From positions 416,001-480,000 of the forward strand of contig CAVSGI010000013.1 of the NCBI GenBank assembly GCA_963727445.1: a DNA stretch of 64,000 nt. Reading direction: 5' to 3'. Shown here in pieces: positions 1 through 64,000 of this stretch. The notes under the pieces were generated by a model that saw only the letters and a list, made by a program, of their open reading frames with translations, did not search any database and was not told the origin of the DNA. Position 1 is the stretch's first letter. Each line of letters begins with the position of its first letter. The translations under genes were made by a program, and so were the position numbers. Source of the DNA: an uncultured delta proteobacterium. GTDB taxonomy: Bacteria > Myxococcota_A > Polyangia > Polyangiales > B10-G4.

Positions 1-1040
1 AGCATCGTGTCGCACCCGAAGGTCACGTCGATGGTCGCGTCTTCGATCGTGTTCACCGTGTCGCAGGTCGTGGGGCAGAGCTGGAGCTGGGTGGGCGCCG
101 ACGGGTCGTCGTAGTACCAGCCCTCCCCCGCGCAGTGGGTCGCGTCGCCGACGTTGGGGATCACCCCCGGCCCCGTGCCAGCCGGGCTGCCGACATCCAC
201 GTTCACGCGATCGTAGTTCAGGACCAGATCGGTGGGCGGGTCGGGGATGGCGAGCTCGCAGGGGACCGGCGTCGAGGCGAAGATGTGCTCCTCGAGGCGC
301 GTGAAGACGCCCGTCCAGTCGGAGGTGCAGATCGAGACCTCGAGCCCCATCGTCATCTCGGCGAGCTGGTAGTACTTCGCGCCGATGCGGGCCGCGCCCG
401 GGCACTCGTGCCCCCCGTCGTCCTCCGACGCGATGGCGTGGAAGACGTAGTCCCGCCCGCCGAGCAGGTCGTTCATGTTTCCCTGGAACTCGGCCACGTC
501 CATGTCGCTCTCGTCGTCGGTGACCGCCACGAAGTGCAACACCGCTTCGGGGCGCAGAAAGTCGCCGTAGCTGCCGAACTCCGACACCAGTCGCTCGAGG
601 GGCGCGTGCGAACCGACGTGCTGGTCCACGAATCGGTAGTGGGCATCGTCGCTGCCGAGGGGTGGGGGCACCGAGACGTAACTGTGGTCGGTGATCATCA
701 CGACGTGCGGGTCGATGCCCGCCATCAGCACCGCGTCGGCGAAGGCGTTCATGTTCTCCTGCACGCGCGCCGCTTCGTTGTCCATGCTCCCCGAGCTGTC
801 GACGACCCAGACGATGTCGACGGGGCGGAGCTCGGTCTCGGCGGCGACGGCCACACCGGCGCAGTCGTCGCTCCGGGGGTCCGGCGGCGTCATCGTGGGC
901 GGCGGGGTGGAGGCGTCGGGATCCGTGGGGACCGGATCACTCGGGTCCTCGCCACGACCACTGCCGGAGCCCAGCGCCCCGCCTGCTGGCGCGCAGCCGA
1001 GCAGCGTGACGAGCGACACAAAGAGCAGACTCCGACGCAT
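1..1040 (-). CDS. vWA-domain lipoprotein (myxobacterial CglB-like), runs off the left edge
   Basis: Manual translation MRRSLLFVSLVTLLGC (lipobox), VDIVWVVDSSGSM (MIDAS DxSxS), FVAVTDDES, C-terminal GWYYDDP..LCP.TC..FGC; GGAGG RBS upstream. Confidence 0.85.
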   Translation of the reverse strand, partial: MRRSLLFVSLVTLLGCAPAGGALGSGSGRGEDPSDPVPTDPDASTPPPTMTPPDPRSDDCAGVAVAAETELRPVDIVWVVDSSGSMDNEAARVQENMNAFADAVLMAGIDPHVVMITDHSYVSVPPPLGSDDAHYRFVDQHVGSHAPLERLVSEFGSYGDFLRPEAVLHFVAVTDDESDMDVAEFQGNMNDLLGGRDYVFHAIASEDDGGHECPGAARIGAKYYQLAEMTMGLEVSICTSDWTGVFTRLEEHIFASTPVPCELAIPDPPTDLVLNYDRVNVDVGSPAGTGPGVIPNVGDATHCAGEGWYYDDPSAPTQLQLCPTTCDTVNTIEDATIDVTFGCDTM

Positions 1041-1187
1041 CAGCACCTCCGGGGCTCGTTCCTTCAAGAGGAGTGCCACCCCCGATTTCCCGCGATCGCG
1101 CCCGCATTGGGGCACGCCGACTCCGGGTGTGGGGCCCCAGTCACGGGGTCGAGGGTCGCCAGTCGCCAAGGTGTAAGATGCCGCCCG

Positions 1188-1603
<416 letters not shown>

Positions 1604-1607
<4 letters not shown>

Positions 1608-2737
1608 GCCTGCTCGCCGGCGTGAACCTCTGGCAGGCGATGTGGTGGGGCGCCCTCGATTTTCCGCGCCTCGCGCGCGAGCTCGCGCGGCTTCGTGAGA
1701 TCGGCGTGACCACCGTGCGCCTGATGGCGTCGAGCGAAGGGCCGGACGACGCGCCCTATCGCGTCACGCCCAGCCTCACGCCGGCGCCCGGGGCGCCTCG
1801 CGCCGAGATCCTCGCTGGGCTGACGCGCGCACTCGACGCGATCGGCGAGCACGGGATCGACGCCATCGTCTGCCTCGGAAACTTCTGGCAATGGACGGGT
1901 GGCGTCGCGCAGCTGCGCGCCTGGTCCGACGGATCCGCGATCCCCTACCCCATCGGCGAAGACCCGGACTGGGACGGCTTCGCCCGTTACGCCGCCGGCT
2001 TCTTCGTCGACGATGCGGCGAAGGCGCTCTTCGTCTCGCACCTGCGCTCCACCGTCGGCGCCATCGGCGATCACCCCGCCGTGCGCATCCTCGAGGTGAT
2101 GAACGAGCCCCGCGGCATGCACGTCCCCGAGGCGATGCGCAGCGCCGTCCACGACTTCGCCCGTGTGATCCGCGAGCACAGCGACGCGCCCATCGCGACG
2201 GGCTCCGAAGGCTCGACGCGCGATCCCGAAAAGGCCGGACTGTCCTTCGAGGCCGATCACGACCATCCGGAGATCGCCTTCGCGACCGCGCATCTGTGGC
2301 CGCAGAACTGGGGGAAGTGGGACCCGGAGCGAAACGACGACGCGAGCTTCGCGTCGATGCTGACCTGGGCACGGGGTTACCTCCGCGACCACGCCGAGCG
2401 CGCCACTCGGATGGGCCGGCCGTTGATCCTGGAGGAGCTGGGCCTGGCCCGCGATGGCGGCCGGCGAGACGCGGGGGCGCCGACGTCCAGACGCGACGCC
2501 TTCTTCCGGGCGATGGTGGAGGAGGTGCGCCGCGCCCGAGACGATGGCCTCTCGGTGGAAGGGATCCTCTTCTGGGCGTGGGCCGGCGAGACCCTCGGCG
2601 ACGAGGGCCGCGGTCTCGGCGGAGATCCCCCGCACGAGCCGGCGGGCTGGTACGGCATCGGCGCCGAGGACCACTCGACCCAACAAATCATCGAAAGTGT
2701 TGGCCGGCCCACTCGACCCATACCCATTGGCGGCTAG
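1604..2737 (+). CDS. Glycoside hydrolase family 5 (beta-mannanase/mannosidase-like)
   Basis: NFWQWTGG, MNEPR (acid/base), HLWPQNW, ILEELG (nucleophile), FWAW, GDPPHEP.GWY; GTGA overlap with arsC stop. Confidence 0.85.
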
Positions 2738-2807
2738 CTTGAACGATGCGGGTCGGGGGGGCCTTCAGGGGGGGCCCCGCACTAATTCGGGCGACTCTCG
2801 CGCCGTC

Positions 2808-4139
2808 TCAGAACGTGATCGGGTAGCGCAGGCTGAAGCTCGCCTCGCCATCGACCCGGTACGGATCGGAAGCCATGTCGTCCGGCGGGATGTCGCCCCG
2901 AAGGGCGAGCACCTGCACGTTGCCCGGCGCGCCGGGGAAGGGGAAGGTGACTGTGGTGTCGTACCCGCTCGGCAGCGCCGGCACCTGCGCGTGGGTGTTG
3001 GTGGTCGTCATCCCCAGCACCACCAGGCCGCCCCCGTTCTGCATCTGAACGACGTACCGCTCCACGTCGGTGGCGGACTCGGTCCACTCGAACTCGTCGG
3101 TCCAGACGGTGCCGCTGCGCACGCGGGCGAGGTCCAGGATGTCGATCGTGGTCGGCGGCATCCCCGAGTACCACTCGAAAGTCCGGGCACCGTCGGTGAC
3201 GTTCGCGTAAGGCGCCGCGGCCCAGACGAGCTCGTCTCCCATCACCGGGAAGGAGTGAACGCGCATGGTGATGGTGTCGGTGCCCAGCGAGAGCATGGTG
3301 ATGGCGGAGCGGTTCAGGTGGGTCCCGGGCTCCACCGCGCCCACCCATCCCTGCCAGGTCTCGTCGAGGGTCTCGGTGCGGTATGCGCTCTCGGGATCGC
3401 TGGGCAGGTTGATCGTGTAGTCCTGCTCCACCGGCGTGACGTCGAAGGTGCCGTCGAAGTCGACGGTCACCGAGCGGCTTCCGTCGGCGGACACCGACCA
3501 GTCACCACGCGCGAAGTCATAGAGCGCTCCCGTGTCGTCGAGGGCGTAGGCGTAGACGTAGTCCTGGACGCCATCGGCGATCTGGCCCATGCGCAGCCGC
3601 TGGTCCCACGCAACGCCCTCGTCCTGGCAGACGTTGTAGTAAGAGATGAGCGCGACGCACCATCGGCCGCCCGTGGGTACGCCTGTGGCGCTCGCGACGA
3701 CGTGGATCATGTCGCCGAGGTCGGGGCCGAGCTCGTTCAGCGTGATCTCCGTGAAGCCGTCCGCAGCCATCGGCTCTTCCCATGGGCGGTCCACGAACGC
3801 CGAGATGCCGTAGCCCTCGAGGGCGGCGATGAGGTCGGTGGAGTCGTTCATGTAGCGGTAGTCGATCTCGACCTCACCGGCGGCGTCGCTCGTCCCTTCG
3901 ACCCGGCCCATGTCCGTATCGATGGCGACCATCACGCCCTCGATGGGCGCATCGTCCTGGTCGATGAAGCGCAGCTTCGCGGTGCGCATCGTCCCGCCCG
4001 CGGTCCCGTCGGGCATGGAGCCGTCCGGCGAAGTGCCCGAGTCCATCACCGTCCCCGAATCGGTGAGCATTCTGCCGTCATCCCCGCACCCCGCCCACAG
4101 GCAGGAGAGGACGAGAAGCACCTGGATGAGCTTTGCCAT
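2808..4139 (-). CDS. Hypothetical lipoprotein, beta-rich
   Basis: Signal peptide + WAGC lipobox, DSG/DG linker, long ORF. Confidence 0.7.
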   Translation of the reverse strand: MAKLIQVLLVLSCLWAGCGDDGRMLTDSGTVMDSGTSPDGSMPDGTAGGTMRTAKLRFIDQDDAPIEGVMVAIDTDMGRVEGTSDAAGEVEIDYRYMNDSTDLIAALEGYGISAFVDRPWEEPMAADGFTEITLNELGPDLGDMIHVVASATGVPTGGRWCVALISYYNVCQDEGVAWDQRLRMGQIADGVQDYVYAYALDDTGALYDFARGDWSVSADGSRSVTVDFDGTFDVTPVEQDYTINLPSDPESAYRTETLDETWQGWVGAVEPGTHLNRSAITMLSLGTDTITMRVHSFPVMGDELVWAAAPYANVTDGARTFEWYSGMPPTTIDILDLARVRSGTVWTDEFEWTESATDVERYVVQMQNGGGLVVLGMTTTNTHAQVPALPSGYDTTVTFPFPGAPGNVQVLALRGDIPPDDMASDPYRVDGEASFSLRYPITF

Positions 4140-4226
4140 GAGCCGCCCCTTTCGAACGAACGCGGCGGACTGTACCCCACAAAAGTGAGGGGGCAAAAAC
4201 GGCCCCCTTTGTGAGACGCTCCCCCC

Positions 4227-4796
4227 ATGCGCACCCTCCGGATCGCTCTCCTCGCGGCTTCGTCCCTCCTCGTGATCTCCTGCGGTCCGCCCTGGACCGT
4301 CATCGTCCAGAGCGGGCCGCCCTCGGCGCTCGCCGGCGTGCAGCAGTTCTCGGTCGCCGCCGATCGGTCGCAGTTGATGATCAGCAGCAACCGCACCCTC
4401 GACGCGGAGCTCGCTGCGCGCGATCCAGACGAAGCGCAGGCGCTCGTCTCGGCCATCACCACCATGGAGAGCTCCTTCGGCACTGGCTTCGCGAGCCAGG
4501 CTGGCGTGCCCACCATCCCCGGGACCGCACCGCCGCAGCCGAACGAGGCGCGCGTCACGGTGCGCTGGGTCTTCCTCGACCCCGGTAAGTACGCCTTCGT
4601 CTACGCCCGCGACACCGACGTCCGCGCGCGCATCGTCTTCACCGTCGGCGCGAGCGTGGTCGACGAGATCGAGATCCGGCGGGTGGTCGACGCCAACTCG
4701 CGCCAGGGCTCGATCGTCGAGCGCATGCAGATCGCAGGCGAGCAGGTCGGTCGCCTCGCGGGCAAGTACGTCCAGCGGGCCCGCGCGGGGGGCTGA
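4227..4796 (+). CDS. Hypothetical lipoprotein
   Basis: MRTLRIALLAASSLLVISC lipobox. Confidence 0.7.
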   Translation: MRTLRIALLAASSLLVISCGPPWTVIVQSGPPSALAGVQQFSVAADRSQLMISSNRTLDAELAARDPDEAQALVSAITTMESSFGTGFASQAGVPTIPGTAPPQPNEARVTVRWVFLDPGKYAFVYARDTDVRARIVFTVGASVVDEIEIRRVVDANSRQGSIVERMQIAGEQVGRLAGKYVQRARAGG

Positions 4797-4846
4797 CCCA
4801 CTAAATTAGGAGAAGGCTCGCGCGCCCGGAGCGGAAGGCCTTCGCG

Positions 4847-5899
4847 CTAAGGGTTGAACGCAAAGGAGCGGATCATCGGCGCCGTGATGGCCGCGGGGGC
4901 TGGATTGAAGCGCATCCGGGCGCCCGCGTTCCGCACGCAGCGCTGCATCCAGGCGTCCTGAATGGTGCTGAGCTGCGGGTGAACCACGAGATCCACCACG
5001 CGGCCGCGCGGATCGACGCGCCACTGGAGCGCGACGGTGCCGCTGATCGGAATGCGCCGCGACCGGCGCTCGTAGCAGCGGGTCATCTGCGGCATCACAC
5101 CGTTGATCGCGTTCTGCACCAGCTGGTTCAGCGCGGGGTTCTGCGGCGGCTGCTGCGGCTGCGCCTGCGCTTGCTGAGGTTGGGGGACCTGAGCGCTCTG
5201 CCCGTAGCCCGGTGGCGGCGTGGGAACGTTGTTGGCGGGCGGCTGCACACCCTGGCCGGCCGGCGCCGTCGGCTGCCCCTGCGCGCTGTCCATCGCCGCG
5301 CCCGCGATGGTGCCGAGACACGCAGCCGCGTCGCCGAGCTCACAAGCGCGCTGAAGAAGGCGCCGACTCTCCGCCACGTCCACGGTGACCCCCTGCCCCT
5401 GCGCGTAGACGGACGCCATCTGCACACACCCGGCAGCGCTGCCGTGGTCGCACGCCCAGGCGTCGAGACGATTCGCCTCGGAGACGTTCACGGCCGCACC
5501 GCGACCCAGGCGGAGCATGCGCGCCTGCTCGTGGCAGCTGTTCATGCTGCCGAGCTGACATCCCTGGCCGAAGAGACGATACGCGCGCTCGTTGCTCTGC
5601 GCGACGATCCGCCCCTGGTCGTGGAGCAGGCCCAGCTCGCGGCAGGACTCGCCGTCCTCGTGCTCGCAGCCGTGCTGCCAGGCGAGCTGCGCCCAGGACG
5701 GCGTGACCTCGGCCCCTCCCGTGCCCTCGAGGTAGTGGCGGCCCGCGACCGAGCACTGGCGCGCGTCCGTGGAGAAGCAGTAGGCCCAGGTGGTGGCCGC
5801 CTCGGCCTGGGCCTGGGCGCTGGCCGACTGGGGGCGGAGCCCGAAGGCGGCTCCGAGGGCGATGGCTATCCAAGTGGCGATCGAGAGCTGGCGAAACAT
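4847..5899 (-). CDS. Sel1-repeat exported protein with C-terminal AgmX/PglI (TonB-C-like) domain
   Basis: Repeats of AC..G....C..LG..Y..G.GV; Gln/Pro linker; RCYE...SGTV.LQW.V...GRV...CV. Confidence 0.75.
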   Translation of the reverse strand: MFRQLSIATWIAIALGAAFGLRPQSASAQAQAEAATTWAYCFSTDARQCSVAGRHYLEGTGGAEVTPSWAQLAWQHGCEHEDGESCRELGLLHDQGRIVAQSNERAYRLFGQGCQLGSMNSCHEQARMLRLGRGAAVNVSEANRLDAWACDHGSAAGCVQMASVYAQGQGVTVDVAESRRLLQRACELGDAAACLGTIAGAAMDSAQGQPTAPAGQGVQPPANNVPTPPPGYGQSAQVPQPQQAQAQPQQPPQNPALNQLVQNAINGVMPQMTRCYERRSRRIPISGTVALQWRVDPRGRVVDLVVHPQLSTIQDAWMQRCVRNAGARMRFNPAPAAITAPMIRSFAFNP

Positions 5900-6021
5900 C
5901 GGTGTGTGTTCCTCCCCCACGGTTGACGCTCCTCCCCAGCATACGGGAAGAATCGCCTCGGTGCAGACGAGGAGGACGGCGAGATCTTCATTCGGAAAAG
6001 GCATGGAAACGGGCTGGATCG

Positions 6022-7659
6022 ATGGATGACGACACGGATCTGAGCGGCACGCTGATCGGGGGCCGTTACCGGCTGCGAGTCCCGCTCGGCCGCGGCGGCA
6101 TGGGCACCGTTTACGGGGGCGTGCAGGAGGATCTCGGACGGCCGGTGGCCGTGAAGGTGATGCGGCCCAAGGCCATCGCGAGTCGCGACGGACTCGAGCG
6201 CTTCAGACGGGAGGCGTCGGCGACGGGCAGGCTCGGTCATCCCAACATCGTTCAGGTGACGGACTTTGGCACCTCGGACGACGGAGGAGCGTTCCTGGTC
6301 ATGGAGCTGCTCGACGGCCGGCCCCTCAGCGCCGTCCTGCGTGACGAGGCCCCGCTCGCACCCTCGCGCGTCGTCAACCTCGCGCGGCAGGTCTGCGCGG
6401 CGCTCGAGGCCGCGCACTCGGCGGGGGTGGTCCATCGCGATCTCAAGCCGCCCAACGTCTTCGTCGTACCCCTCGGCGGAGGTCAGGAGCTCGTCAAGCT
6501 ACTCGACTTCGGCGTGGCCAAGCTCGTCGGTGAGGGGGAGTGGACGCGTCTGACCGCCACCGGAGCGATCGTCGGCACGCCGGCCTACATGCCGCCGGAG
6601 CAGCTCATCGGTGGCGTCGTCGACGCGCGAGCCGACCTCTTCTCGCTCGGCGTCATCATGTACGAAGCGCTCGCCGGGCGACGTCTCTTCGGCACGCTCA
6701 GCGGTATCGAGCTGGCAGCGGCGATGCTCGACCGAACGCCGCGGCCTCTCGCAGAGCTGTGCCCGGACCTGCCGCCGGCGCTGGTGGCGTTGGTCGAACG
6801 GGCGATGGCGAAGGATCCGGCCGCGCGCTTCCAATCCGCTGCCGAGATGGCGAGCGCGATCGATGCACTTCGAATGAGCCCGGCGCCAGAACCGCCCGTG
6901 CCAGCGACGACCGCGACGGCGCCAGCGCACGCTCCTGTGTCGAGCACCAATGCGCCGCTTTCGGCGGCCCCGCGCACGGGCGCCTCTCGCACCCCGCTCG
7001 CGGCGCTCTTTGCTCTGCTCGTCGTCGTCTTGGCCGGGATCGGTGTCCTGATCTTCATGCGCATGCGCTCGGCGGACGCGCCCGCCGAGGCGAACGCAGA
7101 GCCCGCGGCGCAGGTCGCTGCGGTGGAGCCTGCCGCACCGGTCGCGCTGGAGCCGATGCCGCCTGCGAACGGTTCCATGCCGAGGCGAGAGGCCATCGCG
7201 GCATCGGACGAGCCGGAGGCGGAGGGCGCCGCGCCCGAGATGGCGGAGAGCGGTGCGATGATGTCTCGGCACGGGCGCCGCCCCACGCCGACGAGCCCGG
7301 CTCCATCCGCTCCCATGGCGAACGAGCCCTACGTCTTCATCCCCGAGTGGGACGTGCACGGAGCGTTTCACAACTTCGGTGACCCGATACAACCCGTACG
7401 CCACGGCATCGCCCGATGCCTGATGCGACGGGGGTATGTTCCGACCGAAGTGCGCGCGGACCAGCCACTGGCGTGCGTGGAGCTGGACGTGAGCGCCCAG
7501 GGAAACGCGACGGCCACCCGGCGAGTCGCGCGCGGGCGGCAGGACGCGACCCTCGAGGACTGCGTGAAGGACGTAGTGGAAATTCTGCAGCTGGGTCCGA
7601 CGCGTACCGGCGAGCCAGCCACCATCGACGTCTGCTTCAGCGTGCGCCCGGAGCTTTGA
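6022..7659 (+). CDS. Membrane Ser/Thr protein kinase (Hanks type)
   Basis: LGRGGMGTVY, VAVK, HRDLKPPN, DFG, GTPAYMPPE; TM helix and extracytoplasmic tail. Confidence 0.95.
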   Translation: MDDDTDLSGTLIGGRYRLRVPLGRGGMGTVYGGVQEDLGRPVAVKVMRPKAIASRDGLERFRREASATGRLGHPNIVQVTDFGTSDDGGAFLVMELLDGRPLSAVLRDEAPLAPSRVVNLARQVCAALEAAHSAGVVHRDLKPPNVFVVPLGGGQELVKLLDFGVAKLVGEGEWTRLTATGAIVGTPAYMPPEQLIGGVVDARADLFSLGVIMYEALAGRRLFGTLSGIELAAAMLDRTPRPLAELCPDLPPALVALVERAMAKDPAARFQSAAEMASAIDALRMSPAPEPPVPATTATAPAHAPVSSTNAPLSAAPRTGASRTPLAALFALLVVVLAGIGVLIFMRMRSADAPAEANAEPAAQVAAVEPAAPVALEPMPPANGSMPRREAIAASDEPEAEGAAPEMAESGAMMSRHGRRPTPTSPAPSAPMANEPYVFIPEWDVHGAFHNFGDPIQPVRHGIARCLMRRGYVPTEVRADQPLACVELDVSAQGNATATRRVARGRQDATLEDCVKDVVEILQLGPTRTGEPATIDVCFSVRPEL

Positions 7660-7723
7660 GCTCCGGGGTCGCGAGAACCGCGACCTCACAGCGGCCCGCG
7701 ATGAGGCTACACTGCCCGCGCTG

Positions 7724-8860
7724 ATGCGCTTCATCGGGCCTTACGAGATCGTCGAGAAGATCGGTGAAGGGGGCATGGCCGAGGTCTTTCTCGCGGTGCG
7801 CCGCCGAGACGCCGGCTTCGTCCAGAAGGTGGCGCTCAAGCGCATCCACCCCCGCTACCAGGGAGACGCGGTCCTCAGGGAACGCTTCGTCACCGAGGCC
7901 CGGACCAACGCGCGCCTGAGGCACCCCAACATCGTCGACGCGATCGACTTCGGGACCAAGCCCGAGCCCTTCCTCGCCCTCGAGTACGTGGAGGGGGTGA
8001 CGGTGGGCGAGCTCATGTACCGCATGTACCAGCTGCGCCAGCGCCTCGATCCGTCGACGGCGATGTTCATCGCGACCGGCGCGGCCCAGGCGCTCGCCTA
8101 TGCGCACAAGCTGCGCGGCGACGACGGCACACCGCTCGGCATCGTGCATCGCGACGTCTCTCCGGCGAACGTGCTGCTCTCCATGGACGGCACGCCCTAC
8201 GTGATGGACTTCGGCCTGGTGCAGGTGGCCGACAACCTGCTCGAGACGCACGGCGCGATCGCGGTCGGCACCTTCTGTTACATGGCGCCCGAGCAGCTCG
8301 CGGGCGGCCACGTGGACGCGCGCGCGGACATCTTCGCCCTCGGCGTCATGCTCTGGGAGATGCTGACCACGCGGCGCCTGATCAGCTCGAACGATCCGCA
8401 CGAGGTGCACGCGTTTCACCAGAAGGGCGAGATCGAATCGCCGGACAAGCTGAACCCCGAGGTGCCGCGCGACCTCGCGGAGCTGACGCTCCGCTGCCTG
8501 CACCCGGATCCCGACGAGCGCCCGCCTTCGGCAGAGGCGGTGTCGGTGGCGCTCCAGCGAATCGCGCACGAACGCGCGCCCGGCTACGGCCGCGAGCAGC
8601 TGGCGAAGACCATCACCTGGGCGTTCCCCGAGCGGGAGTGGTCGCGTGAGCCCCCGAACCTTCCGGCCGAGCAGCCCGATCCGGAAGATCGCGCGCGCCT
8701 CGCGCACGAGGAGAAGAAGCGCAACGCCGATCACACGGCGCGGCTCGAAGCGCAGCGCGCCGGACAGACGCTGCTCTCCGTCGCGGCGGTGGCGACGCTG
8801 GTGGGCGTCACGGCGGTCGTCGCCTTTGCGGTGGGGCTGCTCCTCGGGCTCTGGCTCTGA
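7724..8860 (+). CDS. Ser/Thr protein kinase with C-terminal TM
   Basis: IGEGGMAEVF, VALK, HRDVSPAN, DFG, YMAPE. Confidence 0.95.
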   Translation: MRFIGPYEIVEKIGEGGMAEVFLAVRRRDAGFVQKVALKRIHPRYQGDAVLRERFVTEARTNARLRHPNIVDAIDFGTKPEPFLALEYVEGVTVGELMYRMYQLRQRLDPSTAMFIATGAAQALAYAHKLRGDDGTPLGIVHRDVSPANVLLSMDGTPYVMDFGLVQVADNLLETHGAIAVGTFCYMAPEQLAGGHVDARADIFALGVMLWEMLTTRRLISSNDPHEVHAFHQKGEIESPDKLNPEVPRDLAELTLRCLHPDPDERPPSAEAVSVALQRIAHERAPGYGREQLAKTITWAFPEREWSREPPNLPAEQPDPEDRARLAHEEKKRNADHTARLEAQRAGQTLLSVAAVATLVGVTAVVAFAVGLLLGLWL

Positions 8861-8869
8861 GGCGTGTGC

Positions 8870-9417
8870 TCAGCGGCCGCGCGCTTCGCCGAGGAGCAGG
8901 TCGTAAGCGTGGGCCGCGTCGGCGAGCTCCACCTCGAGCGTGCCGAGCCAGATGCGATCTCCCACCGCGAGCGTGACCCGTTCGCCGGGCGAGAGCTGTT
9001 TGTGATTGACCGAGGTGCCGTTGGCAGCGCGCTGATCGACCAGCTCGATGGTCTCGTCGTCCTCGTCGGGAACGAAGTGGGCGTGGAGCTTGGAGATGAA
9101 GGGCAGCCGGATGCTGATGTCGCAGTTGGGGGCGCGACCCACGCTGATGCGTTCGGGGAAGGGGTTGCCTTCCTTCTTGGCGATGCGAACGATGCGCCAC
9201 TCCCAGGCAAAGCTCTCGTCGGTCGCAGAACCGGTGGGGTTGGCGGGGGCCGCCGAGACGGTCTCGAAGTCGATGGGGGGATCGGAGCCGTAGTCCTTCC
9301 GGGTCGTGGGGGAGAGATCTCCGGCCGCTTGATCAGGAAGAAGCCCTTGTTCTCCTCGATGAACTTGTGGCGTGGCAAACGAATCGCCTCGAGTTGCCAC
9401 CGTTCGATAGGCTCCAC
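8870..9417 (-). CDS. FHA-domain protein (frameshift near 9300-9320)
   Basis: ISVGRAPNCDI..ISKLHA..ANGTSVN FHA motifs; N-terminus MEPIERWQ lies in another frame. Confidence 0.8.
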
Positions 9418-9513
9418 TTCCTCCCGATTCTAACGCGAAGGTGCCGCTCCTGAGACCCCTCGATTTGGAGCCGTACAGGGAGATCGGGACGGTTTTCGAC
9501 GTATCAGGCGGCG

Positions 9514-9933
9514 ATGGAGGAGGAAGCCGGAGATCGGATCTCGGGGGACGCGGCCTTCGACGCGCGCGCCTTCGGCGCCCTCGAACACGCGATGCAGTGC
9601 CTGAGCGGCGTGGCGACCGAGGGGCCTCTCCTGCCATTTGCGATGATCGTCGACGGGGGTGAGCGATCCGTCCGCCACTTCAACGCCCCGGGCTACGAGC
9701 AGACCCTCGATGGGGCGCTGGCCTTCGCCAGCTCGGGCGATTACGAGTTCTGGGCGGTGGCTTGGGATGGCTACGTCACGGTACAGAGCCACCGGACCGA
9801 GGCGGTCTTCGTGCGGGCTGGCGGGGCCGAGCTCGACGAGAGCCTGCTCTTCGCCTGGCCCTACGAGCGGGTGCTGCCCAAGGGCGAGGTGCGCGCCCTC
9901 GGCAACCCGATCTTTCTGGGCCGAAGCGAGTAG
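9514..9933 (+). CDS. Hypothetical protein
   Basis: 139-aa ORF with protein-like composition and GC3 bias. Confidence 0.6.
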   Translation: MEEEAGDRISGDAAFDARAFGALEHAMQCLSGVATEGPLLPFAMIVDGGERSVRHFNAPGYEQTLDGALAFASSGDYEFWAVAWDGYVTVQSHRTEAVFVRAGGAELDESLLFAWPYERVLPKGEVRALGNPIFLGRSE

Positions 9934-9935
9934 CC

Positions 9936-10184
9936 TCAGGCCGCTGCGCTGGCGGTTGCCCGAGCCGCCGCGAAGGCCGCGGCCACGGCCAGGCCCGCCA
10001 TCGTCAGCCGCGCCTGCGCTGCGTCGACGAGGCCGCGAGACTCGAGATGGATGAGGGCGTGCGCCACCTCGGTGGGGCGGGCCCCGATCCGGCGGGCGAT
10101 CGCCGAGGCGTCGACCCGAAGGTTTTCGCTGTGGAGAAGGTAGAGGGTATCGAGGGTGCCGAGGACCAGAGTTTCGTGCGTCAT
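9936..10184 (-). CDS. Small winged-helix DNA-binding protein
   Basis: ASAIARRIG..PTEVAHALIHLESRGLV...RLT..G pattern. Confidence 0.65.
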   Translation of the reverse strand: MTHETLVLGTLDTLYLLHSENLRVDASAIARRIGARPTEVAHALIHLESRGLVDAAQARLTMAGLAVAAAFAAARATASAAA

Positions 10185-10314
10185 GGGCCCATCCTAGGCA
10201 CTACTGTTCACGCGTCCAGTTTTTGACGTTCAGTGATGAACGATCTGTCAGGAAGACTCCAGTTCATCAATGATTTCAGTTGCGGGGTTGGCGACGCATC
10301 CCTATGAGGGGCGG

Positions 10315-10797
10315 ATGAGTGACGAAAACTTGCCCCCCTGCGGGCTCTACCGAACCCGCCGCGAAGTGGCGGGCGTCCCCGCAGGTCGCCTGGTCTACTT
10401 CCACAATCACGGCGACCCCGGCCCCGGCATCTATCTGCCCGCGGCCTGGAAGGCGAATCGGGCTCAGTGGCATGGCCACGGCCACACCCTCGCGAGCCCC
10501 GAGGACGCCGCCGCCCTCGAGCCCCTCGCCGTCGAAGGCTTCTATCGCGTCGTGGACGCCTTCCATTGCTGCGAGAAGAAGTGCCGCCTCTTCGAGGCCG
10601 GCACCCTCGTCCAGCTCGGCTACAACGGCGCCGCCGACCCGCTCCTCTTCGTCCCCGAGCTCGTCGACACGGGCCTGTCGATCCCCGAACGCGGCACCCG
10701 CGTCGACCGCGAAGCGATCGCCAAGCTCGAGCTCCTGAAGGTCGCCCGCCCCCAGCCCAATGAAGGAGGACCGGCCCCAGGCGAAACCCTCCACTGA
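10315..10797 (+). CDS. Hypothetical protein
   Basis: LVYFHNHGDPGPGIYLP, CCEKKC; strong codon bias. Confidence 0.7.
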   Translation: MSDENLPPCGLYRTRREVAGVPAGRLVYFHNHGDPGPGIYLPAAWKANRAQWHGHGHTLASPEDAAALEPLAVEGFYRVVDAFHCCEKKCRLFEAGTLVQLGYNGAADPLLFVPELVDTGLSIPERGTRVDREAIAKLELLKVARPQPNEGGPAPGETLH

Positions 10798-10798
10798 A

Positions 10799-10958
10799 AC
10801 GGGGACGGTCTACACTTTTCAACTTCCCCCCCTCACCTCCGCAAGACGGGGACGGTCTACACTTTTCAACTTTCTGCTCCCTCCGGGACGAAAGTTGAAA
10901 AGTGTAGACCGTCCCCCAGGAGGGGGGACGAAAGTTGAAAAGTGTAGACCGTCCCCGT
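10799..10958. repeat. REP-like cluster: 2 forward + 2 inverted copies of GGGGACGGTCTACACTTTTCAACTT
   Basis: Copies near 10801 and 10848 (+), 10891 and 10931 (-), between convergent genes. Confidence 0.9.
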
Positions 10959-13900
10959 TAGAGCGTGACTTCGACGATGATGAACTTGTTGCAGAGGCGC
11001 TTGTCGGTGACTTCGCGGATCTCTCGCGAGCCCATGAGGCCGCGGAAGCTGCCCATGCGGGTGTGCTCGAGGACGAAGAAGGTTCGCTCGCCAGCGTGCT
11101 CGTTGATGTATTCGCGCACCTTGACGTTGTCGAGGTCGACGAAAACGTAGACGCGGTTCGCCGTATAGAAGTTCTCGCCCTTCCAGTTCATCTGCCAGGC
11201 GAGGAGGTGCTCGTCCGGGCTCTCGCGCGCGTCGTAGTAGCTGTAGATCAGCTCGCGCATGCCCCAGTGCGGGGAGAGGTCGACCATGTAGATGTTGAGC
11301 ACCCAGGCCGAGAAGAGGATCGACGAGACCAGGAGCGCGCGCGTCGCGATCGGGCGCAGCCGCACGAAGATCGCTGCCGCGATCAGGAACGACATCACCA
11401 ACCCGAAGGCGGTGAAGGCCGGGCGATAGTCGAACTGATCCGGCCAGGGGCGACTGTAGTTGTAGACGAAGAGGTGGATCAACCGCTCGAAGCCGTGCGG
11501 CCGCGCATCGGTGATCCACGACAGGTCCCGCGCGACGAAGGCCACCAGCACCGCGCCCGCCGTCAGGAGCGCCGCGAGAGGCGCGTACTCGAGCGGCTCC
11601 TTCTTCTTCGCCCCGCCACTGCGCGAGAAGATGACCCAGGTGAAGGCGAGCCCCGCCACGCCCGCCGCGATCAGCGCCCAACACGTCGCGGGATTCCAGG
11701 CGTGCTGCGTCACCCACTCCGCGCGGTCGGCCTGCTCGACGCCCAGCGGAACGATCCCGCGCGGATCGCCCCAGAGGCCGGCGACGCCGAGAAGAGCGAG
11801 GCCCGTGCCCACCGCGATCAGCGCCCAGGACGCGAGCGAATTCCTGCCCTCGGGGGCGACCTTGCCGAAGAGCCTGTCGAGCAGGATGCCGGTCGCGAGA
11901 CCCGCCGATGGCACCACCGGGAAGATGTAGTGGTGGAACTTCGTGATCATCGCGCTGAAGAGCGTGAAGGCCGCGGCGAACCACACGGTGAGCACGATGA
12001 GGACCTGCTGTTGCCGGTCGGCTTCCTGTGAGCTGTCCGGAGTACGCATGGCGCGATAAGGCCCGCCGCCCGGATCGAGCGGCGCCGCCGACGCATAGCG
12101 ATTCCAGATGAAGAGCGTGAGCGCCGCCGGAACCAACGCGACCCACGGGAACATCCCGAAGCCGAGCTGCTCGATGAAGTACTGGATGGTCCCGGTGTCG
12201 CCGTGGACGCCCGCGGCGAGACGGTTGATGTGGTCGTGGATGAGGAGCCGGTCGGTGAAGGGCGGTCCATGCCGGATGAACATCGCCACGAACCACGAGG
12301 CGCCGGTCACCATCACCGTGAGCGCGCCCGCCGCGACCTTCAGGTGTCCGTCGAAGAGCAGGTACCAGCGCTTCGACGCGATCAGATAGAAGAGCGCGAT
12401 CATCCCGGGCAGCGCAAAGCCGGGGATGCCCTTCCCCATGAACGCCAGGCCGCAGAAGATGTAGAAGGCGAACATGAAGAGGCCGCGGGCGCGGCGCTCG
12501 TTGCGGATCATGTGGATGAGCCACACCAGCCCAGCGCCCCAGAAGGCGGCCTGGCCCATCGGCTCGAGGAGCGGCAGGTCGAAGCTGCCTGTGGTCGCGC
12601 GCACCACGCCCACGAAAGCGCCGATGCCGACGATGCCGCCGCCGAGGGTGATGAGCGCGGGCTTCCTGCCGCGCAGCCACCAGATCAGCCCGACCGCGAT
12701 CAGCAGGATGAGCCCGAGCAGCACGAGCCCGGTAGCCAGCGAGACGTCCGCCACGTAGGGGACGACGTCACGCGCCGGCGCGTTGCCCGGGACGTGGCTG
12801 TTGCCCGCGCTCCCGAACATGAACTGATCGCCGTGCCACGCGAAGGCGGGGCCGTCGGTGAAGGAGATGTTGCGCGACGCCAGGTAGAGGACCTGCGGCG
12901 TCACCAGCATGAACAGGAGCACCAGCACCGCGTGTCGCGCCGACAGCACGATGCGGCCGACGCGATAGAGCTGGACCTCGCGCTCGGGGTCCGCGGTGAT
13001 GGCGAGCATCATGAAGGCGATCGCCGTCGTCATGTTGGAGACGAGCGGCATGTCGGTGATCGCCTGGTGGGCGAGGAAGAAGAACTGAGGCATCGTCCCG
13101 AGGACGAGGGCCGAGAGGAGCCCGGCGCGCTTGCCGAAGCTGCGGCTCACCGCGAAGTACGAGGTGATCAGCGCAACCAGCGACATCGCGATGATCGGGA
13201 GCCTGAGGGCCCACTCCGCGTGGAACATCTGGGAATCGGGGTGGTAGTCGATCCCCAGCGAGCCCATGGAGAGCGCGTCGCTCCAGAAGATCAGGATCGG
13301 CTTCGACCAGAACCAGTTCTCCTGGCACCACCAGAGGCTGATCCAGTCGTCGCGCGCGAGGATCTCGCGAGACACCTCGCCGTAGTGCGTCTCCCAGGGA
13401 TCCCAGAGGCTGAAGGTGCCCGCGAGGGGCACGTAGATCAGCCCGATGATGATGAAGATCGCGAGTGGCGGGCGCTTGAACGCCGACGGCACCAGCAGGA
13501 GGAAGAAGGCGACGAGGACGTAGGGCAGCCCGTCCCACCCCGCGATCGGGGCGCCGGCGAAGAGCGTGACCAATGCCGCAGGCACGGTGACCTTTGGCGC
13601 GGCCCACCACGGCTCACCCTCTTGCTGACCCCACGCCGTCTGCATGAGCGGGATCGCATTGGGCGCCTTCATGGTCAGAAGACCGAGGAAGTCCAGGAGC
13701 CCGAAGGCACCGACGAGCAGCGCGAGGAAGCCCCAGATCGGACCGCGCGGGAGCTGGTCCGTGTTGGCCATCATCAGGAAGGTGGCCAGGAGCGAGCCCG
13801 CGAGGATCAGGCCGCCGCGGAGGCGGTGTGGGCCGATGGGCGTCTCGTCGTCGCGCGAGGTTGGCTTGGGAGGTGGAGCGCTGGACTTTCCGCCCGCGGC

Positions 13901-14266
13901 AGAAGCCGAGTCCGCGTCGTCGTCCGAGTCCGCGCCGGAAGCCGAAGCCGAGTCCGAGTCGTCGTCCGAGTCCGCGCCGGAAGCCGAAGCCGAGTCCGAG
14001 TCGTCCTCTTCCTCGTCCTCGTCCTCGTCCTCTTCCTCGTCGTCCTCTTCCTCGTCGTCCTCTTCCTGGTCCTCTTCCTCGTCGTCCTCGTGGTCGTCGC
14101 CAGAGCCCGACTCTCCGTCCGAATCGGTCTCCTCTTCGTCCGAGACCTCGGCGCCAGAGTCCTCGTCCTCTGCGGACTTCGAGCCCTCGGCCTTCACCGT
14201 CTGCTCGGTCCCGTCGGCGGCGTTTTCGGTCTCTTCCGCCTCGTCGCTTTTCTTCTCGTCGGACAC
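10958..14266 (-). CDS. ArnT/PMT-like GT-C glycosyltransferase with long acidic N-terminal tail
   Basis: LWDPWETHYGEVSREIL, WFWSKPIL, ITDMP, KG.PG..LP, TKFHHYIFP; many TM helices. Confidence 0.85.
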   Translation of the reverse strand: MSDEKKSDEAEETENAADGTEQTVKAEGSKSAEDEDSGAEVSDEEETDSDGESGSGDDHEDDEEEDQEEDDEEEDDEEEDEDEDEEEDDSDSASASGADSDDDSDSASASGADSDDDADSASAAGGKSSAPPPKPTSRDDETPIGPHRLRGGLILAGSLLATFLMMANTDQLPRGPIWGFLALLVGAFGLLDFLGLLTMKAPNAIPLMQTAWGQQEGEPWWAAPKVTVPAALVTLFAGAPIAGWDGLPYVLVAFFLLLVPSAFKRPPLAIFIIIGLIYVPLAGTFSLWDPWETHYGEVSREILARDDWISLWWCQENWFWSKPILIFWSDALSMGSLGIDYHPDSQMFHAEWALRLPIIAMSLVALITSYFAVSRSFGKRAGLLSALVLGTMPQFFFLAHQAITDMPLVSNMTTAIAFMMLAITADPEREVQLYRVGRIVLSARHAVLVLLFMLVTPQVLYLASRNISFTDGPAFAWHGDQFMFGSAGNSHVPGNAPARDVVPYVADVSLATGLVLLGLILLIAVGLIWWLRGRKPALITLGGGIVGIGAFVGVVRATTGSFDLPLLEPMGQAAFWGAGLVWLIHMIRNERRARGLFMFAFYIFCGLAFMGKGIPGFALPGMIALFYLIASKRWYLLFDGHLKVAAGALTVMVTGASWFVAMFIRHGPPFTDRLLIHDHINRLAAGVHGDTGTIQYFIEQLGFGMFPWVALVPAALTLFIWNRYASAAPLDPGGGPYRAMRTPDSSQEADRQQQVLIVLTVWFAAAFTLFSAMITKFHHYIFPVVPSAGLATGILLDRLFGKVAPEGRNSLASWALIAVGTGLALLGVAGLWGDPRGIVPLGVEQADRAEWVTQHAWNPATCWALIAAGVAGLAFTWVIFSRSGGAKKKEPLEYAPLAALLTAGAVLVAFVARDLSWITDARPHGFERLIHLFVYNYSRPWPDQFDYRPAFTAFGLVMSFLIAAAIFVRLRPIATRALLVSSILFSAWVLNIYMVDLSPHWGMRELIYSYYDARESPDEHLLAWQMNWKGENFYTANRVYVFVDLDNVKVREYINEHAGERTFFVLEHTRMGSFRGLMGSREIREVTDKRLCNKFIIVEVTL
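13902..14003. repeat. Intragenic 42-bp tandem repeat (DSDDDSDSASASGA), about 2.4 copies
   Basis: gtcgtcgtccgagtccgcgccggaagccgaagccgagtccga at 13916 and 13958. Confidence 0.85.
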
Positions 14267-14353
14267 GGCCTATTCAGTCAAGCGGCGGGAGCATAATGGC
14301 TGGGGCGGATCCGGTCCAGCCGGCCCATCATGCGGCTCTCGGGAGGGTGAATC

Positions 14354-14698
14354 GTGGGAAAGAAACAGCAGAGCTCGACGATCGAAAATCGCGTCTATCT
14401 CTTCGCAGACCTGGCCTCGGCGTTCCTCGAGGACAACGGCGCCACGCTGGTGGGGACCGACGCGCAGCGAGACAAGGCCATGCGGGCCCTGGGGGACCTG
14501 GCCCACGCGGCCTGCGTCGTCGCCGACCACGCGCATGTCGACGGCCGCAGGGTCGGTGACATGGTGGCCCGCGGCCACCGCCACGGCGCCACCGCCGCCC
14601 CGGCCAAGAAGGCCGCGGCGAAGACGGGGAGCGCCAAGAGCAGCAAGAAGCAGAGCGCCAAGAAGAAGAGCAAGGGCGCGACGAAGAAGAAGCGCTGA
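14354..14698 (+). CDS. Hypothetical protein with Lys/Ala-rich histone-like tail
   Basis: GGAGG RBS; tail PAKKAAAKTGSAKSSKKQSAKKKSK. Confidence 0.7.
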   Translation: MGKKQQSSTIENRVYLFADLASAFLEDNGATLVGTDAQRDKAMRALGDLAHAACVVADHAHVDGRRVGDMVARGHRHGATAAPAKKAAAKTGSAKSSKKQSAKKKSKGATKKKR

Positions 14699-14752
14699 GA
14701 CGCCGGGGGCGCCGGGGTGGCCACCGGGCTGCCTCGGCCCCATGATGGTCGC

Positions 14753-15218
14753 GTGACCGAGCCGCGCGGCGACTTCTGCCCGGTGCGCCCCTACGAGGCC
14801 ACGACCGACGCACACGCGGCGGAGGTGCTGCGAAGCGTGCACACCATCGCGGTGATCGGTGCGCACGCGCAGGCCGCGCGCGCGGCGCATTACGTCCCCG
14901 CCTACATGGCGAGCCAGGGCTATCGCATCCTCCCGGTCAATCCGGACTTCGAAGGGCGCGCGCTCTTCGGCGAGCCGGCGGTGGCGCGCCTCGGGGATCT
15001 CGACGAGCCGGTCGACATGGTGAACGTCTTCCGCCGGAGCGACGCCGTGATCGATCACGTGGACGAGGTGCTGGCGATGCGCCCGCTTCCCCGCGTCGTG
15101 TGGCTGCAGTCGGGCATCCGCAACGACGAAGCGGCGGAGCGACTCGCCGAAAGCGGGCATCGACGTGATCCAGGATCGCTGCGCCCTCGCCGATCACCGG
15201 CGCCTGGTCGCGCGCTAG
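14753..15218 (+). CDS. CoA-binding protein (YccU-like), frameshift near 15155
   Basis: TIAVIGA, GYRILPVNP, VDMVNVFRRS, VWLQSGI; GIDVIQDRC continues in another frame. Confidence 0.85.
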
Positions 15219-15264
15219 ACGCGGGGCCGCAAGGTCGGGGTCCACGGGGCCGTTGGATGCAGTC

Positions 15265-15943
15265 ATGTTGGGCCAGTGGAGCCACATCCTGCCGTTGCTC
15301 CACGCGGGGTGCTCTCGAGAGGTGATGGAGAGGCCATTAGCGGTGGCATCGACCCGAGCGGTGCGATCGTCGCCGGGGGCGCGACGGTCATCGCCGGTGT
15401 GGCTCTGGCGATCTTCCTCCGACGAATTGGCGGGACCTTTCGCTCGCGGAAACGCGCCTGGGCAGTGCTCGGCCTCGCCGTCGTCGCGTTGGTCCTCGGC
15501 GCCCTCCAGGAAGAGGCCATGTTCCGGGCCTACTTCATCACGGAGCTGACACCCCTCCTCGGAGCCAACGGCGCCGTCGCCATCTCCGCCCTCGCCTTCA
15601 CCGCCATCCACCTTCCCACGAGCAAGGTCGACCGTTGGGCGTTGTTCAACTGGGCCGTGGGCGGGGTCGTCCTCGGCGTTCTCTATTCGCTGACACGTTC
15701 GATCTGGGTCGTGACGCTCGTGCACCTCGCCCGCAACGTGGGCAACCTCTTCGGGTTGGTGGAGCTGCTGGCCTCGGGCTCTTCACGCCGGCAACAGCGA
15801 TCGGAGCGAGGACGCGGACGACCTTCTACGTCGTCGTCGCCGTACTGCAGCTCGGTCTCGCCGGCGTGGTCTACCGCTCGTGCGCGCCCATGTCCCAACC
15901 CGCCCCCTGGGGCCTCGACACGCCGTCCACGTCGACGTCGTAG
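15265..15943 (+). CDS. CPBP (Abi/CAAX) intramembrane glutamic protease, frameshifted, ends approximate
   Basis: EEAMFR, F..IH, SIW....H..RN motifs. Confidence 0.7.
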
Positions 15944-17368
15944 GGCGAGCCGAGGTCCAGACCGGTGTCGACCGCAGGCGAGGTCGCCCGCAGCGTGAAG
16001 TCCGCGCCCGACAGGTCCGTGACCTGCGGATCTGCGTTGACGCCGTGCATGTCGAAACCCATCGACTGCCACTCGGACCAGGTCTGCCCGCTGCCGTCGA
16101 GTGTGGCCACATTGGACGAGGCCGGGGAGTAGTGCAGGTTGTAGTCGATGTGCGACGCGTCCCCCGCCCATCCGGTCAAGGAGAACGCGACACCGGCGTC
16201 AGTCGTGAAGAAGACGTTGTTCTGGACGATCGGATCCGGGGTCTCGGTGACCTGCGCCGTGTGGAACGCGCGGATCGAGTAGACGGTGTTTTCGTAGATC
16301 TCCACCGTCCCCGTGCCGGTCAGGCGGCGGAAGGACAGCGCGTTGCTCTGCGCGTTGTTGAGGTTGACGACGTTGTCGTAATAGAGCGTCGTTCCGTACA
16401 TCGTGGTCGCGTAGATTCCCTGCGCGTTTCCCGACTTGTCGTTGTCCTGGGCGAGATAGTTGTTGCGGATGATCGTCGACGTGTCCTGAAAGAGCTGAAT
16501 GCAGTCGTCGTGGCCGGTGGGCTCCTGGTTGTAGATGACGATCCGGTTGTTTTCGTAGACGCAGTCGTGGTTGCGCTGGGAGTAGATGCCATCGGTTTGC
16601 GCGTCCACGTAAGTGGGCGTGGTGATGTCGCATCCCCGAACCGTCACCGCGTTGCTCGTCTGGATGAAGACACCCCGCCCGTAGTTCGCATTGATCGTCA
16701 TGTTCGCGATGACGACGCGCGTGGCGGCGCCGTCCTCGCTGTAGGTCCCCCCGGATGCACCGCTCACGCGCACCGCCGAGTCGGCGCAGTTCTCGAGGTG
16801 CATTCCCGCGATCGTCACGTCCCGCTCCGCGCGCAGGAAGATGCAGTTCGGACGCGTGCCCTCGCCATCGATCGTCACCGTGCCATCGTGGCCCGCCTCG
16901 TCGCTTGCGGCGACCACGAGGGGGTCGGCAGCGGACCCCGAGGCCATCACGGTCAGCGTCTCCGAATAGGTCTGACCCGAGGCTCCGCCCGAGACGACGA
17001 TGGTGTCGCCGGGACCCACCGCGGACCAGTCGATGGCCGCGAACGATTCCCATGCATCCGCCCAGGACGATCCGTCGTTCGCGCCGGTCGCGGTGTTGTC
17101 GACGTAGTAGTCGGGTTCGAGGGGCAGGCCGCCGTCCGAGGCGCCGCCGTCTGCGGTGCCGCCGTCCGTTCCGGTGCCACTGTCCATGGTCATGCCGCCG
17201 TCCGTGTCGGAGCCGGAGTCCGCGTCAGCATCCGCGGTTGCACCGTCGGCGTCGGGGGCTGCGCCATCCACACCACCATCGGGCGTGGAGCCCGAGTCGT
17301 CCCCGCCGCAGGAAGAGGTGACCAGTGCGAGCGCGAGCGCGAGCGCCCATGGCAGGTCGGATTCTCAT
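15871..17368 (-). CDS. Right-handed parallel beta-helix lipoprotein (pectate-lyase-like fold), frameshift in signal peptide
   Basis: YYVD..GANDGSSWADAW, repeated I.NN motifs, ADP..DFTL...SPAVDTG, D.DG..RPQG..WDMGAHE. Confidence 0.8.
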
Positions 17369-17458
17369 GTGGGCCAGTGTACCGAAACACCAGGGCGCGC
17401 TGGCGGTCGTCAGATAGGCGCTGCGATCGGGCAGCGAAGCCCCACGCGCACGAGAGGA

Positions 17459-17577
17459 GGAGATCCGAACCAGGTTGACTGTAGGAGATCCGAACCAGGT
17501 TGACTGTGGGAACACGGACGTCAGAGGGGAGGAGATCCGAACCAGGTTGACTGTGGGAACACGGACGTCAGAGGGGA
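17459..17577. repeat. REP array downstream of RAYT: 3x GGAGATCCGAACCAGGTTGACTGT; 47-bp unit twice
   Basis: Copies at 17459, 17484, 17531. Confidence 0.9.
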
Positions 17578-17757
17578 CTCGAAGCTCCTGCACGACACAC
17601 GACGGCGGCCCAGACGACACGTGATGCCGGAAACCACCGTCCGACGAGGCCCGCGCGTGCCCGTGTGGCTGCATGATTGCACGCCTTCTCGCTCGACGGA
17701 CGCACGAACGCGTGCCCGGGAATGGCCCAAGCACGCGAGCGCCCCATGTGGAGCTGT

Positions 17758-18762
17758 CTAGGGAGGTGACCGGCAGCGAGCGTTGTGCAGCACGCGCATC
17801 TTCCAGGTGCCATGCGGAAACACCGCGCGTCGCCGGTCCCCGGAGCCCCAGTGGGACCACCCCTGATCGTACTCCGCATCGAATACCCGATTTCGCGCGA
17901 CCGCCGCGCGCGCGGCGTCTCGGTCACCGCTCGCGGCGAAACGAGGATTGCGCGCTCCAAACGTCTCGTAGCTGTTCGCACGTCGCGTGTGCTTCTGACG
18001 AAGCGCGCGGCTTGGGCCCATGAACGAGATCCCGCGCTTGCTCGCCTCGTCCCACGCCTTGCGCTCGAGCGCCTTCACCCCGGCGGCCACCCGACGCTTC
18101 ACCTCTTCGAGAGGCAGCTGGTCGAGCAAGACCTCAGGCAGGCCCGTGTCGTATTCGACGGCGTGCGGCCAGCCGCCGCCCACTCTGGGCGGATCGTCTT
18201 CGGTGGCGACCCACTCTTCCTCTGGCTCGAGCCGGACCTTGGTTTCGGGGTCTCTTCGTCCCGGAGCGCTGCACCAAAAGGGCGTGTGCTCGGCGCGGAT
18301 GGTCCGGCCGCCGAGCTCGTCGAGGCGCGTCACCGCTCCCGGCCAGTCCTTCGCATACCGCACCGCGAACGACTTGGCGCCGTTGCCGATCGTGTAGGCG
18401 AGCCGGTCCACGATCGCGTCCGTGCTCACGAGCTCGACCGCCGAACACTGCTGCGAGTCGAACACTTCGCCGGGCCAGCCGCGGAAGTCCTTCATCGCAA
18501 GGGCGAGGTTGCGGTCGAGATGGAAGAGGAAGTCCGGCAGTCGTCCCCAGCGGTCGACGATCACCAGGTGAAAGTGCGACGACATCACGCACACGGCGCA
18601 GACCTGCACGCCGGTCAACAGCGCCGCGAATCCCAGCAGGTAGAAGAAGATGCGCGCCACCACGCCGTCGATGTCCGGCGTGAGCAGAAAGTGGCGCCGC
18701 GTACATCGTCGAGAGACGAGGTACACCTTGCCCGGACGCACATCGCGGCGAAGGTGACCCAC
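17758..18762 (-). mobile_element. REP-associated tyrosine transposase (RAYT, IS200/IS605 TnpA/HUH family)
   Basis: YLVSRRC.RR.FLL.P, CVMSSHFHLV (HUH), LAYTIGN (catalytic Tyr), FP.GTWKMR; flanked by REP arrays. Confidence 0.85.
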
Positions 18763-18847
18763 TGGCTGCGGGGCAGGAGCGAGACGCGTGCCGAATATCC
18801 GCGACGTGATTTCGAGGCCTTGGCGGCGATTTGCGGCGGACCCGCCG

Positions 18848-19183
18848 CCACTCCGCCGGCGGCCGCCACTTCCCGCTCGCGACATCCCCTCCGGTCGCTG
18901 TTGCGAGATTACTCGTCAATCTCGCGAGGACAGGCGACGGTTTGGCCAACCTGGTTCGGATCTTCCCGCCACTGCCACCACCACTCCGCCGGCGGCCGCC
19001 ACTTCCCGCTCGCGACATCCCCTCCGGTCGCTGTTGCGAGATTACTCGTCAATCTCGCGAGGACAGGCGACGGTTTGGCCAACCTGGTTCGGATCTTCCG
19101 CCAGGATCTTCCGCCACCGGCGAGATTACTCGTCAATCTCGCGAGGACAGGCGACGGTTTGGCCAACCTGGTTCGGATCTTCC
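18848..19183. repeat. REP array upstream of RAYT: ~119-bp unit x2 plus 64-bp partial
   Basis: Units at 18848, 18981, 19120; each has hairpin GCGAGATT-N7-AATCTCGC and CAACCTGGTTCGGATCT (reverse complement of the left-array core). Confidence 0.9.
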
Positions 19184-19191
19184 CTGCGGCC

Positions 19192-20687
19192 TCAGAGCAG
19201 CGGCGGGAGCGCGTCCGTACAGGAGGTGTCCACAGGCTCCATGGGTGCGGCCAAGAACGCATCGACGATCCCCTGCCCGCAGGTCCCGGACGGGCGCTCG
19301 TCCGGGTGAGGCGAGCGAAGGATCCCGTGGCCGTGCCCCGGGAAACGGACGAGCTGTCCGTTCGTCGAGATTGACACAGCGGCTCGTGCATTGACGAGGG
19401 GCGCTGCGGGGTCGAATTCACCCGAGAGCACGAGGACCGGTACGTCTGTCGACACGGGCTCGTTCTCGATCGCTGGACGCATTTCCACCGGCCAGACCTC
19501 GGGGAACTGGAGGAAGATGTCCCCGTTCACCGGGCCGAGCGCGTCCACCAACTCCGGGCGCACGCCCTCCGTCGCGGCCGCGATCGACGCCGCGGTGTCG
19601 AAGGGGATCTCCTCGGCCGTCAACACCGACGCGTAGTGCCCCGCCGACAAGTTCCGTCGTGTCGAGCAGCGCGGGGGCCAGCGCTTGGAGGACCAGCGTC
19701 GACCCGCCGAGGACCCCTTCGATCGCGTTGGGGAGCAGCCGAATCAAGCTCGGATCGTAGAGGACGCCCTGTACGCCGACGAGGATGCGGGAACCATTGA
19801 TCACGATGGGCTGTCCGCTGGCATCGACGCTCACGGGACTATCGTCGAGCATGGCGACCGCCGCGAAGAGGTCGTCTTCGAGGTTCGGATGGTCGGCCGA
19901 GCAGGTGTCCGAGCTGGCACAGGCGGCGAAGACCGCATCGAGCGCGGTCTGGAAGTTCGCGGGCCATCCGGCGGCGAAGCTCAGGTTGACTACACTGGTG
20001 GAGTCGAGGATCACGCTCCGCGTCCGCTCCGGGTACTCCCGGACGAAGACCTGGGCGATGCGGCCTCCATAGGACAGACCGTAGACGTTGACCTCGCCGT
20101 CGTAACCCAGCGCATCGAGGATCTCGACCGTGTCGTCCACGATCGCTTTGCTGTGGACGTGAGAAGTCGGGACGCCCGCGCCGTCGAGCCTCGAACGACA
20201 ACGTCGATAGCCTTCGAGGAGCGCTTCGCCGTCTTCGGTCGGGGACAGATTCGTGGAGAAGGAATCAGCAAGGGCTTGCCCGTACTCGGGGCAGTCGAGC
20301 GACGGCGTGGATTGGCCGGAGCCGCGAGCATCCATGAAGACCACGTCCCGCGTCTCGTTGACCGAGGCGAGCGCTGTCGACGCTTGGGCAGGGAGATAGG
20401 AGTCCAGGGTCGCGGCCACCGAAGAACACGAAGGGGTCGGCGGCCGGCTCTCCGTTTCGTGCGTGCAAGACGGCGAGCTCGATCTGCACGGTCGCACCAC
20501 CCGGAGACTCTCGGTCGAGCAGCATCTCCATCGTCCCGCACCGGAAGTCGGTCGCGGTGAGCCCGTCCGGCAGGTCCAGGTCGCACGCGTGCTCGGTGAG
20601 CGCTGGCGTGAATGTGTCGTCTCCCTCACATGCGCCAAGAGCGCAAAGCAGCCAAGGGATGAGAAGCAACCTCTGACACGTCTTCAT
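19192..20687 (-). CDS. Alpha/beta hydrolase lipoprotein (TAP-like, peptidase S33), at least 2 frameshifts
   Basis: FRCGT, DARGSGQSTPSLDC, YGLSYGG, VLSGEFDP, PGHGHG spread over three frames. Confidence 0.8.
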
Positions 20688-21012
20688 CGCGGACAGGACC
20701 CTCGCACACGCGCGTTCCCCGATCAACGCGGGACCCGGACGATAGAAGAGAACGGCCTCAGGCGCCGATCTTCTCGAGTCCGAGGTACGATCGTCCTGAA
20801 CATGGCCAACCCCTTCGTTTTCATTCGTACCCACCTCCGGTTTCCAGCCACCGTGTAAGCGGACCGGCTCCCCGGACGCGCGTGTTTCGCAGTAGATCCA
20901 TTATCCACCCCTGGCTCGCCCGGGAGACTGGAGGCAGGCCGTTCATGCCGCTTATGAACCGCAGTCCACCGGCTATCCGAGAGACGTCGCGCGCGCCGCG
21001 GCGCGGCCGCAC

Positions 21013-21243
21013 GTGACCCGCGCGGCGCGCCGTCTGCACGGGCGTCACCCGCGACAGGTGATGGTCACACTCGACGTCGACGTCCGCGGCAACATCCAGT
21101 CGGCCACCGTCGGCGGCCCGCACACCGAGGGCGAGGCGCGCTGCATCGAGAGCATCTTCGCGCACACGCGGTTGCCGGTGCGGCCGCAGGTGCCGGGGCC
21201 GCTCGTGCTGACGCTCGCCGCGGCGGGATGCGTGGGGGACTGA
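21013..21243 (+). CDS. Possible small or fragmentary TonB-C/AgmX-like domain
   Basis: VMVTLDVDVRGNIQSATV..ARCIESIF..RLP. Confidence 0.3.
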   Translation: MTRAARRLHGRHPRQVMVTLDVDVRGNIQSATVGGPHTEGEARCIESIFAHTRLPVRPQVPGPLVLTLAAAGCVGD

Positions 21244-21403
21244 CCTTTGGGGACAGTTACCTGCAGTGATCCCGACGCCCCTCACCCTGCGCGCTCCCTC
21301 GCCACGGAGATATCGCAGCACAGATTCGATCCGCAGTGTCGCCCCGAGTGTGCCCACGCACGCTGTCTTTACGAATGACGCAGCCCCCAGGGATACTCGC
21401 CCG

Positions 21404-22777
21404 GTGACGCGCAGCACTCTCGTCCTCATGGCGCTCGTCTCGGCATGTGGCCCCGCGGCGAAACTGGGCACGCCTCGTGAGCGCGTGGTGGCGACGACGA
21501 CGCGCGAGGCGCACGAAGAGGCACGGACGGCGAGCAACGCCGCGGACGAGACGACTGAGCCCGCGGACGCAAGCGGGTGCGAGGCGATCTTCTCCGAGAC
21601 TCACCAGCGCTCGGCCGCCCAGCTCACGACGTTCGTGCCGCCCCACGATCGGTTCGTGACCGCGTGCGAAGCGACGCCCGAGCTGTGGCGGAGGTGCATG
21701 CGCGCCTTACACGCACCGGCCGATTCGTTCGGTGGGTATGAGGCATTTCGGACGACGTGTCGGCCGGCGTTCGACGACCCCGATCGTTGCGTCGATCCCG
21801 TCGCCGACGCCTTCGCTACGGAGGAGGGAGACGAGCCGTATCTCCACGCGGTCGATCTCGATGGAGATGGCTCGGACGACTACATGTCCACGTCCTCTTG
21901 CCGCGGCGCGCACGACTACTGCTACTCCCGTGTCTACGTCACCGATCCGGCCGCGTCGGATCAGGGCGACGGGGCGTCGACCTGCACGCGCTATGCAGGC
22001 ACGTTGACGGCGATCGACGGACGGCTGCCCACGCAGCATCATGGGCTCTTCGACCTCGTCTCGTGCAGCTCTCTGGACTGCGCCGAGGATGCGACGGTGT
22101 ACGAGTACGACGGACGCCTCTACCGCGAGGCGCGACGCTTCGGACGCCGTACGCGCCCAATGGTGCTCCGGGCGGATGAGCCGGAACTCGCCTACACCTG
22201 CGAAGATGCGTTGCATTGGCTCGAGATCATCCGCGCACATGTCGGGGCAGCGGCGCTTCCCGACCGGTCGGGCGCGCTCGCGTTCTGCGAAGCGCTCGCT
22301 CCGGAGCTTCAGCGGTGCATGGAACCCGGGGTTCATGAGGATATCTGTGGGGAGCCGCCGCCCATCGCCGGGCCGATCGAGCTCGTCGTTCTGGTCACGG
22401 AATTTCAACGCTCCGCCGACCGGGTGCAGGACGTCGACATCGACGGTGACGGCGACGAGGATGACGCGATCGTATGGACGGGGGCCGACCTGCGCGGGGG
22501 AGTAGGGGTCTACCGACACGACGACGCGGGGCGTTGGCAGTTTCTGGGGAGCGCCGGCGCGGGTCCCGCCGGCGTGGTCGTGGAGTCGACGAAGTCGCAC
22601 GGGATATACGATCTGAGGTCCGACGGAGTCGCCGCGGCCTGCGCCGATCCGCAGCTGGTGCAATCGGGTCGGGTCCTCGAGAGTGGCGCTCGCTTCGACG
22701 GCACTCACTACGCCAGCGTCGTACGTGCCTGCTCGTGCGCGACGCCGTCGACCTGCGATGCCTGGAGGCCCATGTAG
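21404..22777 (+). CDS. Cys-rich lipoprotein with two DxDGDG Ca-binding-like motifs
   Basis: LVSAC lipobox; VDLDGDGSDD and VDIDGDGDEDD; internal duplication (HHGLFDL / SHGIYDL). Confidence 0.65.
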   Translation: MTRSTLVLMALVSACGPAAKLGTPRERVVATTTREAHEEARTASNAADETTEPADASGCEAIFSETHQRSAAQLTTFVPPHDRFVTACEATPELWRRCMRALHAPADSFGGYEAFRTTCRPAFDDPDRCVDPVADAFATEEGDEPYLHAVDLDGDGSDDYMSTSSCRGAHDYCYSRVYVTDPAASDQGDGASTCTRYAGTLTAIDGRLPTQHHGLFDLVSCSSLDCAEDATVYEYDGRLYREARRFGRRTRPMVLRADEPELAYTCEDALHWLEIIRAHVGAAALPDRSGALAFCEALAPELQRCMEPGVHEDICGEPPPIAGPIELVVLVTEFQRSADRVQDVDIDGDGDEDDAIVWTGADLRGGVGVYRHDDAGRWQFLGSAGAGPAGVVVESTKSHGIYDLRSDGVAAACADPQLVQSGRVLESGARFDGTHYASVVRACSCATPSTCDAWRPM

Positions 22778-22846
22778 CCGCGGGCGGATGCGACCGCGGT
22801 CACAACGCGCGCGTCCCGGGCTGAGGATGGTTACGGTATGGGCCCG

Positions 22847-23158
22847 ATGGCCAAGAAGAAGGAACGCGCGCGCACGGCGCGGCGACGCCTCGAGCGACGC
22901 GCGAAGGACCTCGCCGACGCCAAAGAGAAGCTCGCCCTCCTGTCGGAAGGAGGGAGCCCCGAGCGCCCCATCTCCATCTCCAGCGCCTCCATCGCCGAAT
23001 CGACCGCAGAAGCGCTGCGCTGCGCCCGATGTGATGGCCCCACGCGCGTCGAGTCGCACGACGCAGTCGCCGGCCTCCGCCGGGTCCGCTTGCGGTGCAA
23101 GGACTGCGGCGCCACCCGCACCGTGTGGCTCCAGATCGCGTCGCGCATGCTCTCTTGA
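22847..23158 (+). CDS. Small zinc-ribbon protein
   Basis: CARC...CKDC; basic coiled-coil N-terminus. Confidence 0.7.
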   Translation: MAKKKERARTARRRLERRAKDLADAKEKLALLSEGGSPERPISISSASIAESTAEALRCARCDGPTRVESHDAVAGLRRVRLRCKDCGATRTVWLQIASRMLS

Positions 23159-23181
23159 GACTGCGGTAAGCGGACCGTTTG

Positions 23182-24753
23182 CTAAAGGCTCTTTTCCGCC
23201 TGGCCGATGAGGAAGAGCTCGAAGCGGTCGGCGTCGAAGCGCGGATCGTAGAAGGGCACGTCGGGGAGCTCGTCCACGACGGGGATGAGATCGGGGTTCG
23301 ACCAGTCGCGCGCTTGCTCGGCGGTGATGCGGTCGGCGAAGGCGAGGTCGGTCCCGAGCACCCGATCGTGGAGCTCGGTGGCGATGTCTTCGTCTTCCAC
23401 GACCACCACGTCCTCGGAGTTGAGCGCCAGGCTCCGCGGGTCGAGGTTGTAGGAGCCGACGATGGCGACCTTCGAGTCGAAGACGGCGAGCTTGGCGTGG
23501 AGCGTGCCCTCGTGGTGGCGCTCTGCGTGCCATTCGTAGACCCGTACGCCGGCGTCGATGAGCGGCTGGTACGCCACCCGGCCCGCGTCGTTGATCATCG
23601 GGATGTCGTTCGTCGCCTTGCTGTTGGTGATGATGGTGACCTCGACCCCGCGGCGCGCGGCGGCTTCGAGCGCATCGCGCATCGCGTCCGTCGGGATGAA
23701 GTACGCGTTGGCGATGACGATGCTCGTCTCTGCGGAGTCGATGTGCTCGCGATATTCCTGGTCGATCCACCGCTCGCCGAGACGCGGACGGCTTCGCACG
23801 AAGCGCACCCGCACGTCGTCGTGTGGGTCGGTTCGGACCTGGCGGCGCTCGAGGTCCGCCGGGTCGTAGGGCGCGATCTCGGGGCGATGAAAGGCGCGGT
23901 CACGCCCGAGCGCCCCGGTCACGCCCTCGCGCAGCCTCGGGTGCAGGTGTCGCCACGCGTCCCAGTACCCGTCGGACTCGAGGAGCGCCGGACGGCAATC
24001 GTGGATGCGTTTGAAGTACTGCGCGTTGTCCCGGAAGGCGCTCGCGACATCGGCCACCACCGGCCCCTCGAGATAGATGTCCTGGTCGCGCCAGATGAGC
24101 GGCGGGTCGTCGCTGATGCGCGCGTATTCGTCGCCGACGTTCATGCCGCCGACGACCGCCCGCTCGCCGTCCACCACGAAGTACTTCTCGTGATAGCGCT
24201 TGTTGCCGGCGGTCCAGTCGTCGAGGTCAATCTCGTTCACCCATTCGAGGAAGAGCGGCTCGTAGCCGTACACCTCGACGCCCGCATCCATCAGCTCGAA
24301 GTAGAGCATCTGCGCGTCGTAGTCCTGGATGTTGGCGTACGCGTCGACGATGACCTTGATGTCCATGTCGGGGTTTTCGCGCTTCTTCGCGATCAGCCGG
24401 TCGGCGATGGCGCATCCGATGGTGTCCGCCTTGAAGATCAGCGCCTGCACGTAGATGGAGCGCTCTGCGCTCTCGAGGATGCGCATCCGCTCGAGGAACG
24501 AAGCCTCCCCGTTGATCAGGAGCCGCGCGCGATTGCCGTCGCGCGGAGGCGGCGGCGGCGCGGCCTCGGTCTCGCCCTGCAGGTCGGGATCGCGAAGGAT
24601 CTCGGCGGCGCCGTGTTGCAGCTGCGACGCCCCCTCCTCGAGCTGCGCCCGACCGCGTTCGAGCTGATCGTTCGCCTGCTCTTCACAGGAGCCGCACGCG
24701 GTGAGCGCGAGGACACCGAGGGTGACGAGATAGGGAGGACGGTTCAGGCGCAT
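23182..24753 (-). CDS. Phospholipase D / cardiolipin-synthase-like protein with lipoprotein signal
   Basis: Two HKD motifs: HEKYFVVD..VGGMN and HAKLAVFD..VGSYNLD; LTAC lipobox. Confidence 0.9.
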   Translation of the reverse strand: MRLNRPPYLVTLGVLALTACGSCEEQANDQLERGRAQLEEGASQLQHGAAEILRDPDLQGETEAAPPPPPRDGNRARLLINGEASFLERMRILESAERSIYVQALIFKADTIGCAIADRLIAKKRENPDMDIKVIVDAYANIQDYDAQMLYFELMDAGVEVYGYEPLFLEWVNEIDLDDWTAGNKRYHEKYFVVDGERAVVGGMNVGDEYARISDDPPLIWRDQDIYLEGPVVADVASAFRDNAQYFKRIHDCRPALLESDGYWDAWRHLHPRLREGVTGALGRDRAFHRPEIAPYDPADLERRQVRTDPHDDVRVRFVRSRPRLGERWIDQEYREHIDSAETSIVIANAYFIPTDAMRDALEAAARRGVEVTIITNSKATNDIPMINDAGRVAYQPLIDAGVRVYEWHAERHHEGTLHAKLAVFDSKVAIVGSYNLDPRSLALNSEDVVVVEDEDIATELHDRVLGTDLAFADRITAEQARDWSNPDLIPVVDELPDVPFYDPRFDADRFELFLIGQAEKSL

Positions 24754-24804
24754 GCGGTCGAGGCCAAGATACAACAGTTCGCCGGCATTCCTTCCGAGCC
24801 TGTG

Positions 24805-25356
24805 TCAGCGGACGTGCACCGTCGTCCGCGCGAGCTCCTGATCACCCCAGTGCAACGTGATCTCGTGGTCGCCGCGGGTGTCGACGAACTCGACGCCCTC
24901 GCGCTCGTCCACCGCGGTGGCGCCGGGCGGAAGGGAGCTCCACTCCGGGCCCATGGCGCCGTTGCCGAAGGCCATGGAGAGCGCTTGGGACGGCGCACCG
25001 TCCACACGCAGGTCCCACGGCTTGTGTGGATCGACAGCGGTGGGGCCATCGTTGAGTGCGGTCATGCGCACCTGCACGTGGCCGAGGTCACGAAGGGCGA
25101 AGGTCGAGGGGTGAACCGTGAGCGTCCAATGCACCGATGGCGGCGACGTCTCCTCCGGTTCTGCGGCGACTTCTTCCGGACCGTCCTCGCTTTCGGGCTC
25201 CTCTTCGACAATCGGCGCGGCGCCCTGCCTCGGGGGATCGGCGCGGCGCTCACTTGGGTCGGGAGGCGCTTCGCCGTTCGACCGTCCGCCGCCGCAGCCG
25301 AGCGCGAGCGCCACCGCACCGAGGACGACCTGCGTCGAGAGGGTCTGCAAGCTCAC
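24805..25356 (-). CDS. Hypothetical lipoprotein
   Basis: LALGC lipobox, Pro/Glu linker, beta-rich C-terminal domain. Confidence 0.6.
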   Translation of the reverse strand: MSLQTLSTQVVLGAVALALGCGGGRSNGEAPPDPSERRADPPRQGAAPIVEEEPESEDGPEEVAAEPEETSPPSVHWTLTVHPSTFALRDLGHVQVRMTALNDGPTAVDPHKPWDLRVDGAPSQALSMAFGNGAMGPEWSSLPPGATAVDEREGVEFVDTRGDHEITLHWGDQELARTTVHVR

Positions 25357-25441
25357 GGGACTCCAAGATAGGCCACAATCGCTCGCGAGAGCCAGAGCTC
25401 TGCGAGAAGCGAGCATTTCGAACACCGGGTATCATCTCGAG

Positions 25442-26515
25442 ATGGCGCGTCGACCCCACGCAGCCCTGATCGCGGCACTCCTCGCGGCGGGCCCTTTCGG
25501 TGGCCTCGCCGCCTGCTCCGGCGACGACACGCTCCTCCTCGTCGACGTGCGCACGGACTACGCACAGGTCACCGAGTTCGACGCGATCGAGGTGCAGGCC
25601 GCCGATCAAGTCGTGCGCCACGAGGTCCAGGCGCTCTCGGACTACGGGGCCGGCGTTCGCGTGGCCGAGATCACAAGCCTTCCGACCGGCCCGACGCTCG
25701 TCGCGGCGCGCCTGCTTCTGGGAGAAGAGACGATTCGCGAGGAGTCGATGAGCGTCACGATCGCGGACCACACCGCGCTCACCTTCGAGATCCTCCGCAA
25801 CTGCCCCGAGGGCTCCTGCGCGGATGCGGGCGTCCCCGATGGGAGCGTCGTGAATGACGGCGCCGCGCCAGACGGTGCCGTCGGCGACGCTGGCATCGAC
25901 GCGCCCACGTGCACGACCACGACGATGCCGTTGACGGTCCAATCCGACACCGTCCTCCTCGAGTCTTCGTGCAACGGCGCGATCCACGAGGGCGCGTCGC
26001 CCGTCTTGAACCTCGGCGACGACAACGCGCACGGCCTGTTCCGATTCACCCTCTCCGGAGAGATGCGTGCGGCGCTCTTCGACGGAAGCGTGTCCGGTGC
26101 CCGACTCGTCCTGTTCCGAGCCACCGATTGCTTCGGCGCCTCGTGCCCTGCGGCCGCGGGGACCTTGCACGTCCGACCGATGCGCAGTGATTGGGACGAG
26201 GGCACCTCCGCTGACTACTCGGGCGCCGATTGGTGCCGGCGCACCAGCGGCCTGACCCCGCTGCACTGGAGCTCTCCCGGCGCCAGCTCTGCCGGCGTCG
26301 ACCGGGGCGCGGAGGCCGGCTCGGCCACGTTCGGAGTGGACGATTCGCCGATCGTCGTCGAGCTCGATTCGAGCGGTCTCGGCGATTGGGCAAACGCGGT
26401 CACCGGCGCGCCGCAGCTCACCTTTCAGACCGAGGCCACCGCCGCGTTCGTCGCCGCTGCGCGCGAGAACGAGACCTTCTCGGCGGCTCGCTTCGAGCTC
26501 GACGTCTGCCGTTGA
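25442..26515 (+). CDS. Lipoprotein with conserved N-module and DNRLRE-like C-terminal domain
   Basis: LAAC lipobox; SDTVL, GLFRF.L, GARLVLF, DWDEG, W..PGA, ARE..ARFEL. Confidence 0.7.
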
Positions 26516-26550
26516 GGAGGCGCCCTGGTCGGCGAAGGGCTCCGCGCCAG

Positions 26551-28076
26551 CTACTTCCGGTCGGCGGGGTGCAGGCCGTGCTTCTTCGCGAGCTTGTGGA
26601 GGTACTTGCGGTCCATGTCCGCTTCGCGCGCGGCGGCGCTGATGTTGCCGTCGTTGCGCTCGAGGAGCCACTCGACGTAGCGCTTCTCGAAGGTGGTCTC
26701 CCACTCGCTCTTGGTGTCGCGGTAGCTCTTGCCCGGCGTGAAGCTCGGCATCCCGCCCGCCTGGTCCTTGGACGGCGCGCCGCCGACCAGCGGGAGCACG
26801 CCGAGGTCGAGCTCGGCCGAGCCCATGGCGCTTGGCGAGGTACGCGGCCGCGCTCCAGCACGTTGCGGAGCTCGCGCACGTTGCCCGGCCAGTCGTGTGC
26901 CGGCGAGCGCCTCCTGAGCGGCTTCGCGAGATGCGGCTCAGCGGTCGGTATCGGGGCCGGCGAGCTGCTTCGATCAGCGCGTCGACGATGAGCGGGATGT
27001 CCTCGCGCCGCTCCCGCAGCGGCGGCAGCTTCGATCGGCACCACCGCCAGCCGGAAGTAGAGGTCCTCGCGGAACTTGCCGCGCTCGACCTCCATCTTGA
27101 GGTTGCGCTTGGTCGCCGCGATCACGCGGATGTCGACCTTGATCTCGCGGTTGCCGCCGACCCGCCGGAACGCGCGCTGCTCGAGCACGCGCAGGAGCTT
27201 CGGCTGCAGATCGAGGGGCAGCTCGCCGATCTCGTCGAGGAAGAGCGTGCCGCCGTTGGCCAGCTCGAAGGCGCCCTGACGCTGCGCGCTCGCGCCGGTG
27301 AACGAGCCCTTCTCGTGACCGAAGAGCTCGCTCTCGATCAGCGAGCCGACCACCGCGCCGCAGTCGACGACGATGAAGGGCTTGTCCTTGCGCGGGCTCG
27401 AGTCGTGGATGCTCTGCGCGAGCACGTCCTTGCCGGTGCCCGTCTCACCGCCGAGGAGCACCGTCGCGTCGGTCGGCCCGAGCCGCTCGAGCAGCCCGAA
27501 GATCTCCCGCATCACGACCGACTTGCCCGACCGCGCTCGCCGAAGTTGTTGGCGTCGCTGGGCAAGAGCTCGATGCGCTCGGCGAAGGGGCGCACCTTGA
27601 GCTCGACCTTGCCGACGGTGATGACCGCGCCGGGCTTGAGGTAGGCCTCGCGGATCTCGGCGCCGTCGAGCAGCGTGCCGTTGGTCGAGCCGAGGTCGCG
27701 CAGCAGATAGCCCTTGGCCTCGCGCACGATCTCGCAGTGGCTGCGCGACACGGTCTGTCGTCGAGCACCATGTCGTTGTCGGCGCTCTTGCCGATCAGGA
27801 ACATCTCCTCTCGATGACGGTCTCGGCGCCGCGCTTGTCTCCGCTGAGGATCACCAGCGCGCATCGCGGGAGCTCGAGGACCTTGCCGCCGGCGTGCTGC
27901 GGTGCCGACCTGGGTGCGGGCGCTGCTCATCGCGCCTCCGAGAGGTGGACCCTCACGATGCCGTCGGCGGGCACCTCGAAGGCCCGCTGGACGTGTCGCT
28001 CGAGGTGGTCGGTCCGCGCAGGTCGGCGGCGATCGTCGTAGCGCGCCCGGGTGGAGCTCGACGACGTGTCGCGCAC
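26551..28076 (-). CDS. FHA-domain sigma54-dependent activator (FHA-AAA+-Fis HTH), several frameshifts, start approximate
   Basis: [72 protein letters not shown]. Confidence 0.9.
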
Positions 28077-28529
28077 CGGTGCCGGGCGCCCCTTCGGTGA
28101 AGGAGAATCGCGCGCCGGCCGCCTCCTCTCCCTCGACCAGATAGGCGACCCTGGCCTCGGTGATCGATGCGTGATCGCCCCCGAGCGATACGTCGATGCA
28201 TCGCGTCTCGTAGGGCCACCGTTCGAGCAGCTGGGAGCCGATCGGCGACGAAGATGACCACCACCAACAGGGGCGCGAAGCGCCGGCGATTGGCGTCGAA
28301 CCGATCCCAGGTCCGAGACCAAGCGGAGTGTGCGCTCACGGAGTCCGAGTCTAGTGCACGGTGGCACCGGTACAAGGCGGAGATCCACGGCGAGTGCCAG
28401 CGGTCCGGGTCGGTGGCCCCCGATGTCCTCTGCTTGTGGCGCTACAACCCCAGTGTTAGCTTGTCATCACAGCGAATTCACGAATGACGCGTCCTGTAGT
28501 TAGGCGAAAGCCAGGGTAAGTCGCGAGAC

Positions 28530-30716
<2,187 letters not shown>

Positions 30717-30756
30717 TCGCGCGGGCGCTCGCGGTCGAGCGATCATTTGTGTGCCC

Positions 30757-30907
30757 GCCCGTGCGCGAGGGCCCCGAGGGGCATCGGAGCGGTCGGGGAG
30801 ATGTCGATGACAATTGACCACACAGCCGCGCGCACCGCGGAACGAACGCGCGCTCCCACCCCCCGCCCTACGACCGCCTCAACCCCTCGGGGCCCTCGCG
30901 CACGGGC
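30757..30907. repeat. Perfect 25-bp inverted repeat flanking ~100 bp (MITE/REPIN-like)
   Basis: GCCCGTGCGCGAGGGCCCCGAGGGG at 30757-30781; exact reverse complement at 30883-30907. Confidence 0.85.
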
Positions 30908-31064
30908 TGGAGTGGATCCGCCTCGCAACTCGCCAGCCGCGTGGCTGATGAGCCGGCCTCCCCCATACTCGAGGAGCGCTCATGGCAGCGAAGAAGGTCA
31001 GCCATCGAACGTCCTCGGCTCAGCCGATTTTCTGTTCGAGCTGAAGCACACGGCGCACCAGCCC

Positions 31065-31179
31065 GGACGGCACCGCGGTCAACGTCTTCCAGTTCACGGT
31101 CGGCGACGTCAGCAAGCTCAAGTCGCTGATGCGCGTGATCCGCGGGCTGGACGGCGTGATGGATGTCGAGCGCGTCTGA
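31065..31179 (+). repeat. Diverged duplicate of the relA 3' end (end of ACT domain)
   Basis: Matches 30599-30716; encodes DGTAVNVFQFTVGDVSKLKSLMRVIRGLDGVMDVERV*. Confidence 0.9.
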
Positions 31180-31241
31180 GCTGCGTCTAGCGCCTGTCGA
31201 TCTCCGCCCGACCCCGTTACGCTCCGCCCGGGAGACGAGAG

Positions 31242-31754
31242 ATGGGCAAAGAGAGATTTCGAATGGGCCGGCTCGATCACGTGCACATCCGCGTGCCGGA
31301 CCGGGAAGCTGCTGCGCGGTGGTACGCCGAGCACCTCGGGTTCGAGCCCGTCGAGAGGTTCGACTTCTGGGCCAAGGGCTTCGAGGGTGGGCCGCTCCAG
31401 ATCTCAGCGGACGGCGGGCGGACCATGCTCGCCTTGTTCGAAGCGAGCGAGGGGCACCCGATGGTCCCGCAGAAGACGGGGATCGCTTTCAGCGTGCGCG
31501 CGGAAGACTTCATGGCCTTCGCCCGTTCGCTTCCGAACGGGATCCACAGCCCGTCGGGCCAGCCCCTTCAGATCGGGGACATCGTCGACTTCGACATGTG
31601 CTGGGCCTATGACCTGACCGACCCCTGGGGCAATCAATACGAGATCAACTGCTACGAGTATGACCGTGTCGCAACGGAGCTCATCGCGGCGGAGTGCGTC
31701 GAACCGGTCCGCTACTGGCCGCGCGAGGTGTACGAGCGCTTCCGACAGCGGTAG
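31242..31754 (+). CDS. VOC/glyoxalase family protein
   Basis: LDHVHIRVPDREAAARWY...LGF, DPWGNQYE. Confidence 0.85.
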   Translation: MGKERFRMGRLDHVHIRVPDREAAARWYAEHLGFEPVERFDFWAKGFEGGPLQISADGGRTMLALFEASEGHPMVPQKTGIAFSVRAEDFMAFARSLPNGIHSPSGQPLQIGDIVDFDMCWAYDLTDPWGNQYEINCYEYDRVATELIAAECVEPVRYWPREVYERFRQR

Positions 31755-31778
31755 TGCAGCGGACGGGGACTGCAGCGG

Positions 31779-31861
31779 ACGGGGACGGTCTACACTTTTC
31801 AACTTTCCGCTCCCTCCCCTCCGCAAACGCACTCGGACGGGAACCGTCTACACTCTTCAAC
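31779..31861. repeat. Further copies of the GGGGACGGTCTACACTTTTCAACTT family (one exact, one degenerate)
   Basis: 31781-31805 identical to the 10.8-kb copies; degenerate copy near 31837. Confidence 0.8.
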
Positions 31862-32010
31862 CGACGCGATCTGTCCTCTGCGTGACCGCCCACACACCAG
31901 GACCCCGAGGGACCCTCTTGTGCGACAGGGCATGCGTCTCGAGCTGCGACGCCCTGACGTGATGGACGCCAATCGCGCGTGGTTCTACCCTCGGCGCCCG
32001 GAGGCGATGG

Positions 32011-32970
32011 ATGAAACGACGGTCGATCGTGATGGCGCTCTTCGCGCTGGTCGCGCTCGCGGGATGCGCGGGTGACGAGGTGGTGGGGAGCCGGAGTGAG
32101 GCGATCCTCAACGGAACGCCGTGGGACGGGGACGCGATTGGATTCGCGTACGGTCCGATGGCGGGCTGCACCGTCACTGGCGTGTTTCTGACGCCGCGAC
32201 ACTTCCTGATCGGCGGGTGCTTCGATGACTCCGATCTGGTGGTCTTCATCCGAGACGGGAGCGGCATGCCCATGCCCGTCGGGACCGTCGTCGACACCCT
32301 GGTCGGCCCCGTGATCACCGGCGCCAGTCCCACCCCGGGCAATGCGCGCATCCTGGTGTTGGACGCCGACACCCCCATCACCATGCCGGCGCGCCTCGCC
32401 GACGCGGCGCCGACGATGGACGACGCAGTCACGCTGGTGGGATTCGGAGACGAAGGCGGGGGCAGCTCCGGCCAAGCCACCGTCGGCGACTTCACGGTGA
32501 CGAGCGTGACCGACATGGACGCCCAGTTCACCATGGACCCCGTGGGCGACGTTCGGGCGTGCCTCAGCGACGTCGCCGTCTTCAACGGCGCCGGCGAGCT
32601 CACCGGAATCACGTACGCCGGCACCCCGGACTCGACCTCGGGCTGCTTCTCCACCAGCACCGCCTTCTCCATCGCGGGCATCCGCGACTTCATCGACACC
32701 TCGCTCGCCATGCCGCTGCCCGGCGACGCTGGAACGACGGACGGTGGCGACGACGGAGGCGTCGTGCCCGACGCCGCGGCAGGCGATGCAGCCGCGGGCG
32801 ATAGCGGCGCAACCGACGGTGGCACCAGCAGCGGCAGCGGCGACGACGGCGGCTGCGGCTGCGACAACGTCGGTCGGGGGCCCACCGCGCACCTCGGCTG
32901 GCTCGTGCTCGGCGCGCTCTTCCTCTACCGCCGGCGACGCACAATAGCCGCGTCATCTCACAATTCCTGA
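32011..32970 (+). CDS. Trypsin-like (S1) fold lipoprotein with MYXO-CTERM; catalytic motifs degenerate
   Basis: AILNG, C..TGVFLTPRHFL, LVGFG, L.GIT.G; GGCGC + TM + RRRR tail. Confidence 0.65.
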   Translation: MKRRSIVMALFALVALAGCAGDEVVGSRSEAILNGTPWDGDAIGFAYGPMAGCTVTGVFLTPRHFLIGGCFDDSDLVVFIRDGSGMPMPVGTVVDTLVGPVITGASPTPGNARILVLDADTPITMPARLADAAPTMDDAVTLVGFGDEGGGSSGQATVGDFTVTSVTDMDAQFTMDPVGDVRACLSDVAVFNGAGELTGITYAGTPDSTSGCFSTSTAFSIAGIRDFIDTSLAMPLPGDAGTTDGGDDGGVVPDAAAGDAAAGDSGATDGGTSSGSGDDGGCGCDNVGRGPTAHLGWLVLGALFLYRRRRTIAASSHNS

Positions 32971-33009
32971 ACGTCGGCGTCATCGTGACGGTCTCGATCC
33001 ACACGAGGT

Positions 33010-33082
33010 CGTGCGGGAGGGCCCCGAGGGGTTGAGGCGGTCGTAGGGCGGGCGGGACCCTCCCGTGCGACCGGGCATGCGT
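33010..33082. repeat. Copy of the 30.8-kb repeat family
   Basis: 33010-33050 is the reverse complement of 30864-30904 with one mismatch; tail resembles 31909-31938. Confidence 0.75.
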
Positions 33083-33158
33083 CACGCGCGAATAGACGCG
33101 CGAACCGAAACGTTGTCCAACGTGGCGAAGCCGCCGAATCCGCCCTAAGGTCCCCCGC

Positions 33159-33863
33159 ATGCAACCCGTCCCGAGAACACGCACCGGCCCCACCCCGGGC
33201 AGCTACGGCAGCCAGCAGGTCGCCACCGGCTTGATGAGCCAGGTCTACTGGTGGATGAGCGTCGGCCTCGGCCTCACCGGGCTCATCGCCTACGCCGTCT
33301 CCCACGTCCCGCCGCTGACCGAGCTGATCTTCGGCTCGCCCATCCTCTTCTACGGGCTGCTCATCGGCGAGCTCGCGATGGTGTGGTTCCTCTCGGCGCG
33401 CGTGACCCGCATGTCCCCCGCCAGCGCCATCGCCGCGTTCATGGCCTACTCGGGGCTCAACGGGCTGACACTCGCGGTCGTCTTCCTCGTCTACACGGAG
33501 GCGTCCGTCGCCTCGACCTTCTTCATCACCGCCGGGACCTTCGGTGCGATGGCCGCCTACGGCACGCTCACCAAGAAGGATCTCTCCGGCTGGGGCTCGT
33601 TCCTCTTCATGGGTCTCATCGGCGTCATCATCGCGATGGTGGTGAACATCTTCCTGCAGAGCTCGATGCTCTACTGGGGCATCACCATCTTCGGCGTCCT
33701 GATCTTCACGGGCCTGACCGCCTACGACGCGCAGCGCATTCGTTCCATGGCGATGAACAACCCGGGCATGCCCAACCTCGCCATCTTCGGCGCGCTGATC
33801 CTCTACCTCGACTTCGTCAACCTCTTCCTGATGCTCCTGCGCCTCCTCGGCAACCGGCGCTGA
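33159..33863 (+). CDS. Bax inhibitor-1/YccA family membrane protein
   Basis: VYWWM..GL.LTG, TKKDLS, LTAYDAQRI, LYLDFVNLF. Confidence 0.92.
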   Translation: MQPVPRTRTGPTPGSYGSQQVATGLMSQVYWWMSVGLGLTGLIAYAVSHVPPLTELIFGSPILFYGLLIGELAMVWFLSARVTRMSPASAIAAFMAYSGLNGLTLAVVFLVYTEASVASTFFITAGTFGAMAAYGTLTKKDLSGWGSFLFMGLIGVIIAMVVNIFLQSSMLYWGITIFGVLIFTGLTAYDAQRIRSMAMNNPGMPNLAIFGALILYLDFVNLFLMLLRLLGNRR

Positions 33864-33915
33864 AGGACCCGTTCATCTGGCAAAGAAGGGTCGCGAGCGA
33901 CTATCCTTCCGGGTA

Positions 33916-35490
33916 GTGGTCGCCCGGCTCGCGCTCTCCTCGTTCGCGCTCTTCGTCACGGCAGCCCTCTTTTCGTGCTCGGGCTCGGACACGTTGCTCC
34001 TGATCGACGTCCGAACCGACTACCAGCAGGTGACGGAGTTCGACGCGATCGAGATCGTCGTCGCCGAGCGTGTCGTGCGCCACGACGCCGAGGCCCTCTC
34101 GGACTACACCGCGGGCGTCCGCGTCGCCGAGATCGAGGGGCTCACCCCGGGTCCGACGGTGGTCGCGGCGCGCCTGCTCCTCGGCGATACGGTCGTCCGC
34201 GAGGTCTCGCGGAGCACGACCGTCGGTGACCGCACCGCGGTCGTGATCGAGATCCTCCGCGACTGTTTGACGGGCTCGTGCGATCCCGACGGCGGCATGC
34301 CGGACGGCAGCGTCGATGGGGCGTCGGGCGACGCGACCATGGACGGCACCACGACGATGGACGGCAGCGCCAGCGACGCGACGATGGACGCCACGGGAGC
34401 CACGACAGGCTGGACCATGCTCGACGGCGGCGAGTACCACACCTGCGGCATCCGCGACGACCGGGCCTACTGCTGGGGCCTCAACCTCGATGGCCAGCTC
34501 GGGAACGGCACCAACACCGCGAGCTCGTACCCGACTGCCGTAGTGGGCCTCCCCGACGCCCCCGTGACCTCCATCTCGGCGGGGGGCGGGCACTCCTGCG
34601 CGGTCGTGACCGGCGCCGTCTACTGCTGGGGCAAGGGCGGAGCGGGACAGCTCGGCGATGGGACCTCCCGGCCGAGCACGCGCGCGGTGGCGGTCGTCGG
34701 GATCCCCGACGGCGCGGCCGTCGGGGTCTCCGCCGGAGAGGGCTTCACCTGCGCGCGCACCGCCTCGAAGCTGTACTGCTGGGGCGTCGACTCGACTGGT
34801 CAGCTCGGCAACGACACCGGCGGGTCGAGCGACACCGCCGTGGAGGTCGTCGGACCGTGGGGGGCGAGCGCACGGCCCAGTGACGTGAGCGCCGGCGCAG
34901 ATCACGCCTGCGCCGTCGTCGATGATCAGGGTTACTGCTGGGGCCACAACGATCACGACTCCGCGCTCGGCGCCGGCTCGGGCTTCACCGTGAGCCAGGT
35001 CCCGCTCTCCCAGGGCACGCGCCGCCTCTCCCGCATCTGCATCGCCGGATGGCATGGGTGCAGCCTCTCCGGCGGCGCGGTGTTCTGCTGGGGATGGGGT
35101 CAGGACGGAATGCTCGGTGACGGACGCAACACCGACTCGTCGACGCCGCTCGCGGTGCCGGACCTGGCGAGCTCGGTGGATGCGCTCGACTGCGGCGGCG
35201 CGGCGACGCCGCTCGACGCTACCTGCGCCATTCGCGCCGGCCACGTGTGGTGTTGGGGGAGCAACGAGCACGGTCGGCTCGGCCAGGACCCCGCCGCGGC
35301 CTCGTACAGCATTCCGGTCGAGGTGCCCGGCATCACCAACGCCACCTCGCTCGCGGTCGGCTTCTGGCACACCTGCGCCATCCTCGCGGACGAGACCGCC
35401 TGGTGCTGGGGACGGGGCGACCAGGGACAGCTCGGCAACGGAACGATGGCGGACTCGACGTCGCCGGTGCCGGTGATGGAAGCTCCCTGA
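33916..35490 (+). CDS. RCC1-repeat lipoprotein with conserved N-module
   Basis: About 7 G..HTCA...CWG....GQLG repeats; FSC lipobox. Confidence 0.9.
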   Translation: MVARLALSSFALFVTAALFSCSGSDTLLLIDVRTDYQQVTEFDAIEIVVAERVVRHDAEALSDYTAGVRVAEIEGLTPGPTVVAARLLLGDTVVREVSRSTTVGDRTAVVIEILRDCLTGSCDPDGGMPDGSVDGASGDATMDGTTTMDGSASDATMDATGATTGWTMLDGGEYHTCGIRDDRAYCWGLNLDGQLGNGTNTASSYPTAVVGLPDAPVTSISAGGGHSCAVVTGAVYCWGKGGAGQLGDGTSRPSTRAVAVVGIPDGAAVGVSAGEGFTCARTASKLYCWGVDSTGQLGNDTGGSSDTAVEVVGPWGASARPSDVSAGADHACAVVDDQGYCWGHNDHDSALGAGSGFTVSQVPLSQGTRRLSRICIAGWHGCSLSGGAVFCWGWGQDGMLGDGRNTDSSTPLAVPDLASSVDALDCGGAATPLDATCAIRAGHVWCWGSNEHGRLGQDPAAASYSIPVEVPGITNATSLAVGFWHTCAILADETAWCWGRGDQGQLGNGTMADSTSPVPVMEAP

Positions 35491-35582
35491 CGAAGACTTC
35501 ATCATGGCCATTGGCCAGCGCTATGGCTGGCATAGAAACCAAATTCTAGTCACATAGCTCCGCGAGACCCACGCTGGGTCTC

Positions 35583-36701
35583 ATGGCAGCACGTACCTCC
35601 TTCGGTCGATCGTTCCTGGTCATCTCCGTCCTCCTCGGGCTCGCGGGCTGTGCCGCGACGCACGGAGACCCCGGCGAGCTCTGGGCACCCGGAACCGAGA
35701 CGGGGAGCCCACCGATCGTCACACCCGGCGCTGTGCCGGCGTCCCTCGAGGGGTGCCTCGAGGCGGGCGGTGAGCTCCTGGAGCTCGACTCGGTGAGCAA
35801 CAACGACCGCGAGGACCACGGCGAGCTACTCACCTTCGGCATCTCCCCCGAGGGCCTGCTCGCCGCCGCGGGCGCCGACGGCACGCTGAAGTTCTGGACG
35901 CTCGACGCAGAGCTCCTCGCCACCGTCGATGGCAGCGCGTTGGTCTACGGCGTCGAGGCGGGGCGCACGCCCATCACCGATCTGGCGTTCTACGAAGAGG
36001 CGGCCATCGTGGGCGACGTCCGCGGGCTCGTCTCGCACATGGATGCCGAGGGCGCCTTCTGGCCCGTCGGTGGAACCACGCCCGACGTTCCGATCCGCAG
36101 CGTCGCCGTCCACGCGGCGACGGCGCGCTATGCGCACGCGCAGGTGGGCCCGGACCTGGTCCCCCTCGTGGTTCGCGCGATCCCCGGCACGGAGGGCGAC
36201 GGGGAGGTCTTCGAGATCGAGCCCACGATCGTCACCGAGCCGAACGACCTCGCCTTCGCGCCGGGCGGCGAGCTCGTGGTGGTCGGCGGCCCGATGGCGG
36301 AGATCGAGATCCACGACGCCGCCGACCCGCGCACCGTCCTTCGCAGCGTGGGCTTTCACGGCAGTGTCCCCATCCGCGAGGTCGCGCTCTCCGCGCGCGG
36401 CGGCGTCGGGGTCGCCGTCTCCGAGGACTACCTCTACGTGCTGCGCGAGCTCGAGGCCTGGCGCGAGATCTGGATCCCGGAGCACCAGGGCCGAAGCGTG
36501 GACGTGACGCCAGGCGGCGCCGTGGCCTTCTCGGTCGGCGCCGACGGCATGCTGCTGTCGCACTGGACCGAAGACGGAAGCGAGGCGGCGCGTGCGCCGG
36601 TGGCCGATCCCATCACGGTTCGCGTCGACCCGAGCGGCGCGCTCGTGATCGTGGGGTCCCGCGACGCGACGATCCACGTGTTCGGCTGCACCGCGCCCTG
36701 A
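35583..36701 (+). CDS. WD40/beta-propeller lipoprotein
   Basis: LAGC lipobox; SPEG.LAAAGADGTLKFW, GSRDATIHVF. Confidence 0.8.
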   Translation: MAARTSFGRSFLVISVLLGLAGCAATHGDPGELWAPGTETGSPPIVTPGAVPASLEGCLEAGGELLELDSVSNNDREDHGELLTFGISPEGLLAAAGADGTLKFWTLDAELLATVDGSALVYGVEAGRTPITDLAFYEEAAIVGDVRGLVSHMDAEGAFWPVGGTTPDVPIRSVAVHAATARYAHAQVGPDLVPLVVRAIPGTEGDGEVFEIEPTIVTEPNDLAFAPGGELVVVGGPMAEIEIHDAADPRTVLRSVGFHGSVPIREVALSARGGVGVAVSEDYLYVLRELEAWREIWIPEHQGRSVDVTPGGAVAFSVGADGMLLSHWTEDGSEAARAPVADPITVRVDPSGALVIVGSRDATIHVFGCTAP

Positions 36702-36799
36702 GGCCGGTTGACGTCCGGCGCTGAATAATCGTAGGAGGCCTTTCGTCCATGGCCCACCCCTCACGAGGGACGGGTGCGCGCGGAGCTGGGAGGCGGAAA

Positions 36800-37732
36800 A
36801 TGAAGATGGGTGGGAAGATCGCGCTGGCGCTCGGCGCCGTGGCGTTGGTGACCTTCGGAGCGGCGCGTGCGGAGGCGCAGCGCTCCAATTTCGGGACGAT
36901 CGACCTGACGCCCGGCTTCGTCCCGGATCCGCACGTGGTCGAGGGCAGGAGCGGCGGTGAGACCAACGCCAACACGCTGAGCGAGAACTGCCGTGGATGG
37001 ATCTCGTCGACCCCCGATCACATCCTTCAGGTCCACGGCCGCTTCAACTGGCTGCGCATCTTCGCCCAGTCGACGGGGGACACGACGCTGGTGATCCAGA
37101 ACGCGCGCGGCCGCGTCCTGTGCGACGACGACACCTTCGACCGCAACCCCGCGATCGAGGGCGACCTCCCCGAGGGCACGTACCGCATCTGGATCGGCAG
37201 CTACTCGCATGGCGAGACGCTGCCCTACCAGCTGAAGTTCACCGAGCTTCGGAGCGTGACGCCGAGCTCGCGCGCCGAGACCCCGGTCCCACCACAAACC
37301 GGGCCGAGCGATGCAAATCGCGGCCTGCAGATCGACGCCACGCAAGGCAACTTCGAAGCCGTCAACCTCCGCTCCGGCTTCACCCCCGACCCGGCGCGCA
37401 AGACGGGTGTCTCCGGCGGCCAGCTCGACGCGTCGCATCTGGGCAACGGCTGTCGCGGTTGGATCGCGGGACGGCCCGATCACATCCTGCGCCTCACGAG
37501 CAACTTCAACTTCTTCCGCATCTTCGTGACGAGCGACTCGGACACGACGCTGGTGGTGCGTCTGCCCAATGGGCGCTTCGTGTGCAACGACGACGCGAAC
37601 AACCTCAACCCCGCGATCAGCCGAAACCGCTGGCGGCGAGGGCTCTATCGTGTGTGGGTGGGCAGCTACTCTGAAGGTGACAACAGCCAGTACAACATCG
37701 GCTTCACCGAGCTGCAGAGCGTCACCGAATAG
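36800..37732 (+). CDS. Secreted protein with two tandem PPC-like domains
   Basis: NF....L..GF.PDP...SGG..C.GWI...PDH..DTTLV..C.DD..G.YR.W.GSY occurs twice. Confidence 0.8.
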   Translation: MKMGGKIALALGAVALVTFGAARAEAQRSNFGTIDLTPGFVPDPHVVEGRSGGETNANTLSENCRGWISSTPDHILQVHGRFNWLRIFAQSTGDTTLVIQNARGRVLCDDDTFDRNPAIEGDLPEGTYRIWIGSYSHGETLPYQLKFTELRSVTPSSRAETPVPPQTGPSDANRGLQIDATQGNFEAVNLRSGFTPDPARKTGVSGGQLDASHLGNGCRGWIAGRPDHILRLTSNFNFFRIFVTSDSDTTLVVRLPNGRFVCNDDANNLNPAISRNRWRRGLYRVWVGSYSEGDNSQYNIGFTELQSVTE

Positions 37733-37807
37733 AGTGCGCAGGCGCGCGGAGTAGAACGCCGTTCATTCCGTGCAGCCTCCGGGGGCGCGTGGCAGGCTCG
37801 TCGGCCC

Positions 37808-38638
37808 GTGCGCCCCTTTGTGATCGCCGTCGTGCTGCTGTTGGCCGCGCCCGCGATGGCGCAGCAAGGGGGCGTCGCGCGGACCGAGACGGCGACGGAT
37901 TCGGAGACGGACGCGGAGACGGAGACAGCGTCGGAAGTCGTGCCGCCGCCCCCCGAGGGGGGATCGGACGCGCCGGCGGAGGACGTCCGCTATCTGGATG
38001 CCGCGGCCAATCGCGTGGTGTGGCTGCCGACGGCCGAGACCAACCCCGAAGGCACGTTCTTCTTCGGCATCTACGAGGTGGTCGGGCTTCAGTTCGGCTA
38101 CGCCCTGACCGACGACTTCGAGTTCGCTCTCACCGGCGTCGTTCCCATCGACACCTTCCCCTACGCCTTCGACCTCTCCGTCAAATGGAACGTGCTCCGG
38201 CATCGGGTCTTTCGCGTCGCGCTCTTCGGCTCCCTCGGCGTCTACGTGGATGGTGACCGCGCCGAGACCATCGGTGGCCGCGCGGGCGCGTCGCTATCGT
38301 TCTGCCTCAACGACGACTGCACCTCCCAGCTGAGCCTCAGCGGCGGTGCGCTGATCGGCAACCACATCGACACCGAGCTCCCCCTCGCCATGGGCGCCGG
38401 CCTGGTGGTGCGCGTCCATCGGCTCCTCGCGCTGGTGGTGGAGCCGCTCTACGGGCGCATCGAGAAGATGAACGCCCCGGACGCCTTCGTCCTGAACTAC
38501 GTCTTCCGCATCGGGCAGCTCGACTGGTCCCTCGACGTCGGCATGACCCGCCCCTTCGTCGACGAGCTGAAGAGCGGCCCCTTCGTCGCGGGCATCCCCT
38601 GGCTCGCCTTCACCTATCGTCTCGGTTGGGAGCCCTAG
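37808..38638 (+). CDS. Putative outer-membrane beta-barrel protein
   Basis: Signal peptide, amphipathic strands, IPWLAFTYR terminus. Confidence 0.6.
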   Translation: MRPFVIAVVLLLAAPAMAQQGGVARTETATDSETDAETETASEVVPPPPEGGSDAPAEDVRYLDAAANRVVWLPTAETNPEGTFFFGIYEVVGLQFGYALTDDFEFALTGVVPIDTFPYAFDLSVKWNVLRHRVFRVALFGSLGVYVDGDRAETIGGRAGASLSFCLNDDCTSQLSLSGGALIGNHIDTELPLAMGAGLVVRVHRLLALVVEPLYGRIEKMNAPDAFVLNYVFRIGQLDWSLDVGMTRPFVDELKSGPFVAGIPWLAFTYRLGWEP

Positions 38639-38658
38639 GACCTCGGCCCAAAGCGGGC

Positions 38659-39546
38659 TCAGAGCGTGTCGACCGAGGCGAAGCTGATGCTCAGCTCGCC
38701 TTCCGTCGGGAAGTCGACGAAGAGGATGCTGTCCGAGAGCAGGGCGGCGCCGTTGCCGGGGACGACGAGCTCGAGGGCGCTGAAGCGGTCCTCGGGATCG
38801 GGCGTGCCGGTGCCGTCTTGGTAGGTGACGAAGGTCGGGTGGGTGACCACCAGCGCGTCGGCGCCGGCGTAGATCGTCACGCTCGAGATGTGCAGGCCGA
38901 GCGCGACGCGCTGCGCGAAGAAGTGCAGCTCTGCACCGGGCAGGCCCACGTCGTCGAGCGAGATGACGTTGTCACCGTCGTCGACCGCCTGCGGGTTGGT
39001 CTCGTAGTCGCCGGCGACCGGGGTCGGATCTTCGCCGCCACCGCCGCCGCCACCGCCGCCACCACCGCCGCCCGCGTCGCCACCGACGCCACCGCCGCCG
39101 CCAGCGGCCGGCCCCGCCTCGAGGGTGATCCAATCGGAGACCACCTGCGCTTCGGTCGGCTGCCAAGCGGGCCCGCGGTGCGCGCCCTTCGTGACCAGAG
39201 TGCTCCGTCCGGGATCGCCGACGGTGACCACACCGCTCGCGAGAATCGTGTTGTAGGGATCGGCCATGTCGATGAAGACGGGGGCCGTGGCCGCGTCCGT
39301 GTGGCAGGCGGCGCAGCGGCTGTCGAGCAGCGGTAGCACCTGCGCGAGGAAGACCTGTTCGGGATCGGTCGCGGTCCCGTCGCCCGTGACGGGCGGCGTG
39401 TCGCCGGCGGGATCGGTCCCACCATCGGCGTCGCCAGGACCTTCCGGGGCCTCTCCCCAACCCGGTCCGGTGACCGTCGCTGCCTGACAGCCAGCGGCCG
39501 CGAGAGCGAGAGTCAGGATGTATGGAATCAAGCGCATCTCTCTCAC
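38659..39546 (-). CDS. Monoheme c-type cytochrome lipoprotein
   Basis: AAGC lipobox; F...V.PLL..RCAACH, GDP..S.L..K..H, W; poly-Gly linker. Confidence 0.75.
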   Translation of the reverse strand: MREMRLIPYILTLALAAAGCQAATVTGPGWGEAPEGPGDADGGTDPAGDTPPVTGDGTATDPEQVFLAQVLPLLDSRCAACHTDAATAPVFIDMADPYNTILASGVVTVGDPGRSTLVTKGAHRGPAWQPTEAQVVSDWITLEAGPAAGGGGGVGGDAGGGGGGGGGGGGGEDPTPVAGDYETNPQAVDDGDNVISLDDVGLPGAELHFFAQRVALGLHISSVTIYAGADALVVTHPTFVTYQDGTGTPDPEDRFSALELVVPGNGAALLSDSILFVDFPTEGELSISFASVDTL

Positions 39547-39741
39547 CTAGATCACTTCTGGTGCCAACACCTACGGCGCCTGAAATCACCGTCTTTTCCG
39601 GGCTGGCGGCTCATTTTCCAGCCGAATTTCGGGAGCCGAGAGCGCTCCATGCTCCCCAGCTGGTGGTGGTAATTGCTCGATGTTTCGCCTTTTTGCCGAT
39701 CGCGCCCTGGCCCGGTAGCTGCAGTGATCCGTCGCAGCCAG

Positions 39742-40230
39742 ATGCCTCGGCTTTTCTTCCACGTCCTCGCCACCCTCGCGCTGTCGGGCTGCGCTCTCGC
39801 GCCTCTGCCCGCCGATCCGCCCGAGCCGAGTCGCGCGGCGTTCGACACCAACATCTATCCGATCCTCGTGCGCGATTGCGGCTTCCCCGCGTGCCACGGC
39901 AATAGCGGTCGCTTCTTCCGCGTCTTCAGCCCGAGCCGCACGCGCCTCGACGAAGCCACGCCCCTCGCAGCGCCCGCGACCGATGCCGAGATCACAGCGA
40001 CCTACGAGCGTGCGCGCTCGATGCTCGCGGGCGCGTCTTCACCGGAGCAGGCGCTTCTCGTTCGCAAGCCGCTCGAGATCGATCAGGGCGGCGCGCCGCA
40101 CATGGGCATCGACATACACGGCCACGACGTCTACGCGAACAGCGACGCGCAAGGCTACGTGGCCCTGCTCGAATGGGCGCGCGCCGGTCAGAGCTTCGCC
40201 GCGCTCAGCGAGGATGGAGGCGCGCCATGA
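39742..40230 (+). CDS. Lipoprotein with CX4CH heme-like motif, paralogous domain to 38659..39546
   Basis: LSGC lipobox; F...IYPIL..DCGFPACHG, P..ALL.RKP..H.G, W. Confidence 0.7.
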   Translation: MPRLFFHVLATLALSGCALAPLPADPPEPSRAAFDTNIYPILVRDCGFPACHGNSGRFFRVFSPSRTRLDEATPLAAPATDAEITATYERARSMLAGASSPEQALLVRKPLEIDQGGAPHMGIDIHGHDVYANSDAQGYVALLEWARAGQSFAALSEDGGAP

Positions 40231-40934
40231 GACCGCTCGCCCTGCTCCTTCTTCCGCTCGGCGTCTCACTCTTCGCCCCGACGGCGCACGCCTTCCGCAC
40301 CGCGGCGACCTTCGACGATCCTGCGGCGGAAGGCGGAGGCGGCGCGCGGCACTTCACCGGCTCCGTTCAGGACGGCTACACCTGCGCGGTCTGCCATCGC
40401 GGCCGCGAGCCCGATCCGGTCGAGCTCACCGGCCTGCCCCTCGAAGGCTACGTGCCCGGCGGCGCCTACGAGATCGAGATCATCATGCCCAACGCCCCGG
40501 CGAGCTCTCTCGCGCTCGAGCTCACCGACGAGCTCGGCGGCGGCGTCGGCTCGCTCGCCCTGCCCGCGGCGCCCGCGGGGCCCGAGCTCTGCACCACCGG
40601 CGACCCCGCTACCAGCCGGGTGTCGCTCGGTGACCGCGCCGTGATCGCCATGAACGCGTGCGGCGCCCAGCGGGTGCGCGCGATCTGGACCGCACCCGAC
40701 CAGCCGCTGGGGCCCGTCTGGTTTCACGCGGTGGTGGTCACCGGCGACGACAACTCCGACACCGAAGGAGACGGCGTCGAAGAGATCGCCCACGTGATCC
40801 CGGTCGCGGGCGCCAGCGCCGAGGCCGCACGCGTGGGCACCTCCGCTTGCAGCGCGGCGCGCGGGGCGCCTTCCCGCCTCGCCTGGCTCCTGCTTCCCGT
40901 CCTCTGGCTCCTCGCGCGCAGGCGTCGCGCCTAG
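40227..40934 (+). CDS. Reeler-like exported protein with CxxCH and MYXO-CTERM-like tail
   Basis: FTGS...TCAVCH, GYVPG..YEI.I, WTAP; C + TM + RRRR; ATGA overlap with upstream gene. Confidence 0.7.
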   Translation: MRPLALLLLPLGVSLFAPTAHAFRTAATFDDPAAEGGGGARHFTGSVQDGYTCAVCHRGREPDPVELTGLPLEGYVPGGAYEIEIIMPNAPASSLALELTDELGGGVGSLALPAAPAGPELCTTGDPATSRVSLGDRAVIAMNACGAQRVRAIWTAPDQPLGPVWFHAVVVTGDDNSDTEGDGVEEIAHVIPVAGASAEAARVGTSACSAARGAPSRLAWLLLPVLWLLARRRRA

Positions 40935-40937
40935 GCG

Positions 40938-42608
40938 CTAGCGCGAAGCGATCATGACCTCGCGGGTCTCGGGTCGCTCGAGACCGACGACCCGGTAGCC
41001 ACCGCCGGCGAGCTGGTAGAGGTGGACGCGCGCTGGACCGGGCGCGTCTTCGCCGGGCGTCTCGGCGATGACGTCCACGATCACGTAGCCAGGCGTCTGT
41101 CGCGCGGGCAGGGTGACGCAGACCCGCCCGTCCTCCGTGGGGCGCGGCTCGATCGCCGGGCCGGGGACGGGAGGCCAACCCAGATAGCTCCGCGCCGAGT
41201 GCGCTCGCCCGTTCGCCTCGCGGAGGCCGGAGCGCAGCGCGAGATCGTCGAGGCAGAGCTCGTCCCCTTCGGCGACCGGATTGGCGAGCGGTGAGAGGCG
41301 GGTGAGGAAGCGCTCGAGGATGCGCATCTGACGACCGCGGAGGATGCGGACGAGCTCGTTCGTCACCAGGGGCTTCGAAAAGCGACCCGTCTCGACCATC
41401 GCCCGGATCGACGGCTCGTCCAGCCGGCTGATGATGCGAGCCATCCACGCCGAATCGCGCTCGGTTCGCCGCTCGAAGGCTTCGTTCGGATAGCCGTTAC
41501 GCCAGTCTTCGGGATCGAATCGCTCCACGTCGTAATAGCCGATGTACCGGTATGCCGGCCCGCGCGTCGACCCGCGATAGGGACGCGACAAGAGCCCCAG
41601 GGTCAGCAGATCCTCGGTGACGTATTCGAGGTCGAGGTAGCGGGCGACGCCGAAGGTCTGGCTCTCCATGTCGGAGGAGGGCCAGGCGATGCCCAGGGAG
41701 TCGCCGGCGTCGAGGACGAGGTGGCGGATGAAGCCGTTGCCGTCGTCGTCGGTCTCGACCCAGATGTCGAGGTTGTTCTCGGCGCGGGTGTCGATGTGGT
41801 TGAGCCAGGCCGACGCGACGTACATCCCGCGGACCTCGCGACGGTCCTGGTGCGCGAAGACGTCGTTGGGGTCCGCGTCGCGAACGCCATCGAACTGCCA
41901 TCCGCCGAGGGGCGTTCCATCGACGAATCGGCTGACGCTCGCGCGGAGCATCCCGCCCGGCGCCTCGCCCGCCGCGTCGATCAGAGACGCCAGGTGCTCG
42001 GGGGTGTAGGGCCGATCGTGTCGCCCGCCGGTGTGCGCGCCCGGCGCGATGGAGATGTCCGACGGCTCGAAGAAGACGACCTGATTGCAGGGGACGTAGT
42101 AGCCGAGGGCATGGAAGAACCGCGTGGCGATGGCGTCGGCGGCGGTGCCGCGCTCCGGCTGCCAGAAGTCGAGCTTGAAGACGTACTTCTGCCCGTCGGC
42201 GGCCTCGATGATCGCGCCGGGGGTGGTCCCGCTGAGCTTGCCCTGAACGACCTGCCAGGGCTTGGGCGGAAGCGCCTCGGACGGACAGGCGCCGATCGCG
42301 AGCTCGCTGGGGTTCATCTCGCGAACGCCGATGCGGTTCTCGAACCAGCTCGAGCTCGGGACCTCGTCGAGTGAGTTGACGTTGACCGCTTCGGTGGCGC
42401 GGCGGAACTGCCACAGCTCGGAGAGCTGGCGAAAGACGACGTTGTCGCCCTGGTCCCAGGCCCAGGGGGTGTAGAGCTCGTCGGGCATCGGCCCGAAGGC
42501 GACCTGATCGGCGTCGACCCAGATCGGATCGCGATTGGGAAAGGGGTGCATGGTCGCGGCCCCGCAGCCGGTGGTGAGGAGCACTAGCAGGATCGCCATC
42601 CGCCTCAC
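40938..42608 (-). CDS. Lipoprotein with probable atypical protein-kinase-like fold
   Basis: TTGC lipobox; KLSGTTPG, YVFK, E..TAA, WLNHIDTRAENN, LDAGDSLG; GTGA overlap with upstream barrel gene. Confidence 0.6.
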   Translation of the reverse strand: MRRMAILLVLLTTGCGAATMHPFPNRDPIWVDADQVAFGPMPDELYTPWAWDQGDNVVFRQLSELWQFRRATEAVNVNSLDEVPSSSWFENRIGVREMNPSELAIGACPSEALPPKPWQVVQGKLSGTTPGAIIEAADGQKYVFKLDFWQPERGTAADAIATRFFHALGYYVPCNQVVFFEPSDISIAPGAHTGGRHDRPYTPEHLASLIDAAGEAPGGMLRASVSRFVDGTPLGGWQFDGVRDADPNDVFAHQDRREVRGMYVASAWLNHIDTRAENNLDIWVETDDDGNGFIRHLVLDAGDSLGIAWPSSDMESQTFGVARYLDLEYVTEDLLTLGLLSRPYRGSTRGPAYRYIGYYDVERFDPEDWRNGYPNEAFERRTERDSAWMARIISRLDEPSIRAMVETGRFSKPLVTNELVRILRGRQMRILERFLTRLSPLANPVAEGDELCLDDLALRSGLREANGRAHSARSYLGWPPVPGPAIEPRPTEDGRVCVTLPARQTPGYVIVDVIAETPGEDAPGPARVHLYQLAGGGYRVVGLERPETREVMIASR

Positions 42609-43999
42609 AGCGTGTTCCTCGTGCCGAAGGTGAGTCGGAAGTTGGTGAGGGAGCCGCCGAGGTCGAAGGGCTCGGTTCCGGCCGCGATGGTGATCTCGAG
42701 GGGGTTGTCGCCCATGCCTGAGAGAAGAGGTGCGAGCCCGAGGCCGAAGGAGAGTCGGGTTCGGCCGATGGCGAAGTCCTCGAAGTGCTCGCCGAAGACG
42801 TTGCCCACCGCTACGTGGATACGCGCGTCCAAGAACGCCCAGATCGGATAGGTGTAGTGGAGCTCGAGCACCGCCGCGCTCTGACCGCGAAGAACGCCCG
42901 GCTGAAAGCCGCGCATCGGTCCATTGCCCCCCAGATCGACGAGCGCGTTGAAGGGCACCTGACCCGGACCGCCGGTGGGCGTCACCAGCCCGACCGCGCC
43001 GGTGATCGCGAGGACGCGGTGCTCTCCGAAGATGTCGTAGGCCACCGTCGACTCGGCGCCCCACCGAACCCAGCGCACGTCGGGCAGGCCGGTGATGAGC
43101 GCGTGCTCCTCCGCGTAGCCGCTGATCCGAAAGTGCGTTCCCTCCCTCTCGTCCCTCTTTTGGGTGTCGAAGACGAAGGTGAAGCCGCCATAGACTTCCG
43201 AGAAGTTGGTACCCAACCCATAAGGCGTGGGCTCGCCGATCTGCGCCGCGAGGTCACCCGCCGCTGGATCGTTTCGCCACCCCTGGCTCTCGAGATGGTA
43301 GTAGCGGTAGCCCGCTTCGTAGGTGAGCTTCGTGGAACGCCACGGCCGAAGCTGGAGTCGCAGGGTCGGCTGGTAGAGAACCTCCTCGTAGCGCCCCCAG
43401 CGAACGTTGACACCCGAGGTCCGGCTGGTCGCATCCCAACCGATGCCCGAGTAGATGAAGTCGGGCCGCCGATGGGTGTGGAAGCGCAGCGTCAGATCGC
43501 CGCTGTCGTGCGCGAAGGTGTAGCGGTCGTGCGCGGTGAGCGAGAGCCACTGCGGCCCCCAGAACCCGCCGTGGATCGCCACGCGGTTGTCGTCGACCAG
43601 GAGGTTCTTCCACTGAAAGTAGAGGCCCACGCTCGGGCTCAAGCCGAACTCGTAGAGGAACGTTGGCACGATCAGCCCGTCGTTGTTCTTCCCGAGCTGA
43701 AAGACGTCGACGAGGGTTTCGACCACCTGCTCGCGCTCGACGACGGTGAAGATCGCGCCGAGGGGGCGCCGGATCAGGTATTCGCTCGTGAGATAGAGCG
43801 GAGACAGCAGGATCCGTGGGATCCAAAGCACGTTGTCGATGGCGTCGGGCGGCGCCGGTGGCCGACCGTCGAGATCGGGCGTCGGTCGCTTGCCCCGGTC
43901 CTCGGCGAAGGCCACCGGCGAGAGCGTGACGCTCAGGGCGACGGCGACGATGACCAGCGCACAAGCGTGCTTCAACTGGTTGTGCGTCGCATGACCCAT
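42605..43999 (-). CDS. Omp85 (BamA/TamA-like) barrel without evident POTRA domains
   Basis: LGGNGPMRGF...LRG loop motif, ELHY.YP, SFGLGL, C-terminal FRLTFG. Confidence 0.7.
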   Translation of the reverse strand: MGHATHNQLKHACALVIVAVALSVTLSPVAFAEDRGKRPTPDLDGRPPAPPDAIDNVLWIPRILLSPLYLTSEYLIRRPLGAIFTVVEREQVVETLVDVFQLGKNNDGLIVPTFLYEFGLSPSVGLYFQWKNLLVDDNRVAIHGGFWGPQWLSLTAHDRYTFAHDSGDLTLRFHTHRRPDFIYSGIGWDATSRTSGVNVRWGRYEEVLYQPTLRLQLRPWRSTKLTYEAGYRYYHLESQGWRNDPAAGDLAAQIGEPTPYGLGTNFSEVYGGFTFVFDTQKRDEREGTHFRISGYAEEHALITGLPDVRWVRWGAESTVAYDIFGEHRVLAITGAVGLVTPTGGPGQVPFNALVDLGGNGPMRGFQPGVLRGQSAAVLELHYTYPIWAFLDARIHVAVGNVFGEHFEDFAIGRTRLSFGLGLAPLLSGMGDNPLEITIAAGTEPFDLGGSLTNFRLTFGTRNTL

Positions 44000-44051
44000 C
44001 GCGCGAAGTATCGTCCATCAAGACGCGCGCAGGGTTCAACGAAGTTCGACC

Positions 44052-45614
44052 TCAGGGTCGATAGGTGACGCGGATCACGCCGTAGCGAGCGACGTCGCTC
44101 ATGTCGCCTTCGCGCTCGCTCGCGAGGAACGCATGCGCCTCGCGGAAGACGAGATCGACGTCCAGCTCCGGGAGGAGGGCCAGGCGCACCTGCGCCTCGA
44201 CTCCCACCAGGAACCCGTCGCTGACCGCGCCCGCCTGCGCGACCTCTTCGCTGACCGAGCTCACGTGCCCGACCTCGGGGACCACGCCGAGCACGAGCGG
44301 CCCCTCGTCGCCGATCGGGAAGTAGAGCCCGATCCGCCCGTAGGGCCCGGAGAGCGTGTAGGTGGGCATGGAGAGCGGAAGCTCGCTGTCGAGCATGCGA
44401 AAGCCCCAGCCCGCTTCGATGTTCATCCGCACCGCGCGAACGCTGTCGGCGAGGGCGAAGTCGAGGTTGGCGCCGATGGCCAGCTCCTGGGAGCGGGTGT
44501 CGACGGTGCGGGTGCTGCCGTCGGCCCGCTGGTCCTGCGCCTGCAGGCCCACCGAGGTGTAGTAGCGGGTGCCGAGCCCGAGCCGGAGCGAGCTGTCCTC
44601 GCCGGGGCGGAGCCAGACGTTGAGGGCGGCGGCGACGGCGGGGAAGGGCGAGGAGGAGAAGCGCCCTTCGCCCGTCTCCATGGGCACGGCCGCCGTGCGC
44701 TGCCCGAAACCGAGGCCGGCGGTCACGTCGAAGCCCCACTGCCGCGACATGTAGCCACCGGCGAGTGCGCCGTCATCGCCTTCGCCGTCGACGTCCTCCT
44801 CGTCCTCTTCCTCGTCGAGCGCCTCCTCTTCTTCCTCCACCGCGGCTTGCTCTTCTTCGGGCTCCGGCGCGGCGCGACGTCGGCGAGCTCGGCGGCGCCG
44901 CGGCGCCGTCTCCTCGGCGGGTGGCTCGGCGCCCTGGGCCTCCCAGTCGAGCGGCGGCGGAAGTCCGTCTGCCGTCTCGGCGCCGGACGGCTCTTCACGC
45001 TCGGCGGGCTCGTGAGCAGGCTCCGGCGCTTGCGGCTCCGAGAAGCGGCGGATCGCCGAGGTGCGCCGGCCCGCGCGCTCGCGGCTGCGGCCGCGTCGTG
45101 CGCGCGTGGGCTCCTCGGCCCGCGCGACGCGCGCGCGCCCCCCGCCACTCTGCGCGCGCGCCGCCGCCGATGCGAGGTCGCGGAGGATCGCCGACGTGAC
45201 ACCGCCACTGAGGTGAACGCCGCGCAAGCGATAGGTGCGGCCGAAGAGCTCGGCGCCGCTCCGGCCGTGGTAGTAGCGAAGGCGCAGGAGCTTGTCGCGG
45301 CCGCTGACGCCGAAGCCCGCGACCACGATCACGTGCGCGCCCTGGCGCGTGCCGAAACGACGAATGGCGGCGCCGTTCGCCGGCGACATGCTGCGGACGC
45401 GAACCGCAGAGGTGTAGGCGCTGCTGTCGATGAGGCGCGCGCCGCGCACCAGGACTCGGGGAACGGCGCGACGCATGGGACCGGGGAGGCTGGGGGCCGC
45501 GACGAAGAGCGCCTTGGTCTGCTGGGCCGACGCTCCGCCGGGGAACGACGCGATCAGCATCGCGACCACGATTCCGGAAAGAACGAACAGCCATCTGTTA
45601 CCCGCACACGTCAT
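44052..45614 (-). CDS. Exported protein: basic N-domain, acidic linker, C-terminal beta-barrel
   Basis: ASA signal peptide; poly-Glu/Asp linker; amphipathic strands ending GVIRVTYRP. Confidence 0.65.
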   Translation of the reverse strand: MTCAGNRWLFVLSGIVVAMLIASFPGGASAQQTKALFVAAPSLPGPMRRAVPRVLVRGARLIDSSAYTSAVRVRSMSPANGAAIRRFGTRQGAHVIVVAGFGVSGRDKLLRLRYYHGRSGAELFGRTYRLRGVHLSGGVTSAILRDLASAAARAQSGGGRARVARAEEPTRARRGRSRERAGRRTSAIRRFSEPQAPEPAHEPAEREEPSGAETADGLPPPLDWEAQGAEPPAEETAPRRRRARRRRAAPEPEEEQAAVEEEEEALDEEEDEEDVDGEGDDGALAGGYMSRQWGFDVTAGLGFGQRTAAVPMETGEGRFSSSPFPAVAAALNVWLRPGEDSSLRLGLGTRYYTSVGLQAQDQRADGSTRTVDTRSQELAIGANLDFALADSVRAVRMNIEAGWGFRMLDSELPLSMPTYTLSGPYGRIGLYFPIGDEGPLVLGVVPEVGHVSSVSEEVAQAGAVSDGFLVGVEAQVRLALLPELDVDLVFREAHAFLASEREGDMSDVARYGVIRVTYRP

Positions 45615-46754
45615 CTAGAGCTCCAAGCTGAGGGCCAGGGTCGCGTCCCCGGCGAACACCTCGTTGAGACCGACGAAGTCCTGATAGACGAAGACCGTCC
45701 CTCCCACGGCCAGTCCCAAGCGAATCGCGATGTCGTCGCTGACATCGAAGGACTTCTCGAAGCTGAGGGCCACGCGGTTCGAGAACATCGGTGAGAGCTC
45801 TCGATCGCGCGTCACGTAGCGAAGCGCCCCGGTCGGCGCGGGATAGGTCGAGCGATAGAAGCCCGCGGCGCTCTGCGTGTAGAAGCGATACCTGAGCGTG
45901 AGCACCGTGTCCTCCGACGGAAGCCACGCCACCTGCGCGATCGCTGTGTGCGCCGCCACGCCCCAGTCGTCGAAGTAGAAGCGATAGCCGATCCCCGCCG
46001 AGGTGTCGCTCGACAGTGCGTAGCGCCCGCGCACCACGAAGGCGTTGCGGATGCGCGTATCGGGGTGTGCCTCGGGCACGCAGAGGATCGCGGTGCCGCC
46101 GCACTGCCCGTCGCCGCCGAGACCGACGAATCGGTAGGGGCTCGACTGAAATCCCTGACGGTACGCTCCCTCCCAGACGCCCTGCACCAGCGCTTTGGGG
46201 GAGAGGATCTGCGTCATGACCAGCCTCAGGCCGTAGGTCGAGAGCGGTCGCGAGAAGTTGGCGTCGCCCGAGCGCCCGACGAGGTCGTAGGAGTAGTGAA
46301 AGCTCTCTTCGAAGGTGGTCGTGTTGTTGGCCAGCTCCTGCGTCGAGCTCAGCCCGACGCCGTGGGAGGTGTAGTCGTTCTCCCCCGAGAAGTAGTAGCT
46401 GGCGTTGAGCGTCGCGTTGTCGAGCTCGTGACCGACGCCGACGTCGATCTGATCGCGCTGCTCGCTGACGGCCTTGGTCGCGGCCGTCCGGATGTCGATG
46501 GAGGCGCTGGTCCAGATGTCGGCGGTGTAGCCGACGTTCGCCGTCGTCCGGTCGGCGTTGAAGCGCGTCTGAACGCCGGCATGCGGGCTGATCACCGTCG
46601 TGTGATCCGTGTCGCCCCGAACGAAGACCGACGCGGTTCCGTCGTTCGCCTGAACACCAGGCGTCAGGCCCAGCATCGCACCGAAGACGAGCGCGGCGAA
46701 CGGCGCGCCCAGAGGGCGCCTCGTTCGTCGCGTTTTCTTCGGGGGAGATGTCAT
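45615..46754 (-). CDS. DUF3570-like outer-membrane beta-barrel
   Basis: D.TTVISP, D..TSAS.D, SGENDYTS, Q.SPYR, E.HPD.R.R, YRFYFDDWGV.AHT, YRFYTQS.A.FY, TRDRELS. Confidence 0.85.
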   Translation of the reverse strand: MTSPPKKTRRTRRPLGAPFAALVFGAMLGLTPGVQANDGTASVFVRGDTDHTTVISPHAGVQTRFNADRTTANVGYTADIWTSASIDIRTAATKAVSEQRDQIDVGVGHELDNATLNASYYFSGENDYTSHGVGLSSTQELANNTTTFEESFHYSYDLVGRSGDANFSRPLSTYGLRLVMTQILSPKALVQGVWEGAYRQGFQSSPYRFVGLGGDGQCGGTAILCVPEAHPDTRIRNAFVVRGRYALSSDTSAGIGYRFYFDDWGVAAHTAIAQVAWLPSEDTVLTLRYRFYTQSAAGFYRSTYPAPTGALRYVTRDRELSPMFSNRVALSFEKSFDVSDDIAIRLGLAVGGTVFVYQDFVGLNEVFAGDATLALSLEL

Positions 46755-46788
46755 CGGAGCTCTTCACGCGTGGCGTGACTGAGTGGCA

Positions 46789-49700
46789 TCAGCGGGCGAT
46801 GTAGACGGCGGCGTTGCCTTGCGCCTGACCGTCCGCATCGAAGTAGCTGTCGAGGACGACGCCCACTTCGGGATCGGTCAGCTTCTGGATGAGCCGGGCA
46901 CCGAGCGGTCCGCTGGTGTACCCGTTGAGGGAACCGCCGCGGAGCTGTTGCACGCGTGTGCGGTCGATGGCGGCGTGTGACGACGAGACGTTCGAGACCC
47001 CGTTGGGCTCGACGAGACCGTCGAGGTTGTAGACGACGTTGTCGGGGTCGAAGTTGTCGGCCGGAGCGCCGCCCGGGCAGTACTGCCGGTTGGCGTTGTT
47101 GTCGAGCGGGTTCACCGGACAGCCGGTCTCGTCGAAGAGGAAGAGACCAGAGCCGAGGCCGGCGACCATGTGCACGAAGAGGGGCGAGTTGATCTGGTTG
47201 CCCGGGTTCTGCCCGATGTGCTGCGCGAGGAGAGCGAAGTCCAGCGAGCGGAAGTCGTTGGCCTCCATCGCGGTGCGGAACGCGTCGTACTCCCCGCCGA
47301 AGGCGGCGAGCGAGTCCTCGTTGAGGTGGCAGGACACGCAGTAGCGCGGGCCCTCGTTGGTGGCTTCGACCCGACCACGGATCGAGTGCGCCATCATCGT
47401 GTCGTGGCTGAGGGCGCCGAAGTCGTCGCGACCGCCGATGCCCGGGTTGTTGCCGTTGCCCTGGCGGTCGGTGAAGCCGAACACCTGGGACTCGTCGCCG
47501 TTGATGTCCTGGTAGCGGAAGAACATCTGGATCCCCGGCGAGGACTGCGTGATCTGACCCCGGGCGTTGACGCCGAGGTAGAAGGGCACGGGCGTGATGT
47601 AGGTGAAGTCCGCGTTCGGGACGAAGTTCGCGATGCGCTCGCCGGTGATGTTCGAGAACCAGTAGTTCTCCGGATTGTCGTCGTACTGCCCCTTCAGGTG
47701 ACAGCCGATGCAGTTGTTCGTCCACGAGCTGTGGCAGGTCTGACAGGCGAGGTTGTCGGTGTGGCTGAAGCCGAGGGTGACCGTGTCGGGGTCGGCCTGC
47801 AGCGGACCGATGCCGGTGGCGTTGTTGCCGTCCGCGCGCCCCATCGCGTAGGACGCGACCGGGTTGTAGACGTACTCGCCGGAGAGCGGATTGCGCCGCC
47901 CGGTGTCGACCGTGGTGTCGCGGGTCTGTGGGACGAAGTGGCGGCTGCCGTTGAGGCGGCTGATCAGCCAGTAGTTGCCGTCCGTGTCGCGGGTGACGTG
48001 ACGCACCGGGTTGCCGCGCCGGTCGATGGCGCAGTCGGCGGCGCTGCCGTCGTAGGTCTCGCAGGGGCCGGTGGCAGCGTAGGAGCCGACGCCGCCGTGG
48101 CAGGACTGACACTCGATGGCGACACCCTCGTCCATGCGCGAGATGATGTTGCCGCTCGTGGGATCGCCCCGCGTCCCGTTGTGGACGTCGCGGCTGCCGT
48201 GACAGTCGATGCAGCCGAGGCCCGCCTCGTGGTGGACGTCCGCCGGTGTGTCGTCGCGACCGTCGCCGTCGTAGTCCTCGGTCAGGATGTACTGCTCGGG
48301 CACGCGGCCGTTGAAGGTGTTGTTGGCGATCGCCGGGTCGTAGAGCCGATCGTCGGCGGCGGTGTTCTGGAACGTGACCGGGTTGGTCGGGTACTGCGTG
48401 TCGTTCTCGAGGTCCTGGTTCTGGTCGAGGCGGATGCCCCAGAACTGAAGCACCGTGCGGTTCGATCCCTGGTGACAACCCACGCAGGCGTAGTCGCTGA
48501 TGCCGCGGAGGAACGCGCCGCCGGGAAGGAACTTCGCGACGTTGCGGATCTGGTGCGCATCGATGTGCGAGCGCTCGGGCGCGGCGATCGCGTCGGGGTT
48601 GAACGGCTCGAAGTGGTTGACGTTCGGGTCGGTGGAGCGGCTGCGGCCGTCGGTGCTGTACTCCATGTGGCACGCCGTGCAGCCGGAGCTCCGGAAGTCG
48701 CCGTAGCGGTTGTTCTGGCCGGCGCTCCCGAGGTGGCAGTCGCCGCACTGGAAGCCGACCGCCTCCATGTACACGTGCTCGAGGGGCGAGCCGTCGATCA
48801 TCTGGTTCGCCTGGTCGGCGCCGTCGGCGGTCGTGAAGACCTGGTTCGACATGTTGTCGGCGTCGTAGAGCTCGTTGCGATAGATGCCGCTTCGGTCGCC
48901 CCACTGCGCCCGCTCGGGCCACTCGTAGACCTCACCGACCGTGCCGACCTCGTCTGCCGGGCCCGCCCAGTCGGGATCGGTGCGCGCGCGGAAGGCGTAG
49001 TCCGCCGCGGTGTCCTCCCACAGCCCCTCCTGGCCGGGAACGACGTTGTCGAGGCCGACCGTGTAGGTCGCGCCCGAGAAGATGCCGGTGGAGTTACCGA
49101 AGGGGTGACGCGACACCCACTGGACGTGCTCCTCGGCGTGGCACCCGGGGGTGCCGCAGCCCTCGCCGTTGGTCACGACGCGGAGGTCGCCGGGGTTGAC
49201 GAACTGCAGGTACTGAAGCGCCGTGTAGGTGACGCCGTCGACGGTGTAGTCGGGGAGCTTGTCGATGCCGGCGAGGGTGAGGCGGTTGAAATACGCCTCC
49301 TGGTCGAGGACGCGGTAGGCGTCGTCGCCGATCTCCGGAGGCGGCGGCACGTGGGAGCCGAGCTTGCCGGTGCCGTTGCCGTCGCCGCCGTGGCAGGTGG
49401 TGCACTGCACGTACTCCGCGCCGGTGAAGGGGTGCGGGTTGCTCATGCCGGGGCCCGCGTAGTCGTTGCGGTCGGAGCCGTTGTGGCAGCCCATGCAGCT
49501 CTCGGCGGGGCCAGGCTCGGCGACGGGAGGGGGCGCGTCGGGGCTGGGCTCGCAGCTGGGATTGGCGTTGCAGAACTGCGGGTCACACTCACAGCACGCG
49601 ATGCGGTACTCGAGGTCCGTCTCGGCGCACCGGTCGAGCGCGCTGCAGTCGTAGACGGTTCCGCGGAAGTCGTACGCGTCGCACATCGGGCGCTCGTACG

Positions 49701-49812
49701 GTCCGTCGGGGCGCGGCGGGCCGCCGTCACCTGCTTCGAAGTCGGTGTTCGCGCAGGCGGCGGCACCGACGATCAGCGCGAGGAGCAGATACTTTTCTTT
49801 ACTCACGTGCAT
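46789..49812 (-). CDS. Large multiheme c-type cytochrome lipoprotein (10 CxxCH + 1 CX4CH)
   Basis: CMGCH, CTTCH, CGTPGCH, CGDCH, CTACH, CVGCH, CIDCH, CQSCH, CQTCH, CIGCH, CVSCH; GAAAC lipobox. Confidence 0.92.
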   Translation of the reverse strand: MHVSKEKYLLLALIVGAAACANTDFEAGDGGPPRPDGPYERPMCDAYDFRGTVYDCSALDRCAETDLEYRIACCECDPQFCNANPSCEPSPDAPPPVAEPGPAESCMGCHNGSDRNDYAGPGMSNPHPFTGAEYVQCTTCHGGDGNGTGKLGSHVPPPPEIGDDAYRVLDQEAYFNRLTLAGIDKLPDYTVDGVTYTALQYLQFVNPGDLRVVTNGEGCGTPGCHAEEHVQWVSRHPFGNSTGIFSGATYTVGLDNVVPGQEGLWEDTAADYAFRARTDPDWAGPADEVGTVGEVYEWPERAQWGDRSGIYRNELYDADNMSNQVFTTADGADQANQMIDGSPLEHVYMEAVGFQCGDCHLGSAGQNNRYGDFRSSGCTACHMEYSTDGRSRSTDPNVNHFEPFNPDAIAAPERSHIDAHQIRNVAKFLPGGAFLRGISDYACVGCHQGSNRTVLQFWGIRLDQNQDLENDTQYPTNPVTFQNTAADDRLYDPAIANNTFNGRVPEQYILTEDYDGDGRDDTPADVHHEAGLGCIDCHGSRDVHNGTRGDPTSGNIISRMDEGVAIECQSCHGGVGSYAATGPCETYDGSAADCAIDRRGNPVRHVTRDTDGNYWLISRLNGSRHFVPQTRDTTVDTGRRNPLSGEYVYNPVASYAMGRADGNNATGIGPLQADPDTVTLGFSHTDNLACQTCHSSWTNNCIGCHLKGQYDDNPENYWFSNITGERIANFVPNADFTYITPVPFYLGVNARGQITQSSPGIQMFFRYQDINGDESQVFGFTDRQGNGNNPGIGGRDDFGALSHDTMMAHSIRGRVEATNEGPRYCVSCHLNEDSLAAFGGEYDAFRTAMEANDFRSLDFALLAQHIGQNPGNQINSPLFVHMVAGLGSGLFLFDETGCPVNPLDNNANRQYCPGGAPADNFDPDNVVYNLDGLVEPNGVSNVSSSHAAIDRTRVQQLRGGSLNGYTSGPLGARLIQKLTDPEVGVVLDSYFDADGQAQGNAAVYIAR

Positions 49813-50154
49813 TTGGTTCCCCTGGGTTCCCGAGCGAAGGGCGCAGGAACCCCAGAGCGGCGGTGGCCACTCCCTCCATGCGCTCGGTCGAGCCAAAGCG
49901 ACCGTCGCGCCGCCCCACGCGTAGCTCGATCCGTGCCCATCGACTTTCCCTTGAAAAGAGACGTCCTCGATGTGTGCAGGAGCAGGCGCCGTACCTACAC
50001 GGAACGCTCCCGGTTCCAATTCGGAGGCACTTCCGCGCCTGGCGCAGACGTGGGTCGCGCGGCGCAGGTCACGGGCCGTTCACTCGGTGATTCTCAAGGT
50101 AACAGCGCAGCGCTCGGGCCGCTGTTACGGTAGCTGCGCGGTTCGTTTCGACGC

Positions 50155-50170
50155 TGGCCCGCCGTTTGCT
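50155..50170 (+). promoter_or_regulatory. Putative sigma54 -24/-12 promoter for the TlpA-DUF4266 pair
   Basis: TGGCCCGCCGTTTGCT: GG-N10-GC spacing, followed by GGAGG (50183) and ATG (50199). Confidence 0.6.
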
Positions 50171-50198
50171 GCACGTAACGGTGGAGGTTCACTGCCGC

Positions 50199-50699
50199 AT
50201 GGAACGAGCTCGACGACTCATCACCTACGCCATCGTCCTGTCGACGGCGTTTCTGATCACACGCTACGCGTCCGCGATCGACGAAGGCTCGAGGGCCCCA
50301 CAGTTTCGCGCCGACAGCTTCGACGGCGGACGGGTGAGCCTCTCCTCTTCTCGAGGCAAGGTGGTGGTCGTCGACTTCTGGGCGTCGTGGTGTGAGCCGT
50401 GTGGCCACGCGATGCCGGCCCTCGATCGCATCTACCAGCGCTACAAGGATCACGGGCTGGTGGTGATCGGCGTCAGCGTGGACGAGCGCGCGCGCAACGC
50501 GCGCGGCTTCTTGCGTCGCACCCGGGTCTCCTTCCCGGTGGTTCACGATCAGGACCACGCGGTCGCCGAGCGCTACAGCCCGCCGACCATGCCCAGCACC
50601 TACATCATCGACAGGCGCGGCGTGATCCGGCACGTCCACGCGGGCTTCCGCAGCGGCGACGCCCGCGTCCTCGAGCGACAGATCCGAGATCTGCTTTGA
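50199..50699 (+). CDS. TlpA/ResA-family exported thiol-disulfide reductase
   Basis: GKVVVVDFWASWCEPC, MPSTYIIDRRG. Confidence 0.92.
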   Translation: MERARRLITYAIVLSTAFLITRYASAIDEGSRAPQFRADSFDGGRVSLSSSRGKVVVVDFWASWCEPCGHAMPALDRIYQRYKDHGLVVIGVSVDERARNARGFLRRTRVSFPVVHDQDHAVAERYSPPTMPSTYIIDRRGVIRHVHAGFRSGDARVLERQIRDLL

Positions 50700-50920
50700 T
50701 CCGCGATCTCCGCCGCACGCTGCTGCTCCTCGCGCTGATGGTCGGCGCGACGGGATGCATCACGCTCCAGCCGTACGAGCGCGAGAACCTGGCGCGCTCC
50801 GACATGCAGTTCGGTGGCGGGGGCGGCGCCGTTCACGGCGCGGAGTCACACGCGACGGAAGTGCGCGAAGGCGCGGTCGGCGGCTTCGAAGCCGCGGGAG
50901 GTGGATGCGGGTGTAACTGA
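50696..50920 (+). CDS. DUF4266-like small lipoprotein
   Basis: TGC lipobox, PYERENLA..DM, H...REG..GG..GGGCGCN terminus; TTGA overlap with TlpA stop. Confidence 0.85.
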   Translation: MIRDLRRTLLLLALMVGATGCITLQPYERENLARSDMQFGGGGGAVHGAESHATEVREGAVGGFEAAGGGCGCN

Positions 50921-50930
50921 CGCGCGCCGC

Positions 50931-51182
50931 TCAGTGCGGGCAGGGCGCGTCGTCGTCCATCGCGCCCGAGGAGTACGGGCACCCGGAGGAGGAGGTGTAC
51001 GGGCATCCACTGGATGCGCCGCACGAGCTCCGCAGCATGCAGCGCGCCGAGGTGGCCGCGAAGAGCCCCACCGCGATCAGCGCGACGATCAATCCCACCT
51101 TCGTCGAACGATCGGCGGCGAGCCACTTGAGCTTGATGAACCGGGCGGCGAGCCCGAAGACGGAGGAGGGACGGCGATCCAT
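50931..51182 (-). CDS. Small membrane-anchored Cys-Pro-repeat protein
   Basis: One TM then CGASSGCPYTSSSGCPYSS..PCPH*. Confidence 0.6.
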   Translation of the reverse strand: MDRRPSSVFGLAARFIKLKWLAADRSTKVGLIVALIAVGLFAATSARCMLRSSCGASSGCPYTSSSGCPYSSGAMDDDAPCPH

Positions 51183-51252
51183 GGCTGGAGTATAGGCCGA
51201 AAGTCGGAAGGTGGCAGTCCGTTTCGCGCTGCGGATTGGTAGAGTCGGGTTC

Positions 51253-52167
51253 ATGCGCAGCAATTGCTCAATCGGATGCGCCCTGACCCTGGCGCTCGCA
51301 GGGTGGATCGTCGGCTGTTCGGATGACGGGGCCGGGACTCCAGACGCGATGGGGATGGCTGACGCGGCCTCCGACGCGGACACCGGCACGACCTCGGACG
51401 CGACGCCTGACGGGTCGAGCAGCGACTCGGCCACCACGAGTGACGCCTCGGACGCCAGCGCCGACGGCGACGCAGGCGGAGGGGCCGGCTGCGAGGGGTC
51501 CTCCGCGCTCTTCTGCGAGGACTTCGAGGCGCTCGCCGCGGGGGAGGCGATGAGCGCGCGGTGGGACACGACCACCAACGGGGCGCTCACCATCGACGGG
51601 ACGCACGCGATGGGCGCGCAGGCGCTTCACGTGCACACCGACGACAACGGCTACGGCTTCTTGCGCCTCGCCTTCGCGCCGCCGGGCAACAGCTACTTCG
51701 GCCGGATGATGCTCTGGGTGGATGCGTTCCCGAGCGCGCCGGATTGGGCGCACTACACGCTGGTGGAGCAGACCGGGGACGGGAGCACCGAGCGCGTGCG
51801 ACCGGTCGGCGGCCAGTACGTGCCGGGCGAGGGCGCGGCGTTCTGGGGCATCGGCGCCGACGGCGGCCCCACCGGCGATTGGACGAACTGGCGAACCAGC
51901 GCACCGTCGGAGAGCGGGCGATGGGTATGCGTGGAGTGGGAGATGGACGCGACCGATAACCACATCCGGCTCACCCTCGACGGCGTCGCCAACGACGACC
52001 TCGTCGTGGACACGACCAACCACGGCGGCAACGACGTGGACTTCATCTTCCCGACCTGGACCACCCTGCGCATCGGCTGGCAGCTCTACCAGGGAGGCGC
52101 CACGCCCTCCGCCTTCGACGTGTGGATCGACGACATCGTCCTCGACACCACGCGGGTGGGGTGCTGA
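51253..52167 (+). CDS. Lipoprotein with Cip1/polysaccharide-lyase-like beta-jelly-roll domain
   Basis: LFCEDFE, YFGRM..W, WVCVEW, IGWQ.Y, VWIDDIVL...RVGC. Confidence 0.7.
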   Translation: MRSNCSIGCALTLALAGWIVGCSDDGAGTPDAMGMADAASDADTGTTSDATPDGSSSDSATTSDASDASADGDAGGGAGCEGSSALFCEDFEALAAGEAMSARWDTTTNGALTIDGTHAMGAQALHVHTDDNGYGFLRLAFAPPGNSYFGRMMLWVDAFPSAPDWAHYTLVEQTGDGSTERVRPVGGQYVPGEGAAFWGIGADGGPTGDWTNWRTSAPSESGRWVCVEWEMDATDNHIRLTLDGVANDDLVVDTTNHGGNDVDFIFPTWTTLRIGWQLYQGGATPSAFDVWIDDIVLDTTRVGC

Positions 52168-52227
52168 TCGTGCGCTATCGGGACCGGGAGGAGTAGCTTT
52201 CGTTTCGCCCATGCGGGATGGGGAGTG

Positions 52228-52761
52228 ATGAAAGAGCAACGAAAGCGGTCGCTCTTCCTCTTCTCTTTGGTGACGACGATCCTGGTGCTCTCGAGCTGCA
52301 CGTGCTGTGGGCTCTTCGGGTTCGCTCTCGTGCGATCCTCGGACGACCACTCGTCGGACGAGTGGTACTGGACCGCCGCGGAACGCCGCGAGCACATCGA
52401 AGGGATCCTCACGACCCGTGCGCCCGCCGCATGCACCGACGTTCACTACCAGTACCACCAGTCGAAGTCGGGCGCTGGCTTCCATTGGTACACCCACCAC
52501 ACGGGCATCTTTCGCTGCGATCTGTCGGAGGCCGACTTCCAGGAGCTCGTCACGCGCCTGCACATGACGCGTGTGAACGAAGACGACTATTCTGAAGACG
52601 TGGTCATCACCTTCGAGGTGGGCAACGCACCCTGGTGGCGTCCTCCGACGACCATCGACAGCTCGGTCTACTACGTCCGGGCAGGCGAGAGCTCGCGCTT
52701 CGCCCGGCACGACGGCCAAACGATGTGGTTCGTGAACTGGGTGCCACCGGACAATCCTTGA
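52228..52761 (+). CDS. Hypothetical membrane-anchored protein
   Basis: N-terminal TM with CTCCG, APWWRP motif. Confidence 0.6.
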   Translation: MKEQRKRSLFLFSLVTTILVLSSCTCCGLFGFALVRSSDDHSSDEWYWTAAERREHIEGILTTRAPAACTDVHYQYHQSKSGAGFHWYTHHTGIFRCDLSEADFQELVTRLHMTRVNEDDYSEDVVITFEVGNAPWWRPPTTIDSSVYYVRAGESSRFARHDGQTMWFVNWVPPDNP

Positions 52762-52780
52762 GGAGCACACCGATGCGGGC

Positions 52781-53338
52781 TCAGCGGCGTCGTCGCAGGT
52801 ACGTCACGAACGCCCCCAATATCTGACGCACGGCCTCGCGCGTCGGCTCGTCGGTGAGCTTTCCTTCTTCGAAGCGCTCCTGAGCGCGCGCCACCAGGAC
52901 TTCGGGGTAGGGGAAGACCTCGGCCACCATTCCCAGGAGCACCTGCTTGAGCTGGCCCTGGGCCCGAGCCGTGCCGACGGCGCCCCCCGATGCGCCCACG
53001 ATGGCCACGGGCTTGCCCGCGAACACCGAGCGGAAGGCGGGCCGCGAGGCCCAGTCGAGGGCGTTCTTGAGCACGCCAGGGATCCCGTAGTTGTACTCGG
53101 GGGTCGCGATCAGCACCGCGTCCGCTTGTGCGATCTGCTCCTCGAGACGCGCCACCGGGGGTGGCTTCCCGCCTTCGGCCAGGTCGGCGTCGTAGAGCGG
53201 AAGATCGCCGATCTCCGCGACCTCGAAGACGACGCCGGGCGGCATCAGCTCGCGCGCCGCTTCGAGGAGAGCGCGGTTGAACGAAGCGCGCCGAAGGCTT
53301 CCGGCGATACCGAGAATGGTCAGTGGCGTGTCGGACAT
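52781..53338 (-). CDS. NAD(P)H-dependent FMN reductase (ChrR/SsuE family)
   Basis: GSLRRASFN, TPEYNYGIPGVLKNALDW.SR, GTARAQ. Confidence 0.92.
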   Translation of the reverse strand: MSDTPLTILGIAGSLRRASFNRALLEAARELMPPGVVFEVAEIGDLPLYDADLAEGGKPPPVARLEEQIAQADAVLIATPEYNYGIPGVLKNALDWASRPAFRSVFAGKPVAIVGASGGAVGTARAQGQLKQVLLGMVAEVFPYPEVLVARAQERFEEGKLTDEPTREAVRQILGAFVTYLRRRR

Positions 53339-53499
53339 CGACTCGTTTCCTTTCATGGCAGGTCGAAGAAGAGGAGTCGGATCATCAATCACCTCGTAGG
53401 AACAACATCGGACCGGTCGAATCACCGCACAACTGGGCCTTCTTTGCGTCGGCGCCGTGATTCCCATCTCATCGAGACGGGAGTAGATTCGAGGTACCG

Positions 53500-54162
53500 A
53501 TGCCGCCCTCTCACACCCGACTCAGTCCTGGCGCCATCGCCTCGCTGATCTACGAGAGTCTTTCGTCCGTGGTCACCGAGGAGCACGGAATCGCCGTCTT
53601 GAAGGCCGCGATGGGGGACGCGCACCTGAGGAGCGTGCCGCGGGGAGGGGAGGCGCTGCGCGAGCTCGTCGAGGTGCACCTCCTTCGGCGCCTGTCCGAG
53701 GTCGTCGGCGCGGGCGCGGCCCGTTCGGTCGTGGAGCACATCGTCTCCATCCTGCCCACGCAGATCTTCGTGGGCGATGAGGAGCGCATCACCGGTCGGA
53801 GCCGGGACGACCTCGAGGTGGTCATCGTCACGCCGAGCGAGACTGCTTTCTCGCGGATCGCGCGGCGCTTTCCGCCGATGGCGATGCTCGCGCGACAACG
53901 TGGGCGCGGGCCCCTCTCCCCGAACCTCGTCGATCCCATCGTTCTCCTCGATGCCCGAACCATGCGACCGGTGCGCGAGGCGATGGAAGAGCTTCGGGGA
54001 CGTGACGTGATCGTCTGGGGCGCGGAACGCTGGACCGACATCGACGTAGCCCGTGCCCTCGCGCCCGCGCGTTCCATCACGCGCTGCCCGAGCGAGGTCG
54101 AAGCCGAAGAGCTGCCGGTGATCTGTCGCGCCCTCCGCATGCACGTCGCCTCGAACGGCTGA
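53500..54162 (+). CDS. Hypothetical protein
   Basis: 220-aa ORF with codon bias; no motif recognised. Confidence 0.55.
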   Translation: MPPSHTRLSPGAIASLIYESLSSVVTEEHGIAVLKAAMGDAHLRSVPRGGEALRELVEVHLLRRLSEVVGAGAARSVVEHIVSILPTQIFVGDEERITGRSRDDLEVVIVTPSETAFSRIARRFPPMAMLARQRGRGPLSPNLVDPIVLLDARTMRPVREAMEELRGRDVIVWGAERWTDIDVARALAPARSITRCPSEVEAEELPVICRALRMHVASNG

Positions 54163-54241
54163 GGCCACGGATGTCACGGCCGCCGGACGGCGGCATGGCC
54201 GTCCCGCAGCCGGCGCCAACAACGGCGCCCGCTCCGGCAGC

Positions 54242-55216
54242 TCAATCCGCCTCCGGAAACGTCTCCTCGACGAGCGGCCCCAGCTTCGCCTCTTCGTTCT
54301 TTGCGGCGGCTTCGCGAACCGCCGCGGCGAGACGCGGGTCGTAGGCGTGGACGCCGAGAGCGCGGACGGAGGCCTGGGCGTCGTGGGGGCGGCCTTCGGC
54401 GATGGTCGTGAGGAGGAGCGTGCGCGCGAGGTCGCGACGACTCACGCCGAGGGCCGTGTAGAGGACGGCGCGGACGTCGGCGCGAACGGTGTCTGGCAGG
54501 GCGTCGATGAGGATGGCGAGAGCTGCGTCGCGCTCGGACGCGACGACCGCGTGGGCGGCGAGCTCGCGCAGGCTCTCGCTTCGCAGCATGTCCAGGGCGA
54601 CGGGGCGCGCGAGGTCGGGGGCGAGCGTGCAGAGGGCGCGGAGGCACTCCGACACGACCTCGGGATCGTCTTCGCCGGCGGCGAGACGCAACAGGAGGAG
54701 CGAGGCGCCGTCGCGCCGGCCGAGAAACGCGACGGACTGGGCAGCGACGGAGCGCACCTGGGCTTCGGGGTCGGCGAGGAGGCGACCGAGGACTGGCAGG
54801 GCGTCGCTGTACTGAATGCGCGTCAGAGCGAGCGCGGCGCGCCCACGCACGCCGACGGCCGTGTCATCCGGCGGCCCCCACGCCCCTTCGAGCTGCACGT
54901 ACGACGTCGCGGCGACGAAAGGCTCGGGGTCGATGCGTTCGAGATGATCGAGCGCGCTCAGGATCGCGACCTTCGCGTGGCAACCCGGGTCGGTCTTCGT
55001 CGGGTTGTCGAGGAAGCGGGCCCACGCGCCGATGAGCACGCCCTCGAGCTCCGCGATTCGCTCCTCGCGCACCACGTCGGCCGCCCGCGTCGCGACGAGG
55101 GCATGCCCCTCGGCGATGGCTTCGCGCAGCGCCTCGAGCCGCGCGGGCGACGGCTCTTCACCGATGACGGCGTCGAGCGCGTCGAGCTTGCGTTCGAGTC
55201 GACCCTTGCGCGCCAT
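54242..55216 (-). CDS. HEAT/PBS-lyase repeat protein
   Basis: DPGC.AK, DTA..VRG.AALAL, LLAD....VR..AA helical repeats. Confidence 0.75.
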   Translation of the reverse strand: MARKGRLERKLDALDAVIGEEPSPARLEALREAIAEGHALVATRAADVVREERIAELEGVLIGAWARFLDNPTKTDPGCHAKVAILSALDHLERIDPEPFVAATSYVQLEGAWGPPDDTAVGVRGRAALALTRIQYSDALPVLGRLLADPEAQVRSVAAQSVAFLGRRDGASLLLLRLAAGEDDPEVVSECLRALCTLAPDLARPVALDMLRSESLRELAAHAVVASERDAALAILIDALPDTVRADVRAVLYTALGVSRRDLARTLLLTTIAEGRPHDAQASVRALGVHAYDPRLAAAVREAAAKNEEAKLGPLVEETFPEAD

Positions 55217-55323
55217 GGGGCGTGAGGGTAGCTCACCGGGCACTAGCGTCGGCGCGTTCTGCCGACAAGAAAGGGGTTCACTCGTTCGGACGCCCGAGTT
55301 TCCTCGGCCCAAATGCCGATTCG

Positions 55324-55430
55324 CTATCCCCGCCGCAACTGCTTGACCCGCACGCCATTCGCCGAGTCCTCGATCAGCGTCGCCAACCTCCGCCGCCGCG
55401 TCTCCGGGCGGTGAGCGCTTCGCTGCCATG
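55324..55430 (-). pseudogene. C-terminal remnant resembling the YdeI/OmpD-associated family
   Basis: Manual translation RPETRRRRLATLIEDSANGVRVKQLRRG*. Confidence 0.45.
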
Positions 55431-55452
55431 GCCTCAGGCTAGATCAGACCCC

Positions 55453-55993
55453 TCAGATGTACGACGAGCACGCCCCGTAGTTGGTGTCATTCACGCAGAG
55501 GCACAACGCCAGGCCGGTGAGCCCATCGCAGCTGCTCGAGGACGAGGACGAAGAGGACGAAGAGGACGACGAGGACGAGGACGAGCCTCCCCTCGGCGCC
55601 GCCGGAATCCGACCACGCTTCGCAGTCGTCCGTGTACGTACACGCCGCTGGCAGCCAGGAACAGCCCGTGGTGCTCTCGCAGGCCGACTCCCCGCGCTGG
55701 TCTTCGCATGGGACGGCGCCGCTCTCGTCCGCCTCGCACACACCCTCCTCGAAGGTCGACTCGCCGGCGTCGCATTCGATGTCGACGGGCCACGCCTCCT
55801 CCGCGTCCATGCAGACGACGCCCACGCCGTCCAGACACGCCTGCACCCCGCACGGAAGGTCGTAGAGCATGGCGCCCGACTCGACGACGCAGCGACACTC
55901 GGGCTCGAAGCCCCGCGTGTCGGCCACGCAGCCGAAGAGGCTCAGGGCGAGGAAGAAGAGGACGAACGAACGCGTGACAGTGCTCTGGCTCAT
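55453..55993 (-). CDS. Cys-rich lipoprotein with poly-Ser tract (frameshift near 55590)
   Basis: LFGC lipobox; tail SSSS..CDGLTGLALCLC..C in another frame. Confidence 0.65.
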
Positions 55994-56171
55994 GGGGCTC
56001 CTCCGAACGAGATGCGCCCTTATCGGGGCGGGGCGCAGCGAGTTGCGTCCCTTCGGAAGAAAAAGTGGGGCCTGCAATCCTCGACAAGGGCGCAATGATT
56101 GGCGCCGATCGGCCGCTTTACCCGTCGCGCTCTTCATGTTCAGATCCCGCCACGCTGAACGGAGACCCTGG

Positions 56172-57107
56172 ATGCTTCGCCTCTTTCTTCTCGCCACGAT
56201 CGCCCTGTGCCTACTACCCGCCTGTCCGGACACCGAGCCCGTCTGTGACCCCGGCTACATGCTCGTCGATGATGGGACGCGTTGTGTCGCCATCGACTCA
56301 GGTGCCGGCGACGCCGGCGACGCCGGCGATGCGAGCGATGGGGATGTGGACGCCGCCGACACGGCTGTCGACGCCGGACCGTGCGGGATGCCCTGCGAGG
56401 GAACCACGCCGTTCTGCAACGAGACGCTCATGACATGCGTCCAGTGCTTGATGGACTCGGACTGCACGGATCCCGGCGCCGCCAAGTGCGGCAGCGATGG
56501 AATGTGCACGAGCTGCGATGACAGCGCGCAGTGTGGAGGCATCGGCGGCACCGACATCTGCGAGACATCTGGCCCGTTGACGGGAATGTGCGTGGAGTGC
56601 AGCGAAGCGACTGAAGCCGCCGACTGCGCTGGCTTCGCCTGCGACTGGCGCGATGGGACCTGCAGCACGGTCATGCGAATGGCGGACGCGTGCGACGACT
56701 GCACGACGGACCTGGATTGCCTGAACGGTCGACGATGCGTAGACCACATCTTCATGGGAAGCAGCGTCGGTACGTTCTGCTTCTTTGACAGCGCAGACGG
56801 TGGATGCGGCGACACAGACATGGCGCGGCGGCCCTACTCGCACTTCGTCAGTGCTGACCAGCATTGACGGGTGGATGACGGACTACTGCATGCCGCCGAG
56901 TCGACGACGTGCGCCGGTATCGCCGATACCGCATCGTGGCCTGCACCCCGTGCACGGTGGCCACAGACTGTGGCGTCAGCGGGCGTCGACGACGGCTACT
57001 GCCCTACCGCTGGAGCGGGCGCCAATCAGTGTTCATACGCATGCGTAACAGCGCGTGATTGTCGCAGCGGCGACTGCGGAGGCGCTCCCGCATACTGCCG
57101 TCCGTGA
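56172..57107 (+). CDS. Cys-rich myxobacterial lipoprotein (frameshifts near 56860-56900)
   Basis: LPAC lipobox, DAG linker, CVQC..DSDC repeats. Confidence 0.7.
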
Positions 57108-57439
57108 CCCTAATCTGCGTGCCACAATCGGCGGCCGGCTAACCTCCTCCCTGCTGACCGCTTCACCGTCGCCTTCCAGCTCCCAAAACTACCGCTGCCC
57201 ATCCGCGGTCTTCGCCGCGCGCAGCTCTTCGCTGGCCGGAGAACGACGACGCCCGGCTCCTGCGGCAAGCTCGCCATCGTTCGATCCGCCAGCAAGACCG
57301 AGCTCGACAAGCTCCTCGGCGAAGGCCTCGCCGCCGAACGCCATCGTCATCGTGTCCCTCCACGGACAGAGCGCGTCCGGCGCTTCGCCGCACGATTGGT
57401 AATACCACGTGGTCGCACATCCGGACGCGAACGCATTCG

Positions 57440-58282
57440 TCACCCGACATCCGCCAGCCCGCCTTCGCCCTCTCCTCCCGGCGCCCACCGCGGCCACCCC
57501 TCGAGCCGCTCCGCGATCTCCGCCCACCCCTCGAAGCTCTCCTCGCGAAGCACGCGCCGAATCTCCGCGACGTACTTCGCGAGCCGCGCCGCCTCGAGCT
57601 GCCCGCAGTGCACCGCGTACACCAGGTAGAGGAGCAGCGTCTCGAGCACGTCCATCTTGCAGTACTCGCGCACGACCGCCTCCTCGCCGCGCAGCACGTG
57701 CTCCCAGATCGCCTCGGTCAAAAAGCTCTTCCCCGGCAACCCCATCAGCGGCGAGAGCAGCCCGAGCCCCACCCACTTCGACGCGCCGTACCCGCTCAGC
57801 ACGTCCATCAGGTCGACGTGCATGTCGTGATAGCGGTTCTGGTAGTTGTTCCACTTGAACTCGCCGTCCTTGCGGTAGAGCGGCCCCGCCGAGATGCCGT
57901 GCATCATCGACCGATAGCGAATCACCGGCAGGTCGTACCCGCCGCCATTCCACGACACGATCCGCGGCGAGCGCCGCCCCTCGAAGAGCCGCACGAAAGC
58001 CTCGAGATGGCTCCGCTCGTCCATCGCCCGTTCCCCTTGGCCCCCACACGTCCCCAGCTTGAAGCGCCCGCTCTCGGGATCGAGCCACGCGACGCCGATC
58101 GTCACCACCCGGTGATGCGGCTGCTCCGGATACTCGCTCTTCCCGTCGGTCTCCTCGAGCCGCCGCGCCACCATCGCGCGCACGACCGTCTCGTCATCGC
58201 CTGTGAGCCCCCAGAGGCGGCGGCCGACCTCGGGGTCGGGAATGGTCTCGATATCGAAGGCGGCGATGGGTCGGTCGAACAT
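57440..58282 (-). CDS. PolB-like 3'-5' exonuclease (DEDDy)
   Basis: FDIETIPD, VSWNG.GYDLPV, HVDLMD.L, YC..DV. Confidence 0.9.
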   Translation of the reverse strand: MFDRPIAAFDIETIPDPEVGRRLWGLTGDDETVVRAMVARRLEETDGKSEYPEQPHHRVVTIGVAWLDPESGRFKLGTCGGQGERAMDERSHLEAFVRLFEGRRSPRIVSWNGGGYDLPVIRYRSMMHGISAGPLYRKDGEFKWNNYQNRYHDMHVDLMDVLSGYGASKWVGLGLLSPLMGLPGKSFLTEAIWEHVLRGEEAVVREYCKMDVLETLLLYLVYAVHCGQLEAARLAKYVAEIRRVLREESFEGWAEIAERLEGWPRWAPGGEGEGGLADVG

Positions 58283-58391
58283 CTCCCTTGCATAGACGGG
58301 CCGCTCGGACAGCGTTCTGACAGGAGAGACGAACTCTCGCGAAATTTCCCCGAAGCTGTCAGTTCCCCGGCCGCCGACCCGTCCATCCTGC

Positions 58392-58709
58392 GTGGGCCAC
58401 GTCATCGATCTCGCCGACCGCCGCGAACGCCTCGAAGCGCGCCGCACCGCCCGGGCCGACGCTGTCGAAGCCCTGGAGCAGCTCAGCGAGCGCCTCTTCA
58501 CCGCCGCTTTCAACCTCGCCGTCGCCGACGCCTGGCGCGCGTGGGACGAAGCCACCCCGGACGGCACCGTCGTCGAGCTCGACCCCGAGGCGCTCCTCGA
58601 ATGCGCCGACCCCGAGGTCCGGGCCCTCGCGCGCCTCTGGGTCGCAGCTCAGGAGACGCTCGAAGCGCTCGAGCCCGAGCGCATTGCCGATGCGAAGGAC
58701 GGTTCCTGA
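58392..58709 (+). CDS. Hypothetical helical protein
   Basis: 105-aa ORF starting GHVIDLADRR. Confidence 0.55.
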   Translation: MGHVIDLADRRERLEARRTARADAVEALEQLSERLFTAAFNLAVADAWRAWDEATPDGTVVELDPEALLECADPEVRALARLWVAAQETLEALEPERIADAKDGS

Positions 58710-58774
58710 ACAGGCCGCTCGAGCGGTTCACACATTCGGACGCCCTAGTTTCGTCGGCCCAAACGGCCGCCCCG

Positions 58775-59301
58775 TCAGTCGAACACCTCGTCGAGTGTCC
58801 CCGCCGTCAGCACCCGCGCCGTCCACGTGTCGAGCTCCGCGGTCGTCGCGGCGACAAGGCGCTGGCGTGTCTCTTCCGAGACCTCCCCGAACTTGAGCGT
58901 CAGCAGTTTGAGAAGCACTTTCCGCTCGCCCACCAGCTCGCCTTCCGCGTGCAAGCGCTCGACCTCCGCCTCGTACCACTCCTTCGATCTCATCGTCTCG
59001 ACCTCCGCCCCGCGTCTTCGGTAGTCCTCCCAGAACCGCAAGCTCGGTCCCCGCAGGCGCTGATACCCCGCTGAATTGTCCGCCAGCTCCTTCAGCTCCG
59101 CAAGCGCCCCGTCCACCGTCGACTCGCCCATCAAGCGCAGCCACAAGGTCTCCGGCGTCGCCGGAAGCGCCCCTCGGGCCACACGAAGAGATCCGCCCGC
59201 TGCGGCGCCGTCCGCACCTCGGACTCCGCCTCGACTCGCGCCCCGCGCAGCTCCGAGAGCGCTTCGATGATCGACTTGCCGAAGTCCTCGTGGTCGCCCA
59301 C
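58775..59301 (-). pseudogene. Rpn-like / DUF4351 protein with internal deletion
   Basis: N-terminal HEDFGK..VEAESEV..PQRADLF joined out of frame to LP.TPETLWLRL and L.LKFG..LD.W..RVL.A.TLDEVF. Confidence 0.65.
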
Positions 59302-59612
59302 GCCTCAGCGGCGTTGCAGCGCACGCGCCAGGAACCGCGCGCGCAATTTCGCGCACTTGCTCGCGCGACGTGGCGGACCCGCCGCCGATTCGCCGGCGGC
59401 CGCCGAATAGCGAGGAGCTCGACACCCCAACTGGTAGTACCAGGTGGTCACACTTCCGGACGACTTCACGTCCTGGAAGGGCGCGGGCTGGGCCCCGCGC
59501 GCCACGCGTCGTCTACACGAACAACGGACGAAACCCGGACACGACGATGTTGCCGGTGCCGGAGTTGCCGTCGTTGTAAGCGGCGCGGGTGGACTGACAA
59601 TCCCGGCCCCCG

Positions 59613-60116
59613 TCACGAGCCATCATTTCCAGGCGTCAGTCGACGGAGAGCGTCGCCCCGAGGAATCACGATCCACCCCTCTTCGCTCGCGGCATCAGTC
59701 GCACCGTCCGGGATCGCCTCCGTCAATCCCCGCCTCGCGGCAGCAGCGATGAGCCCCGCGACAACTGCGTCCAGGTCGTCCGAGCTCTTGTGAATGTGAC
59801 CGAGCTGCTTGTCATCGCCGAGCTGAAGCCATGGCGCCTGCTCTGTGAGCTGCGTCCAGATCTGCTTTCGCGCGTCCAGCTGCTCCGGCTTCTTGTAGCC
59901 CGTGCTCCGCATCCCCCAAAGATGAAGGCCGAGCGCCGGATAGGTCTCGAACACGCCTCCGTCGCCGCTGCGGTCCTCGACGCCCAGCCGCGCGAGAATC
60001 CCCTGACACCTCAGAGCCGGCAGCCCGATTCGATCAGTCGACACGCTCAGTGGCCACAAGCCACCCGACTCAGAACGGCCACCCCGCCGAAGATGACCGA
60101 CGCCGTGAGCACCCAA
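59613..60116 (-). pseudogene. DUF429-like (RNase H-fold) protein lacking its N-terminus
   Basis: PLSVSTDRIG, ETYPA, DDLDAVVA, EEGWIVIP. Confidence 0.6.
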
Positions 60117-60283
60117 CTGAAGTACTTCGTCAGGCCCGCGAATGCTCGGTCGCCATCTGCCATCGCTCCCCCCCCCGATACGTCATCATAGCAATCCGCG
60201 CATGAAGCTCACCGGCAACGGCGAAGTTCGGCACGCACGAGTGATGGTCGGCTAGAACCCACGCTATCCTCCGCTCCACCCCC

Positions 60284-60688
60284 GTGCCCTGCCCCTTCTG
60301 CGATCCCCCGCCCAACGAGCGCCTGGTCCTCCACGAGGATGAGCTCGTCGTCGCCTTCTTCGATGGCTACCCGGTCTCCGTCGGCCACGCGCTCATCGTC
60401 CCGCGCCGTCACGTCGCGTCGTTCTTCGACGCGACCCCCGAAGAGCAGCGCGCCCTCATCGCAGCCGTCCCTCATGTAAAGCGCGTCCTCCACGAAAAGC
60501 TCTCGCCCAAGCCCGACGCCTACAACGTCGGCTGGAACGACGGTGCCGCCGCGGGGCAGACGGTCATGCACCTCCACCTCCACGTCATCCCGCGCTACGA
60601 GGGCGACGTCCCCGACCCGCGCGGCGGCATTCGCTGGGTCATCCCCGAACGCGCCGCGTACTGGACAGACGAAGATGGCGACGCCTGA
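60284..60688 (+). CDS. HIT-family nucleotide hydrolase
   Basis: CPFC, D.YPVS.GH.LI.PRRH, AGQTVMHLHLHVIPRY.GD. Confidence 0.95.
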   Translation: MPCPFCDPPPNERLVLHEDELVVAFFDGYPVSVGHALIVPRRHVASFFDATPEEQRALIAAVPHVKRVLHEKLSPKPDAYNVGWNDGAAAGQTVMHLHLHVIPRYEGDVPDPRGGIRWVIPERAAYWTDEDGDA

Positions 60689-61790
60689 GCCCGACCGCGG
60701 CGCCATCGGCTTCGCCGAGAAGCTCCTCATGCTCCTCGACGAGGGCCACTTCACCGCGACCTACAAGTACGCCGTGCTCCTCGCCCTGATGGACCTCTGC
60801 CTCGAGCGCTCGACGAAGCACGGCTTCGCGCCCGACTCGGTCACAACCACCCAGCTCGCGCAGAAGGTCCTCGCGCTCTACTGGCCGCACGCCGTCCCCT
60901 TCGACATGGAGCAGGACCGCATCCTCTTCCAGAACCAGCCCTTCAAGAACCGCTCGGGAGGCCAGGCCGCCATCGTCAGCTCCATCGTGTCGTTCCGCGA
61001 AAAGCACGCGCCCAATCCGTCGGCCACGCTCACGCGCGCGCGCCAGGCCCAGCCGAAGAAGCTCGACAAGCTCGAGCGCGACATCGAGTGGAAGCTCGTC
61101 GAGATGCCGCTGCCGCGCCTGCAGCTGATCGGCGACACCGACGTCCCCTTCATCTATCGCATCAACTGGGACCGCGCGATTACCAAGAAGACGTTCCGCG
61201 ACGCCCGCCGCTTCGACAACAACATCCGCTTCGTCGGCCAGGCGAGCGAGTACCTCGTCCAGCTCTCGGGCCTGCTCCGCCCCCTCATCCAGCGCCAGTG
61301 GGCCGCCATGGTCGCGCGCTTCAACGATGACATCGTCCAGGACGCCCAGCTCGAGCGCTTCCTCTTCGGCGTCGATCGCATCCCCCTCACGCCGGTGCGC
61401 GACGGCCTGCGAGACCTCCAGTCCGGCCGCTGCTTCTACTGCCAGTCGCGCATGCGCGACAAGGTCGAGGTCGACCACTTCATCCCCTGGGCGCGCTATC
61501 CCAACAACGCCATCGACAACCTCGTCCTCGCCCACGGGGACTGCAACCAGAGCAAGGGCGACCACCTCGCAGCCGCCGACCACCTCCGCCGATGGTCTGA
61601 GCGGCTCAGCGACCGACGCACCGAGCTCCATCGAATCGCCACCGACGCAAGATGGGAGAAGGCCCCCGAGCGCAGCATGGGCGTCGCCCGCGCCATCTAT
61701 CTGCGCCTGCCGAGCGGTGTGCGTCTGTGGCGCGCGAAGTCGGAGTTTGGGGCGCTGGAGCGGCGCAAGATCGAGCGGGCTTTGGCGTGA
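60675..61790 (+). CDS. HNH endonuclease with large N-terminal domain
   Basis: TATYKYAVL.AL; Q.GRCFYC, VDHFIPW, NLVLAH..CN..K. Confidence 0.9.
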   Translation: MATPEPDRGAIGFAEKLLMLLDEGHFTATYKYAVLLALMDLCLERSTKHGFAPDSVTTTQLAQKVLALYWPHAVPFDMEQDRILFQNQPFKNRSGGQAAIVSSIVSFREKHAPNPSATLTRARQAQPKKLDKLERDIEWKLVEMPLPRLQLIGDTDVPFIYRINWDRAITKKTFRDARRFDNNIRFVGQASEYLVQLSGLLRPLIQRQWAAMVARFNDDIVQDAQLERFLFGVDRIPLTPVRDGLRDLQSGRCFYCQSRMRDKVEVDHFIPWARYPNNAIDNLVLAHGDCNQSKGDHLAAADHLRRWSERLSDRRTELHRIATDARWEKAPERSMGVARAIYLRLPSGVRLWRAKSEFGALERRKIERALA

Positions 61791-62635
61791 AGATCAGCAC
61801 CGTCACGACCACGAACCGCACCCTTCTCAAAGCGGTGCGCGATACCCTCGCCTCCGGCGACGACCTCCTCCTCTGCGTCGCTTTCGCCCACGCTCGTGGT
61901 GTCGAGCTCATCAGGAAGGAGCTCGAACTCGCCGCGAAGAAGCGCGCGCCGCGCCTCCTCGTCACGACCGTCTTCGGCGACTCGAACGCGACCGACGCCG
62001 CCCTCGGCAGCGCCACAGACGCGGGCGCCGAGGTGCGCATCCTCAACGCCCCGGGCGGCACCTATCACCCCAAGGTCTACCTCTCCCGCAATGCTCGCAG
62101 CGCGGCCGCCGTCATCGGCTCCGCCAACCTCACCGCCGGTCTCCACGTCAACGTCGAGGCGGCCACGCACCTCCGCGGCGCACGCAACGACGCCGCGCTC
62201 CGAGACGCCTGGCAGTGGGCGGAAGAGATGTGGGATCACCCGCAAGCGACTCCCTTCGACCTGGCGGCCGGCCCGCGCCCCACCGAGAGCATCGACCCCG
62301 AGCTCCTCCGCCAGCTCACACGCGCGGTGAAGAGCGACCCAGTCTTCTACACGCTCGGCAAGCAAGCCCCGAATCGCGTCGCCGAAGTCACCGCCCACGG
62401 TCTCTTCGTCGAGACGAAGCGGAGCAAGTCCCAGAAGGCCCAGCCGAAGATGATCCCTCCCTGGATGCTCAACATCGCGTGGGAGACGCTCAGGGCTCGC
62501 GGGGAGATCACGAACAAGGAGCTCCTCGGCGACCTACGCGTCCACCGCTCGAGCGCGGTACTCGCTATTCTTCGTCGGCTCCCGGGTGTTGAGAAGCTGC
62601 CTGGCCGGGCGGTGGGTCTTCGGCTGAAGGGGTGA
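61787..62635 (+). CDS. PLD-family (single HxK) nuclease with C-terminal putative DNA-recognition domain
   Basis: CVAF, YHPKVYL, IGSANLT..GL..NVE; GTGA overlap with HNH stop. Confidence 0.85.
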   Translation: MKISTVTTTNRTLLKAVRDTLASGDDLLLCVAFAHARGVELIRKELELAAKKRAPRLLVTTVFGDSNATDAALGSATDAGAEVRILNAPGGTYHPKVYLSRNARSAAAVIGSANLTAGLHVNVEAATHLRGARNDAALRDAWQWAEEMWDHPQATPFDLAAGPRPTESIDPELLRQLTRAVKSDPVFYTLGKQAPNRVAEVTAHGLFVETKRSKSQKAQPKMIPPWMLNIAWETLRARGEITNKELLGDLRVHRSSAVLAILRRLPGVEKLPGRAVGLRLKG

Positions 62636-62862
62636 CTTCACTCCGCCGAAGCGCGCTCGATCAGCATTCACGGCGCGAAAGTGAGCTTGTCGGACAAGCG
62701 CGCGGAGTTGTCGCGGACGCGGGTCAGGGGCGCTTCTCCACCGAGAACCGAATCGTCGCCTCGCGACACAACTCGCGGGCGGAGGTCTCGATAAGGCCCC
62801 CGAGGCCAAAGGCGTGTCGACCCGATGGAGCGGGGCGGCGCGGCGGCGGTCCTGCTGCTATC

Positions 62863-63093
62863 ATGCCCCTCGTGAACACCCGAGAAGCCATCCACGCGCT
62901 GGTCGACGAGCTCGACGACGCGGACCTCGAGCGCGCCAAGCACGCGCTCGAGGCGATGGTCCTCGTCGATGTCACGGACGCCGAGCTGAAGGAGCTCGAC
63001 GAACGGGTGGCAGAGTGCAGGCGCGGCGAGGTCGTCGACGCCCGTGAGTTCATGGCGCAGCTCCGCGGAGCTACGCCCGATTCCGTCGGTTGA
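62863..63093 (+). CDS. Putative type II antitoxin (addiction-module type)
   Basis: REAIHALVDEL, acidic, E..RGEVVDAREF..L; followed by ParE-like start. Confidence 0.65.
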   Translation: MPLVNTREAIHALVDELDDADLERAKHALEAMVLVDVTDAELKELDERVAECRRGEVVDAREFMAQLRGATPDSVG

Positions 63094-63180
63094 TTACTCC
63101 CGCCGGGCGACACGCGACATCCTGCGCGGTCGGCGGTGGTGGCGACAGAACCGCGACAAGGCGCCCGACGCCCAGGAGCA
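63074..63180 (+). pseudogene. Truncated RelE/ParE-like toxin
   Basis: VDYSRRATRDI...RRWWRQNRDKAP, after which resemblance is lost. Confidence 0.5.
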
Positions 63181-63289
63181 TCCTGACCCGGCTGCGTCAT
63201 CATCATGCCGAACGCTCCGCCGAGTCGCTGCTAGTCTCCCCGCCGGGGTGACGTCGGCCTCTCAATGACATGCGGTAGTCTCCCCACCC

Positions 63290-64000
63290 ATGACGAGGCC
63301 CAAACCCCCAACTTACCCACCCGGCCTCTACGACCTCCCCATCTCCCGCGCCCTCGACGCGACCCTCAGCGCCCTCCCCGCATCGCTCCGCGCCGAGCTC
63401 GAAGATCTCGACCCGCACGAAGCGCCCGAAGCGCTCGCCCGCGTCCTCCACGCGCGCATCGTCAACGCGCTCGCGGCGCTGCCCGGCGCCGGCAAGCCGG
63501 ACGAGAAGCTCGCCCATCAGCTCGCCGTCACCAACAACGTCCTCGCGCTCCTGCGCGACGTCGTCCCCAAGACAGTCCTCGCCGACGACGACCTCGCGCC
63601 GCCGGCGCGTCGCCTGCTCGCGCTCAGCCCGACGCCCGCGAACAACCTCGCCGCGCCATCTACCACATCCCCCGCCTCCACGACCTCACCCCCACGCCCC
63701 TCCATCCCCCTCGCCACGAGCGATCTGCTCGTCAACGGTCGCCACGACCTCAGCCTTGGCCCCGAGGTCATCAAAGAGATCGCGTCCGCCGATCGCGTCG
63801 ACCTGCTCTGCTCCTTCCTCAAGTTCAGCGGGCTGCGCATCGTGCGCGCGGCCATCGACGCGCTCCTCGCCGCGGCCGAACGCGCGCCTGCGCATCCTCA
63901 CCACCGCCTACATGGGCGCGACCGACCGCCGCGCGCTCGACGTGCTCGCGAACATGAAGAACGCCGAGGTCCGCGTCTCCTACGACACGCGCGCACGCGC
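63290..64000 (+). CDS. N-terminus of a PLD-SF2 helicase (DUF3427-type), runs off the right edge; frameshift near 63880
   Basis: Manual translation GLY..I, RP.IPL..SDLLVN, EIASADRVDLLCSFLKFSG, ILTTAYMGATDRRALD.L, VRVSYD. Confidence 0.85.
   Translation, partial: MTRPKPPTYPPGLYDLPISRALDATLSALPASLRAELEDLDPHEAPEALARVLHARIVNALAALPGAGKPDEKLAHQLAVTNNVLALLRDVVPKTVLADDDLAPPARRLLALSPTPANNLAAPSTTSPASTTSPPRPSIPLATSDLLVNGRHDLSLGPEVIKEIASADRVDLLCSFLKFSGLRIVRAAIDALLAAAERAPAHPHHRLHGRDRPPRARRAREHEERRGPRLLRHARTR

Follow-up and report, generated by a model that had tools for sequence, protein, structure and literature searches.

An 11-haem lipoprotein family joined to a TlpA/DUF4266/DUF3570 module in Polyangia: a candidate envelope redox locus

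What connects a lipoprotein with 11 haem-binding motifs to the DUF3570 protein encoded directly beside it, and do both belong to a system for electron transfer across the cell envelope? DUF3570/DUF4266 systems are common yet poorly understood, and the family of the 11-haem lipoprotein (H) is large and unstudied. We analyzed the locus A-K of a 64-kb window (the window being the whole stretch of DNA under analysis) which a sequence-only reading had put forward as a candidate undescribed locus with three barrels, possibly fed by thiol chemistry. Our main reading, to which we assign a probability of roughly 50%, is that a core of H, G, J, I and F plus the haem-motif proteins A-C represents a union, specific to one clade, of two redox modules of the envelope, which would move electrons from the periplasm to the cell surface or in the opposite direction. 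An envelope redox role is compatible with every recognisable part; the conduit function, the direction of flow and the surface exposure are what we infer. D, E and K are outside the system.

Gene content and limits of the locus

Genes were called by third-position GC plus reading of the open reading frames (ORFs), and coordinates are those of the 64-kb window (Table 1). Third-position GC ranged from 0.83 to 0.93 across all called genes A-K, and the gene positions and gaps first given (34 bp for H to G, 0 for G to F, 52 for F to E and -4 for E to D) were reproduced. Overlaps of 4 nt were present in I/J, with the start of J on the stop of I (TTGA), and in B/C, with the start of C on the stop of B (ATGA). 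The region harbors three terminator-like sites vs. 4.6 expected, two lying within G and E and the third just inside the start of I, and none was found between locus genes. Within the whole window, CxxCH motifs occur in A, C and H only.

Table 1. Features of the locus, in window coordinates.
Feature	Position	Strand	Description
A	38659-39537	-	292-aa lipoprotein, one CAACH
B	39742-40230	+	162-aa lipoprotein, CX4CH (CGFPACH)
C	40227-40934	+	Exported, one CAVCH, weak choice-of-anchor-V match, candidate MYXO-CTERM tail
D	40938-42608	-	556-aa lipoprotein, unnamed family; neighbour outside the conserved unit
E	42605-43999	-	Exported, Omp85-like; neighbour outside the conserved unit
F	44052-45614	-	Signal peptide, TolB-N/LpoB-like domain, linker, modelled 10-strand outer-membrane barrel
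G	45615-46754	-	DUF3570 with signal peptide, Polyangia subfamily, 379 aa
H	46789-49812	-	1007-aa lipoprotein, 11 haem-binding motifs (10 CxxCH + 1 CX4CH)
I	50199-50699	+	Exported TlpA/ResA-type thioredoxin, WCEPC; alternative TTG start at 50166
J	50696-50920	+	DUF4266 lipoprotein, C-terminal end GGGCGCN
K	50931-51182	-	83-aa ORF, hydrophobic stretch, Cys/Pro/Ser/Gly-rich tail; membership doubtful
Inverted repeat	50099..50128		Perfect 9-bp GTAACAGCG/CGCTGTTAC with 12 nt between the arms, in the region separating the divergent genes H and I, ~70 nt before I

The description of H as an 11-haem lipoprotein was borne out, with a lipobox (..GAAAC) from which its surface location is assumed and with CGTPGCH as the CX4CH motif. 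In an alignment of 22 sequences all 11 motifs were invariant, as were nine His residues outside the motifs, a further two being near-invariant; this makes 11 conserved His residues beyond the motifs, as many as there are haems, which would fit electron-transfer haems that are all of the bis-His type. At the sequence level the family is very conserved, unusually so, with 54-90% identity among the matches listed and a distribution across several phyla (847 homologues at E ≤ 0.001; a relative of H encoded in 276 stretches of GTDB species genomes). Literature searches retrieved no name, structure or publication for this family, no solved structure related to H by sequence was found, and the AF2 model of H (pLDDT 44.6) was too poor for use.

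With regard to the three barrels proposed, F holds by its model and G is a DUF3570 protein by Pfam with a predicted barrel fold, whereas the Omp85 (PF01103) match of E, over its C-terminal 138 residues, stays below the Pfam cut-off (22.4 vs. 24 bits; E 9.8e-5), and no PDB relative of E was found by sequence. The AF2 model of F (pLDDT 80.6) comprises a TolB-N/LpoB-like domain (residues 30-156), a disordered linker of ~130 aa and a predicted 10-strand barrel (290-520). This C-terminal part of the model matches 10-strand outer-membrane barrels, namely Pla/OmpT in Foldseek (E 5e-8), and pOmpT and OpcA with VIA Z scores of 21.1 and 19.2; the N-domain gave a VIA Z of 9.9 to TolB. The F family has 254 cluster representatives at E ≤ 0.001, and F is present in all 10 related loci (L016-L025). 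G is also predicted to be an outer-membrane barrel, its beta-amphipathic pattern resembling that of the F barrel in a crude test (z 3.2).

As for the three exported proteins described as having a single haem motif, A and C each contain one CxxCH, but the motif of B is of another type, CX4CH. Orthologues of A were found in seven related loci, and a paralogue in a locus on contig C4 of the same genome; B has paralogues on contigs C4 and C10, and a B-like protein follows H in seven further loci without DUF3570, mostly Myxococcota/Bradymonadia records. C scored 37.6 bits against the choice-of-anchor-V model NF041895 (cut-off 42). Against MYXO-CTERM (TIGR03901; cut-off 20), it reached 20.1 bits with its 50-residue tail alone and 15.9 as a whole protein, and the tail gave 17.0 vs. 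15.85 against GC_trans_RRR. In five database entries of 608-634 aa, a C-like sequence directly precedes a G-like one.

The limits originally drawn for the locus had to be corrected. D has no Pfam or NCBIfam match, and the kinase fold ascribed to it finds support in weak language-model neighbours only (Fam20C 0.80, HipA 0.79). Of 41 related genomes, 14 encode D, often more than once, and E adjoins it in 21 of 26 other loci, without any redox genes. The relative G023 has its locus in the same order but without D and E, and D was never found in the 80 H loci described below. We therefore rejected D/E, an independent multi-copy pair elsewhere, as locus members. The Cys-Pro peptide K is a coding-like open ORF (GC3 0.89) for which phmmer searches of the 80 H loci and of stretches from five relatives gave no homologue.

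Linkage of H and DUF3570 across genomes

Linkage was assessed in the best 80 H loci from GTDB species genomes, plus the stretches of relatives, loss of the cytochrome-DUF3570 adjacency in related genomes having been set beforehand as a refuting outcome. Both genes occurred in one locus in 12 out of 13 clade genomes, directly adjacent in 11, with shuffled order. This clade, of Sandaracinaceae/Polyangia, is the only one in which H lies beside DUF3570: its loci among the best 80 contained F in 10 cases, G and J in nine and I in six, while none of these four was found in the other 70, except for one weak I-like match in L041. The relatives G035 and G023 also carry the locus set. Most loci are ordered F<-I / H->G->J, the window and G023 follow I->J / H->G->F, and L024 shows another arrangement; in the same-genus genome G001, the order is A / H->F with no G between, on a contig that ends ~200 nt after F. 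Such co-location of H and DUF3570 through shuffling of gene order is contrary to the refuting outcome and supports a functional unit. Furthermore, the 11 H sequences of the clade loci clustered together with a support of 99, nested in a larger group of 33 rows that are mostly Myxococcota records, which is consistent with a single origin of the H/DUF3570 union.

The company of H differed between the clade and other loci. Another ORF with at least three CxxCH motifs was present in 42 of the 80 H loci, including 27 of the 28 that have a 565-aa exported protein; it was found in none of the 10 clade loci and in none of eight loci with a B-like protein after H. Outside the clade, H is accompanied by 7- to 27-haem cytochromes. 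Given that H is encoded elsewhere with multihaem genes which the clade loci do not have, something else must connect H in the clade. Several Gammaproteobacteria H loci have no recognisable redox neighbours, which indicates that H does not always need a partner encoded nearby; L029, L036, L077 and L086 contain at most one other CxxCH ORF (two motifs, in L086 and L077).

The module also occurs by itself. Contig C4 of this genome carries a paralogous G-F-J-A-B-C set that lacks both H and I, showing that G/F/J and the haem lipoproteins form a recurrent module. That genome contains five DUF3570/DUF4266 loci, and a TlpA gene adjoins only the H-bearing one.

Flavin and thiol chemistry, and competing explanations

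G was assigned to DUF3570 (PF12094) with 144.6 bits vs. a Pfam cut-off of 25, and a whole-genome profile search gave 130.4 bits at its position. Its tandem sites, D79-I-W-T-S-A-S85 and D87-I-R-T-A-A-T93, follow the pattern D-x-x-[ST]-x-A-[ST] without the canonical Gly of [S/T]GA[S/T], so that in place of the two such motifs of ApbE-flavinylated DUF3570, G has T-S-A-S and T-A-A-T. The D, the A and the final S/T of both sites were kept in 122-124 of 124 subfamily sequences, the Gly position being occupied by Ser in 117/124 (site 1) and by Ala in 118/124 (site 2). DUF3570 was reported as a flavinylated ApbE substrate (Meheust 2021, PMC8238504), and replacement of Gly by Ala in the ApbE motif is described as lowering flavinylation to about 50%, not abolishing it (review PMC12052999). 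Searches with the genome's own ApbE as query found no homologue in the 80 H loci, in five relatives' stretches or in the four paralogous loci. The genome itself encodes ApbE on contigs C6 and C5 only, including a lipoprotein ApbE (C6:398546-399694) without another recognised substrate family in the assembly, in which FMN_bind, NqrB/RnfD and DUF2271 were not found (85.6% complete). ApbE was detected in three of four locus-bearing relatives, the one without a match being a 54%-complete genome.

On the thiol side, G contains a conserved Cys pair (C218/C225), and J matches DUF4266 (52.6 bits vs. a Pfam cut-off of 27), with a lipobox (..TGC) and a C-x-C tail invariant in an alignment of seven orthologues. 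I matches AhpC-TSA (100 bits), Redoxin (88 bits), Thioredoxin_8 and Thioredoxin in Pfam, PF13899 being absent among its matches at E ≤ 0.01; its best NCBIfam match is ResA (114.5 bits, under the cut-off of 170). The sole genome match to DsbD_TM is on contig C5, and no DsbD gene was found in the window locus or in any related locus. The suggestion that thiol chemistry feeds the locus is possible, but open to other readings, since the ResA-like I may serve haem attachment to H, and its role may even be confined to cytochrome maturation.

In the union of two redox modules, G would form a barrel in the outer membrane with FMN bound at S85 and T93, attached in trans by the lipoprotein ApbE. Its periplasmic electron donors would be the small haem lipoproteins A/B and/or a thiol relay from DsbD through TlpA (I) and the C-x-C tail of DUF4266 (J) to the Cys pair of G, which would then pass electrons to H and to a MYXO-CTERM-sorted C at the surface. 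G would in this way replace the multihaem partners encoded with H in other phyla, and it would be F that, by means of the long linker and the TolB-N-like domain, connects this outer-membrane assembly with a partner in the periplasm or the inner membrane. The most specific form of this proposal, a hybrid flavin-haem outer-membrane conduit in which a DUF3570 barrel with two covalently bound FMN takes the place of the multihaem partners of H and draws on the cytoplasmic thioredoxin pool via DsbD, TlpA and the DUF4266 C-x-C, is put forward tentatively, as a doubtful one.

The same genes could instead serve maturation and placement of H: I would do no more than maintain apo-H with its 11 haem-attachment sites in reduced form, G and/or F, as outer-membrane proteins, would export or anchor H, DUF4266 would be accessory, and unlinked periplasmic cytochromes would feed H. 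We regard this as unlikely. It agrees with the ResA match of I, with the restriction of the TlpA gene to the H-bearing one of five loci and with those Gammaproteobacteria H loci that have no redox partner genes. However, the 70 H loci with no TlpA neighbour, save for the weak L041 match, indicate that H does not generally need a dedicated TlpA; the DUF3570 family was reported as flavinylated, i.e., redox-active (PMC8238504), and a pure anchor role leaves the near-invariant sites of G unexplained.

Quite improbable, in our estimate, is reductive metal handling, in which Fe(III) or some other metal, outside the cell or in the periplasm, would be reduced for uptake and not for respiration: the Pfam-scanned locus genes included none recognisable as a transporter, TonB-dependent receptor or iron regulator, although VIT1, an iron transporter, has been described in 25 DUF3570 clusters (Meheust et al., PMC8238504). 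It also seems very improbable that H and the DUF3570 module are chance neighbours which work separately. Such independence would accord with the 70 of 80 loci in which H lacks DUF3570, the H-less set on contig C4 and the H->F order of G001 without G, but it is opposed by co-location in 12/13 clade genomes through at least three gene orders, by the 34 nt between H and G in the window and by the lack of terminator-like sites between the genes.

A clade-specific union of two redox modules is the reading we prefer. The adjacency of the DUF3570 module to H, in place of the multihaem partners of H, suggests that a flavin-bearing outer-membrane protein and a haem lipoprotein exchange electrons. If true, both orphan systems would gain a partner, outer-membrane electron transfer would have a second cofactor logic, and myxobacteria and planctomycetes would be pointed to in extracellular redox processes; the hybrid conduit, if real, would link thiol chemistry to the surface by a route with no described counterpart.

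Comparison with described systems

Porin-cytochrome conduits (MtrCAB, MtoAB/PioAB, Geobacter Pcc/Ext) encode a multihaem lipoprotein cytochrome beside an outer-membrane protein, and the window shares this layout, with a predicted outer-membrane protein. This contrasted with two other components: the periplasmic multihaem cytochrome of MtrCAB/Pcc has no counterpart in the 64-kb window, where A and C have one CxxCH each besides H, and no MtrB/PioB-type porin was matched among E, F and G (at Pfam E ≤ 0.01, only Omp85 for E and DUF3570 for G). MtrB has roughly 700 aa, whereas G is smaller (379 aa) and the modelled F barrel has 10 strands. Against ExtM (NF040943), H scored 75.9 bits, far under the equivalog cut-off of 800, with its best stretch limited to H 686-775.

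UetJ is a proposed extracellular undecahaem protein of the uet cluster of 'Ca. Tenderia electrophaga' (bioRxiv 10.1101/2022.05.06.490989). Compared by description only, this cluster resembles the window in that an exported 11-haem cytochrome, proposed to be extracellular, is encoded with a beta-barrel outer-membrane protein; DUF3570 and DUF4266 are not listed in that description. Closest with regard to H itself are loci of Planctomycetota, Acidiferrobacterales and Nitrospiraceae, which encode members of this 11-haem lipoprotein family at 53-62% identity to H by the genome scan, and in which H comes after two cytochromes with 23 and 7 haems, an exported protein of 565-609 aa and a Fer4/Pyr_redox_3 protein. 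DUF3570, DUF4266, F and TlpA were not found in these loci, and searches retrieved no published account of them.

The claim of an undescribed locus stood in part, given that TlpA-like, DUF4266 and DUF3570 genes have been published as a flavinylation-associated system linked to ApbE (Meheust et al. 2021, eLife, PMC8238504). In those clusters, as in the window, DUF3570 is encoded with a C-x-C DUF4266 lipoprotein and an exported protein of the thioredoxin fold, and their DUF3570, like G, has two tandem sites near the N-terminus. As described there, the clusters have ApbE and DsbD, both missing from the window locus, and their thioredoxin is PF13899, whereas I is of the AhpC-TSA/Redoxin type. The window adds to this set the 11-haem lipoprotein, a protein with a TolB-N domain and a modelled 10-strand barrel, and the three haem-motif proteins, partners of which a limited full-text search of the DUF3570 literature found no mention. 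What is new is the H family joined to a known TlpA/DUF4266/DUF3570 thiol/flavin module.

Gene layout and membership of the locus

Given the window G+C content of about 69%, ORFs were filtered by third-position GC and then read directly. All eleven genes, A to K, were located where the sequence-only reading had positioned them (see table), and the gaps within the minus-strand run H, G, F, E, D were confirmed as 34, 0, 52 and -4 nt. The labels of multihaem lipoprotein for H, DUF3570-like for G and DUF4266-like for J were likewise borne out by the motifs and family matches listed, and E gave an Omp85 match that scored under the cut-off.

Genes of the locus, with window positions and Pfam/NCBIfam matches
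Gene	Position	Strand	Placement	Features
H	46789-49812	minus		lipobox, ten CxxCH and one CGTPGCH; Cytochrom_c3_2 match
G	45615-46754	minus		DUF3570 (Pfam/NCBIfam, 144.6 bits)
F	44052-45614	minus		no Pfam/NCBIfam match
E	42605-43999	minus		Omp85 match sub-threshold (22.4 vs 24 bits)
D	40938-42608	minus		no Pfam/NCBIfam match
I	50199-50699	plus	upstream of H and divergent	AhpC-TSA/Redoxin/Thioredoxin_8; top NCBIfam match ResA (114.5 bits), under its cut-off
J	50696-50920	plus	upstream of H and divergent	DUF4266 (52.6 bits)
A	38659-39537	minus	downstream of run	no Pfam/NCBIfam match
B	39742-40230	plus	downstream of run	no Pfam/NCBIfam match
C	40227-40934	plus	downstream of run	MYXO-CTERM-like tail, carries CxxCH
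K	50931-51182	minus	after J	no Pfam/NCBIfam match

I and J overlap at TTGA, and B and C at ATGA. CxxCH-bearing proteins in the whole 64-kb window were restricted to A, C and H. No terminator-like site was found between genes of the locus; the region held three such sites compared to 4.6 expected: two lie within G and E, and the third falls barely inside the I gene, at its start. In the 386-bp region between the divergent H and I, a perfect 9-bp inverted repeat (GTAACAGCG / CGCTGTTAC, 12-nt spacer, window 50099-50128) could represent an operator or a 5' leader hairpin. The exported protein Z (276 aa), encoded adjacent to A at window 37808-38638 (plus strand), matched no family; a homologue was found at the same position in the related genome G023 (E 8.8e-88) and not in the remaining related loci.

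D and E had also been counted as members of the locus, a claim that did not hold. Of 41 related genomes, 14 encode relatives of D, frequently more than one. Among 26 such D loci, 21 had an E homologue in the 1.5-kb flank, and F, G, H, I and J were not detected in the flanks of any. Moreover, G023 keeps the order of the window (Z, A, B->C, and F<-G<-H divergent from I->J) without D and E. Since D and E are paired elsewhere without the redox genes, they form a separate two-gene module, which by happenstance lies between C and F in the window's genome and may be co-transcribed there. Besides the pair at window 40938-43999, D was seen at G000:C8:565741-567399, a second copy in the window's genome, and at 25 loci in relatives (L097-L122), in Polyangia-type genomes. 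The kinase fold that had been assigned to this lipoprotein was not substantiated: its language-model neighbours, all below 0.9, hint weakly at a Fam20/HipA-like kinase fold, and no relative of D was found in the PDB.

The H cytochrome family and its neighbourhoods

Among the candidates scored, 847 homologues of H were recovered at E<=0.001. The 120 listed share 54-90% identity over about 90-100% of the length, derive from Sandaracinaceae, other Myxococcota, Bradymonadia, Gammaproteobacteria (including Kaarinaea lacus), Acidiferrobacterales and others, and are annotated as hypothetical, 'cytochrome c3 family' or 'Ig-like domain-containing'. Across an alignment of 22 sequences, none of the 11 haem motifs varied, and outside the motifs nine more His residues were invariant and two near-invariant, so that distal ligands are sufficient for 11 bis-His haems. 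H gave a weak, partial match to ExtM in NCBIfam (75.9 vs 800 bits), and a search of its sequence profile against all PDB sequences returned nothing meaningful, with NrfA at chance level (E 0.066). An AF2 model built from 22 sequences (pLDDT 44.6) was too poor for use.

A GTDB scan of one genome per species yielded 276 stretches that encode an H relative, and neighbourhoods were taken from the best 80 of them, with flanks of up to 10 kb. All ORFs of these 80 loci were searched with the window proteins and with profiles from their orthologues. F was present in ten loci (L016-L025), with records that were all Sandaracinaceae, Polyangia or unclassified Myxococcota; G and J were found in nine of the ten and I in six, plus one weak I match in L041, while A occurred in seven and B and C in six of these clade loci. 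D, E and K had no match in any of the best 80. In a FastTree analysis of 79 H sequences, the window and the ten clade loci formed one group with a local support of 99, nested in a 33-row group of mostly Myxococcota records.

With regard to gene order, F<-I divergent from H->G->J was observed in L017, L019, L021, L022, L023 and L025; F is divergent from H, without I, in L018 and L020, and L024 differs from the other clade loci. H was found in seven of 41 order-level relatives, the window's genome included. One of them, G035, carries J<-G<-H divergent from I->F, with C, B and A nearby, and the same-genus genome G001 (its contig being L016) carries A and H->F with no G, on a contig that ends about 200 nt past F. 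Overall, H and G share one locus in 12 of 13 clade genomes and are direct neighbours in 11, so that the cytochrome-DUF3570 adjacency, which the sequence-only reading had singled out for a conservation check, is kept in the clade. The locus is real and conserved, and is more than a chance grouping. In G023, the H gene is split across at least four reading frames (L138, G023:C6:525000-544999, about 8849-12384), which points either to gene decay or, in this 54%-complete genome, to errors of assembly.

Outside the clade, other partners were found. In eight loci without DUF3570, mostly Myxococcota or Bradymonadia by record title, the protein after H has Cys-x(2,4)-Cys-His domains resembling those of A or B, and in 28 loci, most of them from Planctomycetota, H comes after an exported protein of 565-609 aa that belongs to no known family. 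In the loci of the latter type read in detail, H is also preceded by two cytochromes, one membrane-anchored with 7 haems and one with 23 haems, and by a Fer4 + Pyr_redox_3 protein, and DUF2959 is encoded downstream. This Fer4/Pyr_redox_3 protein recurs in loci of Acidiferrobacterales and Nitrospiraceae, alongside c7-type multihaem genes. An ORF with at least three CxxCH motifs was present beside H in 27 of the 28 loci with the 565-609-aa protein, in 15 of 34 other loci, and in none of the eight with a B-like protein after H or of the ten clade loci. These counts indicate that H is usually accompanied by multihaem cytochromes and that, in the window's clade, the DUF3570 set replaces them.

A uet-type cluster found no support in four gammaproteobacterial H loci read for ORFs and CxxCH counts, which gave at most one other CxxCH-bearing neighbour each (two motifs each, in L086 and L077). 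Distant kinship among the outer-membrane candidates was rejected, as comparison by hhalign of the 565-aa Planctomycetota protein with F and with G, and of F with G, gave probabilities of 0.1-1.3%. A crude beta-amphipathicity test did not support a barrel for the 565-aa protein (z -0.7 and -0.3). The cluster of Fer4 + Pyr_redox_3, 23-haem, 565-609-aa, 7-haem, H and DUF2959 genes was seen at L035:3134-12685, L056, L063 and 25 further loci, mostly Planctomycetota, with L063 from Acidiferrobacterales; it looks like a complete, undescribed trans-envelope electron path.

The predicted barrel proteins and the DUF3570 module

The F family comprised 254 cluster representatives at E<=0.001, many of which consist of the C-terminal 220 residues alone, and in most relatives F lies directly downstream of I in the same direction. 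An AF2 model from 58 sequences (pLDDT 80.6) comprised an alpha/beta domain at residues 30-156, for which the TolB N-terminal domain was the top match (Z 9.9 and rmsd 2.7 over 112 aligned residues) ahead of LpoB (Z 8.7), a disordered stretch at residues 159-289, and a 10-strand barrel at residues 290-520 similar to pOmpT (Z 21.1), OpcA (Z 19.2) and a Legionella Dot/Icm porin (Z 18.6), in agreement with the earlier description of F as a second barrel protein. The beta-amphipathic pattern of G was as strong as that of the F barrel in a crude test (z 3.2 vs 2.0).

The assembly (27 contigs, 85.6% complete) encodes five DUF3570 and five DUF4266 genes, which always share a locus. On contig C4, at about 231900-241200, G (E 2e-120), F, J, A, B and C (792 aa) each have a paralogue, accompanied by further haem-motif lipoproteins, and neither H nor I/TlpA is present; on contig C10 the order is J->G followed by a dihaem lipoprotein resembling B. 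In five database entries of 608-634 aa (P0223, P0232, P0234, P0235 and P0236), annotated as long DUF3570 proteins, a complete C-like haem-motif protein with its MYXO-CTERM-like sorting tail runs in frame into a G-like DUF3570 sequence that has a signal-like stretch of its own. Each probably represents two neighbouring genes called as a single one, which places C next to G once more. Based on the C4 and C10 loci and these entries, G, F, J and small haem-motif proteins constitute a recurrent module of the lineage, and the window locus is this module plus H and TlpA.

All five DUF3570 paralogues of the genome align at one D-x-x-[ST]-x-A-S site. In the G subfamily (124 sequences) the stretch reads D-[IV]-W-[TS]-S-A-S-[IV]-D-[IV]-R-T-A-A-[TS], that is, two tandem sites, with D, A and S retained in all 124 sequences at site 1 and D, A and T/S in 122 at site 2. 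Relative to the flavinylation motif D-x-x-[S/T]-G-A-[S/T] (review PMC12052999), the canonical Gly is replaced by Ser at site 1 (117/124) and by Ala at site 2 (118/124). According to the same review, a model protein retained about 50% of its flavinylation after a Gly-to-Ala exchange; no statement on Gly-to-Ser was found in the flavinylation literature consulted. A genome-wide count of D..[ST]GA[ST] motifs gave 27 mostly chance-like hits and was uninformative. A further conserved feature of the G subfamily is a pair of Cys residues, C218 and C225, located in an insert that is absent from the C10, C14 and C15 paralogues; this pair could be a partner of the DUF4266 C-x-C tail.

A lipoprotein ApbE gene is located on contig C6 and DsbD on C5, which also holds an ApbE-like match, and no DUF3570 or DUF4266 gene of the genome lies near either. 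Since no FMN_bind, NqrB/RnfD or DUF2271 protein was found in this 85.6%-complete genome, the DUF3570 proteins are, by the logic of Meheust et al., its only recognised candidate ApbE substrates. ApbE was present in three of four relatives with the locus, the fourth genome being 54% complete. The ApbE-like match on C5, a second one, is split between two frames at G000:C5:220928-221337 and lies about 5 kb away from C5:214774-216291, where the single DsbD_TM gene of the genome is located. Upstream of the lipoprotein ApbE gene and overlapping it, G000:C6:399691-400512 encodes a 273-aa exported protein ending in ..GGFQVRFP, with no Pfam match and no flavinylation-like site; it is a candidate for a small outer-membrane protein associated with ApbE.

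Proposed function and relation to known systems

The data establish which genes are present, their export signals, the conservation of sites and of linkage, and the modelled fold of F. The interpretation with the most support is a unit for electron transfer in the envelope, with G occupying the place of the multihaem partners of other H loci. G would be an outer-membrane barrel, as its signal peptide and beta-amphipathic pattern suggest, and would be flavinylated in trans; electrons might be donated by A/B or by a TlpA-DUF4266 thiol relay, H and the MYXO-CTERM-type C would be located at the surface, and F would tether the assembly. The main rival holds that I, whose best NCBIfam match points the same way, is simply a ResA-like maturation factor for H, with G and F placing H in the membrane. 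A role in iron handling is less likely, as is mere adjacency.

The combination of a thiol-redox pair with DUF3570, initially regarded as undescribed, is a described kind of system. Meheust et al. 2021 (PMC8238504) report that DUF3570, which has two [S/T]GA[S/T] motifs, serves as a substrate of ApbE, as shown for the Chlorobium luteolum protein, in a system of 'uncertain' function, and a preprint on sorting signals reports a DUF4266 / DUF3570 / 'TlpA disulfide reductase family protein' neighbourhood in a few species. In the literature searched, neither the H family nor a link between DUF3570 and multihaem proteins was found described; the supplements to Meheust et al., where all clusters are listed, may contain such. 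In contrast to the published DUF3570/DUF4266/thioredoxin system, the window locus is without apbE, its G has altered flavinylation sites, and it is joined to an unstudied, widespread family of 11-haem cytochromes; the new part is this union with the H family, without apbE and with altered sites.
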